This document shows positions 1 to 64,000 of a stretch of 64,000 nucleotides of DNA, piece by piece; position 1 is the stretch's first letter; each line of letters starts with the position of its first letter. The notes beneath the pieces are model-generated. The model ran no database searches. It had not been told where the DNA came from and worked only from the letters and a program-made list of their open reading frames with translations. The translations under genes were made by a program, and so were the position numbers. Origin of the DNA: Rhodospirillales bacterium (GTDB lineage Bacteria > Pseudomonadota > Alphaproteobacteria > JAJFIK01). Where the stretch lies: NCBI GenBank assembly GCA_021775005.1, contig JAJFIK010000056.1, positions 27,408-91,407 of the forward strand. Reading direction: 5' to 3'.

Positions 1-424
1 CAAGGGGATCGTAAAGCGTGCCATCAGCGTCTGCATAAAGCGCATTCATTGTAAAATCGCGACGGGCTGCGTCTTCTTCCCAGCTTGTACCGAAAGCCAC
101 GTCGGCGTGGCGACCGTCGGTTGCGACGTCTTTGCGCAAAGTGGTAATTTCAAAAGGCTTGCCGTCCACCACTGCCGTCACCGTGCCATGGTCAATGCCG
201 GTGGGCACGGCTTTGATCCCCGCCCCTTCAAGAACAGCCATGACTTTACCAGGGGTATGAGTTGTCGCGATGTCAATGTCGCCCACATCCTCGCCCAAAA
301 TCGTGTTGCGTACACAGCCGCCCACAAAGCGCGCGGCCCCTTCGCCCAGCGCCGCCATGACTTTGATCGTCGCATCGTCCCGCAACCAAACCTGCGGTCC
401 AAGATTTATCGGCATCTCAGGCAT
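1..424 (-). CDS. cca: CCA tRNA nucleotidyltransferase family protein, N-terminal part (3' end beyond window edge)
   Basis: Not in ORF track because no stop lies in the window. Own translation of the minus strand from ATG 424-422: MPEMPINLGPQVWLRDDATIKVMAALGEGAARFVGGCVRNTILGEDVGDIDIATTHTP...RRDFTMNALYAD. The GGCVRN and DIDIAT head-domain motifs fit class II nucleotidyltransferases. Confidence 0.8.
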   Translation of the reverse strand, partial: MPEMPINLGPQVWLRDDATIKVMAALGEGAARFVGGCVRNTILGEDVGDIDIATTHTPGKVMAVLEGAGIKAVPTGIDHGTVTAVVDGKPFEITTLRKDVATDGRHADVAFGTSWEEDAARRDFTMNALYADADGTLYDPL

Positions 425-436
425 TAAGTGTCGTCC

Positions 437-1075
437 TCAATCAGCATAGAGGCGGGTGTAGAAATTGATCAGCATTGCTGCCGTCGCGCCCCATATGCGC
501 TGTCCCTTATAAGGCATATCGTAAAACTCGCGCATTTTGCCACGCCAAAACATGCGTTCGGTCGTGTGATTGGCAGGATCCATCAAAAAAGCGAACGGCA
601 CCTCAAACGCTTCGGCAACCTCGCCCGGATCAATAGTCAGCTCCACATGGGGCGCAATAAAGCCGACCACAGGGAGAATTGAAAATCCGGTGCCCGTCTC
701 ATAGGGATCAAGAATACCGATAAGATCAATACTTTCCGGCGCGACGCCCACTTCCTCATGGGTCTCGCGCAAAGCCGCATCGACGGCATTCACATCATCG
801 TCCTGCACCTTACCGCCGGGAAAACTCACTTGTCCGGAATGGCTGGTAAGGTGGTCTGCGCGGCGGGTGAGCAATATGTTCAGATCATCGCCGCGTTCAA
901 TTATGGGAATAAGCACGCCTGCCGGGCGAAGCGGGTTGGCATTTTCTGGCCGGTTGAGCTCATCGCCGAAATGGTAGTCTGAGCGGATCAAACGGGGGTC
1001 ACGCACTTCAGCGCCGGTCTCATTAAACCTAATCCGGTCAAGGATGCGTTGTTTAAGCTCGCCCACATGGCTCAT
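437..1075 (-). CDS. CoA pyrophosphatase (Nudix hydrolase)
   Basis: 212-aa ORF. Nudix box GGKVQDDDVNAVDAALRETHEEVG preceded by the CoAse-type signature LLTRRADHLTSHSGQVSFPGG. ATGA start/stop overlap with the upstream gene at 1072-1075. Confidence 0.85.
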   Translation of the reverse strand: MSHVGELKQRILDRIRFNETGAEVRDPRLIRSDYHFGDELNRPENANPLRPAGVLIPIIERGDDLNILLTRRADHLTSHSGQVSFPGGKVQDDDVNAVDAALRETHEEVGVAPESIDLIGILDPYETGTGFSILPVVGFIAPHVELTIDPGEVAEAFEVPFAFLMDPANHTTERMFWRGKMREFYDMPYKGQRIWGATAAMLINFYTRLYAD

Positions 1076-1713
1076 GGCCGCACCTCATCGGCGCGGGCAA
1101 ACGGAAAAAACACGCCGCCGCTCCACACACCGAAGCGTAATTCCTCGTCGATCATTTCTTCAACGCCCAACGCCACAAGATCATAAAACACCGCGCGATT
1201 GATCAAGGCTTCCAGGCGATCACGCACCAGCACATATGGGGCGGGCTCATGGCTTTGAGGATCAATGGCCATCCGCAACGGCGCATCGGGGCCCGCAGCG
1301 GTGACGTCATCTACATTTGTGGTGAAGACCAGCACCTGTTGGCGGCCCGCGCCCTTCACCTCCATGGCCACCGCCACAAAGGGGGCATCGTCAACGGTAA
1401 TGCGAAGTTTTTCCGGCGGGGTTACAAGGAAGTATTCGTCGCCGTCTTTGCGTAGCACCGTGGAGAATAGTTTCACCATGGGTTTGCGGCCTATGGGCGA
1501 ACCCATATAATCCCAACGGCCATCGCGATGGATGCGCATATCCAAATCCACTACAAGATCAGGATGCCACTTGTGGATCGGCGGCAGGCCACGGCCATTG
1601 CGCGCGTCAGCATTGGCGCGCTCAATTTCTTTCATAATGTTGGGGCTAATGCCGCCACCAGAACTCATTGTCGCTCCCTCGGGACCCGCCAGGGAACCCC
1701 TAAGGGAACTCAA
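1072..1713 (-). CDS. DUF1285 domain protein
   Basis: 213-aa ORF. The WHPDLVVDLDMRIHRDGRWDYMGSPIGRKPMVKLF region matches my memory of DUF1285, which often neighbours CoA pyrophosphatase in alphaproteobacteria. The start may be Met16. Confidence 0.65.
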   Translation of the reverse strand: MSSLRGSLAGPEGATMSSGGGISPNIMKEIERANADARNGRGLPPIHKWHPDLVVDLDMRIHRDGRWDYMGSPIGRKPMVKLFSTVLRKDGDEYFLVTPPEKLRITVDDAPFVAVAMEVKGAGRQQVLVFTTNVDDVTAAGPDAPLRMAIDPQSHEPAPYVLVRDRLEALINRAVFYDLVALGVEEMIDEELRFGVWSGGVFFPFARADEVRP

Positions 1714-1728
1714 TGGGGCTCAATGACG

Positions 1729-3591
1729 TTATTGCGAATGCGTGGTGCACTCCAGGCACATGACATAAGCATGATTTGGATCGTTCAGCTGGGTCAACAT
1801 GCGCCAATCGGCCCAGGCCCGCGCTAACTCACCAGACAGGGGATTTGGCACCTGGGTGGCGGTCAAACCATCATCAAGGCCAAACGCAGCGCTGGCTTGG
1901 GAGGAAAAGCTTTCCGCGAGCTGCTCCCAGATACTCTTGGGTACTTCCTGATAGTCTCGCACAACATAGTCCGTAAGGCCTGCAAGCGCAGCCGCCGATT
2001 TAATGGCGTCGTCCAATTCACCCAGATTGTCCACCAGGCCCAGCTCAAGGGCCGTTGCCCCCGCCCAGACCCGCCCTTGCGCAATGGCATCCACTTCTTC
2101 AACGGTCATATTGCGGGCTTCGCCAACACGTTCAAGAAATTGCTGGTAGCCATTTTCGATGCTGCCCTGGATCAGCGATGCGACCGTGGGATTTAGGGGC
2201 TGCAGGCCATCAATGCCATCGCTCAGGGGCGTTGTGCCAACACCATCGCGATGAATACCCATTAGGCCTAATGTGCCTTCAAATGTGGGGATCATGCCAA
2301 AGATGCCGATGGAGCCCGTAATCGTTGTGGGTGAGGCCCAAATTTCATCAGACGCCGTTGAAATCCAGTACCCGCCTGATGCTGCCAGATCGCCCATGGA
2401 TACCACCACCGGCAGACCTTGTTCACGCGCAAGGACGAGTTCGCGGCGAATGACTTCCGATGCGAAGGCTGAACCACCGGGGCTGTCCACACGAAGCACG
2501 ATGGCGCGCACATCATTGTTGTGGCGCGCTTCCCGAATCTGGCTGGCAATGGTGTCACCGCCCGCAGTGCCCGCCGGGGCCTCACCATTGACGATAATGC
2601 CGGCCGCCGTCACCACTGCAATCTCAGAGCCACTACCGGCGTTGTCATCATCCATGGCAGCAAGATATTGATGTAGGGAAACCTGATTGAAGGTGTGGTT
2701 ATCATCATCTGCGCCAACAATTGCAGAGAGATGATTGCGGTATTCGTCTTGATACATAAGCGAATCCACCATGCCCGCGTTCAACGCCATTTGGGCAAAA
2801 TCACCGCCGGCTGCTTCTGAGCTCGCCAGCACTGACTCTATGCCTGCATTGATGGTTCCAGGTGCCATGCCGCGGGCTGATTCAACATCGCTAGTGTAGT
2901 TGTCCCAAAGGATACTGAGATATCCAAGGTTTGCTTCCTGCGCTGCGGGGGACATGTCATCGCGGAAATAGGGCTCAAGCGCGGATTTGAAGGTGCCAAC
3001 GCGGAAGACATTGATGTTGACTTCGATACGCTCCAGCAGCTCTTGATAATAGCTCCGATACCGACCGTACCCGGTCAGGATCACACCGCCAAAGGGATGC
3101 ATAATAATTTCGTTGGCATGGGCGGCGAGCAGATACTGCTGATCAGAATATCCCGCGCCAATGGCATAAACCGGCTTGCCCGAATCTTTAAACTCTTCGA
3201 TGGCTGCGCCAATGCGGTGCATAGTTGAAGGACCACCGCCGATCATGTCGCCCAGGTAAAGCACTACCGCATCCACTCGATCATCGGTGGCGGCATGCTC
3301 AAGCGCGTCAAGAACGTCCTGCAGCCGGGTTTCAGGAACCTCGCCGCCAAACAACTCATTGAAAATCTCGTCGGCGGGATCGACTTGCGTCCCTTGCTCA
3401 ACGATGACCCCGACCGGATCGATGACCAAAGCCACCTGATTTGGGATTTGTGGGCCGTTTTGCATTGACCCTGCAATAACAGCGATAAACAAAAACACGG
3501 CAATAGTGGTAAAGACAAGCCAGCGAATGGCTCTTAATGGCCAAGCGGCGATCATAAAAATGCCGCCAAGTAACTTAAAAAACCCACCCAT
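1729..3591 (-). CDS. sppA: Signal peptide peptidase SppA, 67K type
   Basis: 620-aa ORF with an N-terminal TM segment and two tandem ClpP/crotonase-like halves. The second half carries VLRVDSPGGSAFASE and MGDLAASGGYWIS, typical of SppA. Confidence 0.85.
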   Translation of the reverse strand: MGGFFKLLGGIFMIAAWPLRAIRWLVFTTIAVFLFIAVIAGSMQNGPQIPNQVALVIDPVGVIVEQGTQVDPADEIFNELFGGEVPETRLQDVLDALEHAATDDRVDAVVLYLGDMIGGGPSTMHRIGAAIEEFKDSGKPVYAIGAGYSDQQYLLAAHANEIIMHPFGGVILTGYGRYRSYYQELLERIEVNINVFRVGTFKSALEPYFRDDMSPAAQEANLGYLSILWDNYTSDVESARGMAPGTINAGIESVLASSEAAGGDFAQMALNAGMVDSLMYQDEYRNHLSAIVGADDDNHTFNQVSLHQYLAAMDDDNAGSGSEIAVVTAAGIIVNGEAPAGTAGGDTIASQIREARHNNDVRAIVLRVDSPGGSAFASEVIRRELVLAREQGLPVVVSMGDLAASGGYWISTASDEIWASPTTITGSIGIFGMIPTFEGTLGLMGIHRDGVGTTPLSDGIDGLQPLNPTVASLIQGSIENGYQQFLERVGEARNMTVEEVDAIAQGRVWAGATALELGLVDNLGELDDAIKSAAALAGLTDYVVRDYQEVPKSIWEQLAESFSSQASAAFGLDDGLTATQVPNPLSGELARAWADWRMLTQLNDPNHAYVMCLECTTHSQ

Positions 3592-3811
3592 TATGCGCTC
3601 CTGTCATCCGCCCGCTTTGTCCCATTTGGCACAATCGCCAAAAGCCGCGAGCCACACTTATTATAGAGGCCCCCCGCGCCTGGTTAACCCCACGGCGGCA
3701 AGCTATCTTCATTAAGATGGAACTGTGTCACAGTCGTTTCAATGAATCGTGACCGAAAAGAGCATTCGGTTAATTGCGCAATGCACCATCACACGGGATA
3801 TACTGGGCCCT

Positions 3812-4813
3812 ATGGATACTGATTTGATGGAAAAAGCCGTTTCTGCCGATGACATTGAGGCAGCAGGGGAGAAGTTGAGGGCCGCGCGAGATGAGATCGC
3901 TCGTGTGGTTTTTGGGCAAAATCAAGTGGTTGAGGAGACCCTCATCACCCTTTTGGCTGGCGGACACGGCCTTTTGGTGGGGGTGCCAGGGCTGGCCAAG
4001 ACACGCCTTGTGGAGACCCTCGGCACCGTTTTGGGCCTCAGCGAGAAGCGCATTCAATTCACCCCCGACCTGATGCCCGGCGATATTGTCGGCTCTGAAG
4101 TGCTGGATGAGGACGGCGAAGGGCACCGCTCCTTCCGCTTCATCAAGGGGCCGGTGTTTTGCCAGCTCCTGATGGCGGACGAAATCAATCGTGCCTCCCC
4201 CCGAACCCAATCGGCACTTTTGCAAGCCATGCAGGAACACCATGTCACTGTTGCTGGCCAGCGCTATGACTTGCCGCACCCGTTTCATGTCCTCGCCACA
4301 CAAAACCCCATTGAGCAAGAAGGCACCTATCCCTTGCCCGAGGCCCAACTTGATCGCTTCATGATGCAGATCAATGTGGACTATCCTGATCGCGATGCCG
4401 AGCGTCAGATCTTGCTTGAGACCACTGGCGCGAAAGAATATGCACCTACCGAAATCATCACTGCCCTTGAGCTGGAACGGTTCCAACGCATTGTCCGCCA
4501 CTTGCCCGTTGGCGACAAAGTGGTGGATGCTATTTTGAACCTTGTGCGTTCAGCGCGTCCGGGGCGCGACGCGGAAGACTTTGTCCAGGAATCTGTAGAA
4601 TGGGGCCCCGGCCCCCGCGCATCGCAAGCGCTCACCCTCGGAATTCGGGCGCGGGCACTGCTTGATGGTCGCATCGCGCCGAGCATTGAAGATGTGAGGG
4701 CACTTGCCGAGCCTGTGCTGCAGCATCGCATGGCGTTGAGTTTTGCGGCCAGGGCAGACGGCAACAGTTTGAGTTCGGTAATTGCGCGTCTTGCGGCTCG
4801 TATGGAGGCCTAA
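3812..4813 (+). CDS. MoxR-family AAA+ ATPase
   Basis: Walker A GVPGLAKT, Walker B LLMADEINRASP, and the VLATQNPIEQEGTYPLPEAQLDRF sensor region. The ORF is open from 3749 (GTG). Met at 3812 or 3827 is more plausible; the start is uncertain. Confidence 0.85.
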   Translation: MDTDLMEKAVSADDIEAAGEKLRAARDEIARVVFGQNQVVEETLITLLAGGHGLLVGVPGLAKTRLVETLGTVLGLSEKRIQFTPDLMPGDIVGSEVLDEDGEGHRSFRFIKGPVFCQLLMADEINRASPRTQSALLQAMQEHHVTVAGQRYDLPHPFHVLATQNPIEQEGTYPLPEAQLDRFMMQINVDYPDRDAERQILLETTGAKEYAPTEIITALELERFQRIVRHLPVGDKVVDAILNLVRSARPGRDAEDFVQESVEWGPGPRASQALTLGIRARALLDGRIAPSIEDVRALAEPVLQHRMALSFAARADGNSLSSVIARLAARMEA

Positions 4814-4836
4814 GGCCGAAGGGACACATTTGCCAA

Positions 4837-5763
4837 ATGTCCGACCCATTGGCGCAACCTCAAATTACAAAACCTGCAGCCACCATCCGCGGCGAAGCAG
4901 AGGCAGTGGCCGCACACTTCCCCGCCTTGCTGGTGGAAGCCGGGCGACTTGCCGCCACCATCATTGTGGGCGAGCACGGCCGGCGGCAAGCCGGCATGGG
5001 CGAAGACTTCTGGCAGTTTCGTCATTTTCGCGAAGGCGATGGGCGCAGCGTTGTCGATTGGCGGCGATCCGCGCGCACGCACGGGCTCTTTGTGCGGGAG
5101 AATGAACGTGAAGCCGCGCAAACGGTTTGGCTTTGGTGCGATCCGTCTCAGTCTATGCGCTACAAATCCAACCTTGCGCCAGTAGAAAAAGCGGACCGGG
5201 CGCAGGTGCTATCGCTGGCCCTTGCGCTTTTGTTGACCCGCGCGGGCGAGCGCATCGGTAACCTTGCGTATCCGGATAAGGCACGCCGGGGCGAAATAGC
5301 GGTTCGCCTTGTTGCGCAGGCTATGCAATCGACCGCTACCTCAGCGTTTCCAAACCCGTCACCAAAATTTGCGCGCAGCACCATTGTCATGGTGAGCGAT
5401 TTTTTGGCCCCAACAAAAACCATCAGCGGATTTATTGCTCAGGTCGCAGGCGGTCACACCCAGGGGCATTTGGTGCAAGTCCTCGATCCGGCAGAAGAAA
5501 CCTGGCCCTTTGAGGGGCGTATGTTGTTTGAGGGCGCGAATGCAGAGCGCCTTCTCGCAGGGCGAGCACAGTCATTGCGCGGGGAATATTGCGCGCGCCT
5601 TAAGGCCCACCGCGATACCATCCGCGCTGCTTGCCGCCGGGTAGGTTGGAGCTTTACCGTCCACCACACAGATACACGGCCAGAACCCACTTTACTGGGG
5701 CTTTATGCACAATTGTCCGGGCAAGCAGAAATCGTCTCAAGTGCGAACGGCACGCAACCATGA
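4837..5763 (+). CDS. DUF58 domain protein (MoxR partner)
   Basis: 308-aa ORF. GEDFWQFRHFREGDGRSVVDWRRSAR is the characteristic DUF58 core. It sits immediately downstream of MoxR, as in Bat-type operons. Confidence 0.8.
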   Translation: MSDPLAQPQITKPAATIRGEAEAVAAHFPALLVEAGRLAATIIVGEHGRRQAGMGEDFWQFRHFREGDGRSVVDWRRSARTHGLFVRENEREAAQTVWLWCDPSQSMRYKSNLAPVEKADRAQVLSLALALLLTRAGERIGNLAYPDKARRGEIAVRLVAQAMQSTATSAFPNPSPKFARSTIVMVSDFLAPTKTISGFIAQVAGGHTQGHLVQVLDPAEETWPFEGRMLFEGANAERLLAGRAQSLRGEYCARLKAHRDTIRAACRRVGWSFTVHHTDTRPEPTLLGLYAQLSGQAEIVSSANGTQP

Positions 5764-8519
5764 GCGCTTTTCTGCCCCTTACATTCGGCGCGCCTTATAT
5801 TTTGCTGGCGCTTGCCGCACTGCCCGCCATTTGGTGGCTTTTGCGCGTCACGCCCCCGACCCCTCATCGCATGCGGTTTCCTGCCATCCGGCTATTGCTT
5901 GGCGTGAAGACCGACGAAGAAAGCCCTGCCCATACGCCCTGGTGGGTTCTGCTTTTGCGACTTGTGTTGGCGGCGGTGTTGATCATCGCTCTAGCCGCTC
6001 CGATTTGGAATGCGGCACCGCCCTCTAGCGCATCCGGTCCCTACGTGCTGGTGGTTGACAACACTTGGGCGGCAGCCCTCGGTTGGGATGAACGCACGGA
6101 TGTGATGCGCACCCTAATTGATCAAGCAACGCGCGACGGCGAAGCCGTCGTGTTCCTGCCCACTGCGCCCGGCCCCGCTGCCACCCCGCTAACGCTTTAT
6201 CGCCCTGGCGATGCACGCGATATTGTTGGCGCCATCGCGCCGCAGCCCTTCCTCGCAGACTATGACGCCCAAGTTGAATCACTGACCGAGCTTCAGGCCC
6301 TGCTCGGCGGCGGCCCGGCGCAAATATCGTGGCTCTCAGATGGTCTTGACGGCACTGGGCGTGCCTTCTTTGCCGAACAGCTGAACCAGCTCGGCCCCGT
6401 GAGCGTCTACACAGAAAACGCAGCCACCACATTGGCGCTGCTGCCCCCTCAGCTCGATCGGGAGGGCTTTATGCTTAGTTTATGCCGGGCGACAGCCTTG
6501 GACATCAATGCGACCGGGAACCTGCGCGCCATTGGCGGAAATGGTCGCACATTGGGCAGCGTCCCTTTCACTTTTGAAGAAAACAGCCGGGAGGTCGAAA
6601 CCCTTTTGCGGTTACCACTAGAACTTCGCAATGAAGTCACCCGCATTGAGATTGAAGGCCACGTTTCTGCAGGGGCGGTGGCGCTTGTGGATGAAAGCGC
6701 CCAGCGCCGCGCGGTCGGCATTGTATCTGGTGCAAGCACTTACGATGAGCAGCCGCTTTTGTCTGAGATGTTCTATTTGGATCGCGCCCTCGGCCCCTAT
6801 GCCGATCTACGCGAAGGCCCCATCGAAGAACTTCTCGCATTTGGCATCGACGTCTTGGTGCTTGCGGACGTTGGCGAGTTAGCTGGCAGCGAGTACGAGG
6901 CCGTGCGCGACTTTGTTTCCGCTGGCGGCGTGCTGATCCGTTTTGCAGGTCCGCGGCTGGCGTCCCTGGCCGACGATCTTTTGCCGGTGCGTCTGCGCGC
7001 GGGAGATCGTGCATTGGGCGGCTCACTCGCATGGGCAACACCGCAAGGCCTGTTGCCCTTTGCCGATACAAGTCCATTTGCCGGTTTGGATATTTCGGAA
7101 GATGTTCTTGTGGGTCATCAAGTACTTGCCGAACCAGAGATCGAGCTTGCGGGGAAAACCTGGGCGCGCCTTTCAGATGGCACACCGCTGGTCACCGGAG
7201 CGCGTTCTGGTGATGGCTGGCTGGTGCTGTTTCATGTCACCGCAAATCAGGATTGGTCATCCCTTGCCGCATCCGGGCTTTACGTTGAGATGTTGCAGCG
7301 CTTGTTGCCGCTTTCAGTGGGCGGCGCGGATCATTTGGCACACGGACAAGCCCAGGTTCTATTGCCGCCCCTCGCCATTCTGGACGGCTATGGCCGACTG
7401 CAAACCCCGCCGCCTACGGTGGAGCCCATCAGCGCCCGTAACCTGGCGGATATGACGCCCAGTCCGCGCCATCCGCCGGGGCTTTATGGGACCGAAATCG
7501 CGGCAAGTGCAATCAATACCGTGAGCGCACAAACACAGTTTGAGGCACCGCCGGATTGGGGGCCAGCGATAGTGCGAACCTACCAGGGCGGTACAGCGCT
7601 TGTGCTCCAACCACTGCTGCTCGCCATTGCCGTCGCGCTGTTCCTGCTCGACTTCACTTTGGCGCTGTTGCTTGCAGGACACTTCGCCCTTTCTACGCGA
7701 TGGCTCGCGCGGCTCACCCCAGCCCTGTTGGGCATGGTCTTGTTGGGGTTCGGCATGACAGAAGCGCGGGCGCAAGATGATATTAGCGATGGTGACCGGT
7801 GGCTCATTGAAGCGGTGAACGAGCTTCACCTTGCTTATGTCATCACCGGCGATCAGGCCTCTGACGATATGGCCCGCGCCGGGTTGGCGGGTCTGACGCG
7901 CTCCTTATTTGCGCGTACCACGGTTGAGCCAGCGGACCCCATTGGCGTTGACCTTACCGCTCACGAGCTGTCCGTGTTTCCTATGCTTTTCTGGCGTGTC
8001 GCCGAAGGTCAACCGCCATTGAGCGACATCGCGCGGGAGCGCCTGGCCACATATATGCGCAATGGCGGTACTTTGTTTATCGACACGGCCAACGAAGGTA
8101 CACCGCTGATCGGCGGTGGCCGGAGCGCCACATTACGTCGGCATTTACGCGGGCTCGATGTCCCCCCATTGGCGCCGGTGCCAGAGGACCATGTCCTGAC
8201 GCGCGCGTTTTATCTGCTCTCAGAATTTCCCGGGCGATTTGCTGGCGGAGATGTTTGGGTTGAAGCGCCAGGTCCCGATGGTCTCGTATCCGTCGGTCGC
8301 GATGGGGTGTCGCCCATTATTATCGGCTCCAATGACTTCGCCGCCGCCTGGGCTACTGATGATGCGGGACGCCCGCTCGCCGCTGTGGCACCAGGGGGTG
8401 AGCGCCAACGGGAAATTTCTACCAGGTTCGGCATCAACCTTGTGATGTATGTTCTCACCGGCAATTACAAATCAGACCAGGTTCACATCCCTGCGTTACT
8501 TGAGCGGCTCGGCCAATGA
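5760..8519 (+). CDS. BatA-N (double-TM N-terminal domain) / DUF4159 membrane protein
   Basis: Start chosen at ATG 5760 (MSAFLPLTFGAPYILLALAALPAIWWLLRVTPP), overlapping the DUF58 stop (ATGA). The C-terminal block LATYMRNGGTLFIDT...RAFYLLSEFPGRF...IIIGSNDFAAAW resembles DUF4159. The track ORF from 5631 is an upstream extension. Confidence 0.7.
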   Translation: MSAFLPLTFGAPYILLALAALPAIWWLLRVTPPTPHRMRFPAIRLLLGVKTDEESPAHTPWWVLLLRLVLAAVLIIALAAPIWNAAPPSSASGPYVLVVDNTWAAALGWDERTDVMRTLIDQATRDGEAVVFLPTAPGPAATPLTLYRPGDARDIVGAIAPQPFLADYDAQVESLTELQALLGGGPAQISWLSDGLDGTGRAFFAEQLNQLGPVSVYTENAATTLALLPPQLDREGFMLSLCRATALDINATGNLRAIGGNGRTLGSVPFTFEENSREVETLLRLPLELRNEVTRIEIEGHVSAGAVALVDESAQRRAVGIVSGASTYDEQPLLSEMFYLDRALGPYADLREGPIEELLAFGIDVLVLADVGELAGSEYEAVRDFVSAGGVLIRFAGPRLASLADDLLPVRLRAGDRALGGSLAWATPQGLLPFADTSPFAGLDISEDVLVGHQVLAEPEIELAGKTWARLSDGTPLVTGARSGDGWLVLFHVTANQDWSSLAASGLYVEMLQRLLPLSVGGADHLAHGQAQVLLPPLAILDGYGRLQTPPPTVEPISARNLADMTPSPRHPPGLYGTEIAASAINTVSAQTQFEAPPDWGPAIVRTYQGGTALVLQPLLLAIAVALFLLDFTLALLLAGHFALSTRWLARLTPALLGMVLLGFGMTEARAQDDISDGDRWLIEAVNELHLAYVITGDQASDDMARAGLAGLTRSLFARTTVEPADPIGVDLTAHELSVFPMLFWRVAEGQPPLSDIARERLATYMRNGGTLFIDTANEGTPLIGGGRSATLRRHLRGLDVPPLAPVPEDHVLTRAFYLLSEFPGRFAGGDVWVEAPGPDGLVSVGRDGVSPIIIGSNDFAAAWATDDAGRPLAAVAPGGERQREISTRFGINLVMYVLTGNYKSDQVHIPALLERLGQ

Positions 8520-10603
8520 CCTGGACGATCACCACGGCCCCGCTTCTGCCCCTCATCTTCGTCATCGCCATTGCGACATTGGGGGCGGTACTCACCGTCT
8601 ATGCGCTCTTGCGTGGCGCGCGAGGTAGCCTGACCCGAGGGCTCGGTCTTGCGGCGTTGATTGCCCTCATTTTAAATCCCTCACTAGTGGAAGAAGACCG
8701 CGATCCCATTTCAGACGTGGTGGTCATCGCCATTGATCGGAGCCAGAGTCAAACCATTGGAGCCCGCGAGGAGATCACAGAGCGGGCCCGCGCCGAGATC
8801 GAAACGCACCTGAGATCCTTCGATGACATCGAAATCCGCATCGTTGAGGTGGCAACCGATCGCAATGACGGGGGCCGCGGGGGAACCCGCGCTTTTGGCG
8901 ATCTGGCCCGGACCTTGGGAGAGGTAGCGCCGGAACGATTGGCAGGTGTCTTGTTTCTCACAGATGGACAAATCCATGATGTTCCCGATCCGTCGCGCTT
9001 TGGCTTTGATGCGCCCATTCATGTGCTGCTGACAGGCCATGATGAAGAAGGTGACCGCATCCTTACCGTCGAGCAGGCGCCGGTGTTCGGGATTGTTGGT
9101 GACGACGTGGAGCTATCTGTGCGCGTTGAAGATCACGGGCCTGATGATTTGACAGGAACCGCGGTGCAGCTTCGCGTGCGCGTTGATGGCGAAGAGCGCG
9201 CGCCACAAACCGCCACCGTGGGCGAGCTCCTTGAACTGAGTGTGCCCATTGCTCATGGCGGGCAAAACATCATCGAGCTGGAAGTAAGCGAGGGGCCACG
9301 CGAGCTAACGCTGGCCAATAATCGTGCCGTGGTGACACCGAACGGCGTGCGGGATCGCCTGCGGGTGCTTTTGATTACCGGCGAACCTCATCCGGGGGAG
9401 CGAACCTGGCGCGACTTGCTTAAATCAGATCCGTCCGTCGATTTGGTGCATTTCACAATTCTGCGGCCACCAGAAAAACAAGATGGCACGCCCATTGACG
9501 AGCTTTCACTCATCGCATTTCCCACGCGCGAATTGTTCGCCGAACGGCTTTATGAATTCGATTTGGTGATCTTTGATCGCTATCGCCGTCGCAGCGTGCT
9601 GCACCCAAGTTATCTGGCAAACATTGCAGACTATGTGGAACAGGGAGGGGCCTTACTCACCGCGGCAGGGCCATCGTTTGCGAATTATTTGAGCCTCTAC
9701 CGCACCCCCCTCGCCGGCATCCTGCCCGCGCGACCCACCGGCGATATTTCAGAGCGCCCCTACCAGGCCACCGTGACGGAGCGCGGCGCACGGCACCCCG
9801 TCACCGCATCGCTTCCCGGCGCGAATGAAGGTGACACGCCGCCCCAATGGGGACGCTGGTTCCGGTTGATCGAGTCAGAGCCCGTAAGCGGCGATACGGT
9901 CATGTCATCGCCGGACGGTATGCCGGTTCTTGTGCTCGACCGCGTTGGCGATGGTCGGGTGGCGCAACTTCTGTCAGACCATGCCTGGCTTTGGACCAGG
10001 GGATTTGAAGGCGGTGGCCCGCAAGCGGAATTGCTGCGGCGGTTGGCCCATTGGCTTATGCGCGAGCCGGAGCTAGACGAGGAAGTTCTGAGTGCTGAGG
10101 TATTTGGCGAAGACATGCGCATTACCCGCCGTACCATGTCCAATGAAGCAGCAAGCGTTTACATCACTGATCCCAGCGGCAACGATGTTGAAGCAGAAAT
10201 GGTGCAGATCGAACCGGGGCTTTTCTCTGCTGTTGTACCGGCACCGGAACTTGGCCTTTATCGCCTCACAGATGGCGTGCTTACCACAGTTGCGGCCTCT
10301 GGCGTTCTCAACGCGTTGGAGTTTCAGGACGTGCGCGTTTCCAGCGCCCCCACCGAGGCATTACGCACGGCGACCGGCGGCGGCATATATTGGCTGGCAG
10401 GACGCAATCAGAATTTCGAGCTCCCGAGCTTGCGGCGGACCCGCACTGGACGACCCACCGCGGGGCGAAGCTGGCTCGGGCTTCGGGAAAATAATCAGTA
10501 CTCCGTCCGCGCTGTGCGTGAGGTTTCGCTGATCCCTGCGGTCTTGGCGCTTTTGCTGATCGTTGGATTGCTTGCCTTTGCCTGGTGGCGCGAGGGGCAT
10601 TAG
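8516..10603 (+). CDS. Large membrane-anchored protein, fourth gene of the MoxR/DUF58 operon
   Basis: 695-aa ORF with ATGA overlap with the upstream gene (8516-8519). It has N-terminal TM helices and one C-terminal TM helix (LIPAVLALLLIVGLLAFAWW). I see no catalytic motif. Confidence 0.6.
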   Translation: MTWTITTAPLLPLIFVIAIATLGAVLTVYALLRGARGSLTRGLGLAALIALILNPSLVEEDRDPISDVVVIAIDRSQSQTIGAREEITERARAEIETHLRSFDDIEIRIVEVATDRNDGGRGGTRAFGDLARTLGEVAPERLAGVLFLTDGQIHDVPDPSRFGFDAPIHVLLTGHDEEGDRILTVEQAPVFGIVGDDVELSVRVEDHGPDDLTGTAVQLRVRVDGEERAPQTATVGELLELSVPIAHGGQNIIELEVSEGPRELTLANNRAVVTPNGVRDRLRVLLITGEPHPGERTWRDLLKSDPSVDLVHFTILRPPEKQDGTPIDELSLIAFPTRELFAERLYEFDLVIFDRYRRRSVLHPSYLANIADYVEQGGALLTAAGPSFANYLSLYRTPLAGILPARPTGDISERPYQATVTERGARHPVTASLPGANEGDTPPQWGRWFRLIESEPVSGDTVMSSPDGMPVLVLDRVGDGRVAQLLSDHAWLWTRGFEGGGPQAELLRRLAHWLMREPELDEEVLSAEVFGEDMRITRRTMSNEAASVYITDPSGNDVEAEMVQIEPGLFSAVVPAPELGLYRLTDGVLTTVAASGVLNALEFQDVRVSSAPTEALRTATGGGIYWLAGRNQNFELPSLRRTRTGRPTAGRSWLGLRENNQYSVRAVREVSLIPAVLALLLIVGLLAFAWWREGH

Positions 10604-10707
10604 ACACCTCTTTGCCGCCCATAACCTTCCCCAACGAAACCTTGGCGTGCGCGCCGGGCTCGGCTAACGTGCCGCGCAAATCGCTGACAACAAAGGGAGC
10701 GCAGGTC

Positions 10708-11625
10708 ATGGGTGTTCTAGACGGAAAAGTCATTTTGGTGACCGGTGCCGGTCGCGGCATTGGTAAGGAGTGTGCGCTCTTAGCAGCCCGCGAAGGCGCA
10801 AAGGTTGTCGTCAATGATCTTGGCGGCGGCGTTGGCGGCGGGGATGAAGGCTCGGTTGGCCCTGCGCAAGAAGTAGTCAACGAGATTAAGGCCGCCGGTG
10901 GTGAGGCTGTTTCAAATTCTGATAGCGTGGCGGTCAAAGCTGGCGCTGAGGCGATGATCGAACAAGCCAAGGACACCTTTGGTGGCTTGCACGGCATCAT
11001 CAGCCCCGCCGGTATTTTGCGCGACAAGATGTTTCATAAAATGGACGACGCTGATTGGGATGCGGTGATCAATGTCCACTTGAATGGATCTTATTATATT
11101 ACCCGCGCGGCGATTAATCACTTCCGCGATCAGGAAGACGGCTCGTTCGTTTTGTTCACATCAACGTCGGGCTTGATTGGCAATATCGGCCAGGCCAACT
11201 ACGCCGCCGCGAAAATGGGCATCGCCGGGCTCTCACGCATTATCGCTATGGAAGGCGTACGAAAAAATGTGCGCTCAAACGTCATCGCGCCTTTTGCCTG
11301 GACGCGGATGATTGCGTCCATTCCGGTCAAGGATGAAGAGAGCGCCAAACGCGTGGAGCGCATGAAGAACCTGATGCGTGCCGATCAGGTGGCGCAGCTC
11401 GCCGTTGCGCTTTGCGCCGATGACGCCAAAGACACCTCGGGTCAGATTTTTGCCGTGCGCGGCAATGAAATATTCCTTTTCAATCAACCGCGCCCTATCC
11501 GCTCGTTGGGCAAAGTGGAAGGATGGGCCCCTGACACCATCCTCAACCACGCCCTGCCCGCCCTAAAGGCGTCTTATGAGGATGCGGGGAATTCGGGTTC
11601 CGTATTTCCTTGGGAGCCGATTTAA
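10708..11625 (+). CDS. SDR family oxidoreductase (hydroxyacyl-CoA dehydrogenase-like)
   Basis: Start at ATG 10708 behind AAGGGAG. Contains TGAGRGIG Rossmann motif, NYAAAKMG (YxxxK) and an STSG serine. The track ORF from 10585 is an extension. Confidence 0.8.
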   Translation: MGVLDGKVILVTGAGRGIGKECALLAAREGAKVVVNDLGGGVGGGDEGSVGPAQEVVNEIKAAGGEAVSNSDSVAVKAGAEAMIEQAKDTFGGLHGIISPAGILRDKMFHKMDDADWDAVINVHLNGSYYITRAAINHFRDQEDGSFVLFTSTSGLIGNIGQANYAAAKMGIAGLSRIIAMEGVRKNVRSNVIAPFAWTRMIASIPVKDEESAKRVERMKNLMRADQVAQLAVALCADDAKDTSGQIFAVRGNEIFLFNQPRPIRSLGKVEGWAPDTILNHALPALKASYEDAGNSGSVFPWEPI

Positions 11626-12005
11626 CTCTCGTCGCCTTCAATCAGGTTGCGCCAGGCATAGGAACTGCGCCGGAAGTCATAGCGATCCCTACGCGGCAGC
11701 ACGTCGTGAAAGGCGCGCAACGCGTCGTCACCCGATGCTGCGACCGTGCGGTCAACCGCGCGCGTGACACATGGCACCAACGCCTCCCCGCCCGGTGCAA
11801 AGTTAAACCCTTCCAGGCGGCATTGACGTTCTGCCCGGCGAACAATGTCCGTGTGCACCGCATTCAGATGACGGAGGTCCTGCTCTGTTCGCGGCAATGC
11901 CTGGGGATAGACCGGCTCATCGGCCAACGGCATGGAATCTGTTGTGGACCCACACGCTGCTAACGTGAGCGACGCGGCGAGACCCAGTATCGCTAAATGT
12001 TTCAT
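11622..12005 (-). CDS. Small lipoprotein, function unknown
   Basis: Start at Met19 of the track ORF (MKHLAILGLAASLTLAACGS, lipobox LAAC) behind AAGGAGG. Its stop overlaps the SDR stop (TTAA 11622-11625). Confidence 0.6.
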   Translation of the reverse strand: MKHLAILGLAASLTLAACGSTTDSMPLADEPVYPQALPRTEQDLRHLNAVHTDIVRRAERQCRLEGFNFAPGGEALVPCVTRAVDRTVAASGDDALRAFHDVLPRRDRYDFRRSSYAWRNLIEGDES

Positions 12006-12166
12006 TGCGTCCTCCTTGGGTTGCTCCTTTGCATACAGGCGCAAATGCATAGCCGCCATGTGTCAACAATGTGGCAAGAGTATTGCCATTTCGCCATCTT
12101 GCCTTACATGTGAGGCCAATCACTCACAAAGAGCGGCTGAAGTTTACAGCTGCCAAGGAGTTTCAC

Positions 12167-12862
12167 ATGATCGATGTCCGGCCCTTCTCGAGCCTCGGTA
12201 GGTTTCAAAATGAATGGCTTAATGCCAATCACCATTTTAGCTTTTCTGATTATTACGACCCTAACCGCGTCGAATGGGGCGCGTTGCGGGTGTGGAATGA
12301 TGACACCATAAATGCGGGCACGGGCTTTCCGCGCCATGGTCACAAAGATATGGAAATCATTACCTATGTGCGGAGCGGTGCGATCACCCACCGCGACAGC
12401 CTTGGTAATGAAGGCAAAACTAGCGCTGGCGATGTACAAGTCATGTCGGCAGGTTCTGGCATTATGCATGAGGAGTGGAACCAAGAGGGCGAAGACACCA
12501 CGCTCTTCCAGATTTGGATTCACCCGTCAAACCCTGGTGGTGCCCCGCGATGGGATGCTGGGCAATTTCCCAAGGGTGACCGCGCGGGCAAGTTGGAAGT
12601 TCTGGCTTCAGGCCGCTCGAACAATGGCGCGTTAGCGATCCGCGCCGATGCGGACCTTCTTGCCGGTACGCTTAACCCTGGCGATGAAGTAACCTATGAT
12701 CCCGAAGCGGGGCGGCACCTTTATCTCGTTCCCGCCACCGGAAAAATCACCGTCAATGGGGTCGAGCTGTCTGCTCGAGATGGGGCGGCCATCAAGGACG
12801 AAGATCGCCTTGTTATCCGCGCCCTCGAAGAAAGCGAAATCATCCTGGTGGACAGTCGCTAA
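12167..12862 (+). CDS. Pirin family protein
   Basis: Start at ATG 12167 behind AAGGAG. NHHFSFSDYYDP, GFPRHGHKDMEIITYV and SAGSGIMHEEWN are cupin/pirin-type metal-site motifs. Confidence 0.8.
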   Translation: MIDVRPFSSLGRFQNEWLNANHHFSFSDYYDPNRVEWGALRVWNDDTINAGTGFPRHGHKDMEIITYVRSGAITHRDSLGNEGKTSAGDVQVMSAGSGIMHEEWNQEGEDTTLFQIWIHPSNPGGAPRWDAGQFPKGDRAGKLEVLASGRSNNGALAIRADADLLAGTLNPGDEVTYDPEAGRHLYLVPATGKITVNGVELSARDGAAIKDEDRLVIRALEESEIILVDSR

Positions 12863-13326
12863 GCGAACCAATTTGTGGATGGGACTTTGCCATGGCAAAG
12901 CTCATTCACTCTATTTTTGGTGCCAATCGTTGTGCCATCCGGCAAGGCATTTGGCGGGAAAAATCCAGCCCCGGCGATTTCCCAATTGGGGCTGAGATCG
13001 AACGAGGCGACGTTCACCCGGAACAGCATGATGTGATCTGATTTGCCCCGGTGGGGTGCGAAATAGACCGATGTCAGTTCCGGGGTGCCGACGACCGCCA
13101 ATCCCAACTCCTCGAAAACCTCCCGCGCTACCGCTTCTGCTGTGGTTTCATTTCGCGCGACGCCGCCGCCGGGCAGGTGCCACCCCGCCACATAGGAGTG
13201 GCGCACAAGCAAAATCTGCTGGTCATCATCGAAGATGGCGGCTTTGACCCCAAGCGTCACCGGGCGCCGCACCCTGGTCCAGATTCCAATAATCCAATGG
13301 ATCAATTTAAGAACTAAGGCGCGCAT
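12859..13326 (-). CDS. Nudix hydrolase
   Basis: 155-aa ORF with Nudix box GGGVARNETTAEAVAREVFEELG. It is convergent with the pirin gene and shares a 4-nt stop overlap. Confidence 0.8.
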   Translation of the reverse strand: MRALVLKLIHWIIGIWTRVRRPVTLGVKAAIFDDDQQILLVRHSYVAGWHLPGGGVARNETTAEAVAREVFEELGLAVVGTPELTSVYFAPHRGKSDHIMLFRVNVASFDLSPNWEIAGAGFFPPNALPDGTTIGTKNRVNELCHGKVPSTNWFA

Positions 13327-13423
13327 TTAGCGTTCGTTAACCTGCCGATTTAACCGGTTGTTGAAGCTCCCAACTGCATCATGCTGCCAGGGCTGAAAAA
13401 CACTATGGCACATTTCAGCACCA

Positions 13424-14122
13424 ATGGGACCGAGGGACATGTTCGGATTAGGAAAATCAACTTCGCAGACGGCGCAAAAGCCCTCACAGCCACGTCGGCG
13501 CGCTGATAAAAACGCTACCAGCGGAGAATTTGCTGTGCTGGCGGCGCTGCACAATGCCGCGCGGCGGTCATCGCCTCGTCGCGCTGGTGTTCGCGCTCAA
13601 ATTGCTCGCGCTATTGCGATTGTGGAGTCTGCGACAATGGGCCTGTGCCTTATTCGCGAACTCATTGATGAGAGCGAGGGCCTTTGTCGCTCCGCTTTGG
13701 AATCTGATGTGCCAGCTAAACGCGCACTCATTGCCGAACGCTATGATATGGTTCTCAAAGAGATAAACGCCATTGCCAAGGCCACTGGCCATAGCGGCGT
13801 TCATCTTATCGACGAATCAAATTCCACCATCACCGTTCGCGTCGTTGACGGCCAAAACATTTGCCTGAGTTTGCCGCATGTGGTTTTGACATCAAGCGCG
13901 CGCGGATTGGCGATGCCCAAAGCGGCAAAAGCCTTCGCATCTGATACCAACCTTCGCACTCTTGGCGATCACCTGGAGCTTGCCCGGGCTCGCCTTGACG
14001 ACGCGGCAACGCTGTTTCGCGATCATGCATCAGACTTATCAAAGCGGCTTGCATTCGTTCTTAACGGTACGGTGATGAACGGCGAAGACTTAAACAAAGC
14101 TGGCACCAACGCCGCGCGGTAA
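13424..14122 (+). CDS. Hypothetical protein, possibly a short divergent flagellin-like helical protein
   Basis: 232-aa ORF with a basic, low-complexity N-terminus. The middle block (ERYDMVLKEINAIAKATGHSGVHLIDESNSTITVRV) loosely resembles the flagellin N-domain pattern EF..l..EI.ria..t.fnG..lL. This is eyeballed only. Confidence 0.4.
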   Translation: MGPRDMFGLGKSTSQTAQKPSQPRRRADKNATSGEFAVLAALHNAARRSSPRRAGVRAQIARAIAIVESATMGLCLIRELIDESEGLCRSALESDVPAKRALIAERYDMVLKEINAIAKATGHSGVHLIDESNSTITVRVVDGQNICLSLPHVVLTSSARGLAMPKAAKAFASDTNLRTLGDHLELARARLDDAATLFRDHASDLSKRLAFVLNGTVMNGEDLNKAGTNAAR

Positions 14123-14261
14123 CGGGATTGGATCAATCCGGTTGATGCAGAAAATTACCCGCGCAATCAAATATTATCATGCTCAACCCGGTGTCGCTTT
14201 GCAATTGGAGACCGATTAGCTTGTAGAATCTGATTGATATTTCACGGTCGCTTACACGAAT

Positions 14262-14276
14262 GTCCATGAGATCGAC
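14262..14276. promoter_or_regulatory. Imperfect inverted repeat GTCCAT-GAG-ATCGAC upstream of the diiron oxygenase gene
   Basis: Read directly. It loosely resembles the GTC...GAC palindrome at 15544-15559, but the spacing differs. Confidence 0.2.
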
Positions 14277-14359
14277 TTTCTCAATGTCCAACGCTAGAAT
14301 GACGCCCAATTGGAAAGCAGATTTCTCGTCACCGACACCGCACCTACAGGGGCCCTGAA

Positions 14360-15493
14360 ATGACAAAACTTCGCGCCGACGGCAACATTACAGTTGATGC
14401 TGCGTATGAAGCAGCAGACCCGGAAGACTTTGCCTCCATGATCGAGGTTGATCGATACGGCGCCCGCTCAACAGCGTTTGATAAAATCATTTCTGCCACC
14501 CATGACCATTTCTGGGATCCGCTGGACAAGAAGTATATTGATTTCGATCAGCCGTTTGATTTGGAAAACGAATACATTATTGACCCCGATCAAGATGTTG
14601 ATCTCGCCACTGCCGTCAATGACAAGCTGGATGAAAAAAACAAAATCAAACTTGTGAACTTGAATATGTGGTGGGGGCTTTCATCCATATTGCATGGCGA
14701 GCAAGGGGCGCTGTCTCTGTCCGCATCGCTGGTGCATATTTTGAAAGATCCCGGCGCGCAGGAATATGCCGCCAATCAAACCCGCGAAGAAGCCCGTCAC
14801 GTCACCGCTTATGCCACATATGTGCAAACCCGCTGGGGTAAGCCCATTGTCTGTGGCCCCGCACTCAGCGGGCTTCTGACGGAACTGGTGGGCTCCAAGC
14901 TGGTCTGGAAGAAACTCGTAGGCATGCAAATGATGATCGAAGGCCTCGCCATGGGTGCTTTTGCCATGAACTACAGTTACGGGCGCGATCCGCTTTTGGT
15001 GAAGTTGAGCCAGCTGGTGATGACCGACGAAGCCTTCCACCATAAGTTTGGGAAAATCTGGGCTGACCGCACAGTCCCCAATCTGCCGGAAGACGAGCGT
15101 GTTCTGATTGAGGACTGGGCCTGGAAGGTGTTTGAGGTGCTGCTTTATAACCTCGCCAGTCCTGAGCAAAAGAAAGACATCTACGCCCAAGTGGGTCTGG
15201 ACTGGGAGTGGGTCCAAGGGGCGTTTATGGAGGCCATGACGGACAGCAATATTCGCGAGCGCTTGCAAGACCGCAACAATATCTTCCGAGTCCTCATCAA
15301 GACGCTGGTGAAAGCCGGCATCATCACCGACCGCACCGCTGGCAACTACGCCGCCTTTATCGACATGAAAGAGCTTTATGCCGAGAGCGACCACATGGTG
15401 GGGGACGATATTGCCGAGGAAGGCATCAAGTACCTCCTCGGGCTGAATAATACCGGTGGCAACCCGCTGACGCCGAGCCAAGCAGCAGAATAG
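14360..15493 (+). CDS. Ferritin-like diiron oxygenase (AurF / p-aminobenzoate N-oxygenase-like)
   Basis: 377-aa ORF. Two ExxH motifs (REEARHV and TDEAFHH) plus intervening glutamates (HGEQGAL, MIEGLAMG), as in four-helix-bundle diiron oxygenases. Confidence 0.65.
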   Translation: MTKLRADGNITVDAAYEAADPEDFASMIEVDRYGARSTAFDKIISATHDHFWDPLDKKYIDFDQPFDLENEYIIDPDQDVDLATAVNDKLDEKNKIKLVNLNMWWGLSSILHGEQGALSLSASLVHILKDPGAQEYAANQTREEARHVTAYATYVQTRWGKPIVCGPALSGLLTELVGSKLVWKKLVGMQMMIEGLAMGAFAMNYSYGRDPLLVKLSQLVMTDEAFHHKFGKIWADRTVPNLPEDERVLIEDWAWKVFEVLLYNLASPEQKKDIYAQVGLDWEWVQGAFMEAMTDSNIRERLQDRNNIFRVLIKTLVKAGIITDRTAGNYAAFIDMKELYAESDHMVGDDIAEEGIKYLLGLNNTGGNPLTPSQAAE

Positions 15494-15543
15494 GTACGTC
15501 CTGGGGCTGTTTTTGCCTCAACCTTGCTTTTTGGACTAAATTC

Positions 15544-15559
15544 GTCTATATGAATAGAC
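15544..15559. promoter_or_regulatory. Perfect inverted repeat GTCTAT-ATGA-ATAGAC, candidate HutC/PhnF-type operator
   Basis: Read directly, about 45 nt upstream of the GntR-family gene start. HutC-subfamily operators are typically GT-rich palindromes of the GTCTA/TAGAC type. Confidence 0.5.
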
Positions 15560-15602
15560 CTCCCAGGTACGGTGCTTGGGGGCTTGGTCTATGGAGCACC
15601 CA

Positions 15603-16337
15603 ATGAGTGAGGCGAATACGCCCATTGAGCGACGCAGCGGCATCTCCCTCTGGCGTCAGATCGCTCAACACCTGCGCAATGACATCGAGAGCGGTGCCCT
15701 ATCAAGCGGCGTCAAGCTGCCGACAGAGCCCGAGCTTGCCAAACGCTTTGGGGTCAATCGCCACACGGTGCGCCGCGCGGTGAGTGTGTTGCAGGATGGC
15801 GGGCTGGTTAGTGTTGAGCAGGGCCGGGGCACCTTCGTGCGCGAATGGGCCGATGGACATACCCTCACCAACCGCAGCAAACTATTCAAAGCGCCAGAAC
15901 AAGACGCCGCCGACAGCGGTGAGACCTTGGCGCTATCACACATTCCAGCGGAACCGCGCGTAGCGGCCGCCTTGCGGTTGCGACCAGGCGACGAGGTTAT
16001 TCAACTTGATCTGGTCAGTGTGATCGACCATCGCCCTGTGAGCCTTGCGTCCCATTATATTCCCGCCAAGCGTTTCAAGGGATTTGAGAAAGCCTTTAAG
16101 CGGACCCACTCGGTGGAAGAAGCGCTCAAGAAATGCGGCGTGAAAGGCCTCTCCCACGGACGCACCAAGGTGAGCGCAAGCTTGCCAAACCCCGCCGAGG
16201 CCAAGGTTCTCCGCTTGCCCAAGGGCCAACCGTTGGTGGTGGCAGAGAATGTCACGGTGGATCTCAAGGGCAATCCAGTAGATTTTACCATCGCGCGCAG
16301 TGCGGGAGGCCGCACGACCTTGGTATTTGAGGCCTGA
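15603..16337 (+). CDS. GntR family transcriptional regulator, HutC/PhnF subfamily (UTRA domain)
   Basis: Winged-HTH region LPTEPELAKRFGVNRHTVRRAVSVLQDGGLVSVEQGRGTFV followed by a UTRA-like C-terminal domain. ATG 15603 sits behind GGAG. The track ORF starts at TTG 15576. Confidence 0.8.
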   Translation: MSEANTPIERRSGISLWRQIAQHLRNDIESGALSSGVKLPTEPELAKRFGVNRHTVRRAVSVLQDGGLVSVEQGRGTFVREWADGHTLTNRSKLFKAPEQDAADSGETLALSHIPAEPRVAAALRLRPGDEVIQLDLVSVIDHRPVSLASHYIPAKRFKGFEKAFKRTHSVEEALKKCGVKGLSHGRTKVSASLPNPAEAKVLRLPKGQPLVVAENVTVDLKGNPVDFTIARSAGGRTTLVFEA

Positions 16338-16440
16338 TTTACCGCATTTTAGAAGGGTCAATTGGCCAGAACAGCTGGGCAGGCTACACTCCGCGCCGAG
16401 GAAATAATGTGTTGCGTATTATGTCGTGGGAGGGGATCCC

Positions 16441-18123
16441 GTGCGTAAAGTATTAGGGCTAGCGGCATTGTTGCTGATGCCAGGCACGGCACAGGCCGAT
16501 TCGGTTATAACCGCATACCTGGAAACGATTATTCCCCATATGGACGAGTATGTGCCCGAGCCCACCTTGGCGGCGCGCGGTATGGCTTTGACCTTCACTG
16601 CGGCCTATGACGCCTGGGCCGCATATGATGAAGATGCAGTGGGCGTGGTCAGCGGCAATCTGCTCGACGGCACCGGCGGCGGCCCCAGTGATGGCAACCG
16701 GGAAACGGCCATTCTTTACGCAATGGTCACGGTGCAATACGGCATTACTGGCAAACAAAACGCGCTCTGGAATGGCCTAGGCCGCATGGGCTATGGACAA
16801 AACAATCAATCAGCGGCGGCAATTCTTGGGCGACGCATTGGCGCTGCCGTGCTTGCCTCCCGTCGTCAGGACGGCTCCAACCAGCCCGGCCAATACGACG
16901 ACACAAGTCATTACATGATTGCGCCGGTTGATGACTTTCGAAGCTGGCAGCCCGATATCATCGACCGCATGACGCAAGAACCGCTTACACCGCATTGGGG
17001 CCGTGTGCTGCCTTTTGCCCTTGCCGATGCCCAAAGTTTTCGTGCGGCCCCGCCGCCAGAACCTGGCACGCCAGAATTTGAAGCCCAGGTCGCTGAGGTG
17101 CTTGAAATATCTGCAAACCTCAACGCCAAACAAAAGGCCATTGCGGAGTATTGGAATCCCAATCGCTGGTCCACGCCAGCAACGCAACTCAGTGATATAT
17201 CCCGCGATATCTCAATGCGGGAAGGCCTATCGCTTGCAGACGATGTGCAGATGTTTTTCATCATTGGGAACGCCATGATGGACGCCGGCATTGCCGCGTG
17301 GGATTCCAAATACCACTACAATTATGTCCGCCCCCTTACGGTGATCCAGCGCATGGGCGATGTAGAAGTTACCGCCTATAACTATCGCACCAATCAGCGT
17401 GGCCAAATGCGAGCGCGCAATTGGGAGCCTTACTTGGAAACCCCGCCCTTCCCCGAATATGTCTCCGGCCACAGTGCCTTTACCGCGGCTTGGGCGCGCG
17501 CCATGGCATTGTTTATGGGTACAGACCAATTCGATTACACCGGCCGCGTCTATTATTTGAGCGAGGAAAATTCAGCGCGGCTGTTTGAGCCCTATGAGCT
17601 CCACTTCGAGACCTATTGGGATGCCGCTGAGTCCAGCGGCATGTCACGCCTCTATGGCGGGATTCATTGGATGGGGGGCAATCGCGCCGGGTTGGAAATG
17701 GGCCGCCCCATCGGAGAATTGGCTTACGCGCGCGCGCAGAGCTATTTCGACGGCTCGGCTATGTCAGCAACGGCGGTGTTGGCCAGCACGGAATCGCAAT
17801 ACTGGCAAAGCATGGACAGCGCCGGGCGCATGAGCGCTGTGATCGACCCCATTCCGGTCGGCCGATACGCCGTTTCCGCTCAATTGCAGCCCATGGATGC
17901 TGCCACCGCGCGAGGTCCGGCGCGCATGACGGTGCGGGCCGGTGATGGCTCCAACCGTATTCTTGGGATCCATGATGAGAGCAATCGCGGCGCCAGCGCC
18001 TCCCCTTGGGTCACACTGGCGTGGCGGAGCACTGGCACAGAGCCGTATTATGTGACAATTGAGCCCCTTAACGCCGAAGAACCATTTCAGGTTGTTCAGA
18101 TTTATCAAGTCCGCGTGAACTAA
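16441..18123 (+). CDS. Secreted PAP2-superfamily protein, vanadium-dependent haloperoxidase-like
   Basis: Signal peptide (V)RKVLGLAALLLMPGTAQA starting at GTG 16441 behind GGGAGGGG. Motifs: K-x6-RP (KYHYNYVRP), SGH (YVSGHSAF) and R-x5-H (SRLYGGIHW). The terminal xxxD of acid phosphatases is absent. An extra C-terminal domain of about 130 aa is present. Confidence 0.7.
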   Translation: MRKVLGLAALLLMPGTAQADSVITAYLETIIPHMDEYVPEPTLAARGMALTFTAAYDAWAAYDEDAVGVVSGNLLDGTGGGPSDGNRETAILYAMVTVQYGITGKQNALWNGLGRMGYGQNNQSAAAILGRRIGAAVLASRRQDGSNQPGQYDDTSHYMIAPVDDFRSWQPDIIDRMTQEPLTPHWGRVLPFALADAQSFRAAPPPEPGTPEFEAQVAEVLEISANLNAKQKAIAEYWNPNRWSTPATQLSDISRDISMREGLSLADDVQMFFIIGNAMMDAGIAAWDSKYHYNYVRPLTVIQRMGDVEVTAYNYRTNQRGQMRARNWEPYLETPPFPEYVSGHSAFTAAWARAMALFMGTDQFDYTGRVYYLSEENSARLFEPYELHFETYWDAAESSGMSRLYGGIHWMGGNRAGLEMGRPIGELAYARAQSYFDGSAMSATAVLASTESQYWQSMDSAGRMSAVIDPIPVGRYAVSAQLQPMDAATARGPARMTVRAGDGSNRILGIHDESNRGASASPWVTLAWRSTGTEPYYVTIEPLNAEEPFQVVQIYQVRVN

Positions 18124-18208
18124 ACGCATTGTAACGTGAGCACCGCTCAAAGGCTGATTAGCTATAGTCCTGACAGGTTTGGGACCGTAAGAGCTGAGGG
18201 AGAGTTTA

Positions 18209-18889
18209 ATGCCGTCTCATGTAGACAATTTTGATTTTGCGAGCGTGCGAAAATTTGCAGTAGCCGCCGCCATTGCTGCCGGGGTCGCGCTTATGCCGGT
18301 AACTGCGTCCGCCTTCATGCGGACTGTCAATGACGCGGAACTAGCCGACCTCGAGGTGATCGAGGATAGCGGGTATGTTGAGCATTACGAGCATCCAAAC
18401 CTTGGTGGATTCGCCTTCACCGGTATTTATCTGGCTCCGGTTTCAAATGATATCGACGACCATGAAATCTATCAACGCTTTGTTCGGCCCGAGTATTTCG
18501 ACGCCCTGGCAGTCGATTTCTATGATCGCCTTTACGCGGCACTTGAGCCCACGGGTCTTTTGACCGACACCCCTACGGCGACGTCTCTCATCATCGAAAC
18601 TTCGCTGATGGAAGTTGAGGAATATGACGAATGGACCACTGGCACCAATCTGTCAGGCTCATTGCCGCAAAACCGAATTCGCGGGGGCGCTTTCATGGAA
18701 ATGCGTTGGTATGCCGAAGAAGGCAACACGCTGGTCCTGGCTTTGCGGGATGGGCGCCAATTTAATGGCTATGACGACGTAACAGATCGCCGAGATCGAT
18801 TTACCGATGCCAAGGATGTATTTGACCTTTGGGCCGCAGATTTGGCTGGGTTTTTCGGTATCCAGCAGGATGCATCTCTCACAAATTAG
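18209..18889 (+). CDS. Secreted DUF3313-like protein (paralogue 1)
   Basis: 226-aa ORF with signal peptide AVAAAIAAGVALMPVTASA. The C-terminal pattern GGAFMEMRWYAEEGNTLVLALRDGR...DAKDVFDLWAADLAGFF resembles my memory of DUF3313. Confidence 0.5.
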   Translation: MPSHVDNFDFASVRKFAVAAAIAAGVALMPVTASAFMRTVNDAELADLEVIEDSGYVEHYEHPNLGGFAFTGIYLAPVSNDIDDHEIYQRFVRPEYFDALAVDFYDRLYAALEPTGLLTDTPTATSLIIETSLMEVEEYDEWTTGTNLSGSLPQNRIRGGAFMEMRWYAEEGNTLVLALRDGRQFNGYDDVTDRRDRFTDAKDVFDLWAADLAGFFGIQQDASLTN

Positions 18890-18954
18890 AGAGATTTCCA
18901 CCACCTGATGACACGGGGCCTCGACGGGACCCTATGATCGGACTATCTTTGAGG

Positions 18955-18989
18955 CGAGACCGTCAGTTCGAGGGTCTCACCCCTTTTTT
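18955..18989 (+). terminator. Rho-independent terminator
   Basis: Stem GAGACC (18956-18961) / GGTCTC (18973-18978) followed by ACCCC and a T6 run (18984-18989). Confidence 0.7.
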
Positions 18990-19091
18990 GTCGGCGCCGC
19001 ATGCGTTTTCGCCGCCAAAGGGATTAGTGGGGGGACCCAACCCGCGAGGCCAACGATTATCGATGGCCTCACGTCGCGAATGGAGGTCCGC

Positions 19092-19649
19092 ATGATACGA
19101 CCCTTATTGATTGCCAGCTTTGCGTTTATGTTGCCGCTTGGTGCGTTCGCCGCACCGAATACTGACGGCCTTGCGCGCATGGAAAATGGCTCATTTGATC
19201 AAGTCTATGTTCGAGATGGCTGGACAATGCCCAATGATTTGTCTTTGGCATCTGTAAACCTGAATGTCGGCACGCCATTGCAAGAAAGCATTATGGGTAC
19301 ACGTGATCTGGAAAGATTGCGCAGCACCTTTGAAGATGATTTGCGTGATGCAACCGTTGCCGATGGGACGGTTTCGCTGGAAGTCACACTAACCGAGCTT
19401 ATTCCCAACCGGGTATTGGCGGGGCGCAGTTCGCGCTACCAAGGCTATCACGAATCTTTTGGCATCGGTGGCGCCGCCATGGAAGCGGTATTCAGGGATG
19501 CAAGCACAGGTGAAGTTCTGATGGTCATTGTTGATCGTCGCCGGGGTAGATCGCTCAACCAAAACTTTCATATGCAATCGCGCCGCGTTTGGGGTGATGC
19601 AGATGACATATTGGAAGATTGGGCGAGCGAGTTACCGCAAGGGCTTTAA
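19092..19649 (+). CDS. Secreted DUF3313-like protein (paralogue 2)
   Basis: ATG 19092 behind GGAGG. Signal peptide MIRPLLIASFAFMLPLGAFAAP. GGAAMEAVFRDASTGEVLMVIVDRRRG...WGDADDILEDWASEL parallels the C-terminus of the upstream protein. Confidence 0.55.
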   Translation: MIRPLLIASFAFMLPLGAFAAPNTDGLARMENGSFDQVYVRDGWTMPNDLSLASVNLNVGTPLQESIMGTRDLERLRSTFEDDLRDATVADGTVSLEVTLTELIPNRVLAGRSSRYQGYHESFGIGGAAMEAVFRDASTGEVLMVIVDRRRGRSLNQNFHMQSRRVWGDADDILEDWASELPQGL

Positions 19650-19650
19650 A

Positions 19651-20286
19651 TCACCGCAAGCCGATGAACTTGTGGGTTTGAAGACTTAGCCGCCATTGCG
19701 GATGGGCCATACAATAATCTGCCGCTGCTTTTGTGTTGGCGGCAAGATCAGGCCCGTCCAAGGGCTGCAAAAAGAAATGGGCAAATCCCAAATGGGCGAA
19801 GTCTTCGGGCTTCGCCTTTTGTTGTGGAAAGACCAGCTTCAGCTCATTGCCGGTGATCTGCACAAGCTTGGCATCTGCCTTAGGGCTTACGGTGATCCAA
19901 TCAATAAGCTCTGGTGCGCCGAGTGTTCCATTGGTTTCAACGGCAACTTGAAACCCTTGCTCGTGAAACGCCTTCACCAGTTTGCGGTTGAGCTGCAACA
20001 AGGGCTCACCGCCGGTACAAACCACAAGAGGCGCACCGCCAACCGCACCCGGCCAGTGCGCCGCCACGGCCTCGGCAAGATCCATTTCCGTCACAAACTT
20101 GCCGCCGCCGGTGCCATCGGTGCCGACGAAATCAGTATCGCAAAATGTGCAGACCGCCCTGTGCCGATCATACTCAAGTCCGGACCAAAGGTTGCAGCCG
20201 GTAAAGCGGCAGAACACCGCCGGGCGCCCGGTTTGCGCACCCTCCCCTTGCAGGGTGTAGAAGATTTCTTTGACCGCATAGACCAT
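19651..20286 (-). CDS. queE: 7-carboxy-7-deazaguanine synthase (radical SAM)
   Basis: Start at Met69 of the track ORF ([34 protein letters not shown]). Cluster motif C-x14-C-x2-C (CNLWSGLEYDRHRAVCTFC). TGATG overlap with the queC stop at 20284-20288. Confidence 0.85.
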   Translation of the reverse strand: MVYAVKEIFYTLQGEGAQTGRPAVFCRFTGCNLWSGLEYDRHRAVCTFCDTDFVGTDGTGGGKFVTEMDLAEAVAAHWPGAVGGAPLVVCTGGEPLLQLNRKLVKAFHEQGFQVAVETNGTLGAPELIDWITVSPKADAKLVQITGNELKLVFPQQKAKPEDFAHLGFAHFFLQPLDGPDLAANTKAAADYCMAHPQWRLSLQTHKFIGLR

Positions 20287-20999
20287 CAGCGCCCGTCCAC
20301 TTGGCGATATTCTGCATAGCCCTTGGCGCGTAGATCGCAGGCCGGGCACGTGCCGCAACCATAGCCCCACGCGAAGCGATTTGAGCGATCCCCCAGGTAG
20401 CAGGTGTGGGTTTCTTCGATGATGGCGCTCACCAATGCTTCCCCGCCCAGCTGCGCAGCAAGGGCCCAGGTTTCGCCCTTGCTGATCCACATCAGCGGCG
20501 TATCGAAGGTAAAGTCGCGCGCGGTGCCCAGATTGATCGCCTTGCCCAACGCGGTGATGGTCTCATCACGGCAGTCGGGGTAGCCGGAGAAATCGGTTTC
20601 GCATACACCGCTAACAATGTGACCAAGCCCGCGGCGATAGGCAACAGCGCTCGCCAGCACATAAAAGAGTAGATTGCGGCCTGGCAGAAACGTATTGGGC
20701 AGACCAGATTCGCCCATCTTGATTTCAATGTCCTCAGTCATGGCGGTATTGCCAATGCTGCCCAAAGACCGCGCATCAAGGGGGTGATCAACCCCCAACC
20801 GCGCTGCCCATTCAGGCTTCACAGCAGCAATGGCCGCGCGCGCCTGCGGCCGGATTTCAAGCTCAATATGGTGGCGCTGGCCGTAGTCAAAGCCCACGGT
20901 TTCCACATGGGTAAAGCGATCAAGCGCCCAGGCCAGGCAGGTGGCTGAATCTTGGCCCCCGGAGAAAAGTACCAGCGCGGATTTGGTCTCATCGATCAT
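20286..20999 (-). CDS. queC: 7-cyano-7-deazaguanine synthase
   Basis: 237-aa ORF with PP-loop [11 protein letters not shown] and C-terminal Zn-cysteine cluster CYLGDR...[10 protein letters not shown]. Confidence 0.9.
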
Positions 21000-21066
21000 G
21001 GGCGAAGCCTATAGCACAGCGGGGGCCCTCAAAAGAAAGCCCCCGCCTGCAAATAGTCGCTCAAGC

Positions 21067-21840
21067 TTACTCGTCAGATGGCTTGCCGCCTTGCCCCAAC
21101 AGCTGCGGCATAAGAGTTGAGAAGCTATCCACGGGGAAAACAATGGTGTTGGTCTTGTTGCCGGCAATTTCCTGGAGCGCCCCAAGATACCGCAGTTGCA
21201 TGGCGCCCTTTTCCGTGGCGAGGGTCTTGGCGGCCTCAGCCAGTTTGGCCGCAGCCTGAAACTCACCGTCAGCTGAGATGACTTTTGCGCGCCGTTCGCG
21301 CTCTGCCTCAGCCTGTTTGCCGATGGTGCGGATCATGGACGGATCAAGGTCCACATGTTTGATTTCCACGTTGGAGACCTTGATCCCCCAAGCATCGGTT
21401 TGCAGGTCAATAATTTCCTGCACGTCGTGGTTCAGCTTGTCGCGTTCTTTGAGCATGTCATCCAGATCGTGCTTGCCGAGCACAGAGCGCAATGTGGTTT
21501 GCGACAGTTGGCTGGTGGCCATCATGAAATCTTCAACCTGGTTGATGGCCTTGTTGGCATCAAGCACACGGTAGTAAATCACCGCGTTGACTTTCACCGA
21601 CACGTTATCGCGCGAGATCACATCTTGCGGCGGCACGTCGTGAACGATGGTGCGCATATCCACTTTGACCATCTGCTGGACCACCGGAATCAATATGATC
21701 AGTCCGGGACCAGAAGTGGAGGTATACCGGCCAAGGGTATAAACAACAGCGCGTTCATACTCGCGCAAGATCCGAAAGATCTGCATCAAGATGAACACCA
21801 AGAAGCCAAGTCCTAGTATCGGAAATAGTAATGTACCCAT
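21067..21840 (-). CDS. SPFH/band-7 (stomatin-like) protein
   Basis: 257-aa ORF with an N-terminal TM segment, then REYERAVVYTLGRY...DVPPQDVISRDNVSVKVNAVIYYRV, typical of prokaryotic stomatins. Confidence 0.85.
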   Translation of the reverse strand: MGTLLFPILGLGFLVFILMQIFRILREYERAVVYTLGRYTSTSGPGLIILIPVVQQMVKVDMRTIVHDVPPQDVISRDNVSVKVNAVIYYRVLDANKAINQVEDFMMATSQLSQTTLRSVLGKHDLDDMLKERDKLNHDVQEIIDLQTDAWGIKVSNVEIKHVDLDPSMIRTIGKQAEAERERRAKVISADGEFQAAAKLAEAAKTLATEKGAMQLRYLGALQEIAGNKTNTIVFPVDSFSTLMPQLLGQGGKPSDE

Positions 21841-21872
21841 GGGGGTTCTCCCTTAGCAGTGGTGGTGTGCGC

Positions 21873-23336
21873 CTATCCCGGCGCAATAAGCAACGTAATA
21901 CCGTCAAGACCTTTCACAACAACGCTCTGGCCTTCAGTTAATTCGGATTTTGCACGGGCGTGCCAAGTTTCCCCGCCAAGGAAAACCAAACCGCCCTTGC
22001 CGTCCCAAGTGACAACATGGCCCCGCTTGCCGATGAGATCCTCAGGTCCGGTCGTGACTCGCTTTGCCAGCGCACCCAAAGCAAAGAGCACCAGAAAGGC
22101 GAGCGTACCCCCTAAAATAACGAGGGTTGCCAGCAACAGACGCATATCAAGACGCAGACCCGGCACGTTGGAGTCAAACAAGAAGAAGGCCCCGAGGGCG
22201 AACGACAAAAATCCCGCCGCCGCCAATATGCCGCCGGAAGTGACGAATATCTCTGCCGCCATGATCACAAGTCCGAAGATCAATAACGCCAAGCCGGTTG
22301 AAGAAAACGGAATAACGCTGAGAGAATAAAACGCCAGGATCAAACAGATCGCACCGATGATGCCGGGGAAGAAACTGCCCGGGTTGTAGAACTCAGCGAT
22401 AATGCCAATGGTGCCCAAGCTCATAAGCAGAAATGCGATATTGGGATCGGTGATGAGAACCAATAACTGCTGCACCCATGTCATGGGCAGGCGCTCAATG
22501 CTGGCACCTTCGGTATCCAGTGTCGCTTCGCCCTCGCCCAGGGTGACAACCATTCCATCCGCCGCACTCAACAACCCGTCAAGCGTGCCAATTTGATACT
22601 CAATGACGCCAAGCGCCAAAGCCTCGGTCGCACCGATACTGGCGGCCTCCCGCACCATATTCTCCGCAAATTCCACATTCCGCCCACGCATCTGCGCCAG
22701 CTCAACCGCCAACGAGACGGCATCGTTTTGCGCTTTCGCGTCCAGGGCCGTGCGCGGCGCCGTGGCGCTCTCTGGCGGCGGGGGCGCGTTCTCACCGGAT
22801 GGCTCGCCTCCTTCAGAGCCGCCCATTTGTACCGGTGTGGCGGCGCCAACCGCCGTTCCCGGCGCCATAGCGGCCACGTGGCTGGCATAGAGGATAAAGG
22901 CACCAGCACTCGCTGCCCGCGCGCCGCTGGGCGCGACATAGGTTGCCACCGGCACATCGGAGGCCAAAATCGATTGGATGATTTCGCGCATAGAGGTGTC
23001 GAGGCCACCAGGGGTGTCCATCTCAAGCACGATGAGGCGCGAATCCTGAGACTTCTCAATCCCTTGGGTGATGTAACGCGCCAGCGCAGGGCCAATGGGG
23101 CCTTGGAGGTCCAACACGACCACACGGTCGGTTACGCTAGGCAGCAGGGCTTCAAGACCGCCAGAAACTTCATCTGCAGGCGCATCGGTTTCAACCGCTT
23201 GGGGTTCGGGGGCCGCTTCCCCATCTTGGGCGCGCGGTCCGGCTGCCCAGCTAAATAGCCCCAGCATGAGAAGCAACGCCCCAACGCCAAGGCGCGCAAC
23301 CTTCGCGCGACTGACAACAGCAGATTGATGCCCCAT
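21873..23336 (-). CDS. NfeD-family membrane-bound ClpP-class serine protease
   Basis: 487-aa ORF with a ClpP-like N-terminal domain (LEMDTPGGLDTSMREI...SAGAFILYAS), a multi-TM middle region and a C-terminal OB-fold-like tail (GKRGHVVTW...GETWHARA). It lies upstream of the stomatin gene, the classic pairing. Confidence 0.8.
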   Translation of the reverse strand: MGHQSAVVSRAKVARLGVGALLLMLGLFSWAAGPRAQDGEAAPEPQAVETDAPADEVSGGLEALLPSVTDRVVVLDLQGPIGPALARYITQGIEKSQDSRLIVLEMDTPGGLDTSMREIIQSILASDVPVATYVAPSGARAASAGAFILYASHVAAMAPGTAVGAATPVQMGGSEGGEPSGENAPPPPESATAPRTALDAKAQNDAVSLAVELAQMRGRNVEFAENMVREAASIGATEALALGVIEYQIGTLDGLLSAADGMVVTLGEGEATLDTEGASIERLPMTWVQQLLVLITDPNIAFLLMSLGTIGIIAEFYNPGSFFPGIIGAICLILAFYSLSVIPFSSTGLALLIFGLVIMAAEIFVTSGGILAAAGFLSFALGAFFLFDSNVPGLRLDMRLLLATLVILGGTLAFLVLFALGALAKRVTTGPEDLIGKRGHVVTWDGKGGLVFLGGETWHARAKSELTEGQSVVVKGLDGITLLIAPG

Positions 23337-23446
23337 GCGGCCCTCTCCTTCGCTAACAAAGTTGGTAGCATACTATATGGGAAGAATACCGCTGATTGTC
23401 ACGAGATTGTGGTGATTAGAACGGCCAAAGAAGCCAGATATGGGGG

Positions 23447-25063
23447 TCAAGCGGCGTTTCGCGCGGCGGAGACCGGCAAATCAATCCAGAACGTGCTGCC
23501 GCGTCCCAATTCGCTTTCAACACCCAGCGTCGCATTCATTCGCTCAGCCAAGCCTTTGCAAATCGCCAAGCCCAAGCCAGAACCACCAAATTCGCGAGTC
23601 ACTGAGTTGTCGCCTTGTTCAAAGCGTCGGAACAACCGTTGGCGCACATCATCTGGAATGCCCGGACCGGTGTCGGCCACGGAAAGGCGGACCCGGCCAT
23701 TTGGCGTCGGCACAGCGGAGATGGTCACGCTGCCGTCAGCGGTAAATTTGATGGCGTTCGATAGAAAATTGTTGAGGATCTGCCGAAGGCGATTGGAGTC
23801 GCCTCGAACGGTAAGGGGTACCTTCCCTCCATCACCCACAAGCAAGTCAATCCCCTTCTGAGCTGCCAATGGTGCAAAGAACTGGCGCACTTCCGTTAAG
23901 ATCGAAGTCGGATCAACGTCAGCGATTTCAACATCGACCTTGCTAGCTTCAAGCCGGGAAAGGTCAAGAATATCGTTAAGCACATTCATTAGTGACTCAG
24001 CCGAACCGTAAGCGATTTTGACCCACTCGCTCTGCTCTTCGTTTACATCGGATTGTCCCAACATTTGCAGCATGCCCATGACAGCATTCATGGGGGTGCG
24101 AATCTCATGGCTCATATTGGCAAGGAACGCTGATTTTGCCTCGCTTGCAGCGAGCGCCTTTTGTGTGGCGAGTTGAAGATCATCAACGTCTGTAATGGTG
24201 CCGAGCATGCGAATGGCCCGGCCATCTGCTGATCGCGTTGTTCGCGCCCGCGCCCGATACCATCGATAATGCCCATCACGGTGTTTCATACGGACCGTAA
24301 AATCAAATGGTCTGTCCCCCGTAACCTCATCACGGATGGCACTGGAAGCCCTTTCACGCTCTTCTGGGTGGACGATTTCGATCCAGGACTCAAAGATGTT
24401 AGGGAGCTCTTGCTCGCTATAACCAAGCATCTCGCGGCAAAAGTTGTCAAAGCGAACGTCGTCGCTGGATATATCCCAATCCCAGATCCCTGTGCCGGAC
24501 CCTACAAGTGCCATTTGCAGCCGCTCGGCGGCGTCCATTCGATCAATCTCAGAAGCAATCTGTGGCGCGAAATGACGCAGCACAGACTCGATCAAATCCG
24601 CATCTTTGTTGGGATCCCTGAACAAGAACGAATAAACGCCCAAAAACGTGCCATCAAGCCCGATTAGGGGCGCACCGGCGTAGCCGCAGACTTCAAGTTC
24701 AACCAAGTCTTTATCATCGGGGAAGCCCTCTTGCAGCCCACTAAGCTGAACAAAGACTTCCCGCCCCTCCAGCACGACTTGGCAGGGCGTGCCTTTAAAT
24801 GCGTAGGAAAACTCCGTGATTTGATCATCAACGTCATAGAACACGATGGTGACCGCCTCGGTCGAATTGGATTTGGCCCGGCTAATGAATGCCATGTCAG
24901 CGCCAATAATTTCGGCAGCTTCTACCACTACATTTCTGAGAAATCGGTCGCTGGATTGGGCCTGCAAACGGTCGTCGCCGACGCGCTTTACGATATTGTC
25001 GAGCTTGCGCGCGATCTCGTGCCAGTGTGCTGTATCCTGTTGCATTTGCCGTTTTCCAGGCAT
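23447..25063 (-). CDS. Cytoplasmic sensor histidine kinase (GAF-PAS-HisKA-HATPase)
   Basis: 538-aa ORF. H-box SHEIRTPMNAVMG, N-box LNNFLSNAIKFT, G-boxes DTGPGIP and GGSGLGLAICK. No receiver domain and no adjacent response regulator. Confidence 0.85.
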   Translation of the reverse strand: MPGKRQMQQDTAHWHEIARKLDNIVKRVGDDRLQAQSSDRFLRNVVVEAAEIIGADMAFISRAKSNSTEAVTIVFYDVDDQITEFSYAFKGTPCQVVLEGREVFVQLSGLQEGFPDDKDLVELEVCGYAGAPLIGLDGTFLGVYSFLFRDPNKDADLIESVLRHFAPQIASEIDRMDAAERLQMALVGSGTGIWDWDISSDDVRFDNFCREMLGYSEQELPNIFESWIEIVHPEERERASSAIRDEVTGDRPFDFTVRMKHRDGHYRWYRARARTTRSADGRAIRMLGTITDVDDLQLATQKALAASEAKSAFLANMSHEIRTPMNAVMGMLQMLGQSDVNEEQSEWVKIAYGSAESLMNVLNDILDLSRLEASKVDVEIADVDPTSILTEVRQFFAPLAAQKGIDLLVGDGGKVPLTVRGDSNRLRQILNNFLSNAIKFTADGSVTISAVPTPNGRVRLSVADTGPGIPDDVRQRLFRRFEQGDNSVTREFGGSGLGLAICKGLAERMNATLGVESELGRGSTFWIDLPVSAARNAA

Positions 25064-25212
25064 TCCACATCCCCTTGCGAGTGGTCAGGTCGCCAGTATT
25101 TCCCAATTTGGTTTAGGAGCCCCTAATTGAGCGGAAACAAGGGGTTAAAGCTGGACAAATTGGCCCGATCAGGGGAAGACACTCTGCCCCAATAGATGCT
25201 GGAACCTGAGCT

Positions 25213-25830
25213 TTGATCATTTCTCACAAGCACAAATTCATTTTTGTAAAGACCCGCAAAACTGCTGGAACCTCCATCGAGGTGACGCTTTCGAAATATT
25301 GCGGACCGAGCGATGTGGTCACAGAAATTGCGCCGCGAGAAAAAGGACATACGGCCCGCAATTTCTGGATCGACAAAGCGCGCGGGGTGAAGTTCTACAA
25401 TCATATGCCCGCGACCGAGATCCGTGCCCTGATCGGTGACCAGACGTGGAACAGCTATTTCAAATTTTGCGTTGAGCGGCATCCCTATCTCAAGACGATC
25501 TCGCTCTTTCACATGCATCGGCACAACCAATCCGGCGACAAGAGCCAATACACGTTTGAAAATTGGCTGCGACCGGACAACGCGCCTTCGGATTTCTTCA
25601 TGTATGCCGATGAGCGCGACAAGCTGATTGTCGACCGCGTAATCCGTTACAAAGACCTGGAGCGGGGATTCGCCGAAGTTTGCGAGCAGCTTGGCCTGCC
25701 CTGCCGCGAGATCGAGGCCCGCGCCAAGGCTGATTCTGAGAAAGTGCCGGTTGAACTGACCGCCCCCCAGCGGGCTTTTCTAGACGAGCAATTCGCCAAG
25801 GAATTCGCCCATTTCAACTTTGCCCGCTAG
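25213..25830 (+). CDS. Sulfotransferase family protein
   Basis: 205-aa ORF with a TTG start. The N-terminus (M)IISHKHKFIFVKTRKTAGTSIE matches the PAPS-binding 5'-PSB loop of the sulfotransferase-2 family. Its 5' part has low G+C. Confidence 0.65.
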   Translation: MIISHKHKFIFVKTRKTAGTSIEVTLSKYCGPSDVVTEIAPREKGHTARNFWIDKARGVKFYNHMPATEIRALIGDQTWNSYFKFCVERHPYLKTISLFHMHRHNQSGDKSQYTFENWLRPDNAPSDFFMYADERDKLIVDRVIRYKDLERGFAEVCEQLGLPCREIEARAKADSEKVPVELTAPQRAFLDEQFAKEFAHFNFAR

Positions 25831-25934
25831 GGTGAGCTCAACGCCCTTTGCCTTACTCTCACCATTTGCTATGAGCGTCTGCTTTCCCGCCCCCACTAGG
25901 GCCGCGGGATTTTCCGAATCCAGGAGTTTTAGCC

Positions 25935-28900
25935 ATGTTCAATGATGTCTCCCCCAAAGTCAGCTTTCCCGAGCTGGAGGAGAAGATTCTGGCTGCCTGG
26001 AATGCGGCGGACATAAAACGCAAAGCCATCGCCAAAGACGGCGGCAAAGGCGAGTGGGTGTTCTATGAAGGCCCGCCAACAGCAAATGGCAAGCCCGGTA
26101 TTCACCACGTCTCATCGCGTTCGGTCAAAGACCTCTATTGCCGCTTCAAAACTATGCAGGGCTATCACGTGGACCGCCGCGGCGGCTGGGACACCCATGG
26201 TCTGCCGGTGGAGATCGAAGTTGAAAAGAAGATCCAATCGCGCGGCAAGCAGGACGTACTTAAATATGGCATCGAAAAATTTAACGCCCTCTGCAAAGAG
26301 AGCGTCTGGGAATATATGCAGGATTGGAACTCCCTGACCGACCGCATTGCGTTTTGGGTCGATCTTGATCGCGCCTACATCACCTATAAGAATGACTACA
26401 TCGAAACTGAATGGTGGATCCTCAAGAATTTCTTTGAGCGCGGCCTTCTCTACGAAGACTACAAAACTACAATGCATTGCCCGCGCTGCGATACCTCGCT
26501 GGCTGACCACGAAGTCAGTCAGGGCATGAAAGAAGATGTGGATGATCCAGCCGTCTGGGTGAAGTTCGCCTTGCGCAAAGATGGCTTGGTCGAGCGCGGA
26601 TTGATCGCCGCTGACGAGAGCCGACCCGTTTCGCTGATGGCATGGACCACCACACCTTGGACCCTTGGCGCTAACGTCGGCCTCTCGGTCTCCAAGGAGA
26701 CGACTTATGTGGCCGTCGCTGCGCGCGGGCAACATGGCCGCGAAGAGGCACCTCAAGAGCTCATAATCGTCGCCAAGCCCTTGGTTGAAGCCGTGTTTAC
26801 CGATGAAGAAACCGAAATCGCGTTTGAATTGAAACCGCAGGATCTTGTTGGCCTTAGGTATGAACCGGTGCTCTGCGGTGAAGCGCCCAGCGACACCAAT
26901 ATGGACAACATCTACACCGTCTTTATTGACGAGATGGTGGAAGTGGACACCGGCACAGGCGTTATCCACAACGCAACCGCCTATGGGGATATGGAAGTTG
27001 GTGACCGCCATGACTTGCCGGTTCTTTTCTCGGTGGGTCGTGACGGTAAAATGCTGCCCGGATTGAGGTTTCCTGATGGGGCGGAGGGCGATGGCCCATA
27101 CACCGGACTGTTCTTTAAGGACGCGGATAAGCAGATCATTCGCGATCTCAAAGACCGCGGCACGCTTTATCGATCCGCCCGCATCAAGCACGCCTATCCC
27201 CATTGCTGGCGCGATGACACACCGCTTTTGTTCTATGCCAAGACCAGCTGGTACATCCGCACCACAGCGGTGAAGGACAAGCTGCTATCCAACAACCAAG
27301 CCATCAATTGGGTTCCCGACCACGTCAAGCAAGGGCGCTTTGGCCGGTGGCTTGAAAATAATATCGATTGGGCCATCAGCCGCGAACGCTTTTGGGGCTG
27401 CCCGCTTCCCATCTGGAAGGCCGAAGATGGCACCTGCATTTGTGTCGGTTCAGTACAAGAACTTTCAGACTTAACCGGCCAGGACCAATCGGCGCTCGAC
27501 CTACATCGACCTTACGTGGATGACATTACCTTTGAGAAAGACGGCAAGACTTATCGCCGCGAAGAACAAACCATCGATGTGTGGTTTGATTCTGGTGCCA
27601 TGCCTTATGCCCAATGGCACTACCCCTTTGAAGAGCCCGAGAAATTTGCCGACCGCTTTCCCGCAGACTTTATCTCTGAGGCCATGGACCAGACGCGGGG
27701 GTGGTTTTATTCGCTCCACGCGATTTCGACGCTGCTCACCTTTGGCGGCAATGACGAGGTCCCCGCAGGGCCATTGGCTGATATCGCGAGCAATGTCTCA
27801 TCATTTAAAAATGTCGTGGCCCTTGGGTTCATCAATGACGCCGAAGGGCGCAAAATGTCCAAAACCCGCGGCAACACGGTGGACCCGTGGGATGTGATTG
27901 GCACCGAAGGTTGCGACCCTTTGCGCTGGTACATTCTTTCTGACAATGCGCCGGGCACAAATCTCTCATTCAAGCGCAAGGATATTTCCCAAGTTCACAT
28001 GGGATTTTTCGTGACGCTGTGGAATGTCTATTCATTCTTTGTGACCTACGCGAATATCGCCAAGCCAGATTTGAATGCGAAATTGGACCAAACTGAGCGG
28101 CCGGAGATCGATCGCTGGCTCGATTCAAAGCGTCATCAACTAATCCAGAATGTTACCGCAGCGTTGGAAGCATTTGACGCGCCGCGCGCCACCAGCCTGA
28201 TCTCAGATTTTGTCGATACGCATCTTTCCAATTGGTATGTGCGCCGCAACCGCCGTCGCTTTTGGGGCGGCAGCGAGTTGAATGCGGACGATGCCAATTC
28301 CGGTTTCCGCGCCCTTTATGACGCGCTCATGGCGGTCGTGAAGCTAATGGCCCCGATGGCGCCGTTCGTATCGGAAGCGATCTATAGCAATCTGGCAAGC
28401 GCTGGCGACGCCAAAGAATCCATCCACCTGGATAACTGGCCCATTGCCGATGAGAGCATGATCGACGCATCCCTTAACGAGGCAATGGACCTGGTGCTGC
28501 GACTGGTTTATCTCGGTCGCTCGGCCCGGTCCGGCGCGAACATTCGCTTGCGCCAACCACTGCGACAGGTGTTCCTGCGTCTTGCCAAGGAAAGCGATCG
28601 CCAGATCCTTGATCGTTATGCGGAGATCATCAAAGAAGAGCTGAATGTGGGCGCATTGGTGGTGCTCGATCCGTCTGCTCTTGAGCAATATGTGGACTAT
28701 GCCCTGCGACCCAACTTCCAAACTTTGGGCAAGCGCCTTGGCAAAAAAGTTCCTGCCTTCCGCAAAACCGTCTCCGACCCGCAAGTTATTGCTTCAACCG
28801 TCGATGCCATCTTAGGCAAGCGCGAGATTAAATTGAGCGTTGATGGCGAAGACATGGTGTTTGAGGCTGATGACTTTCTGCTGGATGTGAAAGGCAAGGC

Positions 28901-29225
28901 AGGCTTTGCCACTTCTTTTGGTGAAGGGTATCTCATCGCTCTTGATACAGAACTAGATGAAGAGTTGATTGAAGCGGCGCGCCTGCGCGAGTTTCTCCGC
29001 CAGGCCCAAGACGCCCGACGCCGCGCAGGATTTGCCATTACAGATCGTATTCATATCGGCATAGAGGGCGTGAAGGCTGCCGAATTCCTTGCGCGCCACC
29101 AAGCAACGCTCTCTGCGGAACTATTGGCAACGGAGATTAAGCAAGCGGCGCTCGCGGGTGCAGAGATTTCAGAAGAAGTCGATCTTGATGGCGTCGAACT
29201 GACGTTTTCGTTGAAACGGGCCTAG
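25935..29225 (+). CDS. ileS: Isoleucine--tRNA ligase, long Thermus-like/type-2-like form
   Basis: 1096-aa ORF behind CAGGAG. YEGPPTANGKPGIHHV (HIGH region), GWDTHGLPVEIEVEKK, CPRCDTSLADHEV, KMSKTRGN (KMSKS). The N-terminal 200 aa align by eye with my memory of Thermus thermophilus IleRS. Confidence 0.9.
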   Translation: MFNDVSPKVSFPELEEKILAAWNAADIKRKAIAKDGGKGEWVFYEGPPTANGKPGIHHVSSRSVKDLYCRFKTMQGYHVDRRGGWDTHGLPVEIEVEKKIQSRGKQDVLKYGIEKFNALCKESVWEYMQDWNSLTDRIAFWVDLDRAYITYKNDYIETEWWILKNFFERGLLYEDYKTTMHCPRCDTSLADHEVSQGMKEDVDDPAVWVKFALRKDGLVERGLIAADESRPVSLMAWTTTPWTLGANVGLSVSKETTYVAVAARGQHGREEAPQELIIVAKPLVEAVFTDEETEIAFELKPQDLVGLRYEPVLCGEAPSDTNMDNIYTVFIDEMVEVDTGTGVIHNATAYGDMEVGDRHDLPVLFSVGRDGKMLPGLRFPDGAEGDGPYTGLFFKDADKQIIRDLKDRGTLYRSARIKHAYPHCWRDDTPLLFYAKTSWYIRTTAVKDKLLSNNQAINWVPDHVKQGRFGRWLENNIDWAISRERFWGCPLPIWKAEDGTCICVGSVQELSDLTGQDQSALDLHRPYVDDITFEKDGKTYRREEQTIDVWFDSGAMPYAQWHYPFEEPEKFADRFPADFISEAMDQTRGWFYSLHAISTLLTFGGNDEVPAGPLADIASNVSSFKNVVALGFINDAEGRKMSKTRGNTVDPWDVIGTEGCDPLRWYILSDNAPGTNLSFKRKDISQVHMGFFVTLWNVYSFFVTYANIAKPDLNAKLDQTERPEIDRWLDSKRHQLIQNVTAALEAFDAPRATSLISDFVDTHLSNWYVRRNRRRFWGGSELNADDANSGFRALYDALMAVVKLMAPMAPFVSEAIYSNLASAGDAKESIHLDNWPIADESMIDASLNEAMDLVLRLVYLGRSARSGANIRLRQPLRQVFLRLAKESDRQILDRYAEIIKEELNVGALVVLDPSALEQYVDYALRPNFQTLGKRLGKKVPAFRKTVSDPQVIASTVDAILGKREIKLSVDGEDMVFEADDFLLDVKGKAGFATSFGEGYLIALDTELDEELIEAARLREFLRQAQDARRRAGFAITDRIHIGIEGVKAAEFLARHQATLSAELLATEIKQAALAGAEISEEVDLDGVELTFSLKRA

Positions 29226-30034
29226 TGCCCCAGCGCACGTTGCGCCTTAAGGATATGAGATAGAAATTTCGCGAGCTGTTGCCAGCGACCTTGTCGTTTG
29301 AGCCCTTCGGGCAGCGCTCCAAAACTTTCAAAGCGCCACGGGTCCGCCGCGAGGGATGTATCGCGAGTCAGAATGCCAAACAGAAGCGCACCATCGTCTC
29401 CGGCATGGATAAGTAACAATTGCTCATCAGCAACCAGGATGAGTGTCCCATCGAACTCTGAGATGATGGCTGACGCGCTCTCTTGCGAGAGATCTGAGTT
29501 TTTTTCTGCGGTGCGAAGCAAATCAGCAATGCGCGCGCGCTCATCTGGATCGACAATAAACTGCGCCGGTGATGGGTCGCGCTCAATGGCCGGAGGAGGC
29601 GCGGCGACAATGTCAAATGTCACTCTGTTGGAATGTGACTTTTCACTGCCCGCACCCCGCCCCAATGCGAACACGCGAAAGCCGCTGGAGCGTTTACGCG
29701 CCATGGTAAAACCAATTTCAGCACTGACTTTGGGAATGCGAAACGAAGCCGGCAACACTGCCCCGGGACGGGATCGATTGTATGCCGCACTTTCACGATC
29801 AAGCTGGGTCTGCGCCTTGATCATCCCCTCGCCCACCTGATCAAAAAACTCTTCAATGCGTCCCGGCGGGGTGGCGCCGGGAATGAGCCCGCCCAACTGA
29901 TCCACTACTTGTTCAAGCCGCTCATGCAGCGCTATGAGTTTCTCATCAGAGAGGGACTCAAATTCAGAACGCTGCATGGCAAGGCTCCGCCGCGCATCCA
30001 ATAGCAGAGCAACAACTTGGTCTTGGGCGTTCAT
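29222..30034 (-). CDS. Hypothetical protein (270 aa), second gene of an uncharacterised pair
   Basis: Start taken at Met14 of the track ORF (MNAQDQVV...), giving a TGATG overlap with the upstream gene at 30032-30036. I see no TM segment, signal peptide or catalytic motif, and I recognise no family. Confidence 0.6.
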   Translation of the reverse strand: MNAQDQVVALLLDARRSLAMQRSEFESLSDEKLIALHERLEQVVDQLGGLIPGATPPGRIEEFFDQVGEGMIKAQTQLDRESAAYNRSRPGAVLPASFRIPKVSAEIGFTMARKRSSGFRVFALGRGAGSEKSHSNRVTFDIVAAPPPAIERDPSPAQFIVDPDERARIADLLRTAEKNSDLSQESASAIISEFDGTLILVADEQLLLIHAGDDGALLFGILTRDTSLAADPWRFESFGALPEGLKRQGRWQQLAKFLSHILKAQRALGH

Positions 30035-30594
30035 CAAGCTGCCGGAACACCAGGGATGGCCAGCCCCTGCCAAATCTCCATGGCGCTCTCTTGGATGGAG
30101 GCATCAAGCTCCGCCGGGGCGGGCAATGGCGGTGCCACATCGCCCACTTCCGCGGCGCGCGAGATCAATCGGTCGGCAAATTGCGCATCGGCATAAGCAT
30201 GGATGGTGGCAGTGATGCGGGCGCTGGCGCGATAGTCATGACCATAGCCTTGGGTCATGGCAGCATTGACCTGCAGCATTTTGAACGTGGCTCCCCCGCC
30301 AATGGTGGTTGAGCGTTGTTTGGATTCTGCCAGGTCTGCGCCAAACTCGATCGTTGTTTCTGTGAACTGATAACGGCTTGGCGACAGCCCCTTAAGGAGC
30401 GTCAACATCACTGCCGCGCGATCACTCGCGTCAAGCTCAGTTCCCAGGGTCTCGCGCGTCATGATCATGAGTGCTTGAAGGTTCTTGATGTAGTCTTTGT
30501 TTAAGAGTTTCTGAGCCGCAGCAATGTTGCGCCCCAGGTCGCCGATCACATCGGCGATCTCTACAAGTTGGCTGGTAAGTCTGTCTGCGCCCAT
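30034..30594 (-). CDS. Hypothetical protein (186 aa), first gene of an uncharacterised pair
   Basis: Start at Met98 of the track ORF (MGADRLTSQLVEIADVIG...) behind AAGAGGAGG (30605-30613). The upstream 97 codons of the track ORF translate to implausible Cys/Arg-rich sequence. Confidence 0.6.
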   Translation of the reverse strand: MGADRLTSQLVEIADVIGDLGRNIAAAQKLLNKDYIKNLQALMIMTRETLGTELDASDRAAVMLTLLKGLSPSRYQFTETTIEFGADLAESKQRSTTIGGGATFKMLQVNAAMTQGYGHDYRASARITATIHAYADAQFADRLISRAAEVGDVAPPLPAPAELDASIQESAMEIWQGLAIPGVPAA

Positions 30595-30667
30595 TTTTCT
30601 CAGGCCTCCTCTTATCTGTTGCGGATTACAGAATAAGGGCACCCGGGCACGAGGGCATTCAGCGGGG

Positions 30668-30702
30668 ATTAGTATTTTGGAATTGCCGCAAATCAGTATT
30701 TT
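30668..30702 (-). promoter_or_regulatory. Direct repeat AAAATACT(A/G)AT x2 (minus-strand reading), 24-nt register, upstream of the unknown pair
   Basis: Plus strand shows ATTAGTATTTT at 30668-30678 and ATCAGTATTTT at 30692-30702, inside the 146-bp gap between the MBOAT stop and the 186-aa ORF start. Confidence 0.35.
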
Positions 30703-30740
30703 CGGCGGCATTTCGTGGGGATTAATGTGGAGGTAATCCA

Positions 30741-32147
30741 CTAAAACTGAAAATAGTAGAAGTCCCTCACCCCTGATTTTTGCAAAGCATATGTTAGCGC
30801 GACGGCGACACCAAAGAAAATCGCGAATGAAGTGGCCGATAGTGCCTCCACTTTTTGTGCAAAACCAAACCGATGAAATGCCCACTGCGCCAGCAAGAGA
30901 GGGGGCACAAGGACAAGAGGATTTAGAGCCAGGGATTGCGAACCTGGCGTAAGTAATCCACTGCTGATGGCCACCATGGCCATGGAATCGCTGATTTGCT
31001 CCCCGCGAAACAATGAGTTTGAAACCATCAATAAGTACATTGTGAGAAGCCAGCCCAATATCCCTCTGAAGGGGATGTGGATGCTGCGCTTGGCCAAAAA
31101 GTTATGGAGCAGTCGGTGGCAGACGACAGCGACGCCGCCAAATGTACCCCAAGCGACAAATGTCCAGGCGGCACCATGCCAAATTCCGGCTGCAACATTG
31201 ACGATAAACAAGTTTAAGTACGTTCGCAAACGCCCCCTTCTGCCGCCCCCTAGTGGATAATACAAATAATCGCGCAACCATTCGGTCAGGCTAATATGCC
31301 AGCGTCGGCGATACTCAGAGAAATTTGTCACAAGAGCTGGCATATAGAAATTGTGATTCATGCGAAATCCCAACAGGCCCGCTGCGGCGATCGCCATATC
31401 TGAGTACCCTGAGAAATCGCAATAAATTTGAATTGTGAATCCAGCAAGCCCACCGAGCACCGAGAGGTACGTAAATCCTGTCGGATCGGCGAACACCGCA
31501 TCCACGTAGACACTTATGTTGTCGGCAAGGACCGTCTTTTTGAAAAAGCCAATCAAAAATAGAAGCAGACAAGCTTGAACCGGTACGGCGATCCATTTTC
31601 TAGCTGTCTCCAGCTGCGGCATGAACGTATGGGCACGCAAAATGGGACCCGCCACCAATTGAGGAAAAAACGCCACATACGCCGCCACTGTTACTGGATC
31701 GCGATTTGGTTTCGAACGCCGCGTGAAAACATCCAGCGTGTAGCTCATGGTCTGCAGGGTATAAAAACTGATGCCAACGGGCAGGATGATATTCAATGTG
31801 GTGAAGTCAAGCGATCCGCCAAACCCGGACACCAAAGTATCAAGCTGTTCGCCAAAGAAATTGAAATATTTGAAGAAACCCAAGATACCCAAGTTTACGA
31901 CTAAACTTAAAATCAGCCAGATGCGGCGCACTCGTTCATTTTTGCTCTCGTCAATGCGAATGGCGCAAATGTAATCAATCGCCGTCGAAAGGAAGATCAA
32001 TCCAAGAAAGCGCCAATCCCAAACTGCGTAGAAAGCGTAACTTCCTATGACAATGAGCAGATTTCGACTTCGCACCGACCGGAACGACCAGTAGATGAGA
32101 AAGAAGACTCCCAGAAATAGTAGAAACCGAAACTCAACGAAGAGCAT
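30741..32147 (-). CDS. MBOAT family O-acyltransferase (AlgI/DltB/PatA-like)
   Basis: Start at MLFVEFRFLLFLGVFF, the typical MBOAT N-terminus. Multi-TM throughout, with the conserved His region RRWHISLTEWLRDYLYYPLGG. G+C is lower than in the flanks. Confidence 0.85.
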   Translation of the reverse strand: MLFVEFRFLLFLGVFFLIYWSFRSVRSRNLLIVIGSYAFYAVWDWRFLGLIFLSTAIDYICAIRIDESKNERVRRIWLILSLVVNLGILGFFKYFNFFGEQLDTLVSGFGGSLDFTTLNIILPVGISFYTLQTMSYTLDVFTRRSKPNRDPVTVAAYVAFFPQLVAGPILRAHTFMPQLETARKWIAVPVQACLLLFLIGFFKKTVLADNISVYVDAVFADPTGFTYLSVLGGLAGFTIQIYCDFSGYSDMAIAAAGLLGFRMNHNFYMPALVTNFSEYRRRWHISLTEWLRDYLYYPLGGGRRGRLRTYLNLFIVNVAAGIWHGAAWTFVAWGTFGGVAVVCHRLLHNFLAKRSIHIPFRGILGWLLTMYLLMVSNSLFRGEQISDSMAMVAISSGLLTPGSQSLALNPLVLVPPLLLAQWAFHRFGFAQKVEALSATSFAIFFGVAVALTYALQKSGVRDFYYFQF

Positions 32148-33201
32148 GACCACCACCCGTCGTCAGTACCGAGCAGAGATCTGGAGCAAGGCGCTCCGCG
32201 AACACAATCGCTCCCCGATTTGAGAGGTGACTGGCATTGAACCAATTTTCCGGTTCGAACATTTCCGGGAACGAGTCAGCATTGTTCGCATTGAGTGACA
32301 AATATTGACCGTCAATAGACGAGAGTCCCGGGGGGAACATGTTCGCGCCGACCGAACGAAGCAACGTTGGCATCGTGAAGACTAAACCCGGCACATCATC
32401 TTGTATGCGGGACACCCGAGAAGCCATGTATTGAGCAGCGGCGGGCGTAAGCACTGGCATCTGTGTCGGATCATGGGCCTGTCGATATTGAATAGCCGCT
32501 CGAGTGGCTACCGGGTCCATGCTGTCCTCTTGCTCATGAGGGATGTATCCATTGCTCGCGGCGGTATCAAAAACGTCTTGACTTGGCCAGACGAAATCAA
32601 GGCGCCGTTGTCCCAAGGCACCTAGGAGCAAGTGCGAGCTTCGTTGATTTAAGCGGCGAAGTCGCTCCGCTAGTCTTGGGTCTGCATATTGAAATTCGTT
32701 CCACATGGCGTATGCGTGCAGGGTCGGACTGGATTGAAAAACATTACTGCGAACATTGACCGAGGCAAGATGGGCCGACAGCACGATGAGGTCTGGTGGG
32801 GGTCCGTCGAGAGAGGCGATTTGATTGAGGATTGCAATCTCTTCCTGCGGCCCCAGAAGTGGGAAGGCGGCCAGGAACACTTCGACGTTGCAGCCGGACC
32901 TGTTCATCCAATGTGTGAGTTGCTCGGTATTGATCCCATTAAAGATGAGGCTTGTGCCCACAAACACAATGCGTTGCGCCGCATCGCTGCGGCCATATTC
33001 GGAGAGTGAAATACTACTTGCGGGTATGCGATTTATGCCTGCCACCGCCACAGTGCGATTGACTGTTGCCGCATTGAGTAACAGGCCGGTCGCGAGCACC
33101 GTGCCGATACAGAGAACAAAAAATGCGATTCTTGCGCTAATAGATTTTCGAATTTTGCCTTCGTCAGCCAACGGCAATGGCTGAGGGATAATTTTTGACA
33201 C
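32134..33201 (-). CDS. Membrane-anchored SGNH/DltD-like partner of the MBOAT protein
   Basis: 355-aa ORF with one N-terminal TM segment. Possible block I serine (IVFVGTSLIF) and a C-terminal N-x-x-H block (FNASHLSNRG) in the position of SGNH block V. It overlaps the MBOAT start by 14 nt. Confidence 0.5.
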   Translation of the reverse strand: MSKIIPQPLPLADEGKIRKSISARIAFFVLCIGTVLATGLLLNAATVNRTVAVAGINRIPASSISLSEYGRSDAAQRIVFVGTSLIFNGINTEQLTHWMNRSGCNVEVFLAAFPLLGPQEEIAILNQIASLDGPPPDLIVLSAHLASVNVRSNVFQSSPTLHAYAMWNEFQYADPRLAERLRRLNQRSSHLLLGALGQRRLDFVWPSQDVFDTAASNGYIPHEQEDSMDPVATRAAIQYRQAHDPTQMPVLTPAAAQYMASRVSRIQDDVPGLVFTMPTLLRSVGANMFPPGLSSIDGQYLSLNANNADSFPEMFEPENWFNASHLSNRGAIVFAERLAPDLCSVLTTGGGHALR

Positions 33202-33348
33202 TCAACCCACCCAAATTCGACCCAGAATCAGTCTAATCGAAATGGTGCGCACGCACCAAGGGTATTATTGGGGTGGGATTCCGCGTACGCGAAGAACGGA
33301 CTCGCCTGCTTCATGACACCAATCACATTGAACGGCGAAATGTGCCGG

Positions 33349-34221
33349 TTAGAGGTCGCCTATCTGGCAGCCTCGGGCTTTCAAAATATCGCGCATTTCC
33401 CAATAGGCGGCCCCATTTCGGAAAAGCGGAATGGCCGGATGCAGGTGATGCACAATGTGATACTGCATGCCGGATGAGAGCACATTGCCCAAAGCAAATC
33501 GAAAGGCGCGAGTGTCTTTATAACGGCCAACTTTCTCAAACGGATGATGCGGGGCCCAGCTGAGAAAGAACAATGTGTAGGTTGATCCAAGTTGCTTCGG
33601 CAGCCACCAAATGAAAAACGCTTCAAGAGCAAAGCCCGACCAGGAAAAGGCGAACAGGATGGCGTAGTGGCTCAAGCGCCAAATTATGGCTTCGATGGTT
33701 GCCGCGCGCACCTCCGGCGTGTCGCCCATTTTCTCAAGCGCGATGCCGTATGAATCCACAGCACCGGGTTGACGATTCTTGATCGACTTCCAAATCGCAG
33801 CGGCCCAGCCATCGGCTTTATTCCAATAGTCCGGGTCATCTTCGGGGTCATTGGTATGGGCGTGGTGCTTCATATGTGTCATGCGGAGAACGCGATAGGG
33901 AAACACCAGCGGAATGGTGGACACCGTGCCCACAAGCTCGTTGAGCCAACGTAAAGGATGCCCGACCTTGGCAATGTTTGAGTGCTGCGCCTCGTGGGAT
34001 GGCAAGTAGCAGATGCCAACATTCACTGTTGCGACAATAAACGCGATCCAAAGCGGCAGTCCCGCAAAAATCACCAGCGGCCAGAGCGACAACCAGATGA
34101 GAAGGTTACCCAAGCCCCAAATCACCATCATCCACGGCACGCCGCCGATATACTTCCGCGCAATGTCGCGCTCAGCTTTCGCCAGTTCCGCATCAGACAT
34201 ATTTGCGACATCGAGGCTCAT
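33349..34221 (-). CDS. Membrane fatty-acid-desaturase-family diiron enzyme
   Basis: Three His boxes: HEAQH, HMKHHAH and HIVHHLH. Start placed at Met13 of the track ORF, giving an ATGA overlap (34218-34221) with the upstream small ORF. Confidence 0.75.
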   Translation of the reverse strand: MSLDVANMSDAELAKAERDIARKYIGGVPWMMVIWGLGNLLIWLSLWPLVIFAGLPLWIAFIVATVNVGICYLPSHEAQHSNIAKVGHPLRWLNELVGTVSTIPLVFPYRVLRMTHMKHHAHTNDPEDDPDYWNKADGWAAAIWKSIKNRQPGAVDSYGIALEKMGDTPEVRAATIEAIIWRLSHYAILFAFSWSGFALEAFFIWWLPKQLGSTYTLFFLSWAPHHPFEKVGRYKDTRAFRFALGNVLSSGMQYHIVHHLHPAIPLFRNGAAYWEMRDILKARGCQIGDL

Positions 34222-34418
34222 ATCCACCTCCCCGTCACTTTGGCAATGATGCCCCACCCAAGGCCGAGGGCGAGACCCAGTTCAATGGGCGCACGATCAA
34301 ACGGTAAGTCAACGCCGCTCAAAACAATGAACGCCGCAATGACTGGTGCAACAAACCAGATGCCAAATATGACGGGCATCCAATCGAACAACGCCCTCAA
34401 TGCTGTCTTTATGGTCAT
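34218..34418 (-). CDS. Small two-TM membrane protein (66 aa)
   Basis: MTIKTALRALFDWMPVIFGIWFVAPVIAAFIVL...LALGLGWGIIAKV. ATGA overlaps at both ends (34415-34418 and 34218-34221) support translation within the operon. Confidence 0.5.
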   Translation of the reverse strand: MTIKTALRALFDWMPVIFGIWFVAPVIAAFIVLSGVDLPFDRAPIELGLALGLGWGIIAKVTGRWI

Positions 34419-34924
34419 TTAACCATCCTCCTGGCGATCATGGTGGCGAGCTCATCGCGAACCGCGCTGCCGCCGGGGCCGGTGCGAGAAGCAACGCGGC
34501 CCTCATCAAGCAACCGCCCTGTTTTGCTCACGGCCGCAAAGCCGCCGATCATATCGCCTGTTTTGGTATCGAAAAATTCCGTCCGCACGCCGCCCGCCTT
34601 GGGGCTCCACTTATCGCCCCATTCCGTGAGCGCGCCATAGACGAGCTTTAGCTCCTCACCTTTGGGTGTGAGTTCATAAATTTTGCCGCGCGCATCGCGG
34701 GGATCAACCCGCGCCTTGATGATGCCCGCCGCGGTAAGGCGCTCCAACCGATGCGCCAAAACTTTTGATGAAATGGAAAGATGCGCGTTGAAATCCTCAA
34801 AGCGCGTCATGCCCAGCAACAGGTTACGGATGATGAGAAAGCACCATTGATCGCCAATAAGCTCAATCGCCTGCGCAAAGCCGCAGTCCATGTCTTTGAA
34901 GCTGGTTCGGGTTCCGGGCATCAC
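34415..34924 (-). CDS. HxlR-type winged-helix transcriptional regulator
   Basis: CGFAQAIELIGDQWCFLIIRNLLLGMTRFEDF...SSKVLAHRLERLTAAGII is the HxlR signature. It also has a C-terminal extension of about 60 aa. Confidence 0.8.
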   Translation of the reverse strand: MMPGTRTSFKDMDCGFAQAIELIGDQWCFLIIRNLLLGMTRFEDFNAHLSISSKVLAHRLERLTAAGIIKARVDPRDARGKIYELTPKGEELKLVYGALTEWGDKWSPKAGGVRTEFFDTKTGDMIGGFAAVSKTGRLLDEGRVASRTGPGGSAVRDELATMIARRMVK

Positions 34925-35078
34925 AACTCACTTTCTTAAAGAAAGTTATATTTGCTGATGATCAATTGGTCAAATTCCAGCCACAACCAGCTGCAGAACA
35001 TGAACGAGTGTTAACTTGGTACCGCCGTAGGCACCCCCTAAGCTCAACCCCAAATTGAACTCTTTTGGGGGAACCAAA

Positions 35079-35245
35079 ATGCGAATTCTTCAATCGGCTA
35101 TCGCCGCAACGCTGCTTGCCGCCATGTCCCAGCGAGTTTTGCCTGCGATCAATCGGCTGAAGGCGCGCCGGTTATCCTTTCGGATCTTATCGAAGCACTT
35201 CATGGCGATAGCGCTGATCATGCAGCATTCAACGCTGCCTATGGC
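35079..35245 (+). other. Detached 5' segment encoding a signal-peptide-like sequence, out of frame with the S41 peptidase ORF
   Basis: ATG 35079 gives MRILQSAIAATLLAAMSQRVLPA, then implausible sequence up to a stop at 35282. From about 35150 the peptidase frame (offset by one nucleotide) reads ...DQSAEGAPVILSDLIEALHGDSADHAAFNAAYG and continues into the 35246 ORF. Confidence 0.45.
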
Positions 35246-36409
35246 ATGGCTGGCGATGATGCGCTTGCAGCCACTGCAATGATCCTTGGTGCAGACTTTG
35301 AAGTTGAAAGCCATCTCTGGTGCATGCCCGATACCGCAGCTGCGCGGCTCAGACTCGCCGGCGGAGATACGACGAATGTTGTCTTTGTAGATCTCACGCC
35401 GAGTTTGGAAATTGAGGCAATTGCCCTTCGCCGCACGACCCATGTGCCGGACGCGGGGCCCATCGGTACGCCTGAGCAAGCAGCAATCTTAGATGCCATC
35501 AAAGTACGGATCCAAACCGAATACGTGCTGCCTGAGGTAGGTGAGCAGATGGCCGTGCGATTGACGGAACTGCAATCAAATGGGCGCTACGATCAAATTG
35601 TAGAACCAGCAGCCTTTGCATTGCGGGTGACCGAGGACTTGCACCACGTCTATCTTGATCAACACATGCGCATTCGCGAGCCAAAAGCCTATGCGGATCG
35701 CTATGAATTGTTCTTTGGCCCCGACGATAGCGATGATCATGGCGGGCAGGATGAAGACCCGGTGGCCACTCAAAGCGAAATCCGCATTCGGACTGTCAAT
35801 GCTGGCGATCAAAGCCTGGGCTATATCGGCTTTGACCGGATTATGCTCGAAGGGCCCTATGCGACCGATCGCCTGCGGACTGCGGTTGAAACATTTGCCG
35901 ACGCGGACGGACTGATTGTTGATTTGCGCGGCACGCGCGGCGGCGATGGGCACGTCACCGCCATATTGTCCAACCAGCTGTTCGCCGAGCGCAGACAGCT
36001 TCTCGGAGGCGTTTTCATTGATACTGAAGCGTCAATGTGGATCGATGAGCCCTCATACGCAGATCCCGATAGCACGCTGCCTTTGATTGCCGCTCCGATG
36101 ACGGTGCTCATAAACGAGGGCACTGGCTCAGCCGCTGAAGCCTTTGCCTTCGCAATGCAGGTCAGTGGGCGCGCCACAATAGTGGGCGCGCAGTCTGCAG
36201 GCGCTGGGCACCGGGTCACATTAGTTCAATTGGCTGATGGCTTTGGAATGGACCTGCCCATTGGACGGTCATTCGATCCTGCTACCGGTGAGGGCTGGGA
36301 AGGTGTTGGCGTCACTCCCGACATTGCTGTGTCATCTGACCTGGCCCTTCCTGCTGCGATCTCTGCAATGACAGGCATGGAGCTAGCCGAAGCGCCTCAC
36401 CAACACTAG
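35246..36409 (+). CDS. S41 family (C-terminal processing-type) peptidase, possibly frameshifted at the 5' end
   Basis: 387-aa ORF. LIVDLRGTRGGDG and VLINEGTGSAAEAFAFAMQ (catalytic Ser context) are typical of peptidase S41. There is no signal peptide in frame. Confidence 0.7.
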   Translation: MAGDDALAATAMILGADFEVESHLWCMPDTAAARLRLAGGDTTNVVFVDLTPSLEIEAIALRRTTHVPDAGPIGTPEQAAILDAIKVRIQTEYVLPEVGEQMAVRLTELQSNGRYDQIVEPAAFALRVTEDLHHVYLDQHMRIREPKAYADRYELFFGPDDSDDHGGQDEDPVATQSEIRIRTVNAGDQSLGYIGFDRIMLEGPYATDRLRTAVETFADADGLIVDLRGTRGGDGHVTAILSNQLFAERRQLLGGVFIDTEASMWIDEPSYADPDSTLPLIAAPMTVLINEGTGSAAEAFAFAMQVSGRATIVGAQSAGAGHRVTLVQLADGFGMDLPIGRSFDPATGEGWEGVGVTPDIAVSSDLALPAAISAMTGMELAEAPHQH

Positions 36410-36470
36410 GCAGCGCAGCAGGGCTGGCATGCCTGGGTCCGCATTGGGTATCTTATGTTGAAAACCGTGT

Positions 36471-36547
36471 TGGTAGCGAAGGAGGGACTTGAACCCCCGA
36501 CACGCGGATTATGATTCCGCTGCTCTAACCAGCTGAGCTACTTCGCC
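36471..36547 (-). tRNA. tRNA with CAU anticodon (elongator Met, or Ile2 if lysidinylated)
   Basis: Minus strand reads GGCGAAG-TA-GCTC-AGCTGGTTA-GAGC-A-GCGGA-ATCATAA-TCCGC-GTGTC-GGGGG-TTCAAGT-CCCTC-CTTCGCT-A-CCA. This is a 77-nt cloverleaf with an encoded CCA. It has a G1:U72 pair rather than the initiator-type C1xA72 mismatch, and no triple G:C run in the anticodon stem. Confidence 0.9.
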
Positions 36548-36698
36548 ACTGAGGGCCGTCGCTGGAATGCGCGCGACCGCCGAGAGAGGCGGATTTAGGG
36601 GACCGAGCCCTTGCCTGTCAAGCATGGCACGGACCATCGGCGTGGCCCTTTGCGCTGCCCCCTCCCCTCACTTGGCAGAATGCGGCAAACTGCCCGCC

Positions 36699-36860
36699 AT
36701 GCCGATTCAGATTCGCCCTTTCTCTGACCCAGATACCGCCGAGGTGCTGGCGATTTATGCCCATGGCGTCGCCACCGGAAACGCCACAGGGTACACCAAT
36801 GGGAACGCCACCTTTGAGAGCCATCCCGGTACGTGGGCGGCGCGGAAACATCAGCTGAAT
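36699..36860 (+). pseudogene. Remnant of a GNAT (phosphinothricin-acetyltransferase-like) gene
   Basis: MPIQIRPFSDPDTAEVLAIYAHGVATGNAT[GYTNGNAT]FESHP resembles the first 35-40 residues of PAT-type GNATs, after which similarity is lost. A near-duplicated 10-11-nt segment occurs at 36777-36787 and 36802-36811. The rest of the track ORF runs antisense into mnmA. Confidence 0.35.
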
Positions 36861-36964
36861 GGAGGCCAGAGCTGCGCACTCTCTTTGCGGAGCACCCAGT
36901 CGCGCTTCAAGTGGTGCGCAACGGCGAAACTATTGAAATCAGCATCCCTTAGGCCGGGTTGCGA

Positions 36965-38134
36965 TCAAGCGGTGGCTTTAATCCAGCCGCCGCCGAAGAC
37001 GCGGGAGCCTTCCGGGTCGGCATCGTAAAAGACCGCCGCCTGCCCCGGCGCGACGCCTTCTTCTGCGTCATCAAGGATAACCCAAAGCGCGCCGTCGCGA
37101 ACTTCCAAGTGGCCGGGAACCGGCGGACGAGTGGAGCGCACGCGCACGCGCACCGCTTGGCCATCGGGATCGCCATCCCCAAGCCAGTTTATTTCTTGCA
37201 GGCAAATGGCGCGGGTCATGAGGTCTTCACGTTGCCCGACAATGACCTGGCGTTTGTCTGCATCAAGCTTCACCACATAAAGCGGATCGCCAACGGCAAT
37301 GCCAAGGCCGCGCCGCTGCCCCACGGTATAATGGATGATGCCGGGATGGCGGCCCAGCACTTCGCCCGTTGTCGTGATGATCTCACCAGGCTCAGCCGCA
37401 CCGGGGCGCAGCTTTACAATGACATCCGCATATTTGCCATTAGGCACAAAACAGATGTCTTGGCTATCGGGTTTATCGGCCACGATCAAATTCATGTCCT
37501 CCGCCAGCTTTCGGGTTTCTGACTTGGGCATCCCGCCCAAGGGGAACCGCAAATAGTCAAGCTGCGCCGGCGATGTTGAAAACAAGAAGTAGCTTTGATC
37601 CTTTGTGGGATCTGCCGCCATGTGAAGCTCTGGCCCGCCTGCCCCTTCCCTACGCTGCACGTAGTGACCGGTGGCGAGGCAATCGGCACCAAGATCGCGC
37701 GCTGTCGACATCAGATCGCGAAACTTCACACGCTCATTGCAGCGCACGCACGGGATCGGCGTTGCCCCGGCCAGATAGGTATCCACAAAGTCGTCAATCA
37801 CGTCGTGACGAAAGCGCCCCTCATAGTCGAGCACGTAATGCGGCATATCCAGCTCTGCTGAAACCCGGCGCGCATCGTGGATATCTTGACCCGCACAGCA
37901 GGCCCCTTTGCGGCGCACAGCCTCACCGTGGTCATAGAGCTGCAGCGTGATACCCACCACATCAAAGCCCTCGCGCTTCAGGAGCGCCGCGGTCACAGAG
38001 CTATCCACCCCGCCGGACATGGCCACAACCACCCGTGTATCCGCCGGGGCCTTGGCAAAGCCCAGCAGATTGGTCCCCGCTGAAATCGCGGGGCGCGCAC
38101 GAAAAGGCGCGTTGAGGGTGGCGGTATCGGTCAT
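36965..38134 (-). CDS. mnmA: tRNA 2-thiouridine(34) synthase
   Basis: Start at Met13 (MTDTATLN...). PP-loop [10 protein letters not shown], catalytic Cys context GACCAGQD and IPCVRCN. Confidence 0.9.
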
Positions 38135-38211
38135 GGACCGGCAATATAGGGTCAAGTGCAATGCAAGCAAGCCGGAGACTTGATGTGAACTTCATTCGAT
38201 TGCCCATCCCT

Positions 38212-38820
38212 ATGCTGAGTGCCGTTTTGCTGGCCGGTTGCATCGGTGGATTTGATGTCGCCCATCCCAATGTTTTGGGCAACGTCCAATCTGCGGCCAC
38301 GTGGGAGGGGTTTGGTTATTGCGGCGGTTGGGGCTGTTCTGACCCCAGCGGCACATCCTTTACCCCCACTGAGTGGGCTGAGGTGGTGGCCGTGATGACC
38401 CCCGCCGCGCCGACCCCCCAAGCAGAGCGCGAGCAGGTCGCGCAAGCCGTGGGGCTAATGGAGCGCTTCATCGGACCAAAAACCGGATATGATCGCGATC
38501 TGGCGGGCACCGGCGCAGGCATTTTCCAGCCCGGACAACTTGATTGTTATTCGGAAGCTGCCAACACCTCGAACTTTTTGCATTTGCTGAATAACGCGGG
38601 ATTGCTGCGCCACCACCAGCCTGCTGACCCGATTATGCGGGGGCTTGCCACCTCGCGGTCTTGGCGCGGCACCCATGCCACGGCCACTATGACGGAAACC
38701 TTCAGCGGGGTCTTGTTCGCTATGGATAGCTGGTTCTTTGCCAGCGGCCATGATGCGGTTTTTGTAGAGGCCGATACCTGGGCCAATTCATGGGCCCCCG
38801 ACGGCGGCGCGTCGCTCTAA
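38212..38820 (+). CDS. Lipoprotein, function unknown
   Basis: Start at MLSAVLLAGCIGG (lipobox LAGC). Cys-containing mature part (GYCGGWGCSD, GQLDCYSE). I recognise no family. Confidence 0.55.
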   Translation: MLSAVLLAGCIGGFDVAHPNVLGNVQSAATWEGFGYCGGWGCSDPSGTSFTPTEWAEVVAVMTPAAPTPQAEREQVAQAVGLMERFIGPKTGYDRDLAGTGAGIFQPGQLDCYSEAANTSNFLHLLNNAGLLRHHQPADPIMRGLATSRSWRGTHATATMTETFSGVLFAMDSWFFASGHDAVFVEADTWANSWAPDGGASL

Positions 38821-38824
38821 GTCC

Positions 38825-39268
38825 ATGTCAATTTTACCAACGCACCATCAATACAGCTTTGTCGTCGATGCCAGCTCCATCGACGAAAATGGCCACGTCA
38901 ATAACGTGGAGTATGTGCGTTGGATGCAAGAAGCCGCCACCGCACACGCCACGGCGCTCGGGCTGCTTGAGCTTATGGCCCGCGAGGGAACAACCTGGGT
39001 TGCGCGCGAACACACCATCAAATATTTGCAGCCCGCGTTTGCAGGCGAAACCATTGGTGTTCAAACCTGGGTGGTGAATTTCCGCAAAGTCCGCAGCACC
39101 CGGCGCTATCGCTTTATCCGGCTGCCGGAGCAGACGCTGTTGGCCGAAGGCGCAACGGATTGGATTAACGTGGATGCCACTACGGGCAAACCGCGCCCGG
39201 TCCCCAAACCTGTACAAGAGATGTTTGCCGACATCAAATCCGACACTATCCCGGTAAGCACCTGGTAA
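38825..39268 (+). CDS. Acyl-CoA thioesterase (4HBT/YbgC-like hotdog fold)
   Basis: 147-aa ORF. DENGHVNNVEYVRWMQEA is the catalytic-Asp region typical of 4HBT-class thioesterases. Confidence 0.75.
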   Translation: MSILPTHHQYSFVVDASSIDENGHVNNVEYVRWMQEAATAHATALGLLELMAREGTTWVAREHTIKYLQPAFAGETIGVQTWVVNFRKVRSTRRYRFIRLPEQTLLAEGATDWINVDATTGKPRPVPKPVQEMFADIKSDTIPVSTW

Positions 39269-39403
39269 GATTTGGCATTGGTTTGTATCAAATTCGACCA
39301 AGGTGTTTGCAGGATCCGCTTACCTTTTAACCACTCCACTTAAGCCTTCTTTGAGGGCCTGTGGGGTAGTCTCTCCCCAGGTGTTGGAGTTGGGGAGTAA
39401 AAA

Positions 39404-39688
39404 ATGGTCGACAGCAACAAGTCCGGCCGTGCGTATGTGATCGGACCAGATGGCAGCCCGCTTACCATTGCGGATCTGCCGCCGACGAATACAAAACGGT
39501 GGGTCATACGTCGCAAGGCAGAAGTTGTCGCCGCAGTGCGCGGTGGGCTCTTGAGCCTTGAAGAAGCGTGTGATCGCTATACGCTGACCGTAGAAGAGTT
39601 TTTGTCTTGGCAGCGCGCCATCGACAAACATGGGTTGGCAGGCTTGCGCGCAACGCGCGTGCAACAATACCGCGGCACGTTTGGCTAA
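39404..39688 (+). CDS. sciP: CtrA inhibitor SciP (DUF1153 HTH protein)
   Basis: 94-aa ORF. TKRWVIRRKAEVVAAVRGGLLSLEEACDRYTLTVEEFLSWQRAIDKHGLAGLRATR matches my memory of SciP/DUF1153. Confidence 0.85.
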   Translation: MVDSNKSGRAYVIGPDGSPLTIADLPPTNTKRWVIRRKAEVVAAVRGGLLSLEEACDRYTLTVEEFLSWQRAIDKHGLAGLRATRVQQYRGTFG

Positions 39689-39722
39689 GCCAAACCGTGT
39701 CGTAGAATGTTAGATGCGTTAG

Positions 39723-39744
39723 GGGTCGGCAGTTTTGTCGGCCC
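39723..39744 (+). terminator. Hairpin downstream of sciP (weak terminator candidate)
   Basis: GGGTCGGCA-GTTT-TGTCGGCCC forms a 9-bp stem with two G:U pairs, followed only by TT. Confidence 0.35.
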
Positions 39745-40082
39745 TTCGCGCATGCAGCATCATTAATACAAGAGACACACCCCATGACGTGCAATGCTGC
39801 ATTGCGACGCCCGCAGAGGGCGAGAATCTGCACAGAACCACCGAAAAAAGTGTTGCACCGAGGGCGCAGGTGTTTCGATAAGCGACACCTTTCCTAACAC
39901 TTTCTCTACAAGACCCCTTTTGATTTCAGTACTCTGAGCATGAGAGGACCAATCGGCAGAAACCGATCTGGGGTGGAACGGGACTCTATTGATTGTGTTC
40001 GGCTGCAGCCCACGGGACGGGCATAGCTGATGTGAAACGGTGCTAGTACTCTTCGCTTTGGCGAAGTAAGGGGGATTTGAGA

Positions 40083-40445
40083 ATGGATCTGTTGACTGAC
40101 ATTGGTAACCAGATATTTGCAGGCATGATGACGACGATGGATGCCTGGATGGCGAATCCGTATGCAGGCGGACTTGCCCTGGCCATTATTATACTGGCTG
40201 CGCTTTTTATGAGCGAATTGGGCCAGGTGATTTCGACCGCCTTTTCAGCGCTGATTGTTTGGGGCATTGGCCTCATTGTCCTTGGTATGTATCAAGGCGA
40301 TCCGCAATGGGACTTCATGACTGAAATTGGCTCGGGCTGGGATGCATTGGCCGGCTTGGACATGCTTCAATTTATTGTCTACTTCCTGATTTTCACGGTC
40401 CTCATTGGGCTGATCAATTTGGTCAAGGGACTAATTAGCGGCTAA
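40083..40445 (+). CDS. Small multi-TM membrane protein (120 aa), function unknown
   Basis: ATG 40083 behind AAGGGGGA. Three to four hydrophobic helices (GGLALAIIILAALFM, ALIVWGIGLIVLGM, FIVYFLIFTVLIGLINLV). Confidence 0.5.
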   Translation: MDLLTDIGNQIFAGMMTTMDAWMANPYAGGLALAIIILAALFMSELGQVISTAFSALIVWGIGLIVLGMYQGDPQWDFMTEIGSGWDALAGLDMLQFIVYFLIFTVLIGLINLVKGLISG

Positions 40446-40611
40446 CGCTGCTTCCAGAGTTTTACTGGGGGGCAGAGGGGGCGTCTGTTGTGGCTTAGGC
40501 CGCACGGGTCCCCTCTTCTTTTTTGCGCACATAGCTTCCGATTTTTAGCGAACCGTCTTAGATATGCGGATGAGGGACATTTGATCCCCCGCGGTGGAAG
40601 AGGTGCGCGCC

Positions 40612-41166
40612 ATGATCGGACTACTGATATTTGTTGGGCTTATCGCGCTGATCGCCTTTTGGCTGATCGGCATTTACAACGGCCTGGTACAAAAGCGAGC
40701 CCTTGTGGAAGAAGGCTGGAGCGGGATCGAAACCCAGCTCAAGCGGCGCTCCAACCTCATCCCCAACTTGGTAGAAACGGTAAAAGGCTATGCCGCCCAT
40801 GAGAGCGGCACCTTGGAAGCGGTTACGGAAATGCGGGCCAAGAGCCTGGGGGCGAACGGAGTTGCCGAGCAGGCCGGGGCCGAACGGGCGCTCTCAGGCG
40901 CTATCGGCAATCTGCTCGCGGTGGCTGAGAACTATCCCGACCTCAAAGCCAATGAGAACTTCAAGGCCCTGCAAGGCGAGCTTTCGACCCTTGAAAATGA
41001 GATCCAACTTTCCCGGCGCTACTACAACGGCTCGGTGCGCAACCTCAACATCATGGTGGAAACATTCCCCAACAGTCTCATCGCCGGCAATTTCGGATTT
41101 CGCAAAGCTGAATACTTCGAAATAGAAGACGATGCTGATCGCGCCGTACCGGAAGTCGCATTTTGA
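40612..41166 (+). CDS. lemA: LemA family protein
   Basis: MIGLLIFVGLIALIAFWLIGIYNGLV TM anchor, then EGWSGIETQLKRRSNLIPNLVETVKGYAAHE and RRYYNGSVRNLN, the LemA signatures. Confidence 0.85.
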   Translation: MIGLLIFVGLIALIAFWLIGIYNGLVQKRALVEEGWSGIETQLKRRSNLIPNLVETVKGYAAHESGTLEAVTEMRAKSLGANGVAEQAGAERALSGAIGNLLAVAENYPDLKANENFKALQGELSTLENEIQLSRRYYNGSVRNLNIMVETFPNSLIAGNFGFRKAEYFEIEDDADRAVPEVAF

Positions 41167-43106
41167 TGCTGCGGATATTTGCTGGTGCCCTCGCGCTTCT
41201 CGCCTTCGTATCCCCGGGTTTGGCCCAGAAACCGGATACAACGAGGCCGGGGATCGACCGAACTCCACTTGCCTCGTCTGAGCGCATCCATTCCTTTCAC
41301 AGCGATGTTGTCATTGAGCAAAATGGTGACGTTCTGATCACCGAGACCATCACGCTGACGGCTTTGGGGCGAGAGATCCGCCGCGGGCCTTATCGTGACT
41401 TTCCCACCCGTTATCGCGACAACCAGGGCAACCGAGTAGAGGTTGGCTTTGACGTGCTTGATGTGCGGCGCGATGGGCGCACCGAGCCCTATCACACGGA
41501 GCGTCTTTCTAACGGCATCCGCATCTTTATTGGTGACGCGGATTATTTTCTGCCTTCCGCACGCTACACCTACACACTCCAGTACCGCACCACACGGTCA
41601 CTTTATTTTGGGTCAGAATTTGACGCGCTCTATTTCAATGTCACGGGCAACGGCTGGGCCTTTCCCATTGACGCGGCCAGCGCCACCATTCACTTGCCAG
41701 CTGGCGCGAGCGCATTGGAGGCAGAGGCCTTTACCGGCCGCCAAGGATCAACAGCAAGCAATGCCACCATCGACCGAAGCGGGCTGGGATCTGTCACAGT
41801 CACAACCACACGAAGCCTTGGCCCCCAGGAGGGGCTGACCATCGCAGTGTCATTTCCAAAGGATTTTGTAGACGCCCCCGGAGCGGTGGATCAGGTCAGC
41901 TATTGGTTTGCAGACAATGCACCGCTGTTGATTGCTATCTTCGCGTTTCTTGGCACGCTGGTTTATTATTCTTGGGCTTGGAGCCGCGTGGGCAGAGACC
42001 CCGCACCGGGCACCATTATTCCTTTGTTTGAACCACCAACTGGGTTTTCCCCGGCGGCGACACGCTTTGTCTCACACATGCGGTTTGACCAGAGCTCTTT
42101 CACTGCGGCAATCGTCAGTATGGCGGTCAAGGGCTACTTGACCATCAAAGAAGATGGCAAAACCTTTGTGCTGAATAAAGCATCAGGTGATCTAAGTGCG
42201 CTCTCAACCGGGGAAGTGGCTATCGCGGAAAAACTGCTGCGCACGAGGAATTCCATAAAGCTCAAAAACACAAATCATGAAAAATTTCAAAAGGCCATCG
42301 CGGCGTTGAAATCAGAGCTGCGTAAGGAATACGAAGCCGCCAATTTCAAAAGAAACACTGACTATATTGTGCCGGGCGCAATGATCGCCTTTGCAGCCAT
42401 CGCCCTCACGGCCCTCGCCACATTTGATGGTCTAACTGCGCTTTTAGGGACCGCGGTCGGATTGGGGTTTGGGGCCGTGAGCGGATACATCATACAAACC
42501 ACGTGGCGCGCATTACGTATCCGTGCCACAATATGGCGTCGGCTCGCCTCAGTTTTCGCGGGTTTCATCGCATTGGCATTTGCCGGATTTGCAATAATTG
42601 TTAGCCAGGAAATTCCTGGTGGATTCAGTATTTTTGCGGCCATCTTGTTTTTTGCCACCGGCGCGTTGACGCCGGTTTTTCATGAACTCATGAAAGCCCC
42701 TACGAAGGTCGGGCGCGAGATCATGGATCAAATCGAAGGCTTCAAGCTTTATCTCTCCGTCGCGGAACAGCACCGGCTGGAAGCCTTCCACCCCCCCAAA
42801 CAAACCCCGGAGTTGTTTGAACGCTTGTTGCCCTATGCCCTTGCCTTGGGGGTTGAGAACCAATGGAGCGAGCAGTTCGATGACATTTTGAAGGCCGCCA
42901 GCGCCGATGGCGCGGATTATCACCCCAGTTGGTATCACGGCACCAGGTGGCACGGGGTTCGGACCGGGGCGTTTGTGGGCTCCCTCAGCAGCGCCATGGC
43001 AAGCTCCGTGGCGTCGGCCGCAACGGCCCCAGGCTCAAGCTCAGGCGTCGGCGGCGGCGGATTTTCCGGCGGCGGGTTTGGCGGCGGCGGTGGCGGCGGC
43101 TGGTAG
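41166..43106 (+). CDS. DUF2207 domain membrane protein with Gly-rich C-terminal tail
   Basis: TGATG overlap with the lemA stop. Signal peptide, an extracytoplasmic beta-rich domain (FHSDVVIEQNGDVLITETI...), several TM helices, and the tail SSSGVGGGGFSGGGFGGGGGGGW, as in DUF2207 partners of LemA. Confidence 0.75.
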   Translation: MLRIFAGALALLAFVSPGLAQKPDTTRPGIDRTPLASSERIHSFHSDVVIEQNGDVLITETITLTALGREIRRGPYRDFPTRYRDNQGNRVEVGFDVLDVRRDGRTEPYHTERLSNGIRIFIGDADYFLPSARYTYTLQYRTTRSLYFGSEFDALYFNVTGNGWAFPIDAASATIHLPAGASALEAEAFTGRQGSTASNATIDRSGLGSVTVTTTRSLGPQEGLTIAVSFPKDFVDAPGAVDQVSYWFADNAPLLIAIFAFLGTLVYYSWAWSRVGRDPAPGTIIPLFEPPTGFSPAATRFVSHMRFDQSSFTAAIVSMAVKGYLTIKEDGKTFVLNKASGDLSALSTGEVAIAEKLLRTRNSIKLKNTNHEKFQKAIAALKSELRKEYEAANFKRNTDYIVPGAMIAFAAIALTALATFDGLTALLGTAVGLGFGAVSGYIIQTTWRALRIRATIWRRLASVFAGFIALAFAGFAIIVSQEIPGGFSIFAAILFFATGALTPVFHELMKAPTKVGREIMDQIEGFKLYLSVAEQHRLEAFHPPKQTPELFERLLPYALALGVENQWSEQFDDILKAASADGADYHPSWYHGTRWHGVRTGAFVGSLSSAMASSVASAATAPGSSSGVGGGGFSGGGFGGGGGGGW

Positions 43107-43130
43107 GCCGCCAATTGCTTTAGAAACGAA

Positions 43131-43523
43131 TTAAACCGCAGAGCGGCTGGCGACACCGATCATCATGCTTGGATCGACAACATCGGCGCTTGGGTCGGTG
43201 TCATCGATGTCACCGCCTGAGGCTCTGAATTCTTCAAAGGCCTTTTCGAGTGCGGCACGGGCATCGGCAACCTGGCCAGCAATTTCATCGGCTGAACGCT
43301 GCAGATTGGCCTGACGATCATGTACGGATTTCTGAAATGTCGGAAACGCCAAGCGGCCAATGTCACTATCGTTGGACCGAATGCGTTCGCGCTCCAGGGT
43401 CTCATCAAGTTGATCCCGGCGGGCCAGCAATTCCACCTGCATGGTCTCAAGGCCCGCGACTTTCTCGCGAAGTTGATCCACTTTGTGGCGATGAAACCGT
43501 ATCATCGTTGTCTGTACCTTCAT
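43131..43523 (-). CDS. fliJ: Flagellar export protein FliJ (alphaproteobacterial type)
   Basis: Start at Met17 (MKVQTTMIRFHRHKVDQLREKV...). AFPTFQKSVHDRQANLQRSADEIAGQVADARAALEKAFEEF parallels remembered alphaproteobacterial FliJ sequences (FAYPTYAKAARQRRDNL...). Confidence 0.7.
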   Translation of the reverse strand: MKVQTTMIRFHRHKVDQLREKVAGLETMQVELLARRDQLDETLERERIRSNDSDIGRLAFPTFQKSVHDRQANLQRSADEIAGQVADARAALEKAFEEFRASGGDIDDTDPSADVVDPSMMIGVASRSAV

Positions 43524-43732
43524 GATGCTTCCCCCAAATCCAGCGAACCGAAGGTCCGAAATTCGGACCACGCAAGGTATTCGCTGAAATTTCCCAACCC
43601 ATCCTTTACCTAACGGCGCACAAACCCTAACCTATTCACCTTAAGCACGGATGAACGTAGAGCCCGTGCCGCGCCCGAAGCCGCCTCGCTTCAAAATTAC
43701 CCAATTTAGCCAAGTCTCTAACCCAAATTCGC

Positions 43733-43764
43733 GAATCAGCGCCTATATTTCCCTCGGGAGACTC
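43733..43764. promoter_or_regulatory. Two GANTC (CcrM methylation) motifs in the ctrA upstream region
   Basis: GAATC at 43733-43737 and GACTC at 43760-43764, read directly. Confidence 0.4.
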
Positions 43765-43781
43765 TAGGCGTCCCTCATCGG

Positions 43782-43830
43782 TTAACACTTTTTAAGGGTT
43801 CGGCTCTTAACCTTTTGAACTGATTAACCA
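43782..43830. promoter_or_regulatory. TTAA-dense segment upstream of ctrA (possible CtrA half-sites, non-canonical spacing)
   Basis: TTAA at 43782, 43792, 43807 and 43824, with gaps of 6, 11 and 13 nt. The last reads TTAACCAA, close to the TTAACCAT half-site. No exact TTAA-N7-TTAA is present. Confidence 0.3.
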
Positions 43831-43884
43831 AGAGGGTCTTTCAGGGGGGTCCTGAGACCGGGGTCACAGGGAACGAGGTGTCCG

Positions 43885-44577
43885 ATGCGAGTGCTACTCA
43901 TCGAAGATGACAGCGCAACGGCGCAAAGCATTGATTTGATGCTTAAGTCAGAAGGTTTTAACGTCTACGTGACGGATTTGGGGGAAGAAGGCGTCGATCT
44001 GGGGAAGATTTACGACTTCGATATTATCCTTCTGGATCTCAATTTGCCGGATATGAACGGGTTCGAGGTTCTCAAGACCTTGCGCACGTCGAAAATCGGC
44101 ACACCAATACTCATTCTTTCGGGATTGGCGGGGATTGAAAACAAGGTCCGGGGCCTTGGCTTTGGTGCCGACGATTACATGACCAAGCCGTTCCACAAAG
44201 ACGAGCTTGTGGCCCGCATCCACGCCATTGTGCGCCGCTCAAAGGGTCATTCAGAGTCAGTTATTTCCACCGGCAAGCTCAAGGTCAATCTCGACGCCAA
44301 GACCGTCGATGTGGAGGGCCATCCCGTCCACCTGACCGGCAAAGAGTATCAGATGCTTGAGCTGCTTTCCTTGCGCAAGGGTACAACCCTTACCAAGGAA
44401 ATGTTCCTCAACCACCTTTATGGCGGGATGGACGAGCCGGAACTCAAGATCATTGACGTTTTCATTTGTAAATTGCGCAAGAAGCTGACGACGGCAACTG
44501 GCGGCGATCATTACATTGAAACCGTTTGGGGCCGCGGCTATGTGCTGCGCGACCCAATAGCAGAAGCTGCTGCGTAA
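43885..44577 (+). CDS. ctrA: Cell-cycle master response regulator CtrA (OmpR family)
   Basis: 230-aa [12 protein letters not shown]...[22 protein letters not shown]...[49 protein letters not shown] is near-identical to the conserved CtrA sequence as I remember it. Confidence 0.95.
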
Positions 44578-44604
44578 CTGCCGCTCCCTGCTTCAGCACC
44601 GAAA

Positions 44605-44634
44605 AGGCGCTCCCACCCAGGGGCGTCTTTTTTT
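44605..44634. terminator. Hairpin plus T7 run between convergent ctrA and receiver genes
   Basis: GGCGC(T)CCC-ACCCA-GGGGCGTC followed by TTTTTTT (44628-44634). The opposite strand has an A-run before the stem, so it mainly serves ctrA. Confidence 0.6.
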
Positions 44635-44652
44635 ATGCGCGGATACTTGAGA

Positions 44653-45018
44653 TTAGGCTAGGCCCACTTCTGAAAGTTTTGCCTGGAGGATGTCCTTCTC
44701 AAAGGGCTTGAGCAGAAACTCGCTGGCGCCCGCCTCGATTGCTTCAGTGATCTGCGCAACGTCGTTTTCCGTTGAGCAATAAAGCACCACAGGCATGCTC
44801 CCTCCTACCAAACGACGCAATGCATAAAGAAATTCAAGACCAGACATTTCAGGCATATTGCCATCGAGCAAAATGGCATCGGGCATGGTTTTTTGGCATT
44901 GCTCCAACGCTGACGCGCCACCATCCGCTTCACTCGCTTCAAAGTGTAGCTGCTCCAGGATGCGGCGGGCAACTTGGCGGACAATCCCGGAGTCATCAAC
45001 AACCATGCAGTGCTTCAT
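44653..45018 (-). CDS. Single-domain response regulator (CheY-like receiver)
   Basis: Start at Met32 (MKHCMVVDDSGIVRQV...). Acidic pocket VVDD, phospho-acceptor context AILLDGNMPEMSG, and LLKPF lysine. It is adjacent to chpT. Identity as CpdR is not established. Confidence 0.8.
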   Translation of the reverse strand: MKHCMVVDDSGIVRQVARRILEQLHFEASEADGGASALEQCQKTMPDAILLDGNMPEMSGLEFLYALRRLVGGSMPVVLYCSTENDVAQITEAIEAGASEFLLKPFEKDILQAKLSEVGLA

Positions 45019-45189
45019 CGGCAGCGCCTTTATCTGCTCCACACGCAAGGCACCAATTGTCTTGCGCCGCCCGCAAAAGAATTGCAGACCGCGACAGGTT
45101 GCCACAGACATGGAAAGCCGCGCTTAAATCAAAACATTGAATTGTAGGCAATTAGCACTTTTGCCAACCCCTGGTCGAGCTGAGTGCGA

Positions 45190-45849
45190 CTATCCAGTTG
45201 ATTTTATTGGATATTTTGCCGAAAGAGAAATAGAAGTTTCGCTCGATTCCGCCTCAATATTTGCACCCTGAGCCCGCGAAATAAGCGCCGCATAATAGGC
45301 CTGGATGGACCGCGGATCGAGTTGATCAAAGACCGGCTCCCCCGCCAGCAACGATTTGGTCACATCTTCAAAACGGATCAGCTTGCCCGCTGCATGAACC
45401 GTGATCATCAAAGCATCTTCTTCTTGCATGATGGCGGTCGTAAGCTCACCGCCAAGCGGGATGCCTTCGATACCGATAAGGATAAAATTCATAAGCAGCT
45501 TAATGGCATCTTTGGGAGCGGCCATAGCTGGCGCATCCCAAACAAGCGACGCCTTGGTGGTCGCCACATATTCGCGCACCACTGCTTCCACTTCGCTCAC
45601 GTCGAATTGATCACCGGCTGAAGATCCCGCGCCAAATGCGAGCCGCGCGAATTTTAATTTCGCGGTCGCCTGCGCCGCACTGGAGCCGATAAGATCCATG
45701 GCAAAGCCGCGCATCTCAGCATCGGGTTCATCGGCGAGCACTTCCAGGCCATTGGCCAACGCGCCCACGGGCCCGATTAAATCGTGGCACAGCCGCGAAG
45801 ACAAAAGTGCTGCAGTAGCAAGCTCGCGCGCGGCATTATCTTCGGCCAT
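45190..45849 (-). CDS. chpT: Histidine phosphotransferase ChpT
   Basis: 219-aa ORF. LLSSRLCHDLIGPVGALANGLEVL is the ChpT His-box signature. The C-terminal pseudo-ATPase domain lacks G-boxes. Confidence 0.85.
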   Translation of the reverse strand: MAEDNAARELATAALLSSRLCHDLIGPVGALANGLEVLADEPDAEMRGFAMDLIGSSAAQATAKLKFARLAFGAGSSAGDQFDVSEVEAVVREYVATTKASLVWDAPAMAAPKDAIKLLMNFILIGIEGIPLGGELTTAIMQEEDALMITVHAAGKLIRFEDVTKSLLAGEPVFDQLDPRSIQAYYAALISRAQGANIEAESSETSISLSAKYPIKSTG

Positions 45850-46025
45850 AGGTCCCGTCTCCCGTTACATCCCAATAGGCGCAAACCTGACGATTGATTT
45901 GGGGGTTTGCCAAGCAAAATCGCGGAAAACCTGGCGTATTTTCAAAGCCAAGGGCGCTTGACCCCTCCGGCCTTCAATGCTTGGGTCCGCGCCATTCTTC
46001 TGGGCATGGACATTACGGGGACATT

Positions 46026-46826
46026 ATGGATCGAGAACTGCTTCTGGCGGGGCTGTGCGAGGCGGTGGTGAAGGCGTCTGACGTCATTATGTATCACTAC
46101 AGCCACGACATCGAGGTCATGGAAAAGGGCGATAAATCGCCTGTGACGATTGCTGATCAAAAAGCCGAGGTGATCATCCTTGAAGAGCTGGCACGTATTG
46201 CCCCTGAAATCCCTGTAGTGGCGGAAGAAGCTTGTTCTGCAGGGAACATCCCCTCTGAACTGGGATCGCGTTTCTTCCTTGTTGATCCACTGGATGGGAC
46301 CAAAGAATTTCTCAAACGCAACGGCGAATTTACCGTCAACATCGGTCTTATTGAAGACGGCATCCCCACCATGGGGGCGGTCTATGCCCCGGCGCTTGAT
46401 CGACTTTATTTCGGTAGCGAAGAAGGCGGTGCGTATGTTCAATCCGTGCGGCCAAGCCATGGCGCAGAAGATCTCAAATCGAATGACGCCACACCCATCA
46501 CCGTACGCAAAGCCCCCGCGGCCGGCATTGTTGCGGTTACCAGCCGCTCGCACATGGATAACCAAACCAAGGCTTATCTTGAAGGCTTCAAAGTCGCCGA
46601 GTTAAAGCCGTCAGGGTCCTCACTCAAGTTCTGCCTGGTGGCCACCGGGGAGGCCGATCTTTACCCGCGCTTTGGGCCGACTTGTGAGTGGGATGTTGCC
46701 GCTGCCCATGCGGTGCTGCGTGCCGCAGGGGGATCGGTTGAGGTCATCGGCGGGGGGCCGATGGTTTATGGCAAGACCGAGGTACGGTTCCTAAATCCTG
46801 GCTTTATTGCCAAAGGCGACCTTTAG
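46026..46826 (+). CDS. cysQ: 3'(2'),5'-bisphosphate nucleotidase (inositol monophosphatase family)
   Basis: Start at MDRELLLAGL. Motifs KSPVTIADQKAE, FLVDPLDGTKEF and WDVAAAHAVL. Confidence 0.8.
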   Translation: MDRELLLAGLCEAVVKASDVIMYHYSHDIEVMEKGDKSPVTIADQKAEVIILEELARIAPEIPVVAEEACSAGNIPSELGSRFFLVDPLDGTKEFLKRNGEFTVNIGLIEDGIPTMGAVYAPALDRLYFGSEEGGAYVQSVRPSHGAEDLKSNDATPITVRKAPAAGIVAVTSRSHMDNQTKAYLEGFKVAELKPSGSSLKFCLVATGEADLYPRFGPTCEWDVAAAHAVLRAAGGSVEVIGGGPMVYGKTEVRFLNPGFIAKGDL

Positions 46827-47103
46827 GCGAGAGTCACGATTTTCTGATTTGGGAGAAGCCGGCGGGTGGTTGTCACCCCCGCAATCAACCACACCACCGG
46901 CCCCAAAGCCGCTCGCGCCGTAAACGTCGCAAACGGTCGACTTGTGCGACGCACCAGGGCGCGCACAAGCACCCAAAAGACCTAGCAAGCCCCGTGCCGA
47001 ACCATTCCGATACAAGCAAAGAATGTGACGATGGCAGGTGACGTGGGGCCCGCAATCCGGCAAAATGGGAATCAGGCAGGGATCAAAATAGGGAGTTTCC
47101 CAA

Positions 47104-47682
47104 ATGGGAATTGAGAATAATTTGGCCAAGGTATTGGTGGCTGCGCTTTTTCTGGCGGTGAGTTTCATCATGCCCGCCGCGGCACAGGACAATGCGGAAG
47201 ATGCCTTTACCGAGAACGAGATCGTCGCCGCTGTCGCCGATTTCTTTAACATCACCACCGAAGCTGCAGCTGACGTTGTTGAGCGCGTGTTCGAAGACCT
47301 GGGGCAGCCTAATGGCTACATCACAGGGTCCGAGGGATCAGGCGCTATTGGTGTTGGCCTTCGCTATGGCGAGGGCAATCTTTTTTTGAAAACTGGCGAA
47401 ACCCGCCGGGTATTTTGGCAAGGGCCATCAGTGGGCTTTGATCTTGGCGGGAACGCAAGCCAGGTCTTCACGCTGGTCTATGGCATAAACGACGCCGATT
47501 ACATTTATCGTCGTTTCCCTGGCGTGGAAGGATCAGCATATTTCATCGCCGGCATTGGCGTGAATTACCAGCGCGATGAGCAGGTGACGTTAGTGCCCAT
47601 GCGGACCGGTGTCGGCTTCCGCGCTGGCGCGAATATTGGTTATCTCGCCTATTCCCGCCGTCGTCATTGGCTCCCGTTCTAA
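47104..47682 (+). CDS. DUF1134 domain protein (secreted)
   Basis: Signal peptide, then GYITGSEGSGAIGVGLRYGEGNLFLK...FWQGPSVGFDLGGNASQVF...VPMRTGVGFRAGANIGYL, matching my memory of DUF1134. Confidence 0.7.
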   Translation: MGIENNLAKVLVAALFLAVSFIMPAAAQDNAEDAFTENEIVAAVADFFNITTEAAADVVERVFEDLGQPNGYITGSEGSGAIGVGLRYGEGNLFLKTGETRRVFWQGPSVGFDLGGNASQVFTLVYGINDADYIYRRFPGVEGSAYFIAGIGVNYQRDEQVTLVPMRTGVGFRAGANIGYLAYSRRRHWLPF

Positions 47683-47710
47683 GCCGTTGATTTGATCACC
47701 TCTTGCGTTT

Positions 47711-47746
47711 GCCCCCGATAGCTATATGCCGTCGGGGGCAATTTTA
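47711..47746 (+). terminator. Terminator-like hairpin after the DUF1134 gene
   Basis: GCCCCCGA (47711-47718) / TCGGGGGC (47732-47739) with a 13-nt loop, followed by AATTTTA. Confidence 0.45.
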
Positions 47747-47756
47747 TGAGAACACT

Positions 47757-48719
47757 ATGACCGAGGTGCAAGAGCATATCGTCGCCGAAGGCCCTGCCCG
47801 ACTGGACAAGGCATTGGCGGAGCTTTGCGATGGCATCAGCCGTTCGCGGCTAAAGGCTCTCATACTCGACGGCAAAGTGATGATTAACGGCGCTGTGGCG
47901 GCTGACCCCTCCGCCAAAGTAAACGAGTATGATCTCCTGCTCGTCCAGGTTCCCGATGTAGCCCCGCCTGAGCCCATCGGCCAAGACATCCCCCTCAACA
48001 TCGCATTTGAGGATGAGCATCTCATCGTCATCAACAAGCCTGCGGGGATGGTAGTGCATCCCGCCCCTGGTAATCCGGACGGCACGATGGTGAACGCGCT
48101 TATCGCCCATTGTGGGGAAAGTCTAAAAGGCATTGGCGGCATTGCCCGCCCCGGCATCGTCCACCGCATCGATAAGGACACCAGCGGGCTCTTAGTGGCT
48201 GCTAAAACCGATGACGCCCACGCTGGCCTCTCCGCCCTTTTCGCCGCCCACGATATTGAGCGCGTTTACACGGCCGTCTTGCGTGGCAGTCCGCGGCCGG
48301 GCAAGGGCTCTGTTGACGGGCCCATGGCCCGCAGCAAGGCCAATCGACTGAAAATGACCGTGGTGCGCAGCGGCGGCAAAGCCGCCCGCACCCACTTTAC
48401 TCTCAAGAAATCCTATGGCCCTCAAGCCGACCCTGTCGCGAGCCTTGTGGAGTGCCGCCTGGAAACCGGTCGGACCCATCAGATTCGCGTTCATATGGCC
48501 CATATCGGCCACCCGGTGATCGGGGATCCGCTCTATGGACGCGGGCTGCGCCTTAAGGGTGGGGCAAAAACGCCAGGGATTCTGCGGCATTTCCCACGTC
48601 AGGCCCTTCATGCCGGGACTTTGGGATTTCGCCATCCTGTGACGGATGTCCCATTGCAGCTCACCGCCGCTCTCCCCGAAGATATGACAGAGTTAATAGG
48701 CGCGCTTGAGCAGATGTAA
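47757..48719 (+). CDS. rluD: RluA-family 23S rRNA pseudouridine synthase (RluD-like, S4 domain)
   Basis: Start at MTEVQEHIV. S4-like RLDKALAEL...SRSRLKALILDGKVMING and catalytic HRIDKDTSGLLV. Confidence 0.85.
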   Translation: MTEVQEHIVAEGPARLDKALAELCDGISRSRLKALILDGKVMINGAVAADPSAKVNEYDLLLVQVPDVAPPEPIGQDIPLNIAFEDEHLIVINKPAGMVVHPAPGNPDGTMVNALIAHCGESLKGIGGIARPGIVHRIDKDTSGLLVAAKTDDAHAGLSALFAAHDIERVYTAVLRGSPRPGKGSVDGPMARSKANRLKMTVVRSGGKAARTHFTLKKSYGPQADPVASLVECRLETGRTHQIRVHMAHIGHPVIGDPLYGRGLRLKGGAKTPGILRHFPRQALHAGTLGFRHPVTDVPLQLTAALPEDMTELIGALEQM

Positions 48720-48878
48720 TGGCTTCGTGGGACCCCTTAAAATCCTCACTTATCCTCCCTACATCTACCCTGGGACTGTCTGCCGTATGCTTCCGGTGAA
48801 GGTACGGCGTTGCACTTACGGCTTGCTGCCAATTGTGGGGCAAGTACGAGGTCGAGCGACCGAGAAAGGGACGAGGAC

Positions 48879-49790
48879 ATGGCTTCCACGACACTACCAG
48901 CCCTCACGCCGGAGGGCGGGCTATCACGCTACCTCTCTGAAATCCGCAACTATCCGATGCTTGAGCCGGAAGAAGAGTACATGCTCGCCAAAAGCTGGAA
49001 AGAGCATGAAGATAGCGAATCCGCACACAAACTAGTCACCAGTCATTTACGCCTCGTGGCCAAGATCGCCATGGGCTATCGCGGCTATGGCTTGCCCATG
49101 GGGGAAGTAATTTCCGAAGGCAATGTGGGCCTGATGCAGGCGGTGAAAAAGTTTGAGCCTGAAAAAGGCTTCCGCCTGGCGACCTATGCCATGTGGTGGA
49201 TCCGCGCTTCGATCCAGGAATACATCTTGCGCTCGTGGAGCCTTGTGAAGATCGGCACCACCGCCGCGCAGAAAAAATTGTTCTTCAACCTGCGCAAGAT
49301 CAAAGGACAGATCAGCGCGCTGGAAGACGGCGACTTGCGCCCCGATCAAGTGGAGAAGATCGCAACGCGGCTTGGGGTGACTGAGGGCGAAGTTGTGATG
49401 ATGAACCGCCGCATGACCGGCGGCGACAACTCGCTCAATGCGCCCATGGGCGGCGAAGAGGGCGGCAGCGAGTGGCAGGATTGGCTCGTTGACGAAACAG
49501 AAACCCAAGAAGAAGAACTTGCCGACCGCGAGGAGCTTGATGATCGCCGGGTGCTTCTAACCGCTGCTATGGCTGAGTTGAATGAGCGCGAGCGGCACAT
49601 TTTTGAAAAGCGCCGCCTGGCTGACCCACCTATCACGTTGGAAGATCTGTCCAAGGAATTTGGCGTGAGCCGCGAACGGGTACGCCAAATCGAAGTGCGC
49701 GCCTTTGAAAAAGTGCAAAAAGCCATGCATGCAGCGGTGAAAGAAAACCGCCGTGAGGTGGCCGAAGCACGGGCGGAATACGGGGCCTAG
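48879..49790 (+). CDS. rpoH: RNA polymerase sigma-32 factor
   Basis: Start at MASTTLPALTPEGGLSRYLSEIRNYPML. RpoB-box-like region QKKLFFNLRKIKG (the RpoH box) and region 4.2 ITLEDLSKEFGVSRERVRQIE. Confidence 0.9.
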   Translation: MASTTLPALTPEGGLSRYLSEIRNYPMLEPEEEYMLAKSWKEHEDSESAHKLVTSHLRLVAKIAMGYRGYGLPMGEVISEGNVGLMQAVKKFEPEKGFRLATYAMWWIRASIQEYILRSWSLVKIGTTAAQKKLFFNLRKIKGQISALEDGDLRPDQVEKIATRLGVTEGEVVMMNRRMTGGDNSLNAPMGGEEGGSEWQDWLVDETETQEEELADREELDDRRVLLTAAMAELNERERHIFEKRRLADPPITLEDLSKEFGVSRERVRQIEVRAFEKVQKAMHAAVKENRREVAEARAEYGA

Positions 49791-49799
49791 GCTTGACTA

Positions 49800-49831
49800 G
49801 TCCCATATGAGACTATATATTGTCCCATATG
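49800..49831 (+). promoter_or_regulatory. Direct repeat GTCCCATATG x2 flanking TATATAT, candidate promoter/operator of the TA module
   Basis: Copies at 49800-49809 and 49822-49831, 22 nt apart. Each contains the CATATG palindrome. The second overlaps the antitoxin start codon. Confidence 0.45.
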
Positions 49832-50263
49832 GAACATGCCATTGTCGATTACCGAGAAGAGCTTAGCCTCCTGGGAGGAGCCAGAAATTTTGGCAATCCC
49901 AAGAGCTATATGGAGCTTCACAGTTTCGTTCTGTCCAACAAAGTGAATATTTCCTCCTTTCATGCATTTGCAAAAATTGCACAACTTTCGAGCAATCTGA
50001 AATTTCAGATTGTCCCGAAGTCTACTGCTGCAAGAGCGAAAACCATTTCTAGTGGACCAACGGACAAGCTACTACGCCTTGCTCATTTGACGGTTGTCGC
50101 AAAGTCAATATTTGATGACAACATAGACGTAGCTGTTGAATTCTTAAACAAACCGCATCCAGAGTTGGGTAACCATTCGCCGTACGAGTTCGCAATGACC
50201 GACATTGGCAGTCGTCAAGTCGAGTCTTTGCTTCGCAAGATAGAGTATGGCCTACCCGCTTAG
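49829..50263 (+). CDS. Xre/ParS/MbcA-type antitoxin (DUF2384 toxin-binding domain)
   Basis: C-terminal [38 protein letters not shown] matches the DUF2384 pattern (W/FL..pnp.LgG..P.....t..G...V...L.rie.G). The start is ATG 49829 or TTG 49820. G+C is low. Confidence 0.75.
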   Translation: MEHAIVDYREELSLLGGARNFGNPKSYMELHSFVLSNKVNISSFHAFAKIAQLSSNLKFQIVPKSTAARAKTISSGPTDKLLRLAHLTVVAKSIFDDNIDVAVEFLNKPHPELGNHSPYEFAMTDIGSRQVESLLRKIEYGLPA

Positions 50264-50789
50264 TGGCCGCCTTGCGGCTCATCGAGTTGGCATCCCGAAG
50301 GAGTACCCGCTCTACAGCGGAATGGGTGCACAGCTCTACGGTGCCAGGTGGAACTCACCTGGGCAACCAGCCATTTATGCCAGTCTAAGCTATGGAACCG
50401 CACTGCTGGAACTTTCTGTGCACCTCAATGGCATGCCAATTCCAAGCACGCTTCGAAGGATTGAAATCGACATTCCGCCCAGAGTTTCAAGGCACCCTTT
50501 GTCTGTGAACACAGCTCCAGGCTGGCAGTCACAAACCACAAAATCTACACAATCCATTGGAGACAACTGGCTAGCTAGCCAACAGAGTGCAGTATTGATC
50601 GTGCCATCAGTGATCGCGCCATTGGATTGGAATATTGTGATCAACCCGCTGCATCCGGACGTGCGTTATATTTCATACGGAGCAGAGATGCCCGTTGTGA
50701 CGGATCCACGACTCCAGGCCATTGGAACCGCAACCGCAAAAAGCAACCCCAAAAAGAAAACTAATCTGCAAAAGGGTCGCGCATCATGA
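50247..50789 (+). CDS. RES-domain toxin (NAD+-targeting ParT/MbcT family)
   Basis: [29 protein letters not shown] (Arg and Glu) and [22 protein letters not shown] (Ser) are the RES signature. It overlaps the antitoxin by 17 nt. Its 3' end overlaps the purA 3' end by 29 nt. Confidence 0.8.
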
Positions 50790-52053
50790 TGGTGTCGTCC
50801 CGCTCCGGTGAGGTGCTGAGAAGCACTACGGGCACGCCGATCAGTTCTTCAATGCGCTTGACGTATTTCACCGCTTCGGCGGGCAGCTCCGCCCAGGAGC
50901 GCGCGCCTTCAGTGGAATCCGACCACCCTTCAATGGTCTCATAGATCGGCTCCACGCGGGATTGCGGCCCCATGCCTGTGGGGAAGTAGTCGAGTTCCTT
51001 GCCATCAAGCATGTAGCCCATGCCGATCTTCAGCTCTTCAAAGCCATCAAGCACATCAAGCTTGGTAAGCACGATGCCGGTGACCCCCGACGTGATCATG
51101 CTCTGGCGTACCAAGGTGGCATCAAACCAGCCGCAGCGGCGCTGACGCCCCGTGACGGTGCCAAATTCGTGCCCGCGCTCGCCCAAGCGTTGACCGTTCT
51201 CATCATCCAGCTCTGTCGGGAACGGCCCCTCCCCCACGCGCGTGGTGTAGGCCTTAGTAATGCCGAGCACGAAGCCAATGGCCGACGGCCCCATGCCGGA
51301 CCCCGCCGATGCCTGCCCCGCCACGGTGTTGGATGAAGTCACAAATGGATAGGTGCCGTGATCCACATCCAAGAGCACCCCTTGCGCGCCTTCAAAAAGA
51401 ATGCGCTTGCCGGCAACGCGGGCGTCATTAAGCCGGCGCCAAACATTACCTGCGTAGGGGAGAATCTTTGGTGCGATCTCTAAACACTGCGTCACAAGCG
51501 TATCTGCATTGACCTCATCCCGGCCAAAGCCGCGCCTGAGGGCATTGTGATGCTCCAGTAGCATGTCGATGCGCTTGGCGAGCATGTCTTTGTCGGCGAG
51601 ATCACTTACGCGCACAGCGCGGCGACCGGCTTTGTCCTCGTAAGCAGGGCCAATGCCGCGCTTGGTGGTGCCAATGCGGGTGGAGACATTGCTGGACTCG
51701 CGCAGGATATCAATTTCCGAATGCACCGGCAGGATCAGCACCGCATTGTCGGCCACAACAAGGCTTTCCGGCGTAATGGAAACGCCGCGCGCGGTTAATT
51801 CCGCAATCTCTTTGTCCAGCGCCCAGGGGTCAATGACAACGCCGTTGCCCAGCACCGACAGCTTGCCCGGGCGCACAATGCCAGACGGTAACAGCGATAG
51901 CTTGAAAACCACCCCGTCGATGACCAACGTGTGGCCCGCGTTGTGACCGCCCTGAAAGCGCACCACCACATCGGCGCGCTCCGAGAGCCAATCCACAACT
52001 TTCCCCTTGCCTTCGTCGCCCCACTGGGCGCCGATCACGGCAACATTGGCCAT
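50761..52053 (-). CDS. purA: Adenylosuccinate synthase
   Basis: 430-aa [18 protein letters not shown]-loop, [37 protein letters not shown]. Confidence 0.95.
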
Positions 52054-52143
52054 GCGCGGGCTCCTCTTGATTCGGATAACAATGTCAGACGGTGCCGGAC
52101 CCTATCGGAAAGGCCCCTTGGGGGAAAGCGGACTTTTTGCCGC

Positions 52144-53721
52144 TCAGAATGCCAGCGCCGCGGCGTATTTTACCAGCGGCAGAGCCCTCAATTTCTCCAC
52201 CACATCGTCCGCCACCTGGTGATCCACCTGCATAAGGGCGATGGCCTCACCACCCGCCTCATCGCGGCCCAGGTGGAAGGTGGCGATATTGACCCCTTCT
52301 TCCCCAAGCAAAGTCCCTAAGCGGCCAATGAAGCCGGGCTGATCCTCATTCACCGTGTAGAGCATGTGTGGTGCCAGTTGGGCATCCATGTTGATGCCTT
52401 TCACCTGAATAAGGCGCATCTGGCCGTCGGAATAAATCGTGCCCGCCACGCTGCGGGTGGAGTTGCCCGTCTTCAGCTGGACGCGCATATAGGTTTCATA
52501 GACGCCCTGCTGCTCCCGCGTGGTTTCAGAAATCTTGATACCGCGATCTTTGGCATAAACCGGCGCGCTGATCATGTTCACATCCGTCAGAACCGGCCGC
52601 AGCACACCTGCAATAACTGCGGAGGTGAGTGCCTTGGTATTCATTTTTGCGACCTCACCTTCGTATTCGATACTGACCTCATCTATGGCGCTACGTGTAA
52701 GCTGCCCCACAAATAACCCCAAACGCTCTGCTAATTCCACGAACGGTTTTAGCTTTGGTGCCTCCTCTGCAGAGATGGACGGCATGTTGATGGCGTTCGT
52801 CACCGCGCCCGTAAGCAAATAGTCCGCCATCTGCTCCGCCACCTGAAGCGCGACTTTTTCCTGCGCTTCTGTGGTGGCTGCGCCCAAGTGCGGCGTCGCC
52901 ACCAGATTCTCTGAACCGAACAAGACATTTTCTGTTGCTGGTTCTTCGACAAACACATCCATGGCGGCGCCCGCCAAGTGCCCATCATCGAGGGCTTTGC
53001 GTAGGGCCACTTCGTCTATCAGCCCGCCGCGCGCGCAGTTGATGATCCGCGCGCCGCGTTTCATCATGGCGATGGCGTCGGCAGAGATGATGTTACGGGT
53101 TTTGTCGGTCAGGGGCGTATGGAGCGTCAGGAAATCGGCGCGTTTCAATAGCTCCTCAAGCTCAACCTTCTCAACACCTAATTCTTGCGCGCGGTCTTCG
53201 CTGAGGAATGGATCAAACGCGACAACGCGCATCTTCAAGCCCTGCGCGCGATTGGCGACGATGGAGCCAATATTGCCGCAACCGATGAGTCCCAATGTTT
53301 TACCGGTCACTTCCGCGCCCATGAAGCGGGATTTCTCCCACTTGCCGGACTGTGTTGAGGCATTGGCAGCAGGAATATCTCGCGCCACAGCAAGCATCAT
53401 GGCGATGGCGTGCTCAGCCGTGGTGATGGAGTTCCCAAAAGGGGTGTTCATCACCACGATGCCGCGTGCGCTTGCCGCCGGGATATCAACATTATCAACG
53501 CCGATGCCGGCGCGACCAACGACCTTGAGCTTGTGCGCCGCCTCGACAATCTTGGGCGTGACTTTCGTAGCTGAACGAATGGCCAAACCATCATAATCGC
53601 CGATGATCTTGTGCAGCTCGTCTTTGTCGAGGCCCGGTTTGAAATCAACTTCAATGCCGCGCGCTTTGAATATCTCCACAGCGGCGGGGCTCAATTTGTC
53701 TGAGATCAGTACTTTAGGCAT
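52144..53721 (-). CDS. serA: D-3-phosphoglycerate dehydrogenase (long form with ASB and ACT domains)
   Basis: Start at MPKVLISDKLS. NAD motif GLIGCGNIGS, catalytic region CARGGLIDE...ATPHLGA, and a C-terminal ACT domain. Confidence 0.9.
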   Translation of the reverse strand: MPKVLISDKLSPAAVEIFKARGIEVDFKPGLDKDELHKIIGDYDGLAIRSATKVTPKIVEAAHKLKVVGRAGIGVDNVDIPAASARGIVVMNTPFGNSITTAEHAIAMMLAVARDIPAANASTQSGKWEKSRFMGAEVTGKTLGLIGCGNIGSIVANRAQGLKMRVVAFDPFLSEDRAQELGVEKVELEELLKRADFLTLHTPLTDKTRNIISADAIAMMKRGARIINCARGGLIDEVALRKALDDGHLAGAAMDVFVEEPATENVLFGSENLVATPHLGAATTEAQEKVALQVAEQMADYLLTGAVTNAINMPSISAEEAPKLKPFVELAERLGLFVGQLTRSAIDEVSIEYEGEVAKMNTKALTSAVIAGVLRPVLTDVNMISAPVYAKDRGIKISETTREQQGVYETYMRVQLKTGNSTRSVAGTIYSDGQMRLIQVKGINMDAQLAPHMLYTVNEDQPGFIGRLGTLLGEEGVNIATFHLGRDEAGGEAIALMQVDHQVADDVVEKLRALPLVKYAAALAF

Positions 53722-53745
53722 GGCAGTATCTTTCAATATTGGAAT

Positions 53746-54921
53746 TCAAGATTGCGCGGCTTTGACCTGGGCATAGGCCCAGTCGAGCCACGGGAATAGC
53801 GCTTCGAGATCCGATTGCTCCACGGTGCATCCCGCCCAGATACGCAAACCTGGGGGCGCATCGCGGTAACCGCCGATGTCAAAGGCAACGCCCTCTTTTT
53901 CAAGAAGCGACGCGATCTTTTTGGGAATGGCCACTTGTACGTCTTCGGGCAAGCGCGCAAACCAGGGGTCGATCACCTTGAGACAAACAGAGGTATTGGA
54001 GCGGGTCGCCGCATCTTCGCAAAGATGCCCGATCCAATCGCTCCCCCGCACCCAGGCATCAATGGCCGCGGCATTGCCATCAGCTTTTGCCATCAGGCCG
54101 TCAAGCCCGCCGATGGATCGCCCCCATGCTAGGGCGTCGAGAAAGTCTTCCACACACAACATAGACGGCGTGTTGATCGTTGCGCCGGCGTAAACCCCGT
54201 CGATCAGCTTACCGCCCTTGGTCAGCCGAAAGATTTTTGGCAAGGGCCACGGCGGGATGTAGCTCTCAAGGCGCGCAACAGCACGAGGGCTAAGGGCAAT
54301 CATGCCGTGGGCAGCCTCGCCCCCCATGACCTTTTGCCAGGAGAATGTGACCACATCGAGCTTGGGCCAATCGAGGTCTTGCGCAAATGCGGCCGACGTG
54401 GCGTCGCAGATGGTCAAGCCTTCGCGGTCGTCGGGAACCCAATCGGCGTTGGGAACCCGTACGCCCGATGTGGTGCCATTCCAGGTGAAGACGCAATCGC
54501 GGGCACCATCATACTGGGTCATATCCGGCAGCGCGCCGTAGTCCGCTTCGATGACGCGCACATCATCGAGCTTGAGTTGCTTTTGAACGTCAGACACCCA
54601 CCCGGTGCCAAAACTCTCCCAGGCGAAAATATCAACCCCGCGCGCGCCAAGAAGCGACCAGAGGGCAAGCTCCACCGCGCCCGTGTCCGACGCCGGTACA
54701 ATACCGAGACGATAATCACCGGGCATGCCCAGTAGCTCTTTGGCCTCATTGATGAGAGATTTGAGTTTTGCTTTTCCCGGTGCAGAGCGATGGGACCGCC
54801 CCAAGGCGGCAGCGCTGAGAATTTCCGGTGTCCAACCTGGACGCTTAGCGCACGGTCCAGATGAAAAATGCGGCCGCTCTGGCCGCACGTCAGGCCTTTC
54901 AGCCTGTATTGCTTCAGTCAT
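53746..54921 (-). CDS. serC: Phosphoserine aminotransferase
   Basis: Start at Met104 of the track ORF ([30 protein letters not shown]). [10 protein letters not shown] lysine region. Immediately upstream of serA. The longer track ORF is an implausible extension. Confidence 0.85.
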
Positions 54922-55097
54922 CACTATTCCTTCCAGAATAGATGCACCCCGGTGGGGGGGCGTGGCCCACATAGAGGAGAACGCCATTTGCTGCGGCGCG
55001 TCAAATGATCTTTTCGCCGCAGAGGGCAGCCCTGCGAATTTGGGGGCGCTGTTGCGGCCAATGATGTGGTAAGCTTGCGGAAAACTTGAGGAATGCC

Positions 55098-56255
55098 ATG
55101 ACCACCATCCCCTGCCAGCGCGATGCGTTCGACCTCCCGCGCCATGTGACCTATTTGAACTGCGCCTACATGTCGCCCATTTCACGAACGGCCATGGCCG
55201 CAGGCGAGGTGGCGATTCGCGGCAAAACACGTCCCTTTGAGACCACTGCAGCAGACTTCTTCAGCTTACCGGATAGGGGTCGCGAGTTATTCGCGCAGAT
55301 CGTCGGTGCGGACAAAGAAGGCGTTGCCGTGGTGCCTGCCGCGTCCTATGGCATGGCGGCAGCGGCGCTGAACCTGCCCGTTGAGCGCGGGCAAGAGATT
55401 ATTGTGCTGAAAGATCAGTTCCCCTCAAACATCTACCCATGGCGACGGTTGGCAGCTGATCGTGGTGCCAAGGTTCACATGCTCAACCTGCCAGATGACG
55501 GTGCGAATTGGACCGATGCCCTGCTCAGCGCCATCACATCAAACACCGCCATTGTCGCCACGCCCCATTGTCATTGGACCAATGGCGCCTTGATCGATCT
55601 TGATCAGGTTGGCGCTGCTTGCCGCGCCAGTGATGCCGCGCTGGTGCTAGATCTTACTCAATCAGCCGGCGTGTTTCCCACTGACCTCAGCCGCATTCAA
55701 CCGGACTTTGCTGTCGCCGCCACCTATAAGTTTCTCATGGGCCCCTATGGATTGGGGTTCTTATGGGTGCACCCCAAATGGCGCGATGGCCGCCCGGTTG
55801 AAGAAAACTGGGGCAGCCGTAAAGGCGCAGAAGATTTTGCCCGGCTCGTCGACTATCAAGATGACTACGCTCCAGGGGCCAAGCGATTTGATATGGGCGA
55901 GCGCTCACAATTCCAAATCATGCCAGTGGCCATCGCCGGGATGGAGCAGCTCTTGGAGTGGGGTATTTCAAGCATCCAGGAAACTTTGACCGCGCGGACA
56001 TTGCAGATTGCCGCGCGCGCCAAGCAACTGGGGTTTCATTCATTGGACGTAGGCGAGCGCGCCGGTCACTATTTGGGTCTCACTCGCGATGGCGGTTTGC
56101 CGAAAAATTTGGTGCAGCGCCTGGCGGACCAAAATGTCTATGTTTCCGTGCGCGGGCCATCGGTCCGCATCACGCCGCATCTTTACAATGATGATGTGGA
56201 TGTTGATCGGTTTGTGGACGCGCTGACGAAAGAAGTTTCCCGCGCTAACGCCTAG
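55098..56255 (+). CDS. Class V-fold PLP-dependent aminotransferase/desulfurase-like enzyme
   Basis: 385-aa product. LNCAYMSP N-terminus, LDLTQSAG and [13 protein letters not shown] (PLP-lysine context) are typical of class V enzymes. Substrate is unknown. Confidence 0.7.
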
Positions 56256-57064
56256 CTTTTCAGCGTATGCCCGTGATTGAGCGGCCCATGCCCCATGCCG
56301 AGCCCTGGCGCGGTGCGAATAGCTTCAAGGACATAGCCCCGCGCGCGCGCCACTGAACGCGAGAGAGGAAATCCAAGCCCCAAGTTGACTGCAATGGCGC
56401 TGGCCAAGGTGCAGCCGGTGCCATGGGTATGCATGGTATCAATGCGGGGAGAGGTAAATTTCTCCCACCCTTCATCTTCGCTCACCAACATGTCGATGAC
56501 CTGATCGCCCGGTAAATGCCCGCCCTTAACGAGCGCTGCGCGCGCGCCCATCTTGAGCAAACGCTCCCCCGCTCGCGCTTGGTCATCAGCATTTTCAATG
56601 GTCATACCCGTCAAGGCTTCGGCCTCTGGCACATTGGGTGTTACCAGGGTCGCGCGAGGAAAGAGGATGGTCTTGAGCGCAGCTTCAGCGCTTTCTTCCA
56701 ATAGCCGCGCGCCGCCTTTGGCCACCATGACCGGGTCGACCACCAGCGGCACGTGTTCTGCATACTCGTCAATGGTGCCCGCTACCGCATCAATAACTTG
56801 CGGGCTATGAAGCATGCCCGTCTTCACGGCATCGGTGCCAATGTCATCAAGCACCACGCGCATTTGCTGAACAATAATGTCTACAGGTATCTCGTGGATG
56901 CCAAAGACGCCTAAGGTGTTTTGGACGGTTACTGCGGTCACAGCCGTGGAGGCATACCCTCCCAGTGCGGTCACAGTTTTGATGTCAGCTTGCAGCCCCG
57001 CACCACCGGAGGAATCAGACCCAGCAACAATCAGCACGCGGCCTGGCAAAATTGTTTCACTCAT
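56252..57064 (-). CDS. thiD: Hydroxymethylpyrimidine/phosphomethylpyrimidine kinase
   Basis: 270-aa ORF. AGSDSSGGAGLQADIKT, VVDPVMVAKGG, THGTGCTLASAIA. Confidence 0.9.
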   Translation of the reverse strand: MSETILPGRVLIVAGSDSSGGAGLQADIKTVTALGGYASTAVTAVTVQNTLGVFGIHEIPVDIIVQQMRVVLDDIGTDAVKTGMLHSPQVIDAVAGTIDEYAEHVPLVVDPVMVAKGGARLLEESAEAALKTILFPRATLVTPNVPEAEALTGMTIENADDQARAGERLLKMGARAALVKGGHLPGDQVIDMLVSEDEGWEKFTSPRIDTMHTHGTGCTLASAIAVNLGLGFPLSRSVARARGYVLEAIRTAPGLGMGHGPLNHGHTLKS

Positions 57065-57071
57065 GAAGGGC

Positions 57072-58418
57072 TCACACCGTCACAGATTCAATGGCCCCGA
57101 CAATATCGCCAACGACGCTGCGCACCAGCACATCATCGTCGCATTCCGCCATAACACGGATGACAGGTTCGGTACCGGAGGGGCGAATGACCAGACGGCC
57201 GCGACGTTTGAGTTTTTCTTCACCCGCTGCAATGGCCTTCAGAACCGCGCTGTCTTCAAGGGGCTTGCCACCATTGAACTTCACGTTCTCAAGAACTTGG
57301 GGGAAGGGTTCAAACTTGTGGCAAACCTCGCTCACCGGTTTACCGCTCAGGACCAATTCCGCCAGCACTTGCAACGCCGCCACCAAGCCGTCACCTGTTG
57401 TGGTGTAGTCGCTCATGACGATGTGTCCGGACTGCTCCCCCCCCAAATTAAAGCCGCCCTTGCGCATGGCGTCGACCACATAGCGATCACCAACTTTTGT
57501 GCGCACAAGATCAATCTTGTGCCCCTCAAGATATTTCTCAAGGCCCAGGTTCGACATCACAGTGGCAACAACGGTGTTGCCTTGCAGCCTGCCTCGGCGC
57601 GCCCAGCTTGACGCGATCAACGCCATAATCTGATCGCCGTCCACAAGTGTGCCGTTTTCGTCAGAGATCACTACCCGATCCGCGTCGCCATCAAGGGCAA
57701 TACCGATATGGGCCTTGGCTTTGCGCACTTCATTACGCATCCAGTCCGGCGATGTAGATCCGCAGCCTTTGTTGACGTTAAAGCCATTGGGGGTTACGCC
57801 GATAGGGATCACCTCAGCGCCTAATTCCCACAGCACCGTCGGTGCCACGCGATAAGCCGCGCCATTGGAGCAATCGATGACGATCCGCAATCCCTCAAGC
57901 GTCACTTCATCACGAAGCGTACCCTTGGCAAGTTCCACATAGCGCGCTTGCGCATCATCGATGCGTTTGGCGCGACCAAGAGCTTCTGGCTTGGCGAGGC
58001 CGTCAGAAAGGCCCTTGTCCATCAAATCTTCGATTTCAAGTTCAACTTCGTCGGAAAGCTTATAACCGTCTGGCCCAAATAATTTGATACCGTTGTCATG
58101 AAAGGCATTGTGCGAGGCTGAGATCATCACCCCAAGGTCAGCGCGCATGGATTTGGTCATCATCGCCACGGCAGGCGTGGGCAAGGGGCCGAACAAAAAC
58201 ACGTCCATCCCCACCGAGGTAAAGCCCGCCACAAGAGCGGGCTCAACCATGTAGCCCGAGAGGCGCGTATCTTTGCCAATGACAACGCGATGGCGATGGT
58301 CGCCGCGCGTAAATACTTTCCCCGCTGCCATACCGACCCGGAGCGCTGTTTCAGGGTCCATTGGCGCTTTATTCGCCGTACCGCGAATACCATCGGTGCC
58401 AAAATACTTTCGCGTCAT
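57072..58418 (-). CDS. glmM: Phosphoglucosamine mutase
   Basis: 448-aa [12 protein letters not shown], active-site [30 protein letters not shown]. Confidence 0.95.
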
Positions 58419-58498
58419 AAGGGTCCGCTCTCTGTCAGCCGAAAAGGCCGTTTGGGATTTAACTTCTCATACACTACGGCAATGAGGTCAAAAAAGGG

Positions 58499-59332
58499 TC
58501 ACCGCCGATTTGCAGCGATTGCCCCGGAAACTGCCAGAAATTGCACAGTTTCCCTAACGTCGTGAACACGGAAAATATTAACGCCAGCGGCCAGACCACT
58601 TGCCGCCGCCGCCAGCGAGCCCCCGAGCCGGGCATCTACCGACGCGCCGTCATCAACCTTGCCAATAAAACTCTTGCGAGAGGCCCCTAGCAAAAGCGGT
58701 ACCCCCAAGTCGGCAAACCGCTTAAGATTGGCCAGAAGGTCCAAATTGTGCGCCAGGGTTTTGCCAAATCCAATGCCGGGATCTGCGATAATGTTAGCGC
58801 GACCAAGCCCCGCGCCTTCGCAAGCTTCGATGCGGCTTGCCAAATAGGCAAAGACCTCTTCCACAACATCATTGTAGTGTGGATCGTCTTGCATGGTCTT
58901 GGGATCGCCCTGGGCATGCATCAGCACGACGGGAACGTTGAGGCTCGCCACTGTCGCCATGGCCTTGGGATCATAACTCAGCGCCGAGACATCATTGATT
59001 AGCGCCGCGCCCGCGTTTACGGCAGCGCGCATCACATCTGATTTTCGCGTATCGATGGAAACAGGACCAAGCCCCGCCGCGACTAAGTGCTCGATCACTG
59101 GAATGACACGCACGAGCTCCTTATCAAGAGGAACAATATCTGATCCTGGCCGGGTGCTTTCACCACCAACATCAATAAAGTCCGCGCCAGCCGCTTTCAT
59201 CGCCCGTGCATGTTCAATTGCGGCATCAAGCGCTGCAAAGTGACCGCCGTCTGAGAAGGAATCCGGCGTGACGTTGAGGATGCCCATAATGCGCGGGCGA
59301 TCGAGGGGAACGCCTGCGATTTGACGGGTCAT
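58499..59332 (-). CDS. folP: Dihydropteroate synthase
   Basis: 277-aa ORF. MGILNVTPDSFSDGG, DVGGESTRPG, INDVSAL, DPGIGFGK. Confidence 0.9.
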   Translation of the reverse strand: MTRQIAGVPLDRPRIMGILNVTPDSFSDGGHFAALDAAIEHARAMKAAGADFIDVGGESTRPGSDIVPLDKELVRVIPVIEHLVAAGLGPVSIDTRKSDVMRAAVNAGAALINDVSALSYDPKAMATVASLNVPVVLMHAQGDPKTMQDDPHYNDVVEEVFAYLASRIEACEGAGLGRANIIADPGIGFGKTLAHNLDLLANLKRFADLGVPLLLGASRKSFIGKVDDGASVDARLGGSLAAAASGLAAGVNIFRVHDVRETVQFLAVSGAIAANRR

Positions 59333-59347
59333 CGTCTGGATCGTCGC

Positions 59348-61261
59348 TTAGGCACCCTGCGGATCAGGCGCAGAGCCGCCGCTCGGTCGCCGACCGGATT
59401 TAGGTACCGCAGAGGTTGAACTTGGCTCTGACACAATGGTGTCTGCCGGATCTTCCCGATTGGGTTTCTCACCCTTCAGAAGAGCCAACATTTCCTCGCC
59501 AGAAAGCGTTTCATATTCAAGCAAACCCTGCGCCAGCGCCTCAAGATCCTCGGGATTTTCCGTAAGGATCTTATAGGCTACGTCGTGGCCTTCCTGAATG
59601 ATGCGCTTTACTTCGCTGTCAATCAGCCGCGAGGTTTCCTCAGAGACATTTTGCGTGCGCGCAACGGAATGTCCAAGGAACACTTCTTCCTGATTGTCGC
59701 CATAGGACACTTTCCCTAGCTCATCAGAAAAACCCCATTGCGTGACCATGGCCCGCGCCATGCGGGTTGCCCCTTGAATGTCAGAGGACGCGCCGGAGGT
59801 CACTTTGTCTTTGCCAAAAATCAGTTCTTCCGCAATGCGTCCGCCCATCAAAATGGCAATACGGGATTGCATCTGCTCAAGGCTCATGGACAGCTGATCT
59901 TCTTCAGGCAACTGCATGACCATGCCGAGGGCCCGGCCGCGAGGGATAATTGTTGCTTTGTGCACCGGGTCAGTAGCACCAACTTTGAGTGCCACAAGGG
60001 CATGTCCACCTTCATGATAGGCGGTGAGCCGCTTTTGCTCCTCAGTCATGACCATGGAGCGGCGTTCCGCCCCCATCATCACTTTGTCCTTGGCGTCTTC
60101 AAATTCTGCCATGGTGACCAACCGCTTATTGCGCCGCGCCGCCATCAGTGCCGCTTCATTCACCAAATTGGCCAAGTCAGCACCTGAAAAGCCCGGAGTA
60201 CCGCGCGCGATGGTCCGTGGATTGACGTCTGGTGCCAGCGGCACTTTGCGCATGTGCACGCGCAAGATTTTTTCACGGCCGATAATATCCGGATTTGGCA
60301 CCACAACCTGGCGGTCAAAGCGACCCGGGCGCAACAGCGCAGGGTCAAGAACGTCAGGCCGGTTGGTCGCCGCGATTAGGATCACGCCTTCATTGGCTTC
60401 GAATCCATCCATCTCAACAAGCAACTGATTGAGGGTTTGTTCACGTTCATCATTGCCGCCGCCAAGGCCGGCGCCCCGGTGCCGCCCCACTGCATCAATT
60501 TCATCAATGAAGATAATGCAAGGCGCATTCTTTTTGCCTTGTTCAAACATGTCGCGCACACGGCTTGCGCCGACGCCCACAAACATCTCAACAAAATCAG
60601 AGCCTGAGATAGTAAAGAACGGCACATTCGCTTCGCCTGCAATGGCGCGCGCCAGCAGCGTCTTACCGGTCCCAGGAGGGCCCACAAGCAAACAGCCTTT
60701 GGGAATTTTACCGCCAAGGCGTTGGAATTTTTGCGGGTCGCGCAGAAAGTCAACAACTTCGCTCAATTCTTCTTTGGCTTCGTCAACGCCCGCCACATCT
60801 TCAAACGTCACCCGGCCATGTTTTTCCGTAAGCAGCTTTGCGCGGGACTTGCCAAACCCCATGGCCCCGCGACCGCCACCTTGCATTTGGCGCATAAAGA
60901 AAATCCACACCGCGATAAGCAGCAACATGGGAAACCAATTGATCAATACGCCAAGGAGCGGATTGATGCCCGACCGATCCTCATAACGAATGCTCACGCC
61001 ATGTTCCGTTAGAAGATCCAGAAACGGCTCGCTGGAAGGGTTCACATTGGTTGTAAAGTGCGAACCGTCAGTATTGGTCCCGGTCACAACACCATTGCTG
61101 ATTTCAACGCTTTCAACACGCCCCGTTTCGACGGCTGTTAGAAACTGCGAATAGTCCACATTCGTATCAGCGGCGGTGTTTTCAGCCGGCTTCAAAATAT
61201 TCACCAGCGCCACAACAAGCAGCACAACGATCGCCCAGATCATGAGATTGCGGAGATTCAT
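59348..61261 (-). CDS. ftsH: ATP-dependent zinc metalloprotease FtsH
   Basis: 637-aa ORF. Walker A GPPGTGKT, Walker [13 protein letters not shown] region [19 protein letters not shown], and HEGGH zinc site. Confidence 0.97.
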
Positions 61262-61368
61262 AGGGGACGTTTCCCTTTTTGGTTGGTCAGGGGCCCGAAA
61301 GCCGAATTTGCATCAAGATAGGTCGAATTAGTTAGAATTCACCTACGAATTCAAAATAGGAGTATTTC

Positions 61369-62697
61369 TCAAAATTGCCAGTGCTGAGGCCGCCGCACGC
61401 TGATATTAGCCATTTCTTGCGCGGCCGGCGCGGTTGTAAGGACGAACTCACCCCCTTCTCGCACCAAAACGGGCAGCGCGGCCTGAAAGCGCGGCGGCAC
61501 AAGTTCCGATAATTCCCCGCGATCCGTCTTGCCAAGGGCGGTAAGCCGGACCTGCCCCAACGCCTCAATCGCAATAGCTTGGGACATCATTGACTGGATC
61601 TCGTAGCGACCATCCCAGATAATTGCCCCATGGGGCGGAACCACATCGGTGCCAAGATTGCGCGCCTCCCGGCCAATCAGAAATTCCTCACCTTTGCGAT
61701 AAATAAGCGCGCCGCCGAGGGTGATCGCATGAAAGTTTGAGCCTGCAAGAGCAGACGCCGCCCGCAATAACGCATCGCCTTTGGGGGCAAAGGGTTGGCC
61801 GCCATAGCAGCGCACAAGCCGCGCCAACCCATGGAGCCGAATAACGTCCGGCGCAGAATGAAGCACTCGCACATTAATGCGCGCCCACCCAAATGGCGAA
61901 GTGTCCACCGCATCAAGGATCAGATCATCGACGCCATGGTCCAAGGCTTCGCGCGCATGAAAACTGTCAGCGGCAATGCTTTCAAGGGTCGGGGCGATAG
62001 CGGCATCGGACGTGCGCAACGCATCTCGCATGCGAACACGCTCAAATTTGCTGTCGCGATTGGAGGGGTCACTTACCCACTCCAGACCATGCAACATGAG
62101 ATAGGATTGCAGATCGTGCCGCTTGAATGAGAGCAGCGGCCGCAGCAGTCGAACACCGCCGCCCAGGTTTCGCTCCACCGGCATGCCCGCAAGTCCCCGC
62201 GTGCCGCTTCCCTTGAGCAGGCGCATGCCCACGGTTTCAAGTTGGTCGTCTTCGGTATGCCCCGCGAGGAGGTTTGCCACCTTATTTAGGCGACACCAAT
62301 TTCCCATCAAAGCGTAGCGCGCGTCACGGGCGCGTTCTTGAAGTCGCGCCCCTGGTGCCGATGCCATCCAAGGCAAAATCGTATGAGTAAATCCAGCTGC
62401 CCGCGCGTGCTCGCCGGCCAATTTAGCTTCTGCCAATGCTTCAGCCCTTAGACCGTGATCGACGGTCAGTACGTGAATTTGGCTGGTGTCTACTTGCGTG
62501 GCGGCAGCCCAATCTGCTGTCAGTTGGAGTAATGCGAGGCTGTCGCTGCCGCCCGAAACCGCCAACGCCAAGGGCAGGCTTGGCGCAAGGCGCTCAAGGT
62601 CCGCCACAAAGGACAGCGCTAAGTCGTTGGCGGGGCTAGCGGCAATTGTTGGAGGCACGTTCACGAGCCACGTTTCGCTGCACCCGATCTGACGCAT
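61369..62697 (-). CDS. tilS: tRNA(Ile)-lysidine synthase
   Basis: PP-loop AVSGGSDSLALL. The start is uncertain: ATG at 62754 or 62697, or GTG at 62664/62658. All candidates overlap or abut the cpoB 3' end (62636). Confidence 0.85.
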   Translation of the reverse strand: MRQIGCSETWLVNVPPTIAASPANDLALSFVADLERLAPSLPLALAVSGGSDSLALLQLTADWAAATQVDTSQIHVLTVDHGLRAEALAEAKLAGEHARAAGFTHTILPWMASAPGARLQERARDARYALMGNWCRLNKVANLLAGHTEDDQLETVGMRLLKGSGTRGLAGMPVERNLGGGVRLLRPLLSFKRHDLQSYLMLHGLEWVSDPSNRDSKFERVRMRDALRTSDAAIAPTLESIAADSFHAREALDHGVDDLILDAVDTSPFGWARINVRVLHSAPDVIRLHGLARLVRCYGGQPFAPKGDALLRAASALAGSNFHAITLGGALIYRKGEEFLIGREARNLGTDVVPPHGAIIWDGRYEIQSMMSQAIAIEALGQVRLTALGKTDRGELSELVPPRFQAALPVLVREGGEFVLTTAPAAQEMANISVRRPQHWQF

Positions 62698-63640
62698 TGG
62701 GATAGGCCTGCGCCACTTGATCGAACGCACTGCACGCTTCAGCGACCTGCCCAAGCGCGGACAGGGACATGCCCAGTTTTAAGAGACTATCGGGGGCCTT
62801 TTCCTCACCACCATAATCTCGGGCGCTGGTGAGATAGGCCGTTGCCGCTCGTGCGTATTCGCCGCGTACAAAGCGCGATTCACCCAACCAAAAGTGCGCT
62901 TCCCCTGCTCGGCCAGAGCTTGGATAAGCGGAAATGAAATCCTGAAAGGTAGTTTCCGCATCCGTGAAGTCGCCCTGCCGGAGCAGCTGCATGCCAATTT
63001 CAAAGTCCGCATCTTCTGAGCCCGAAAGCCGAGATGCTGAAATCGCACCGAGTAATTGTGGCTGCCCTGCCCCTGACATGGACGGCGGACCAACATTTTC
63101 TGTGAGGTCCGCTTCAACGCCGAGAACATCGTCAGAATTTGGCGAAGGGACAGGTGCGCTTTGCGAGGCGCCAAGGGGGCGCGTATCGCTTCGTAGGCCG
63201 GCGCTGGCAACAGGGGCGCCTTCGCCAGGCCCTAAATTGCCTTCAAGCGCGCGCAACCGGTAATCCACATCACCCATGACGCGCTCGAATTGTTCACTGA
63301 GTTGATTGATGCGGAAGGTCAGGCGCTCAATTTCGCCTGTCATACCGCGCAAGGAGAGTTCCAAATCATCGACCCGGCGACTTAAGATCGCCGTTGCCGG
63401 CAGGTTCACTTCCTCAGCCCGAACGGTAGAGGTATACGATCCGCCGTCTGAATTGGGTGATGGCGGCGCCTGATAGGTGTAGCGCTGCAGGTCTTGAAGC
63501 TCACGCTCCAGGCGATCAATGCGCGTCTGTAGATCCTGCGGGTTGTTGCCGTATTGTGCCGTGGCTGGCACGGCAGCCATGGTAACCATCAGGCCGAGCC
63601 CAATAATTACTCCGATAATTCGTCTCGTCGCCACAGTCAT
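62636..63640 (-). CDS. cpoB: Tol-Pal system protein CpoB/YbgF
   Basis: Start at MTVATRRIIGVIIGLGLMV (signal/anchor). N-terminal coiled coil (RIDRLERELQDLQ...) and C-terminal TPR repeats (YPSSGRAGEAHFWLGESRFVRGEYARAATAY...). Located downstream of pal. Confidence 0.85.
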   Translation of the reverse strand: MTVATRRIIGVIIGLGLMVTMAAVPATAQYGNNPQDLQTRIDRLERELQDLQRYTYQAPPSPNSDGGSYTSTVRAEEVNLPATAILSRRVDDLELSLRGMTGEIERLTFRINQLSEQFERVMGDVDYRLRALEGNLGPGEGAPVASAGLRSDTRPLGASQSAPVPSPNSDDVLGVEADLTENVGPPSMSGAGQPQLLGAISASRLSGSEDADFEIGMQLLRQGDFTDAETTFQDFISAYPSSGRAGEAHFWLGESRFVRGEYARAATAYLTSARDYGGEEKAPDSLLKLGMSLSALGQVAEACSAFDQVAQAYPNASDRVQRNVARERASNNCR

Positions 63641-63770
63641 TGTAGCGCCCTCCAAGCGTTATTGTTGTGACGTCAGGGGAATTGGTTTGCACTTTACATG
63701 CGACCAAAATGAGGCGGGGCGCCCCGCTCTTCCAAGCAGGACGCCCCGGTATTCATTTATCGCGCTGACC

Positions 63771-64000
63771 TTAAGCGCCGTAAGGGCTGCTTACAACGCT
63801 GACACCACGGCGATTAAGACGCCATGCCGCTTCGTTATGCCCATCAGCGACCGGACGTTCCTTGCCATAAGAAATCGTACGGATACGAGCGGGATCTACG
63901 CCCAGGCTCACGAGATAATCGCGAACCGCTGTGGCACGACGCGAACCAAGCGCCAAGTTATAGTCCCGGGTCCCGCGTTCATCGCAGTGCCCTTCAACTG
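63771..64000 (-). CDS. pal: Peptidoglycan-associated lipoprotein Pal, C-terminal part (5' end beyond window)
   Basis: Own translation extends the track ORF upstream: ...[47 protein letters not shown], the OmpA-like peptidoglycan-binding signature. Confidence 0.9.

Follow-up and report, generated by a model that had tools for sequence, protein, structure and literature searches.

A translationally coupled gene pair beside ileS as putative distant paralogs and a reduced form of a conserved four-gene operon

The binary α-pore-forming toxins YaxAB and XaxAB of the ClyA superfamily are exported virulence factors, all-α in structure and 350–400 residues in length. Bacterial gasdermins and EACC1 are cytoplasmic pore-forming death effectors, single proteins that are released by a linked protease (bioRxiv 10.1101/2025.11.14.688446). 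Trypco2/Pepco is a defence effector that forms pores as a β-barrel toxin; Pepco comprises 117 residues, builds an SDS-resistant 9–10-mer barrel, becomes toxic once its C-terminal tail is removed, and is encoded beside a sensor (Avs/STAND, VMAP or FGE) that carries a fused trypsin-like or caspase-like protease (bioRxiv 10.1101/2025.11.14.688446). The gene pair analyzed here, from a 64-kb window (the whole stretch of DNA under study), shows at most a partial likeness to each of these systems. As in YaxAB/XaxAB, which work only as hetero-oligomers, two adjacent genes appear to encode distantly related subunits; the toxins differ from the pair in their all-α fold, length and export, and show no Pfam or Foldseek similarity to it. 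With the gasdermins and EACC1 the likeness amounts to a possible functional analogy, comprising small non-enzymatic cytoplasmic proteins, inter-subunit strand pairing and an extra inhibitory segment, whereas there is no sequence or fold match and the linked protease is missing here.

An earlier note on this DNA had described two minus-strand ORFs behind a strong Shine–Dalgarno (SD) sequence, joined by a TGATG stop/start overlap. This description is confirmed, and the locus comprises the following features:

29222–29225, no strand: CTAG, where the stops of ORF2 (minus) and ileS (plus) overlap, with no terminator between them
29222–30034, minus strand: ORF2 (family O2), 270 aa, ATG at 30034–32 and TAG at 29224–22, from the ORF list and translation
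29225–29566, minus strand: ORF2-specific C-terminal α/β domain, residues 157–270, predicted by AlphaFold2 (AF2)
29570–29857, minus strand: shared domain in ORF2, residues 60–155, O0 HMM i-E 7.8e-7, aligned to the profile columns that ORF1 occupies
30032–30036, minus strand: TGATG, ORF1 stop and ORF2 start overlapping by one base (common A), translational coupling, read from sequence
30034–30594, minus strand: ORF1 (family O1), 186 aa, ATG at 30594–30592 and TGA at 30036–34, from the ORF list and translation
30187–30573, minus strand: shared domain in ORF1, residues 8–136, O0 HMM i-E 3.9e-14
30605–30613, minus strand: SD sequence AAGAGGAGG, 10 nt 5′ of the ORF1 ATG, read from sequence
30640–30724, minus strand: putative upstream control region, two 18-nt repeat copies (TAATCCCCRCKRAATGCC, coding strand, 30671–30654 and 30724–30707), then CCCTTATTCTGT

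In relatives, the ORF1–ORF2 junction is an 8-nt overlap (locus L001) or a 5-nt gap (L002), and the 4-nt overlap of the ORF2 and ileS stops recurs in L001. The earlier note had also assigned the pair an intermediate G+C content and a place at the edge of an accessory stretch, and neither point holds. The G+C of ORF1 (0.578) and ORF2 (0.558) is that of the window mean (0.562), only the upstream MBOAT gene being low (0.489), and the pair is not itself accessory, as it adjoins ileS in four related genomes. A foreign origin is rejected on this G+C and the synteny with ileS. Both products are predicted to be acidic (pI 4.9 and 5.6). As had been noted, neither possesses a transmembrane segment (highest Kyte–Doolittle 19-residue means of 0.73 for ORF1 and 1.19 for ORF2), a signal peptide or a signature that can be named from any library match.

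ORF1 and ORF2 are real genes under purifying selection, not chance ORFs. The earlier note had proposed homologs and purifying selection as a check, and both were found. Searches returned 59 homologs for ORF1 and 17 for ORF2. In a set of 1.84 billion proteins the ORF1 family forms ~200 clusters at 50% identity, and the family alignments have 17 (O1) and 45 (O2) invariant columns. Against the L001 pair, which is 79% and 67% identical, dN/dS is 0.07 for ORF1 and 0.15 for ORF2 versus 0.05 for ileS, at a dS (~1.7–1.95) that is near saturation. The 60 carrier genomes belong to Pseudomonadota, Verrucomicrobiota, Acidobacteriota, Bacteroidota, Planctomycetota, Myxococcota and Syntrophobacterales, counted as seven phyla, and Luteolibacter marinus NBU1238 (L015) is the sole cultured carrier among the 60 loci scanned. 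Carriage on plasmids or phages was dismissed, with no copy of the module in 72,556 plasmids and 50,697 phage records.

Whether the two genes co-occur elsewhere was a further question of the earlier note: in at least 56 of 60 loci an O1-like gene is followed directly by an O2-like gene, with strand and order unchanged. Clustering of neighboring ORFs recovered a usual layout of four genes, O0-O1-O2-O3, beyond which no neighbor family is conserved in more than seven loci. O0, a small gene (105–165 aa) 5′ of the O1-O2 pair in most other genomes, is a short paralog of O1; O3 is in turn a long paralog of O2. In the window, the two proteins match their family HMMs at 3.5e-72 (O1) and 5.4e-52 (O2), O2 follows O1 at once on the same strand, both carry the shared helix-plus-strands domain, and the O0 and O3 HMMs match no further gene within the 64 kb. 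The related loci L001, L002, L009 and L010 likewise comprise two genes only, lacking O0 and O3. The O1-O2 pair of this alphaproteobacterial lineage is a reduced form of the four-gene operon that retains one gene per paralog pair. A search for natural fusions between different paralogs found none, the long ORFs being start-codon artefacts or low-complexity extensions; the only real fusion is an O2-O2 tandem of 565 aa in L005, which places two domain copies in one chain. The four-gene parent operon had gone unnoticed in the earlier note.

The same note had seen by eye a layout common to both proteins and had taken them for distant paralogs. A single HMM, that of O0, pairs the same motifs: VIGDLGRNIAAAQKLL with VGEGMIKAQTQLD, SRYQFTETTIEF with ASFRIPKVSAEIGF, and ARITATIHA with RVTFDIVAAP. 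ORF2 is also matched by the O3 HMM (6.7e-12). The common domain spans ~100–130 residues: an amphipathic helix with AQ-x2-L-[DN] comes first, then a turn of the form P-[SA]-x-[YF]-[QR], and three strands, likewise amphipathic, that end near a proline. In ORF1, an amphipathic helix with G-x2-I-A-x-AQ-x2-L-N-x-D-Y precedes a helical insert, P-S-R-Y-Q and three amphipathic strands with a Gly-rich loop between. In ORF2, the helix reads G-E-G-M-x2-AQ-x2-L-D-R-x-S-x2-Y and leads into L-P-x2-[YF]-R-I-P-K-V-x-A-E-I-G-F-T, and the strands end with V-x-F-[DE]-I-[VI]-x-x-P-P. Hydrophobic periodicity is β-type in the strands and α-type in the helices, and in each protein conservation peaks in the shared β region. 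The proposed paralogy is borne out transitively: hhalign connected O0 with O1 (E=7e-13), O0 with O2 (E=1.4e-9) and O2 with O3 (E=2.5e-10), against E≥0.05 for reversed-sequence controls, but the direct comparison of the O1 and O2 family profiles was not significant (probability 0.15%; E=0.01 in a second run). ORF1 and ORF2 are therefore supported as putative distant paralogs by way of O0 only, the two families being linked because this third family matches both.

AF2 monomer models of the two proteins are low in confidence overall, with mean pLDDT values of 60 and 69, and pLDDT is below 50 at residues 88–123 of ORF1 and 97–153 of ORF2. The shared β region is the only part that AF2 cannot place in the monomers, the behavior expected of a region that needs a partner subunit to fold. 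The C-terminal domain of ~110 residues that the earlier note had ascribed to the longer protein is predicted at a pLDDT of ~84–93 over most of its length (~57–66 in the last 30 residues), in the order strand, two helices, four strands, one helix. Foldseek searches of the PDB and BFVD returned no match at E≤0.001, whether with this domain or with the low-confidence monomers.

That the proteins match no known family or solved structure is supported by each library searched, in keeping with their earlier description as unassignable. At E≤10, Pfam, NCBIfam and PADLOC returned for ORF1 and ORF2 only a chance-level VirD1 match (E=0.078; 12.9 bits, cut-off 173). Extending the Pfam, NCBIfam, PADLOC and PHROGs searches to the homologs, the O0/O3 neighbors and consensus sequences yielded nothing but sub-threshold Trypco2 matches; PHROGs gave no match, and PADLOC-DB v2 gave chance-level matches only (E≥0.05) for all four families O0–O3. 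Sequence-profile searches of the PDB with O0, O1, O2 and O3 found nothing below E=0.1. The DUF2589-type resemblance that the earlier note had suggested was not recovered, PF11655 being absent from every Pfam scan (the two proteins, 40 O1 homologs, 41 O0 proteins and consensus sequences; E up to 1–10).

The Trypco2-type resemblance of the strand motif, suggested in the same note, stays below threshold. The O0 consensus has one Pfam match, Trypco2 (PF19631; E=0.0011, profile positions 12–75 of 78), whose 19.5 bits lie below the gathering cut-off of 24.2. One subfamily consensus (E=0.021) again matches PF19631, as do 2 of the 41 natural O0 proteins (best E=0.061), and reversed and other consensus sequences used as controls produced unrelated noise matches that are just as good (E ~0.002–0.01). 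ORF1 and ORF2 do not match PF19631 at E≤10; the positive control SsPepco, with its sequence taken from the supplement of bioRxiv 10.1101/2025.11.14.688446, scored 65.6 bits (E=5e-18) and in turn did not match the O0 HMM. A Pepco profile built from 10, then 41 Streptomyces sequences reached a best E of 0.015 against O0–O3 in hhalign, a weak negative because the profile is very narrow (Neff 2.3); the Pepco relatives recovered from genome scans and plasmid tblastn came from Streptomyces and Kitasatospora only. The Trypco2 link is a weak lead, and unproven.

The likeness to Trypco2/Pepco is one of layout. Both would share an N-terminal amphipathic helix that is followed by an F-R-x-x-x-x-x-A-E-hydrophobic strand, then by a Gly-rich loop and last by an alternating strand, and the strands are amphipathic in both (ASFRIPKVSAEIGFTM...RVTFDIVAAP in ORF2, QFRFEVEQAELCLEVEF...QTLTLTLNV in SsPepco). 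A helix and three-strand amphipathic β-meander with a Gly-rich loop is compatible with the layout and periodicity of the shared region, where AF2 pLDDT is below 50. Moreover, both systems are cytoplasmic (predicted here) and have no enzymatic motif, and the small O0 member is close in size to Pepco. The differences are considerable. Neither the pair nor the module has a linked trypsin- or caspase-type protease or a STAND/VMAP sensor: Pfam-annotated neighborhoods held no protease partner, and a phmmer search with the SsAvs4 protease domain found no match below E=0.26 among all ORFs of 68 loci. Two to four different paralogs take the place of one homo-oligomeric subunit, and the window proteins are larger, with a helical insert in ORF1 and, in ORF2, N-terminal helices and the 110-aa C-terminal domain. 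Carriers of the module include Proteobacteria, Acidobacteriota and Verrucomicrobiota, and its contexts are mostly non-defence, whereas Pepco belongs mainly to Actinobacteria and cyanobacteria.

Tentatively, and at somewhat below even odds, we regard ORF1 and ORF2 as co-expressed, diverged paralogous subunits of an undescribed conserved assembly, which may form a ring or barrel from the shared β region and act on the membrane from inside. From the coupling, linkage and paralogy of the genes we infer a hetero-oligomer; it would be joined through this region as a ring or barrel. Both subunits would be expressed together via the single SD and the TGATG coupling, then co-assemble at the shared β region with the amphipathic helices on one face, by analogy with the building of the Trypco2/Pepco 9–10-mer barrel. 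The C-terminal α/β domain of ORF2, and the large O3 elsewhere, may be the regulatory or adaptor part that replaces Pepco's protease. The assembly is predicted to be cytoplasmic and would probably serve in permeabilization or a stress response. Module contexts are mostly housekeeping (ileS here; a cbb3 oxidase, a TRAP transporter and MoCF elsewhere), which argues against a suicide toxin. A more specific version, in which two to four Pepco-like paralogs form a new hetero-oligomeric β-barrel or ring machine that is controlled by its own domains without a protease, and has a stable chromosomal membrane-stress or permeabilization function instead of phage-defence suicide, is rather unlikely.

These data turn two hypothetical genes into a defined family that has one domain in common, a fixed gene order, and both an ancestral form of four genes and a minimal form of two. 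For this family Pfam, NCBIfam, PADLOC and PHROGs offer no model and PDB sequences no relative. If the Pepco link is true, the mini β-barrel pore fold would extend beyond the protease-gated defence modules of Actinobacteria and cyanobacteria, into multi-paralog, protease-free assemblies of at least seven phyla; if it is false, there is still a rare, widely scattered operon of self-related subunits, and the family, whose most conserved region cannot be modeled as a monomer, is a good target for multimer modeling and cryo-EM. No smaller system is available for reconstitution than the two-gene form in the window.

The alternative that fares best, although we consider it doubtful, is a soluble hetero-oligomer of structural or scaffolding type (a filament, a ring, or a granule- or nucleoid-associated coat) that is made of this paralogous domain but has no membrane action, and whose likeness to Trypco2 is coincidental. 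It would suit stable vertical inheritance beside ileS in four alphaproteobacterial genomes and housekeeping neighbors elsewhere, the long amphipathic helices and acidic pI of proteins that have no hydrophobic segments, and the O1 of L016, which carries a 330-aa Ala-rich, probably coiled-coil extension; the Trypco2 link is also statistically unsupported. However, in Pfam, PDB and Foldseek searches the proteins resembled none of the known cytoskeletal or scaffold families, and a family so rare (~200 clusters) and so patchily spread across seven phyla suits an accessory module better than a core structural component.

The same patchy distribution, which looks like horizontal transfer, could instead reflect an anti-phage or conflict system, with O0 and O1 as effectors and O2 and O3 as sensors or inhibitors that restrain them. 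Some loci have mobile or defence genes as neighbors: L119 has a transposase and Tc-toxin genes, and L120 a HEPN/nucleotidyltransferase pair with a type IIG restriction-modification gene. In addition, the only family that the module resembles, Pepco, is a defence effector. Yet all four families lack a PADLOC match, PHROGs and the plasmid and phage records are devoid of them, the copy in the window has native G+C and lies between ileS and housekeeping genes, and no protease, NTPase or nuclease is linked. Such a role is rather improbable.

Far less probable still is that the pair provides accessory factors for the neighboring MBOAT acyltransferase and the 355-aa gene in modification of an envelope polymer. 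In the window and in L001 the MBOAT gene does immediately precede ORF1 and ORF2 on the same strand, but none of the other loci examined has the MBOAT pair, and with the association limited to these two the functional tie was rejected as close to refuted. The MBOAT gene differs in G+C (0.489 versus 0.56–0.58), a 146-nt spacer with a conserved upstream element that is also found in the MBOAT-less L002 intervenes, and the ORF1 and ORF2 proteins lack a signal peptide or transmembrane segment. Spurious or decaying ORFs, a reading to which the lack of functional annotation anywhere might lend itself, are already refuted by the conservation data, namely homologs across seven phyla, invariant columns in both alignments, low dN/dS and conserved gene order, and have a negligible chance.

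The pair has its own upstream repeats, as the earlier note had observed: an 18-nt imperfect direct repeat (15/18) at 30654–30671 and 30707–30724, plus an 11-mer pair. This region is putatively promoter- or operator-like. A scan for σ70 promoters found no consensus there and an Rfam scan of the upstream spacer found nothing; RpoH- or ECF-type promoters fitted the spacing of the boxes poorly and are not claimed. That the pair is unrelated to its MBOAT neighbor had been missed in the earlier note. The proximal repeat copy and a CTATCCTGT-like box are kept 5′ of ORF1 in L001, L002, L009 and L010, and L002 keeps the upstream element yet has no MBOAT gene upstream.

The minus-strand genes ORF1 and ORF2 form part of a genuine, undescribed and conserved module that is larger than the two genes in the window. 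The earlier note had proposed from sequence alone that they are a coupled pair of distant paralogues; that observation and its main inference hold overall, and its coordinates and features for the pair match on re-reading of the sequence.

Features of the pair and its upstream region in the window
ATG 30594-30592 to TGA 30036-30034, minus strand: ORF1, 186 aa
ATG 30034-30032 to TAG 29224-29222, minus strand: ORF2, 270 aa
30613-30605: AAGAGGAGG, upstream of ORF1
30654-30671 and 30707-30724: 18-nt imperfect direct repeat, upstream of ORF1
30741-33201: MBOAT acyltransferase gene (471 aa) overlapping a 355-aa gene, upstream of the pair

The end of ORF1 and the start of ORF2 have one base in common (TGATG). 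At the other end, ORF2 converges on ileS with zero intergenic space and no terminator, their stop codons overlapping in a CTAG palindrome (29222-29225); the same 4-nt overlap occurs in locus L001 (9357-9360). The claimed absence of a TM helix is borne out, as a 19-residue Kyte-Doolittle scan found no hydrophobic segment in either protein (highest means only 0.73 for ORF1 and 1.19 for ORF2), and profile searches (Pfam, NCBIfam, PADLOC) gave no library match for either. The upstream repeats are likewise present. The supposed intermediate G+C of the pair is not: ORF1 (0.578) and ORF2 (0.558) lie at the level of the window mean (0.562), and the MBOAT gene alone is lower (0.489).

Within a set of 5.8 billion proteins, homologues were found for ORF1 (n=59) and ORF2 (n=17), many of them located on the same contigs, with 17 and 45 invariant alignment columns, respectively. 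The closest pair, L001, shares 79% (ORF1) and 67% (ORF2) identity; against it, dN/dS is 0.07 for ORF1, 0.15 for ORF2 and 0.05 for the adjoining ileS, with dS near saturation. The presence of homologues and these low ratios, set against the value near 1 expected of spurious ORFs, mark both as genuine genes. The O1 family, to which ORF1 belongs, is rare: an exhaustive HMM search of 1.84 billion proteins yielded ~200 clusters at 50% identity.

Scanning one genome per species gave 60 loci, distributed across Pseudomonadota (alpha, gamma, Hydrogenophilales), Verrucomicrobiota, including the cultured Luteolibacter marinus NBU1238, Acidobacteriota, Bacteroidota, Planctomycetota, Myxococcota and Syntrophobacterales. 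The two genes co-occur: in at least 56 of the 60 loci, the gene immediately after the ORF1-like one, in the same orientation, is ORF2-like, and of the four other loci two stop at the end of a contig. Clustering of all neighbouring ORFs revealed that the usual unit comprises four genes, with no other neighbour family recurring in more than seven loci.

Gene families of the usual unit, in order
O0: 105-165 aa, clusters with ORF1
O1: the ORF1 family
O2: the ORF2 family
O3: about 440-560 aa

O1-O2 stand alone in the window, as they do in the loci most closely related to it (L001, L002, L009 and L010); HMMs of O0 and O3 found no further gene within the 64-kb window. In four genomes of this two-gene clade the pair adjoins ileS. 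Since the two-gene form is limited to one clade amid mostly four-gene relatives, loss from the four-gene unit is the simplest explanation for it.

Several loci depart from the usual arrangement. In L005 (8724-10421; Pseudomonadota MAG JBCCGG010000003.1), O2 has been duplicated in tandem and in frame, so that one gene of 565 aa holds two complete O2 units, and the O1 gene of L016 carries an Ala-rich, probably coiled-coil C-terminal extension of ~330 aa. One Myxococcales MAG contig (JAEUKB010000021.1) has two O1 copies about 34 kb apart, a full operon (L063) and an O1 gene without recognisable O2 downstream (L036); the latter state recurs in another Myxococcales MAG (L042). Genes of 131, 139 and 202 aa without known domain follow O3 on the same strand (L120 10066-10859; L005 11936-12544), and may be lineage-specific operon additions. 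Near the four-gene operon, L119 carries genes for Tc toxin (TcA/TcB) along with a DDE transposase (1-4281, 5136-6293), and L120 carries a HEPN/nucleotidyltransferase pair along with a restriction-modification gene of type IIG (1715-2454, 12964-16089).

Direct profile comparison of ORF1 with ORF2 gave no significant similarity. Using alignments from the 60 loci, hhalign linked O0 to O1 (E=7e-13), O0 to O2 (E=1.4e-9) and O2 to O3 (E=2.5e-10), with reversed-sequence controls at E>=0.05. The plain O0 HMM matches all O1 proteins and 27 of 59 O2 proteins. It aligns ORF1 residues 8-136 (3.9e-14) and ORF2 residues 60-155 (7.8e-7) in the same columns, and pairs every motif couple that the note had suggested; the inference of distant paralogy was therefore right. 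Judged by these profiles, paralogy spans all four families.

Modelled as monomers with AlphaFold2, ORF1 and ORF2 average a pLDDT of 60 and 69, respectively. Their helices are placed with fair confidence, and the ORF2 C-terminal domain (157-270) reaches about 84-93 along most of its length. In both proteins the beta region that they share drops under 50, although no other part of either is as well conserved. When hydrophobicity is averaged by alignment column, the predicted strands have a beta-type period and the helices an alpha-type one; a Foldseek search of the low-confidence models against PDB and BFVD found no match. Because the beta region is conserved yet not folded in isolation by AlphaFold2, the models suggest that it folds between subunits.

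The note had also likened the proteins to Trypco2 and DUF2589; the latter was absent from every scan. Trypco1 and Trypco2 have been given the new name Pepco; these proteins of 117 aa assemble into SDS-resistant beta-barrels of 9-10 subunits, with amphipathic helices at the base, and become toxic once a linked protease cuts off the C-terminal tail (bioRxiv 10.1101/2025.11.14.688446). The Trypco2 resemblance stays at sub-threshold strength: PF19631 is the sole Pfam match of the O0 consensus (E=0.0011, 19.5 bits where the cut-off is 24.2, positions 12-75 of 78), and matches one subfamily consensus at 0.021 and 2 of 41 natural O0 proteins (best E 0.061). SsPepco matches PF19631 at 5e-18. Unrelated matches among controls in the same scan were about as strong as those of O0, a Streptomyces-only Pepco profile matched none of O0-O3, and, unlike Pepco with its linked protease, the module has no protease partner in the neighbourhoods of the loci searched. 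For these reasons, Pepco may be a working analogue of the module rather than the family to which it belongs.

On the likeliest, though tentative, reading, the paralogous subunits would assemble as a hetero-oligomeric ring or barrel, which might act on the membrane, with the additional domains in O2 and O3 serving as its regulatory parts. We infer this mechanism, whose sole tie to a known family is the sub-threshold PF19631 match. A scaffold that does not act on membranes is a somewhat less likely alternative reading of the same paralogous set. A role in defence is improbable; some module neighbourhoods consist of housekeeping genes (cbb3 oxidase, TRAP transporter, MoCF, ileS), and no module copies were found on sequenced plasmids or phages.

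Upstream of ORF1, at 30640-30724, lies an element of TTATCCCCGCTNAAT-CCCGCA, ~15 nt and CTATCCTGT, which is kept 5' of ORF1 in five genomes (the window, L001, L002, L009 and L010); the window has a second, diverged copy 53 nt farther from ORF1. This element, also present in relatives without the MBOAT gene, looks like a candidate non-sigma-70 promoter or operator. The MBOAT and 355-aa genes lie upstream of the pair only in the window and L001, and thus look like a lineage-specific insertion with no relation to it. Elsewhere, the window contains one tRNA-Met (36471-36547) and a serC leader (Rfam RF00517, 46 bits; 54920-54972). The leader, whose family is alphaproteobacterial, points to an alphaproteobacterium, as do the taxonomic assignments of the closest homologues.
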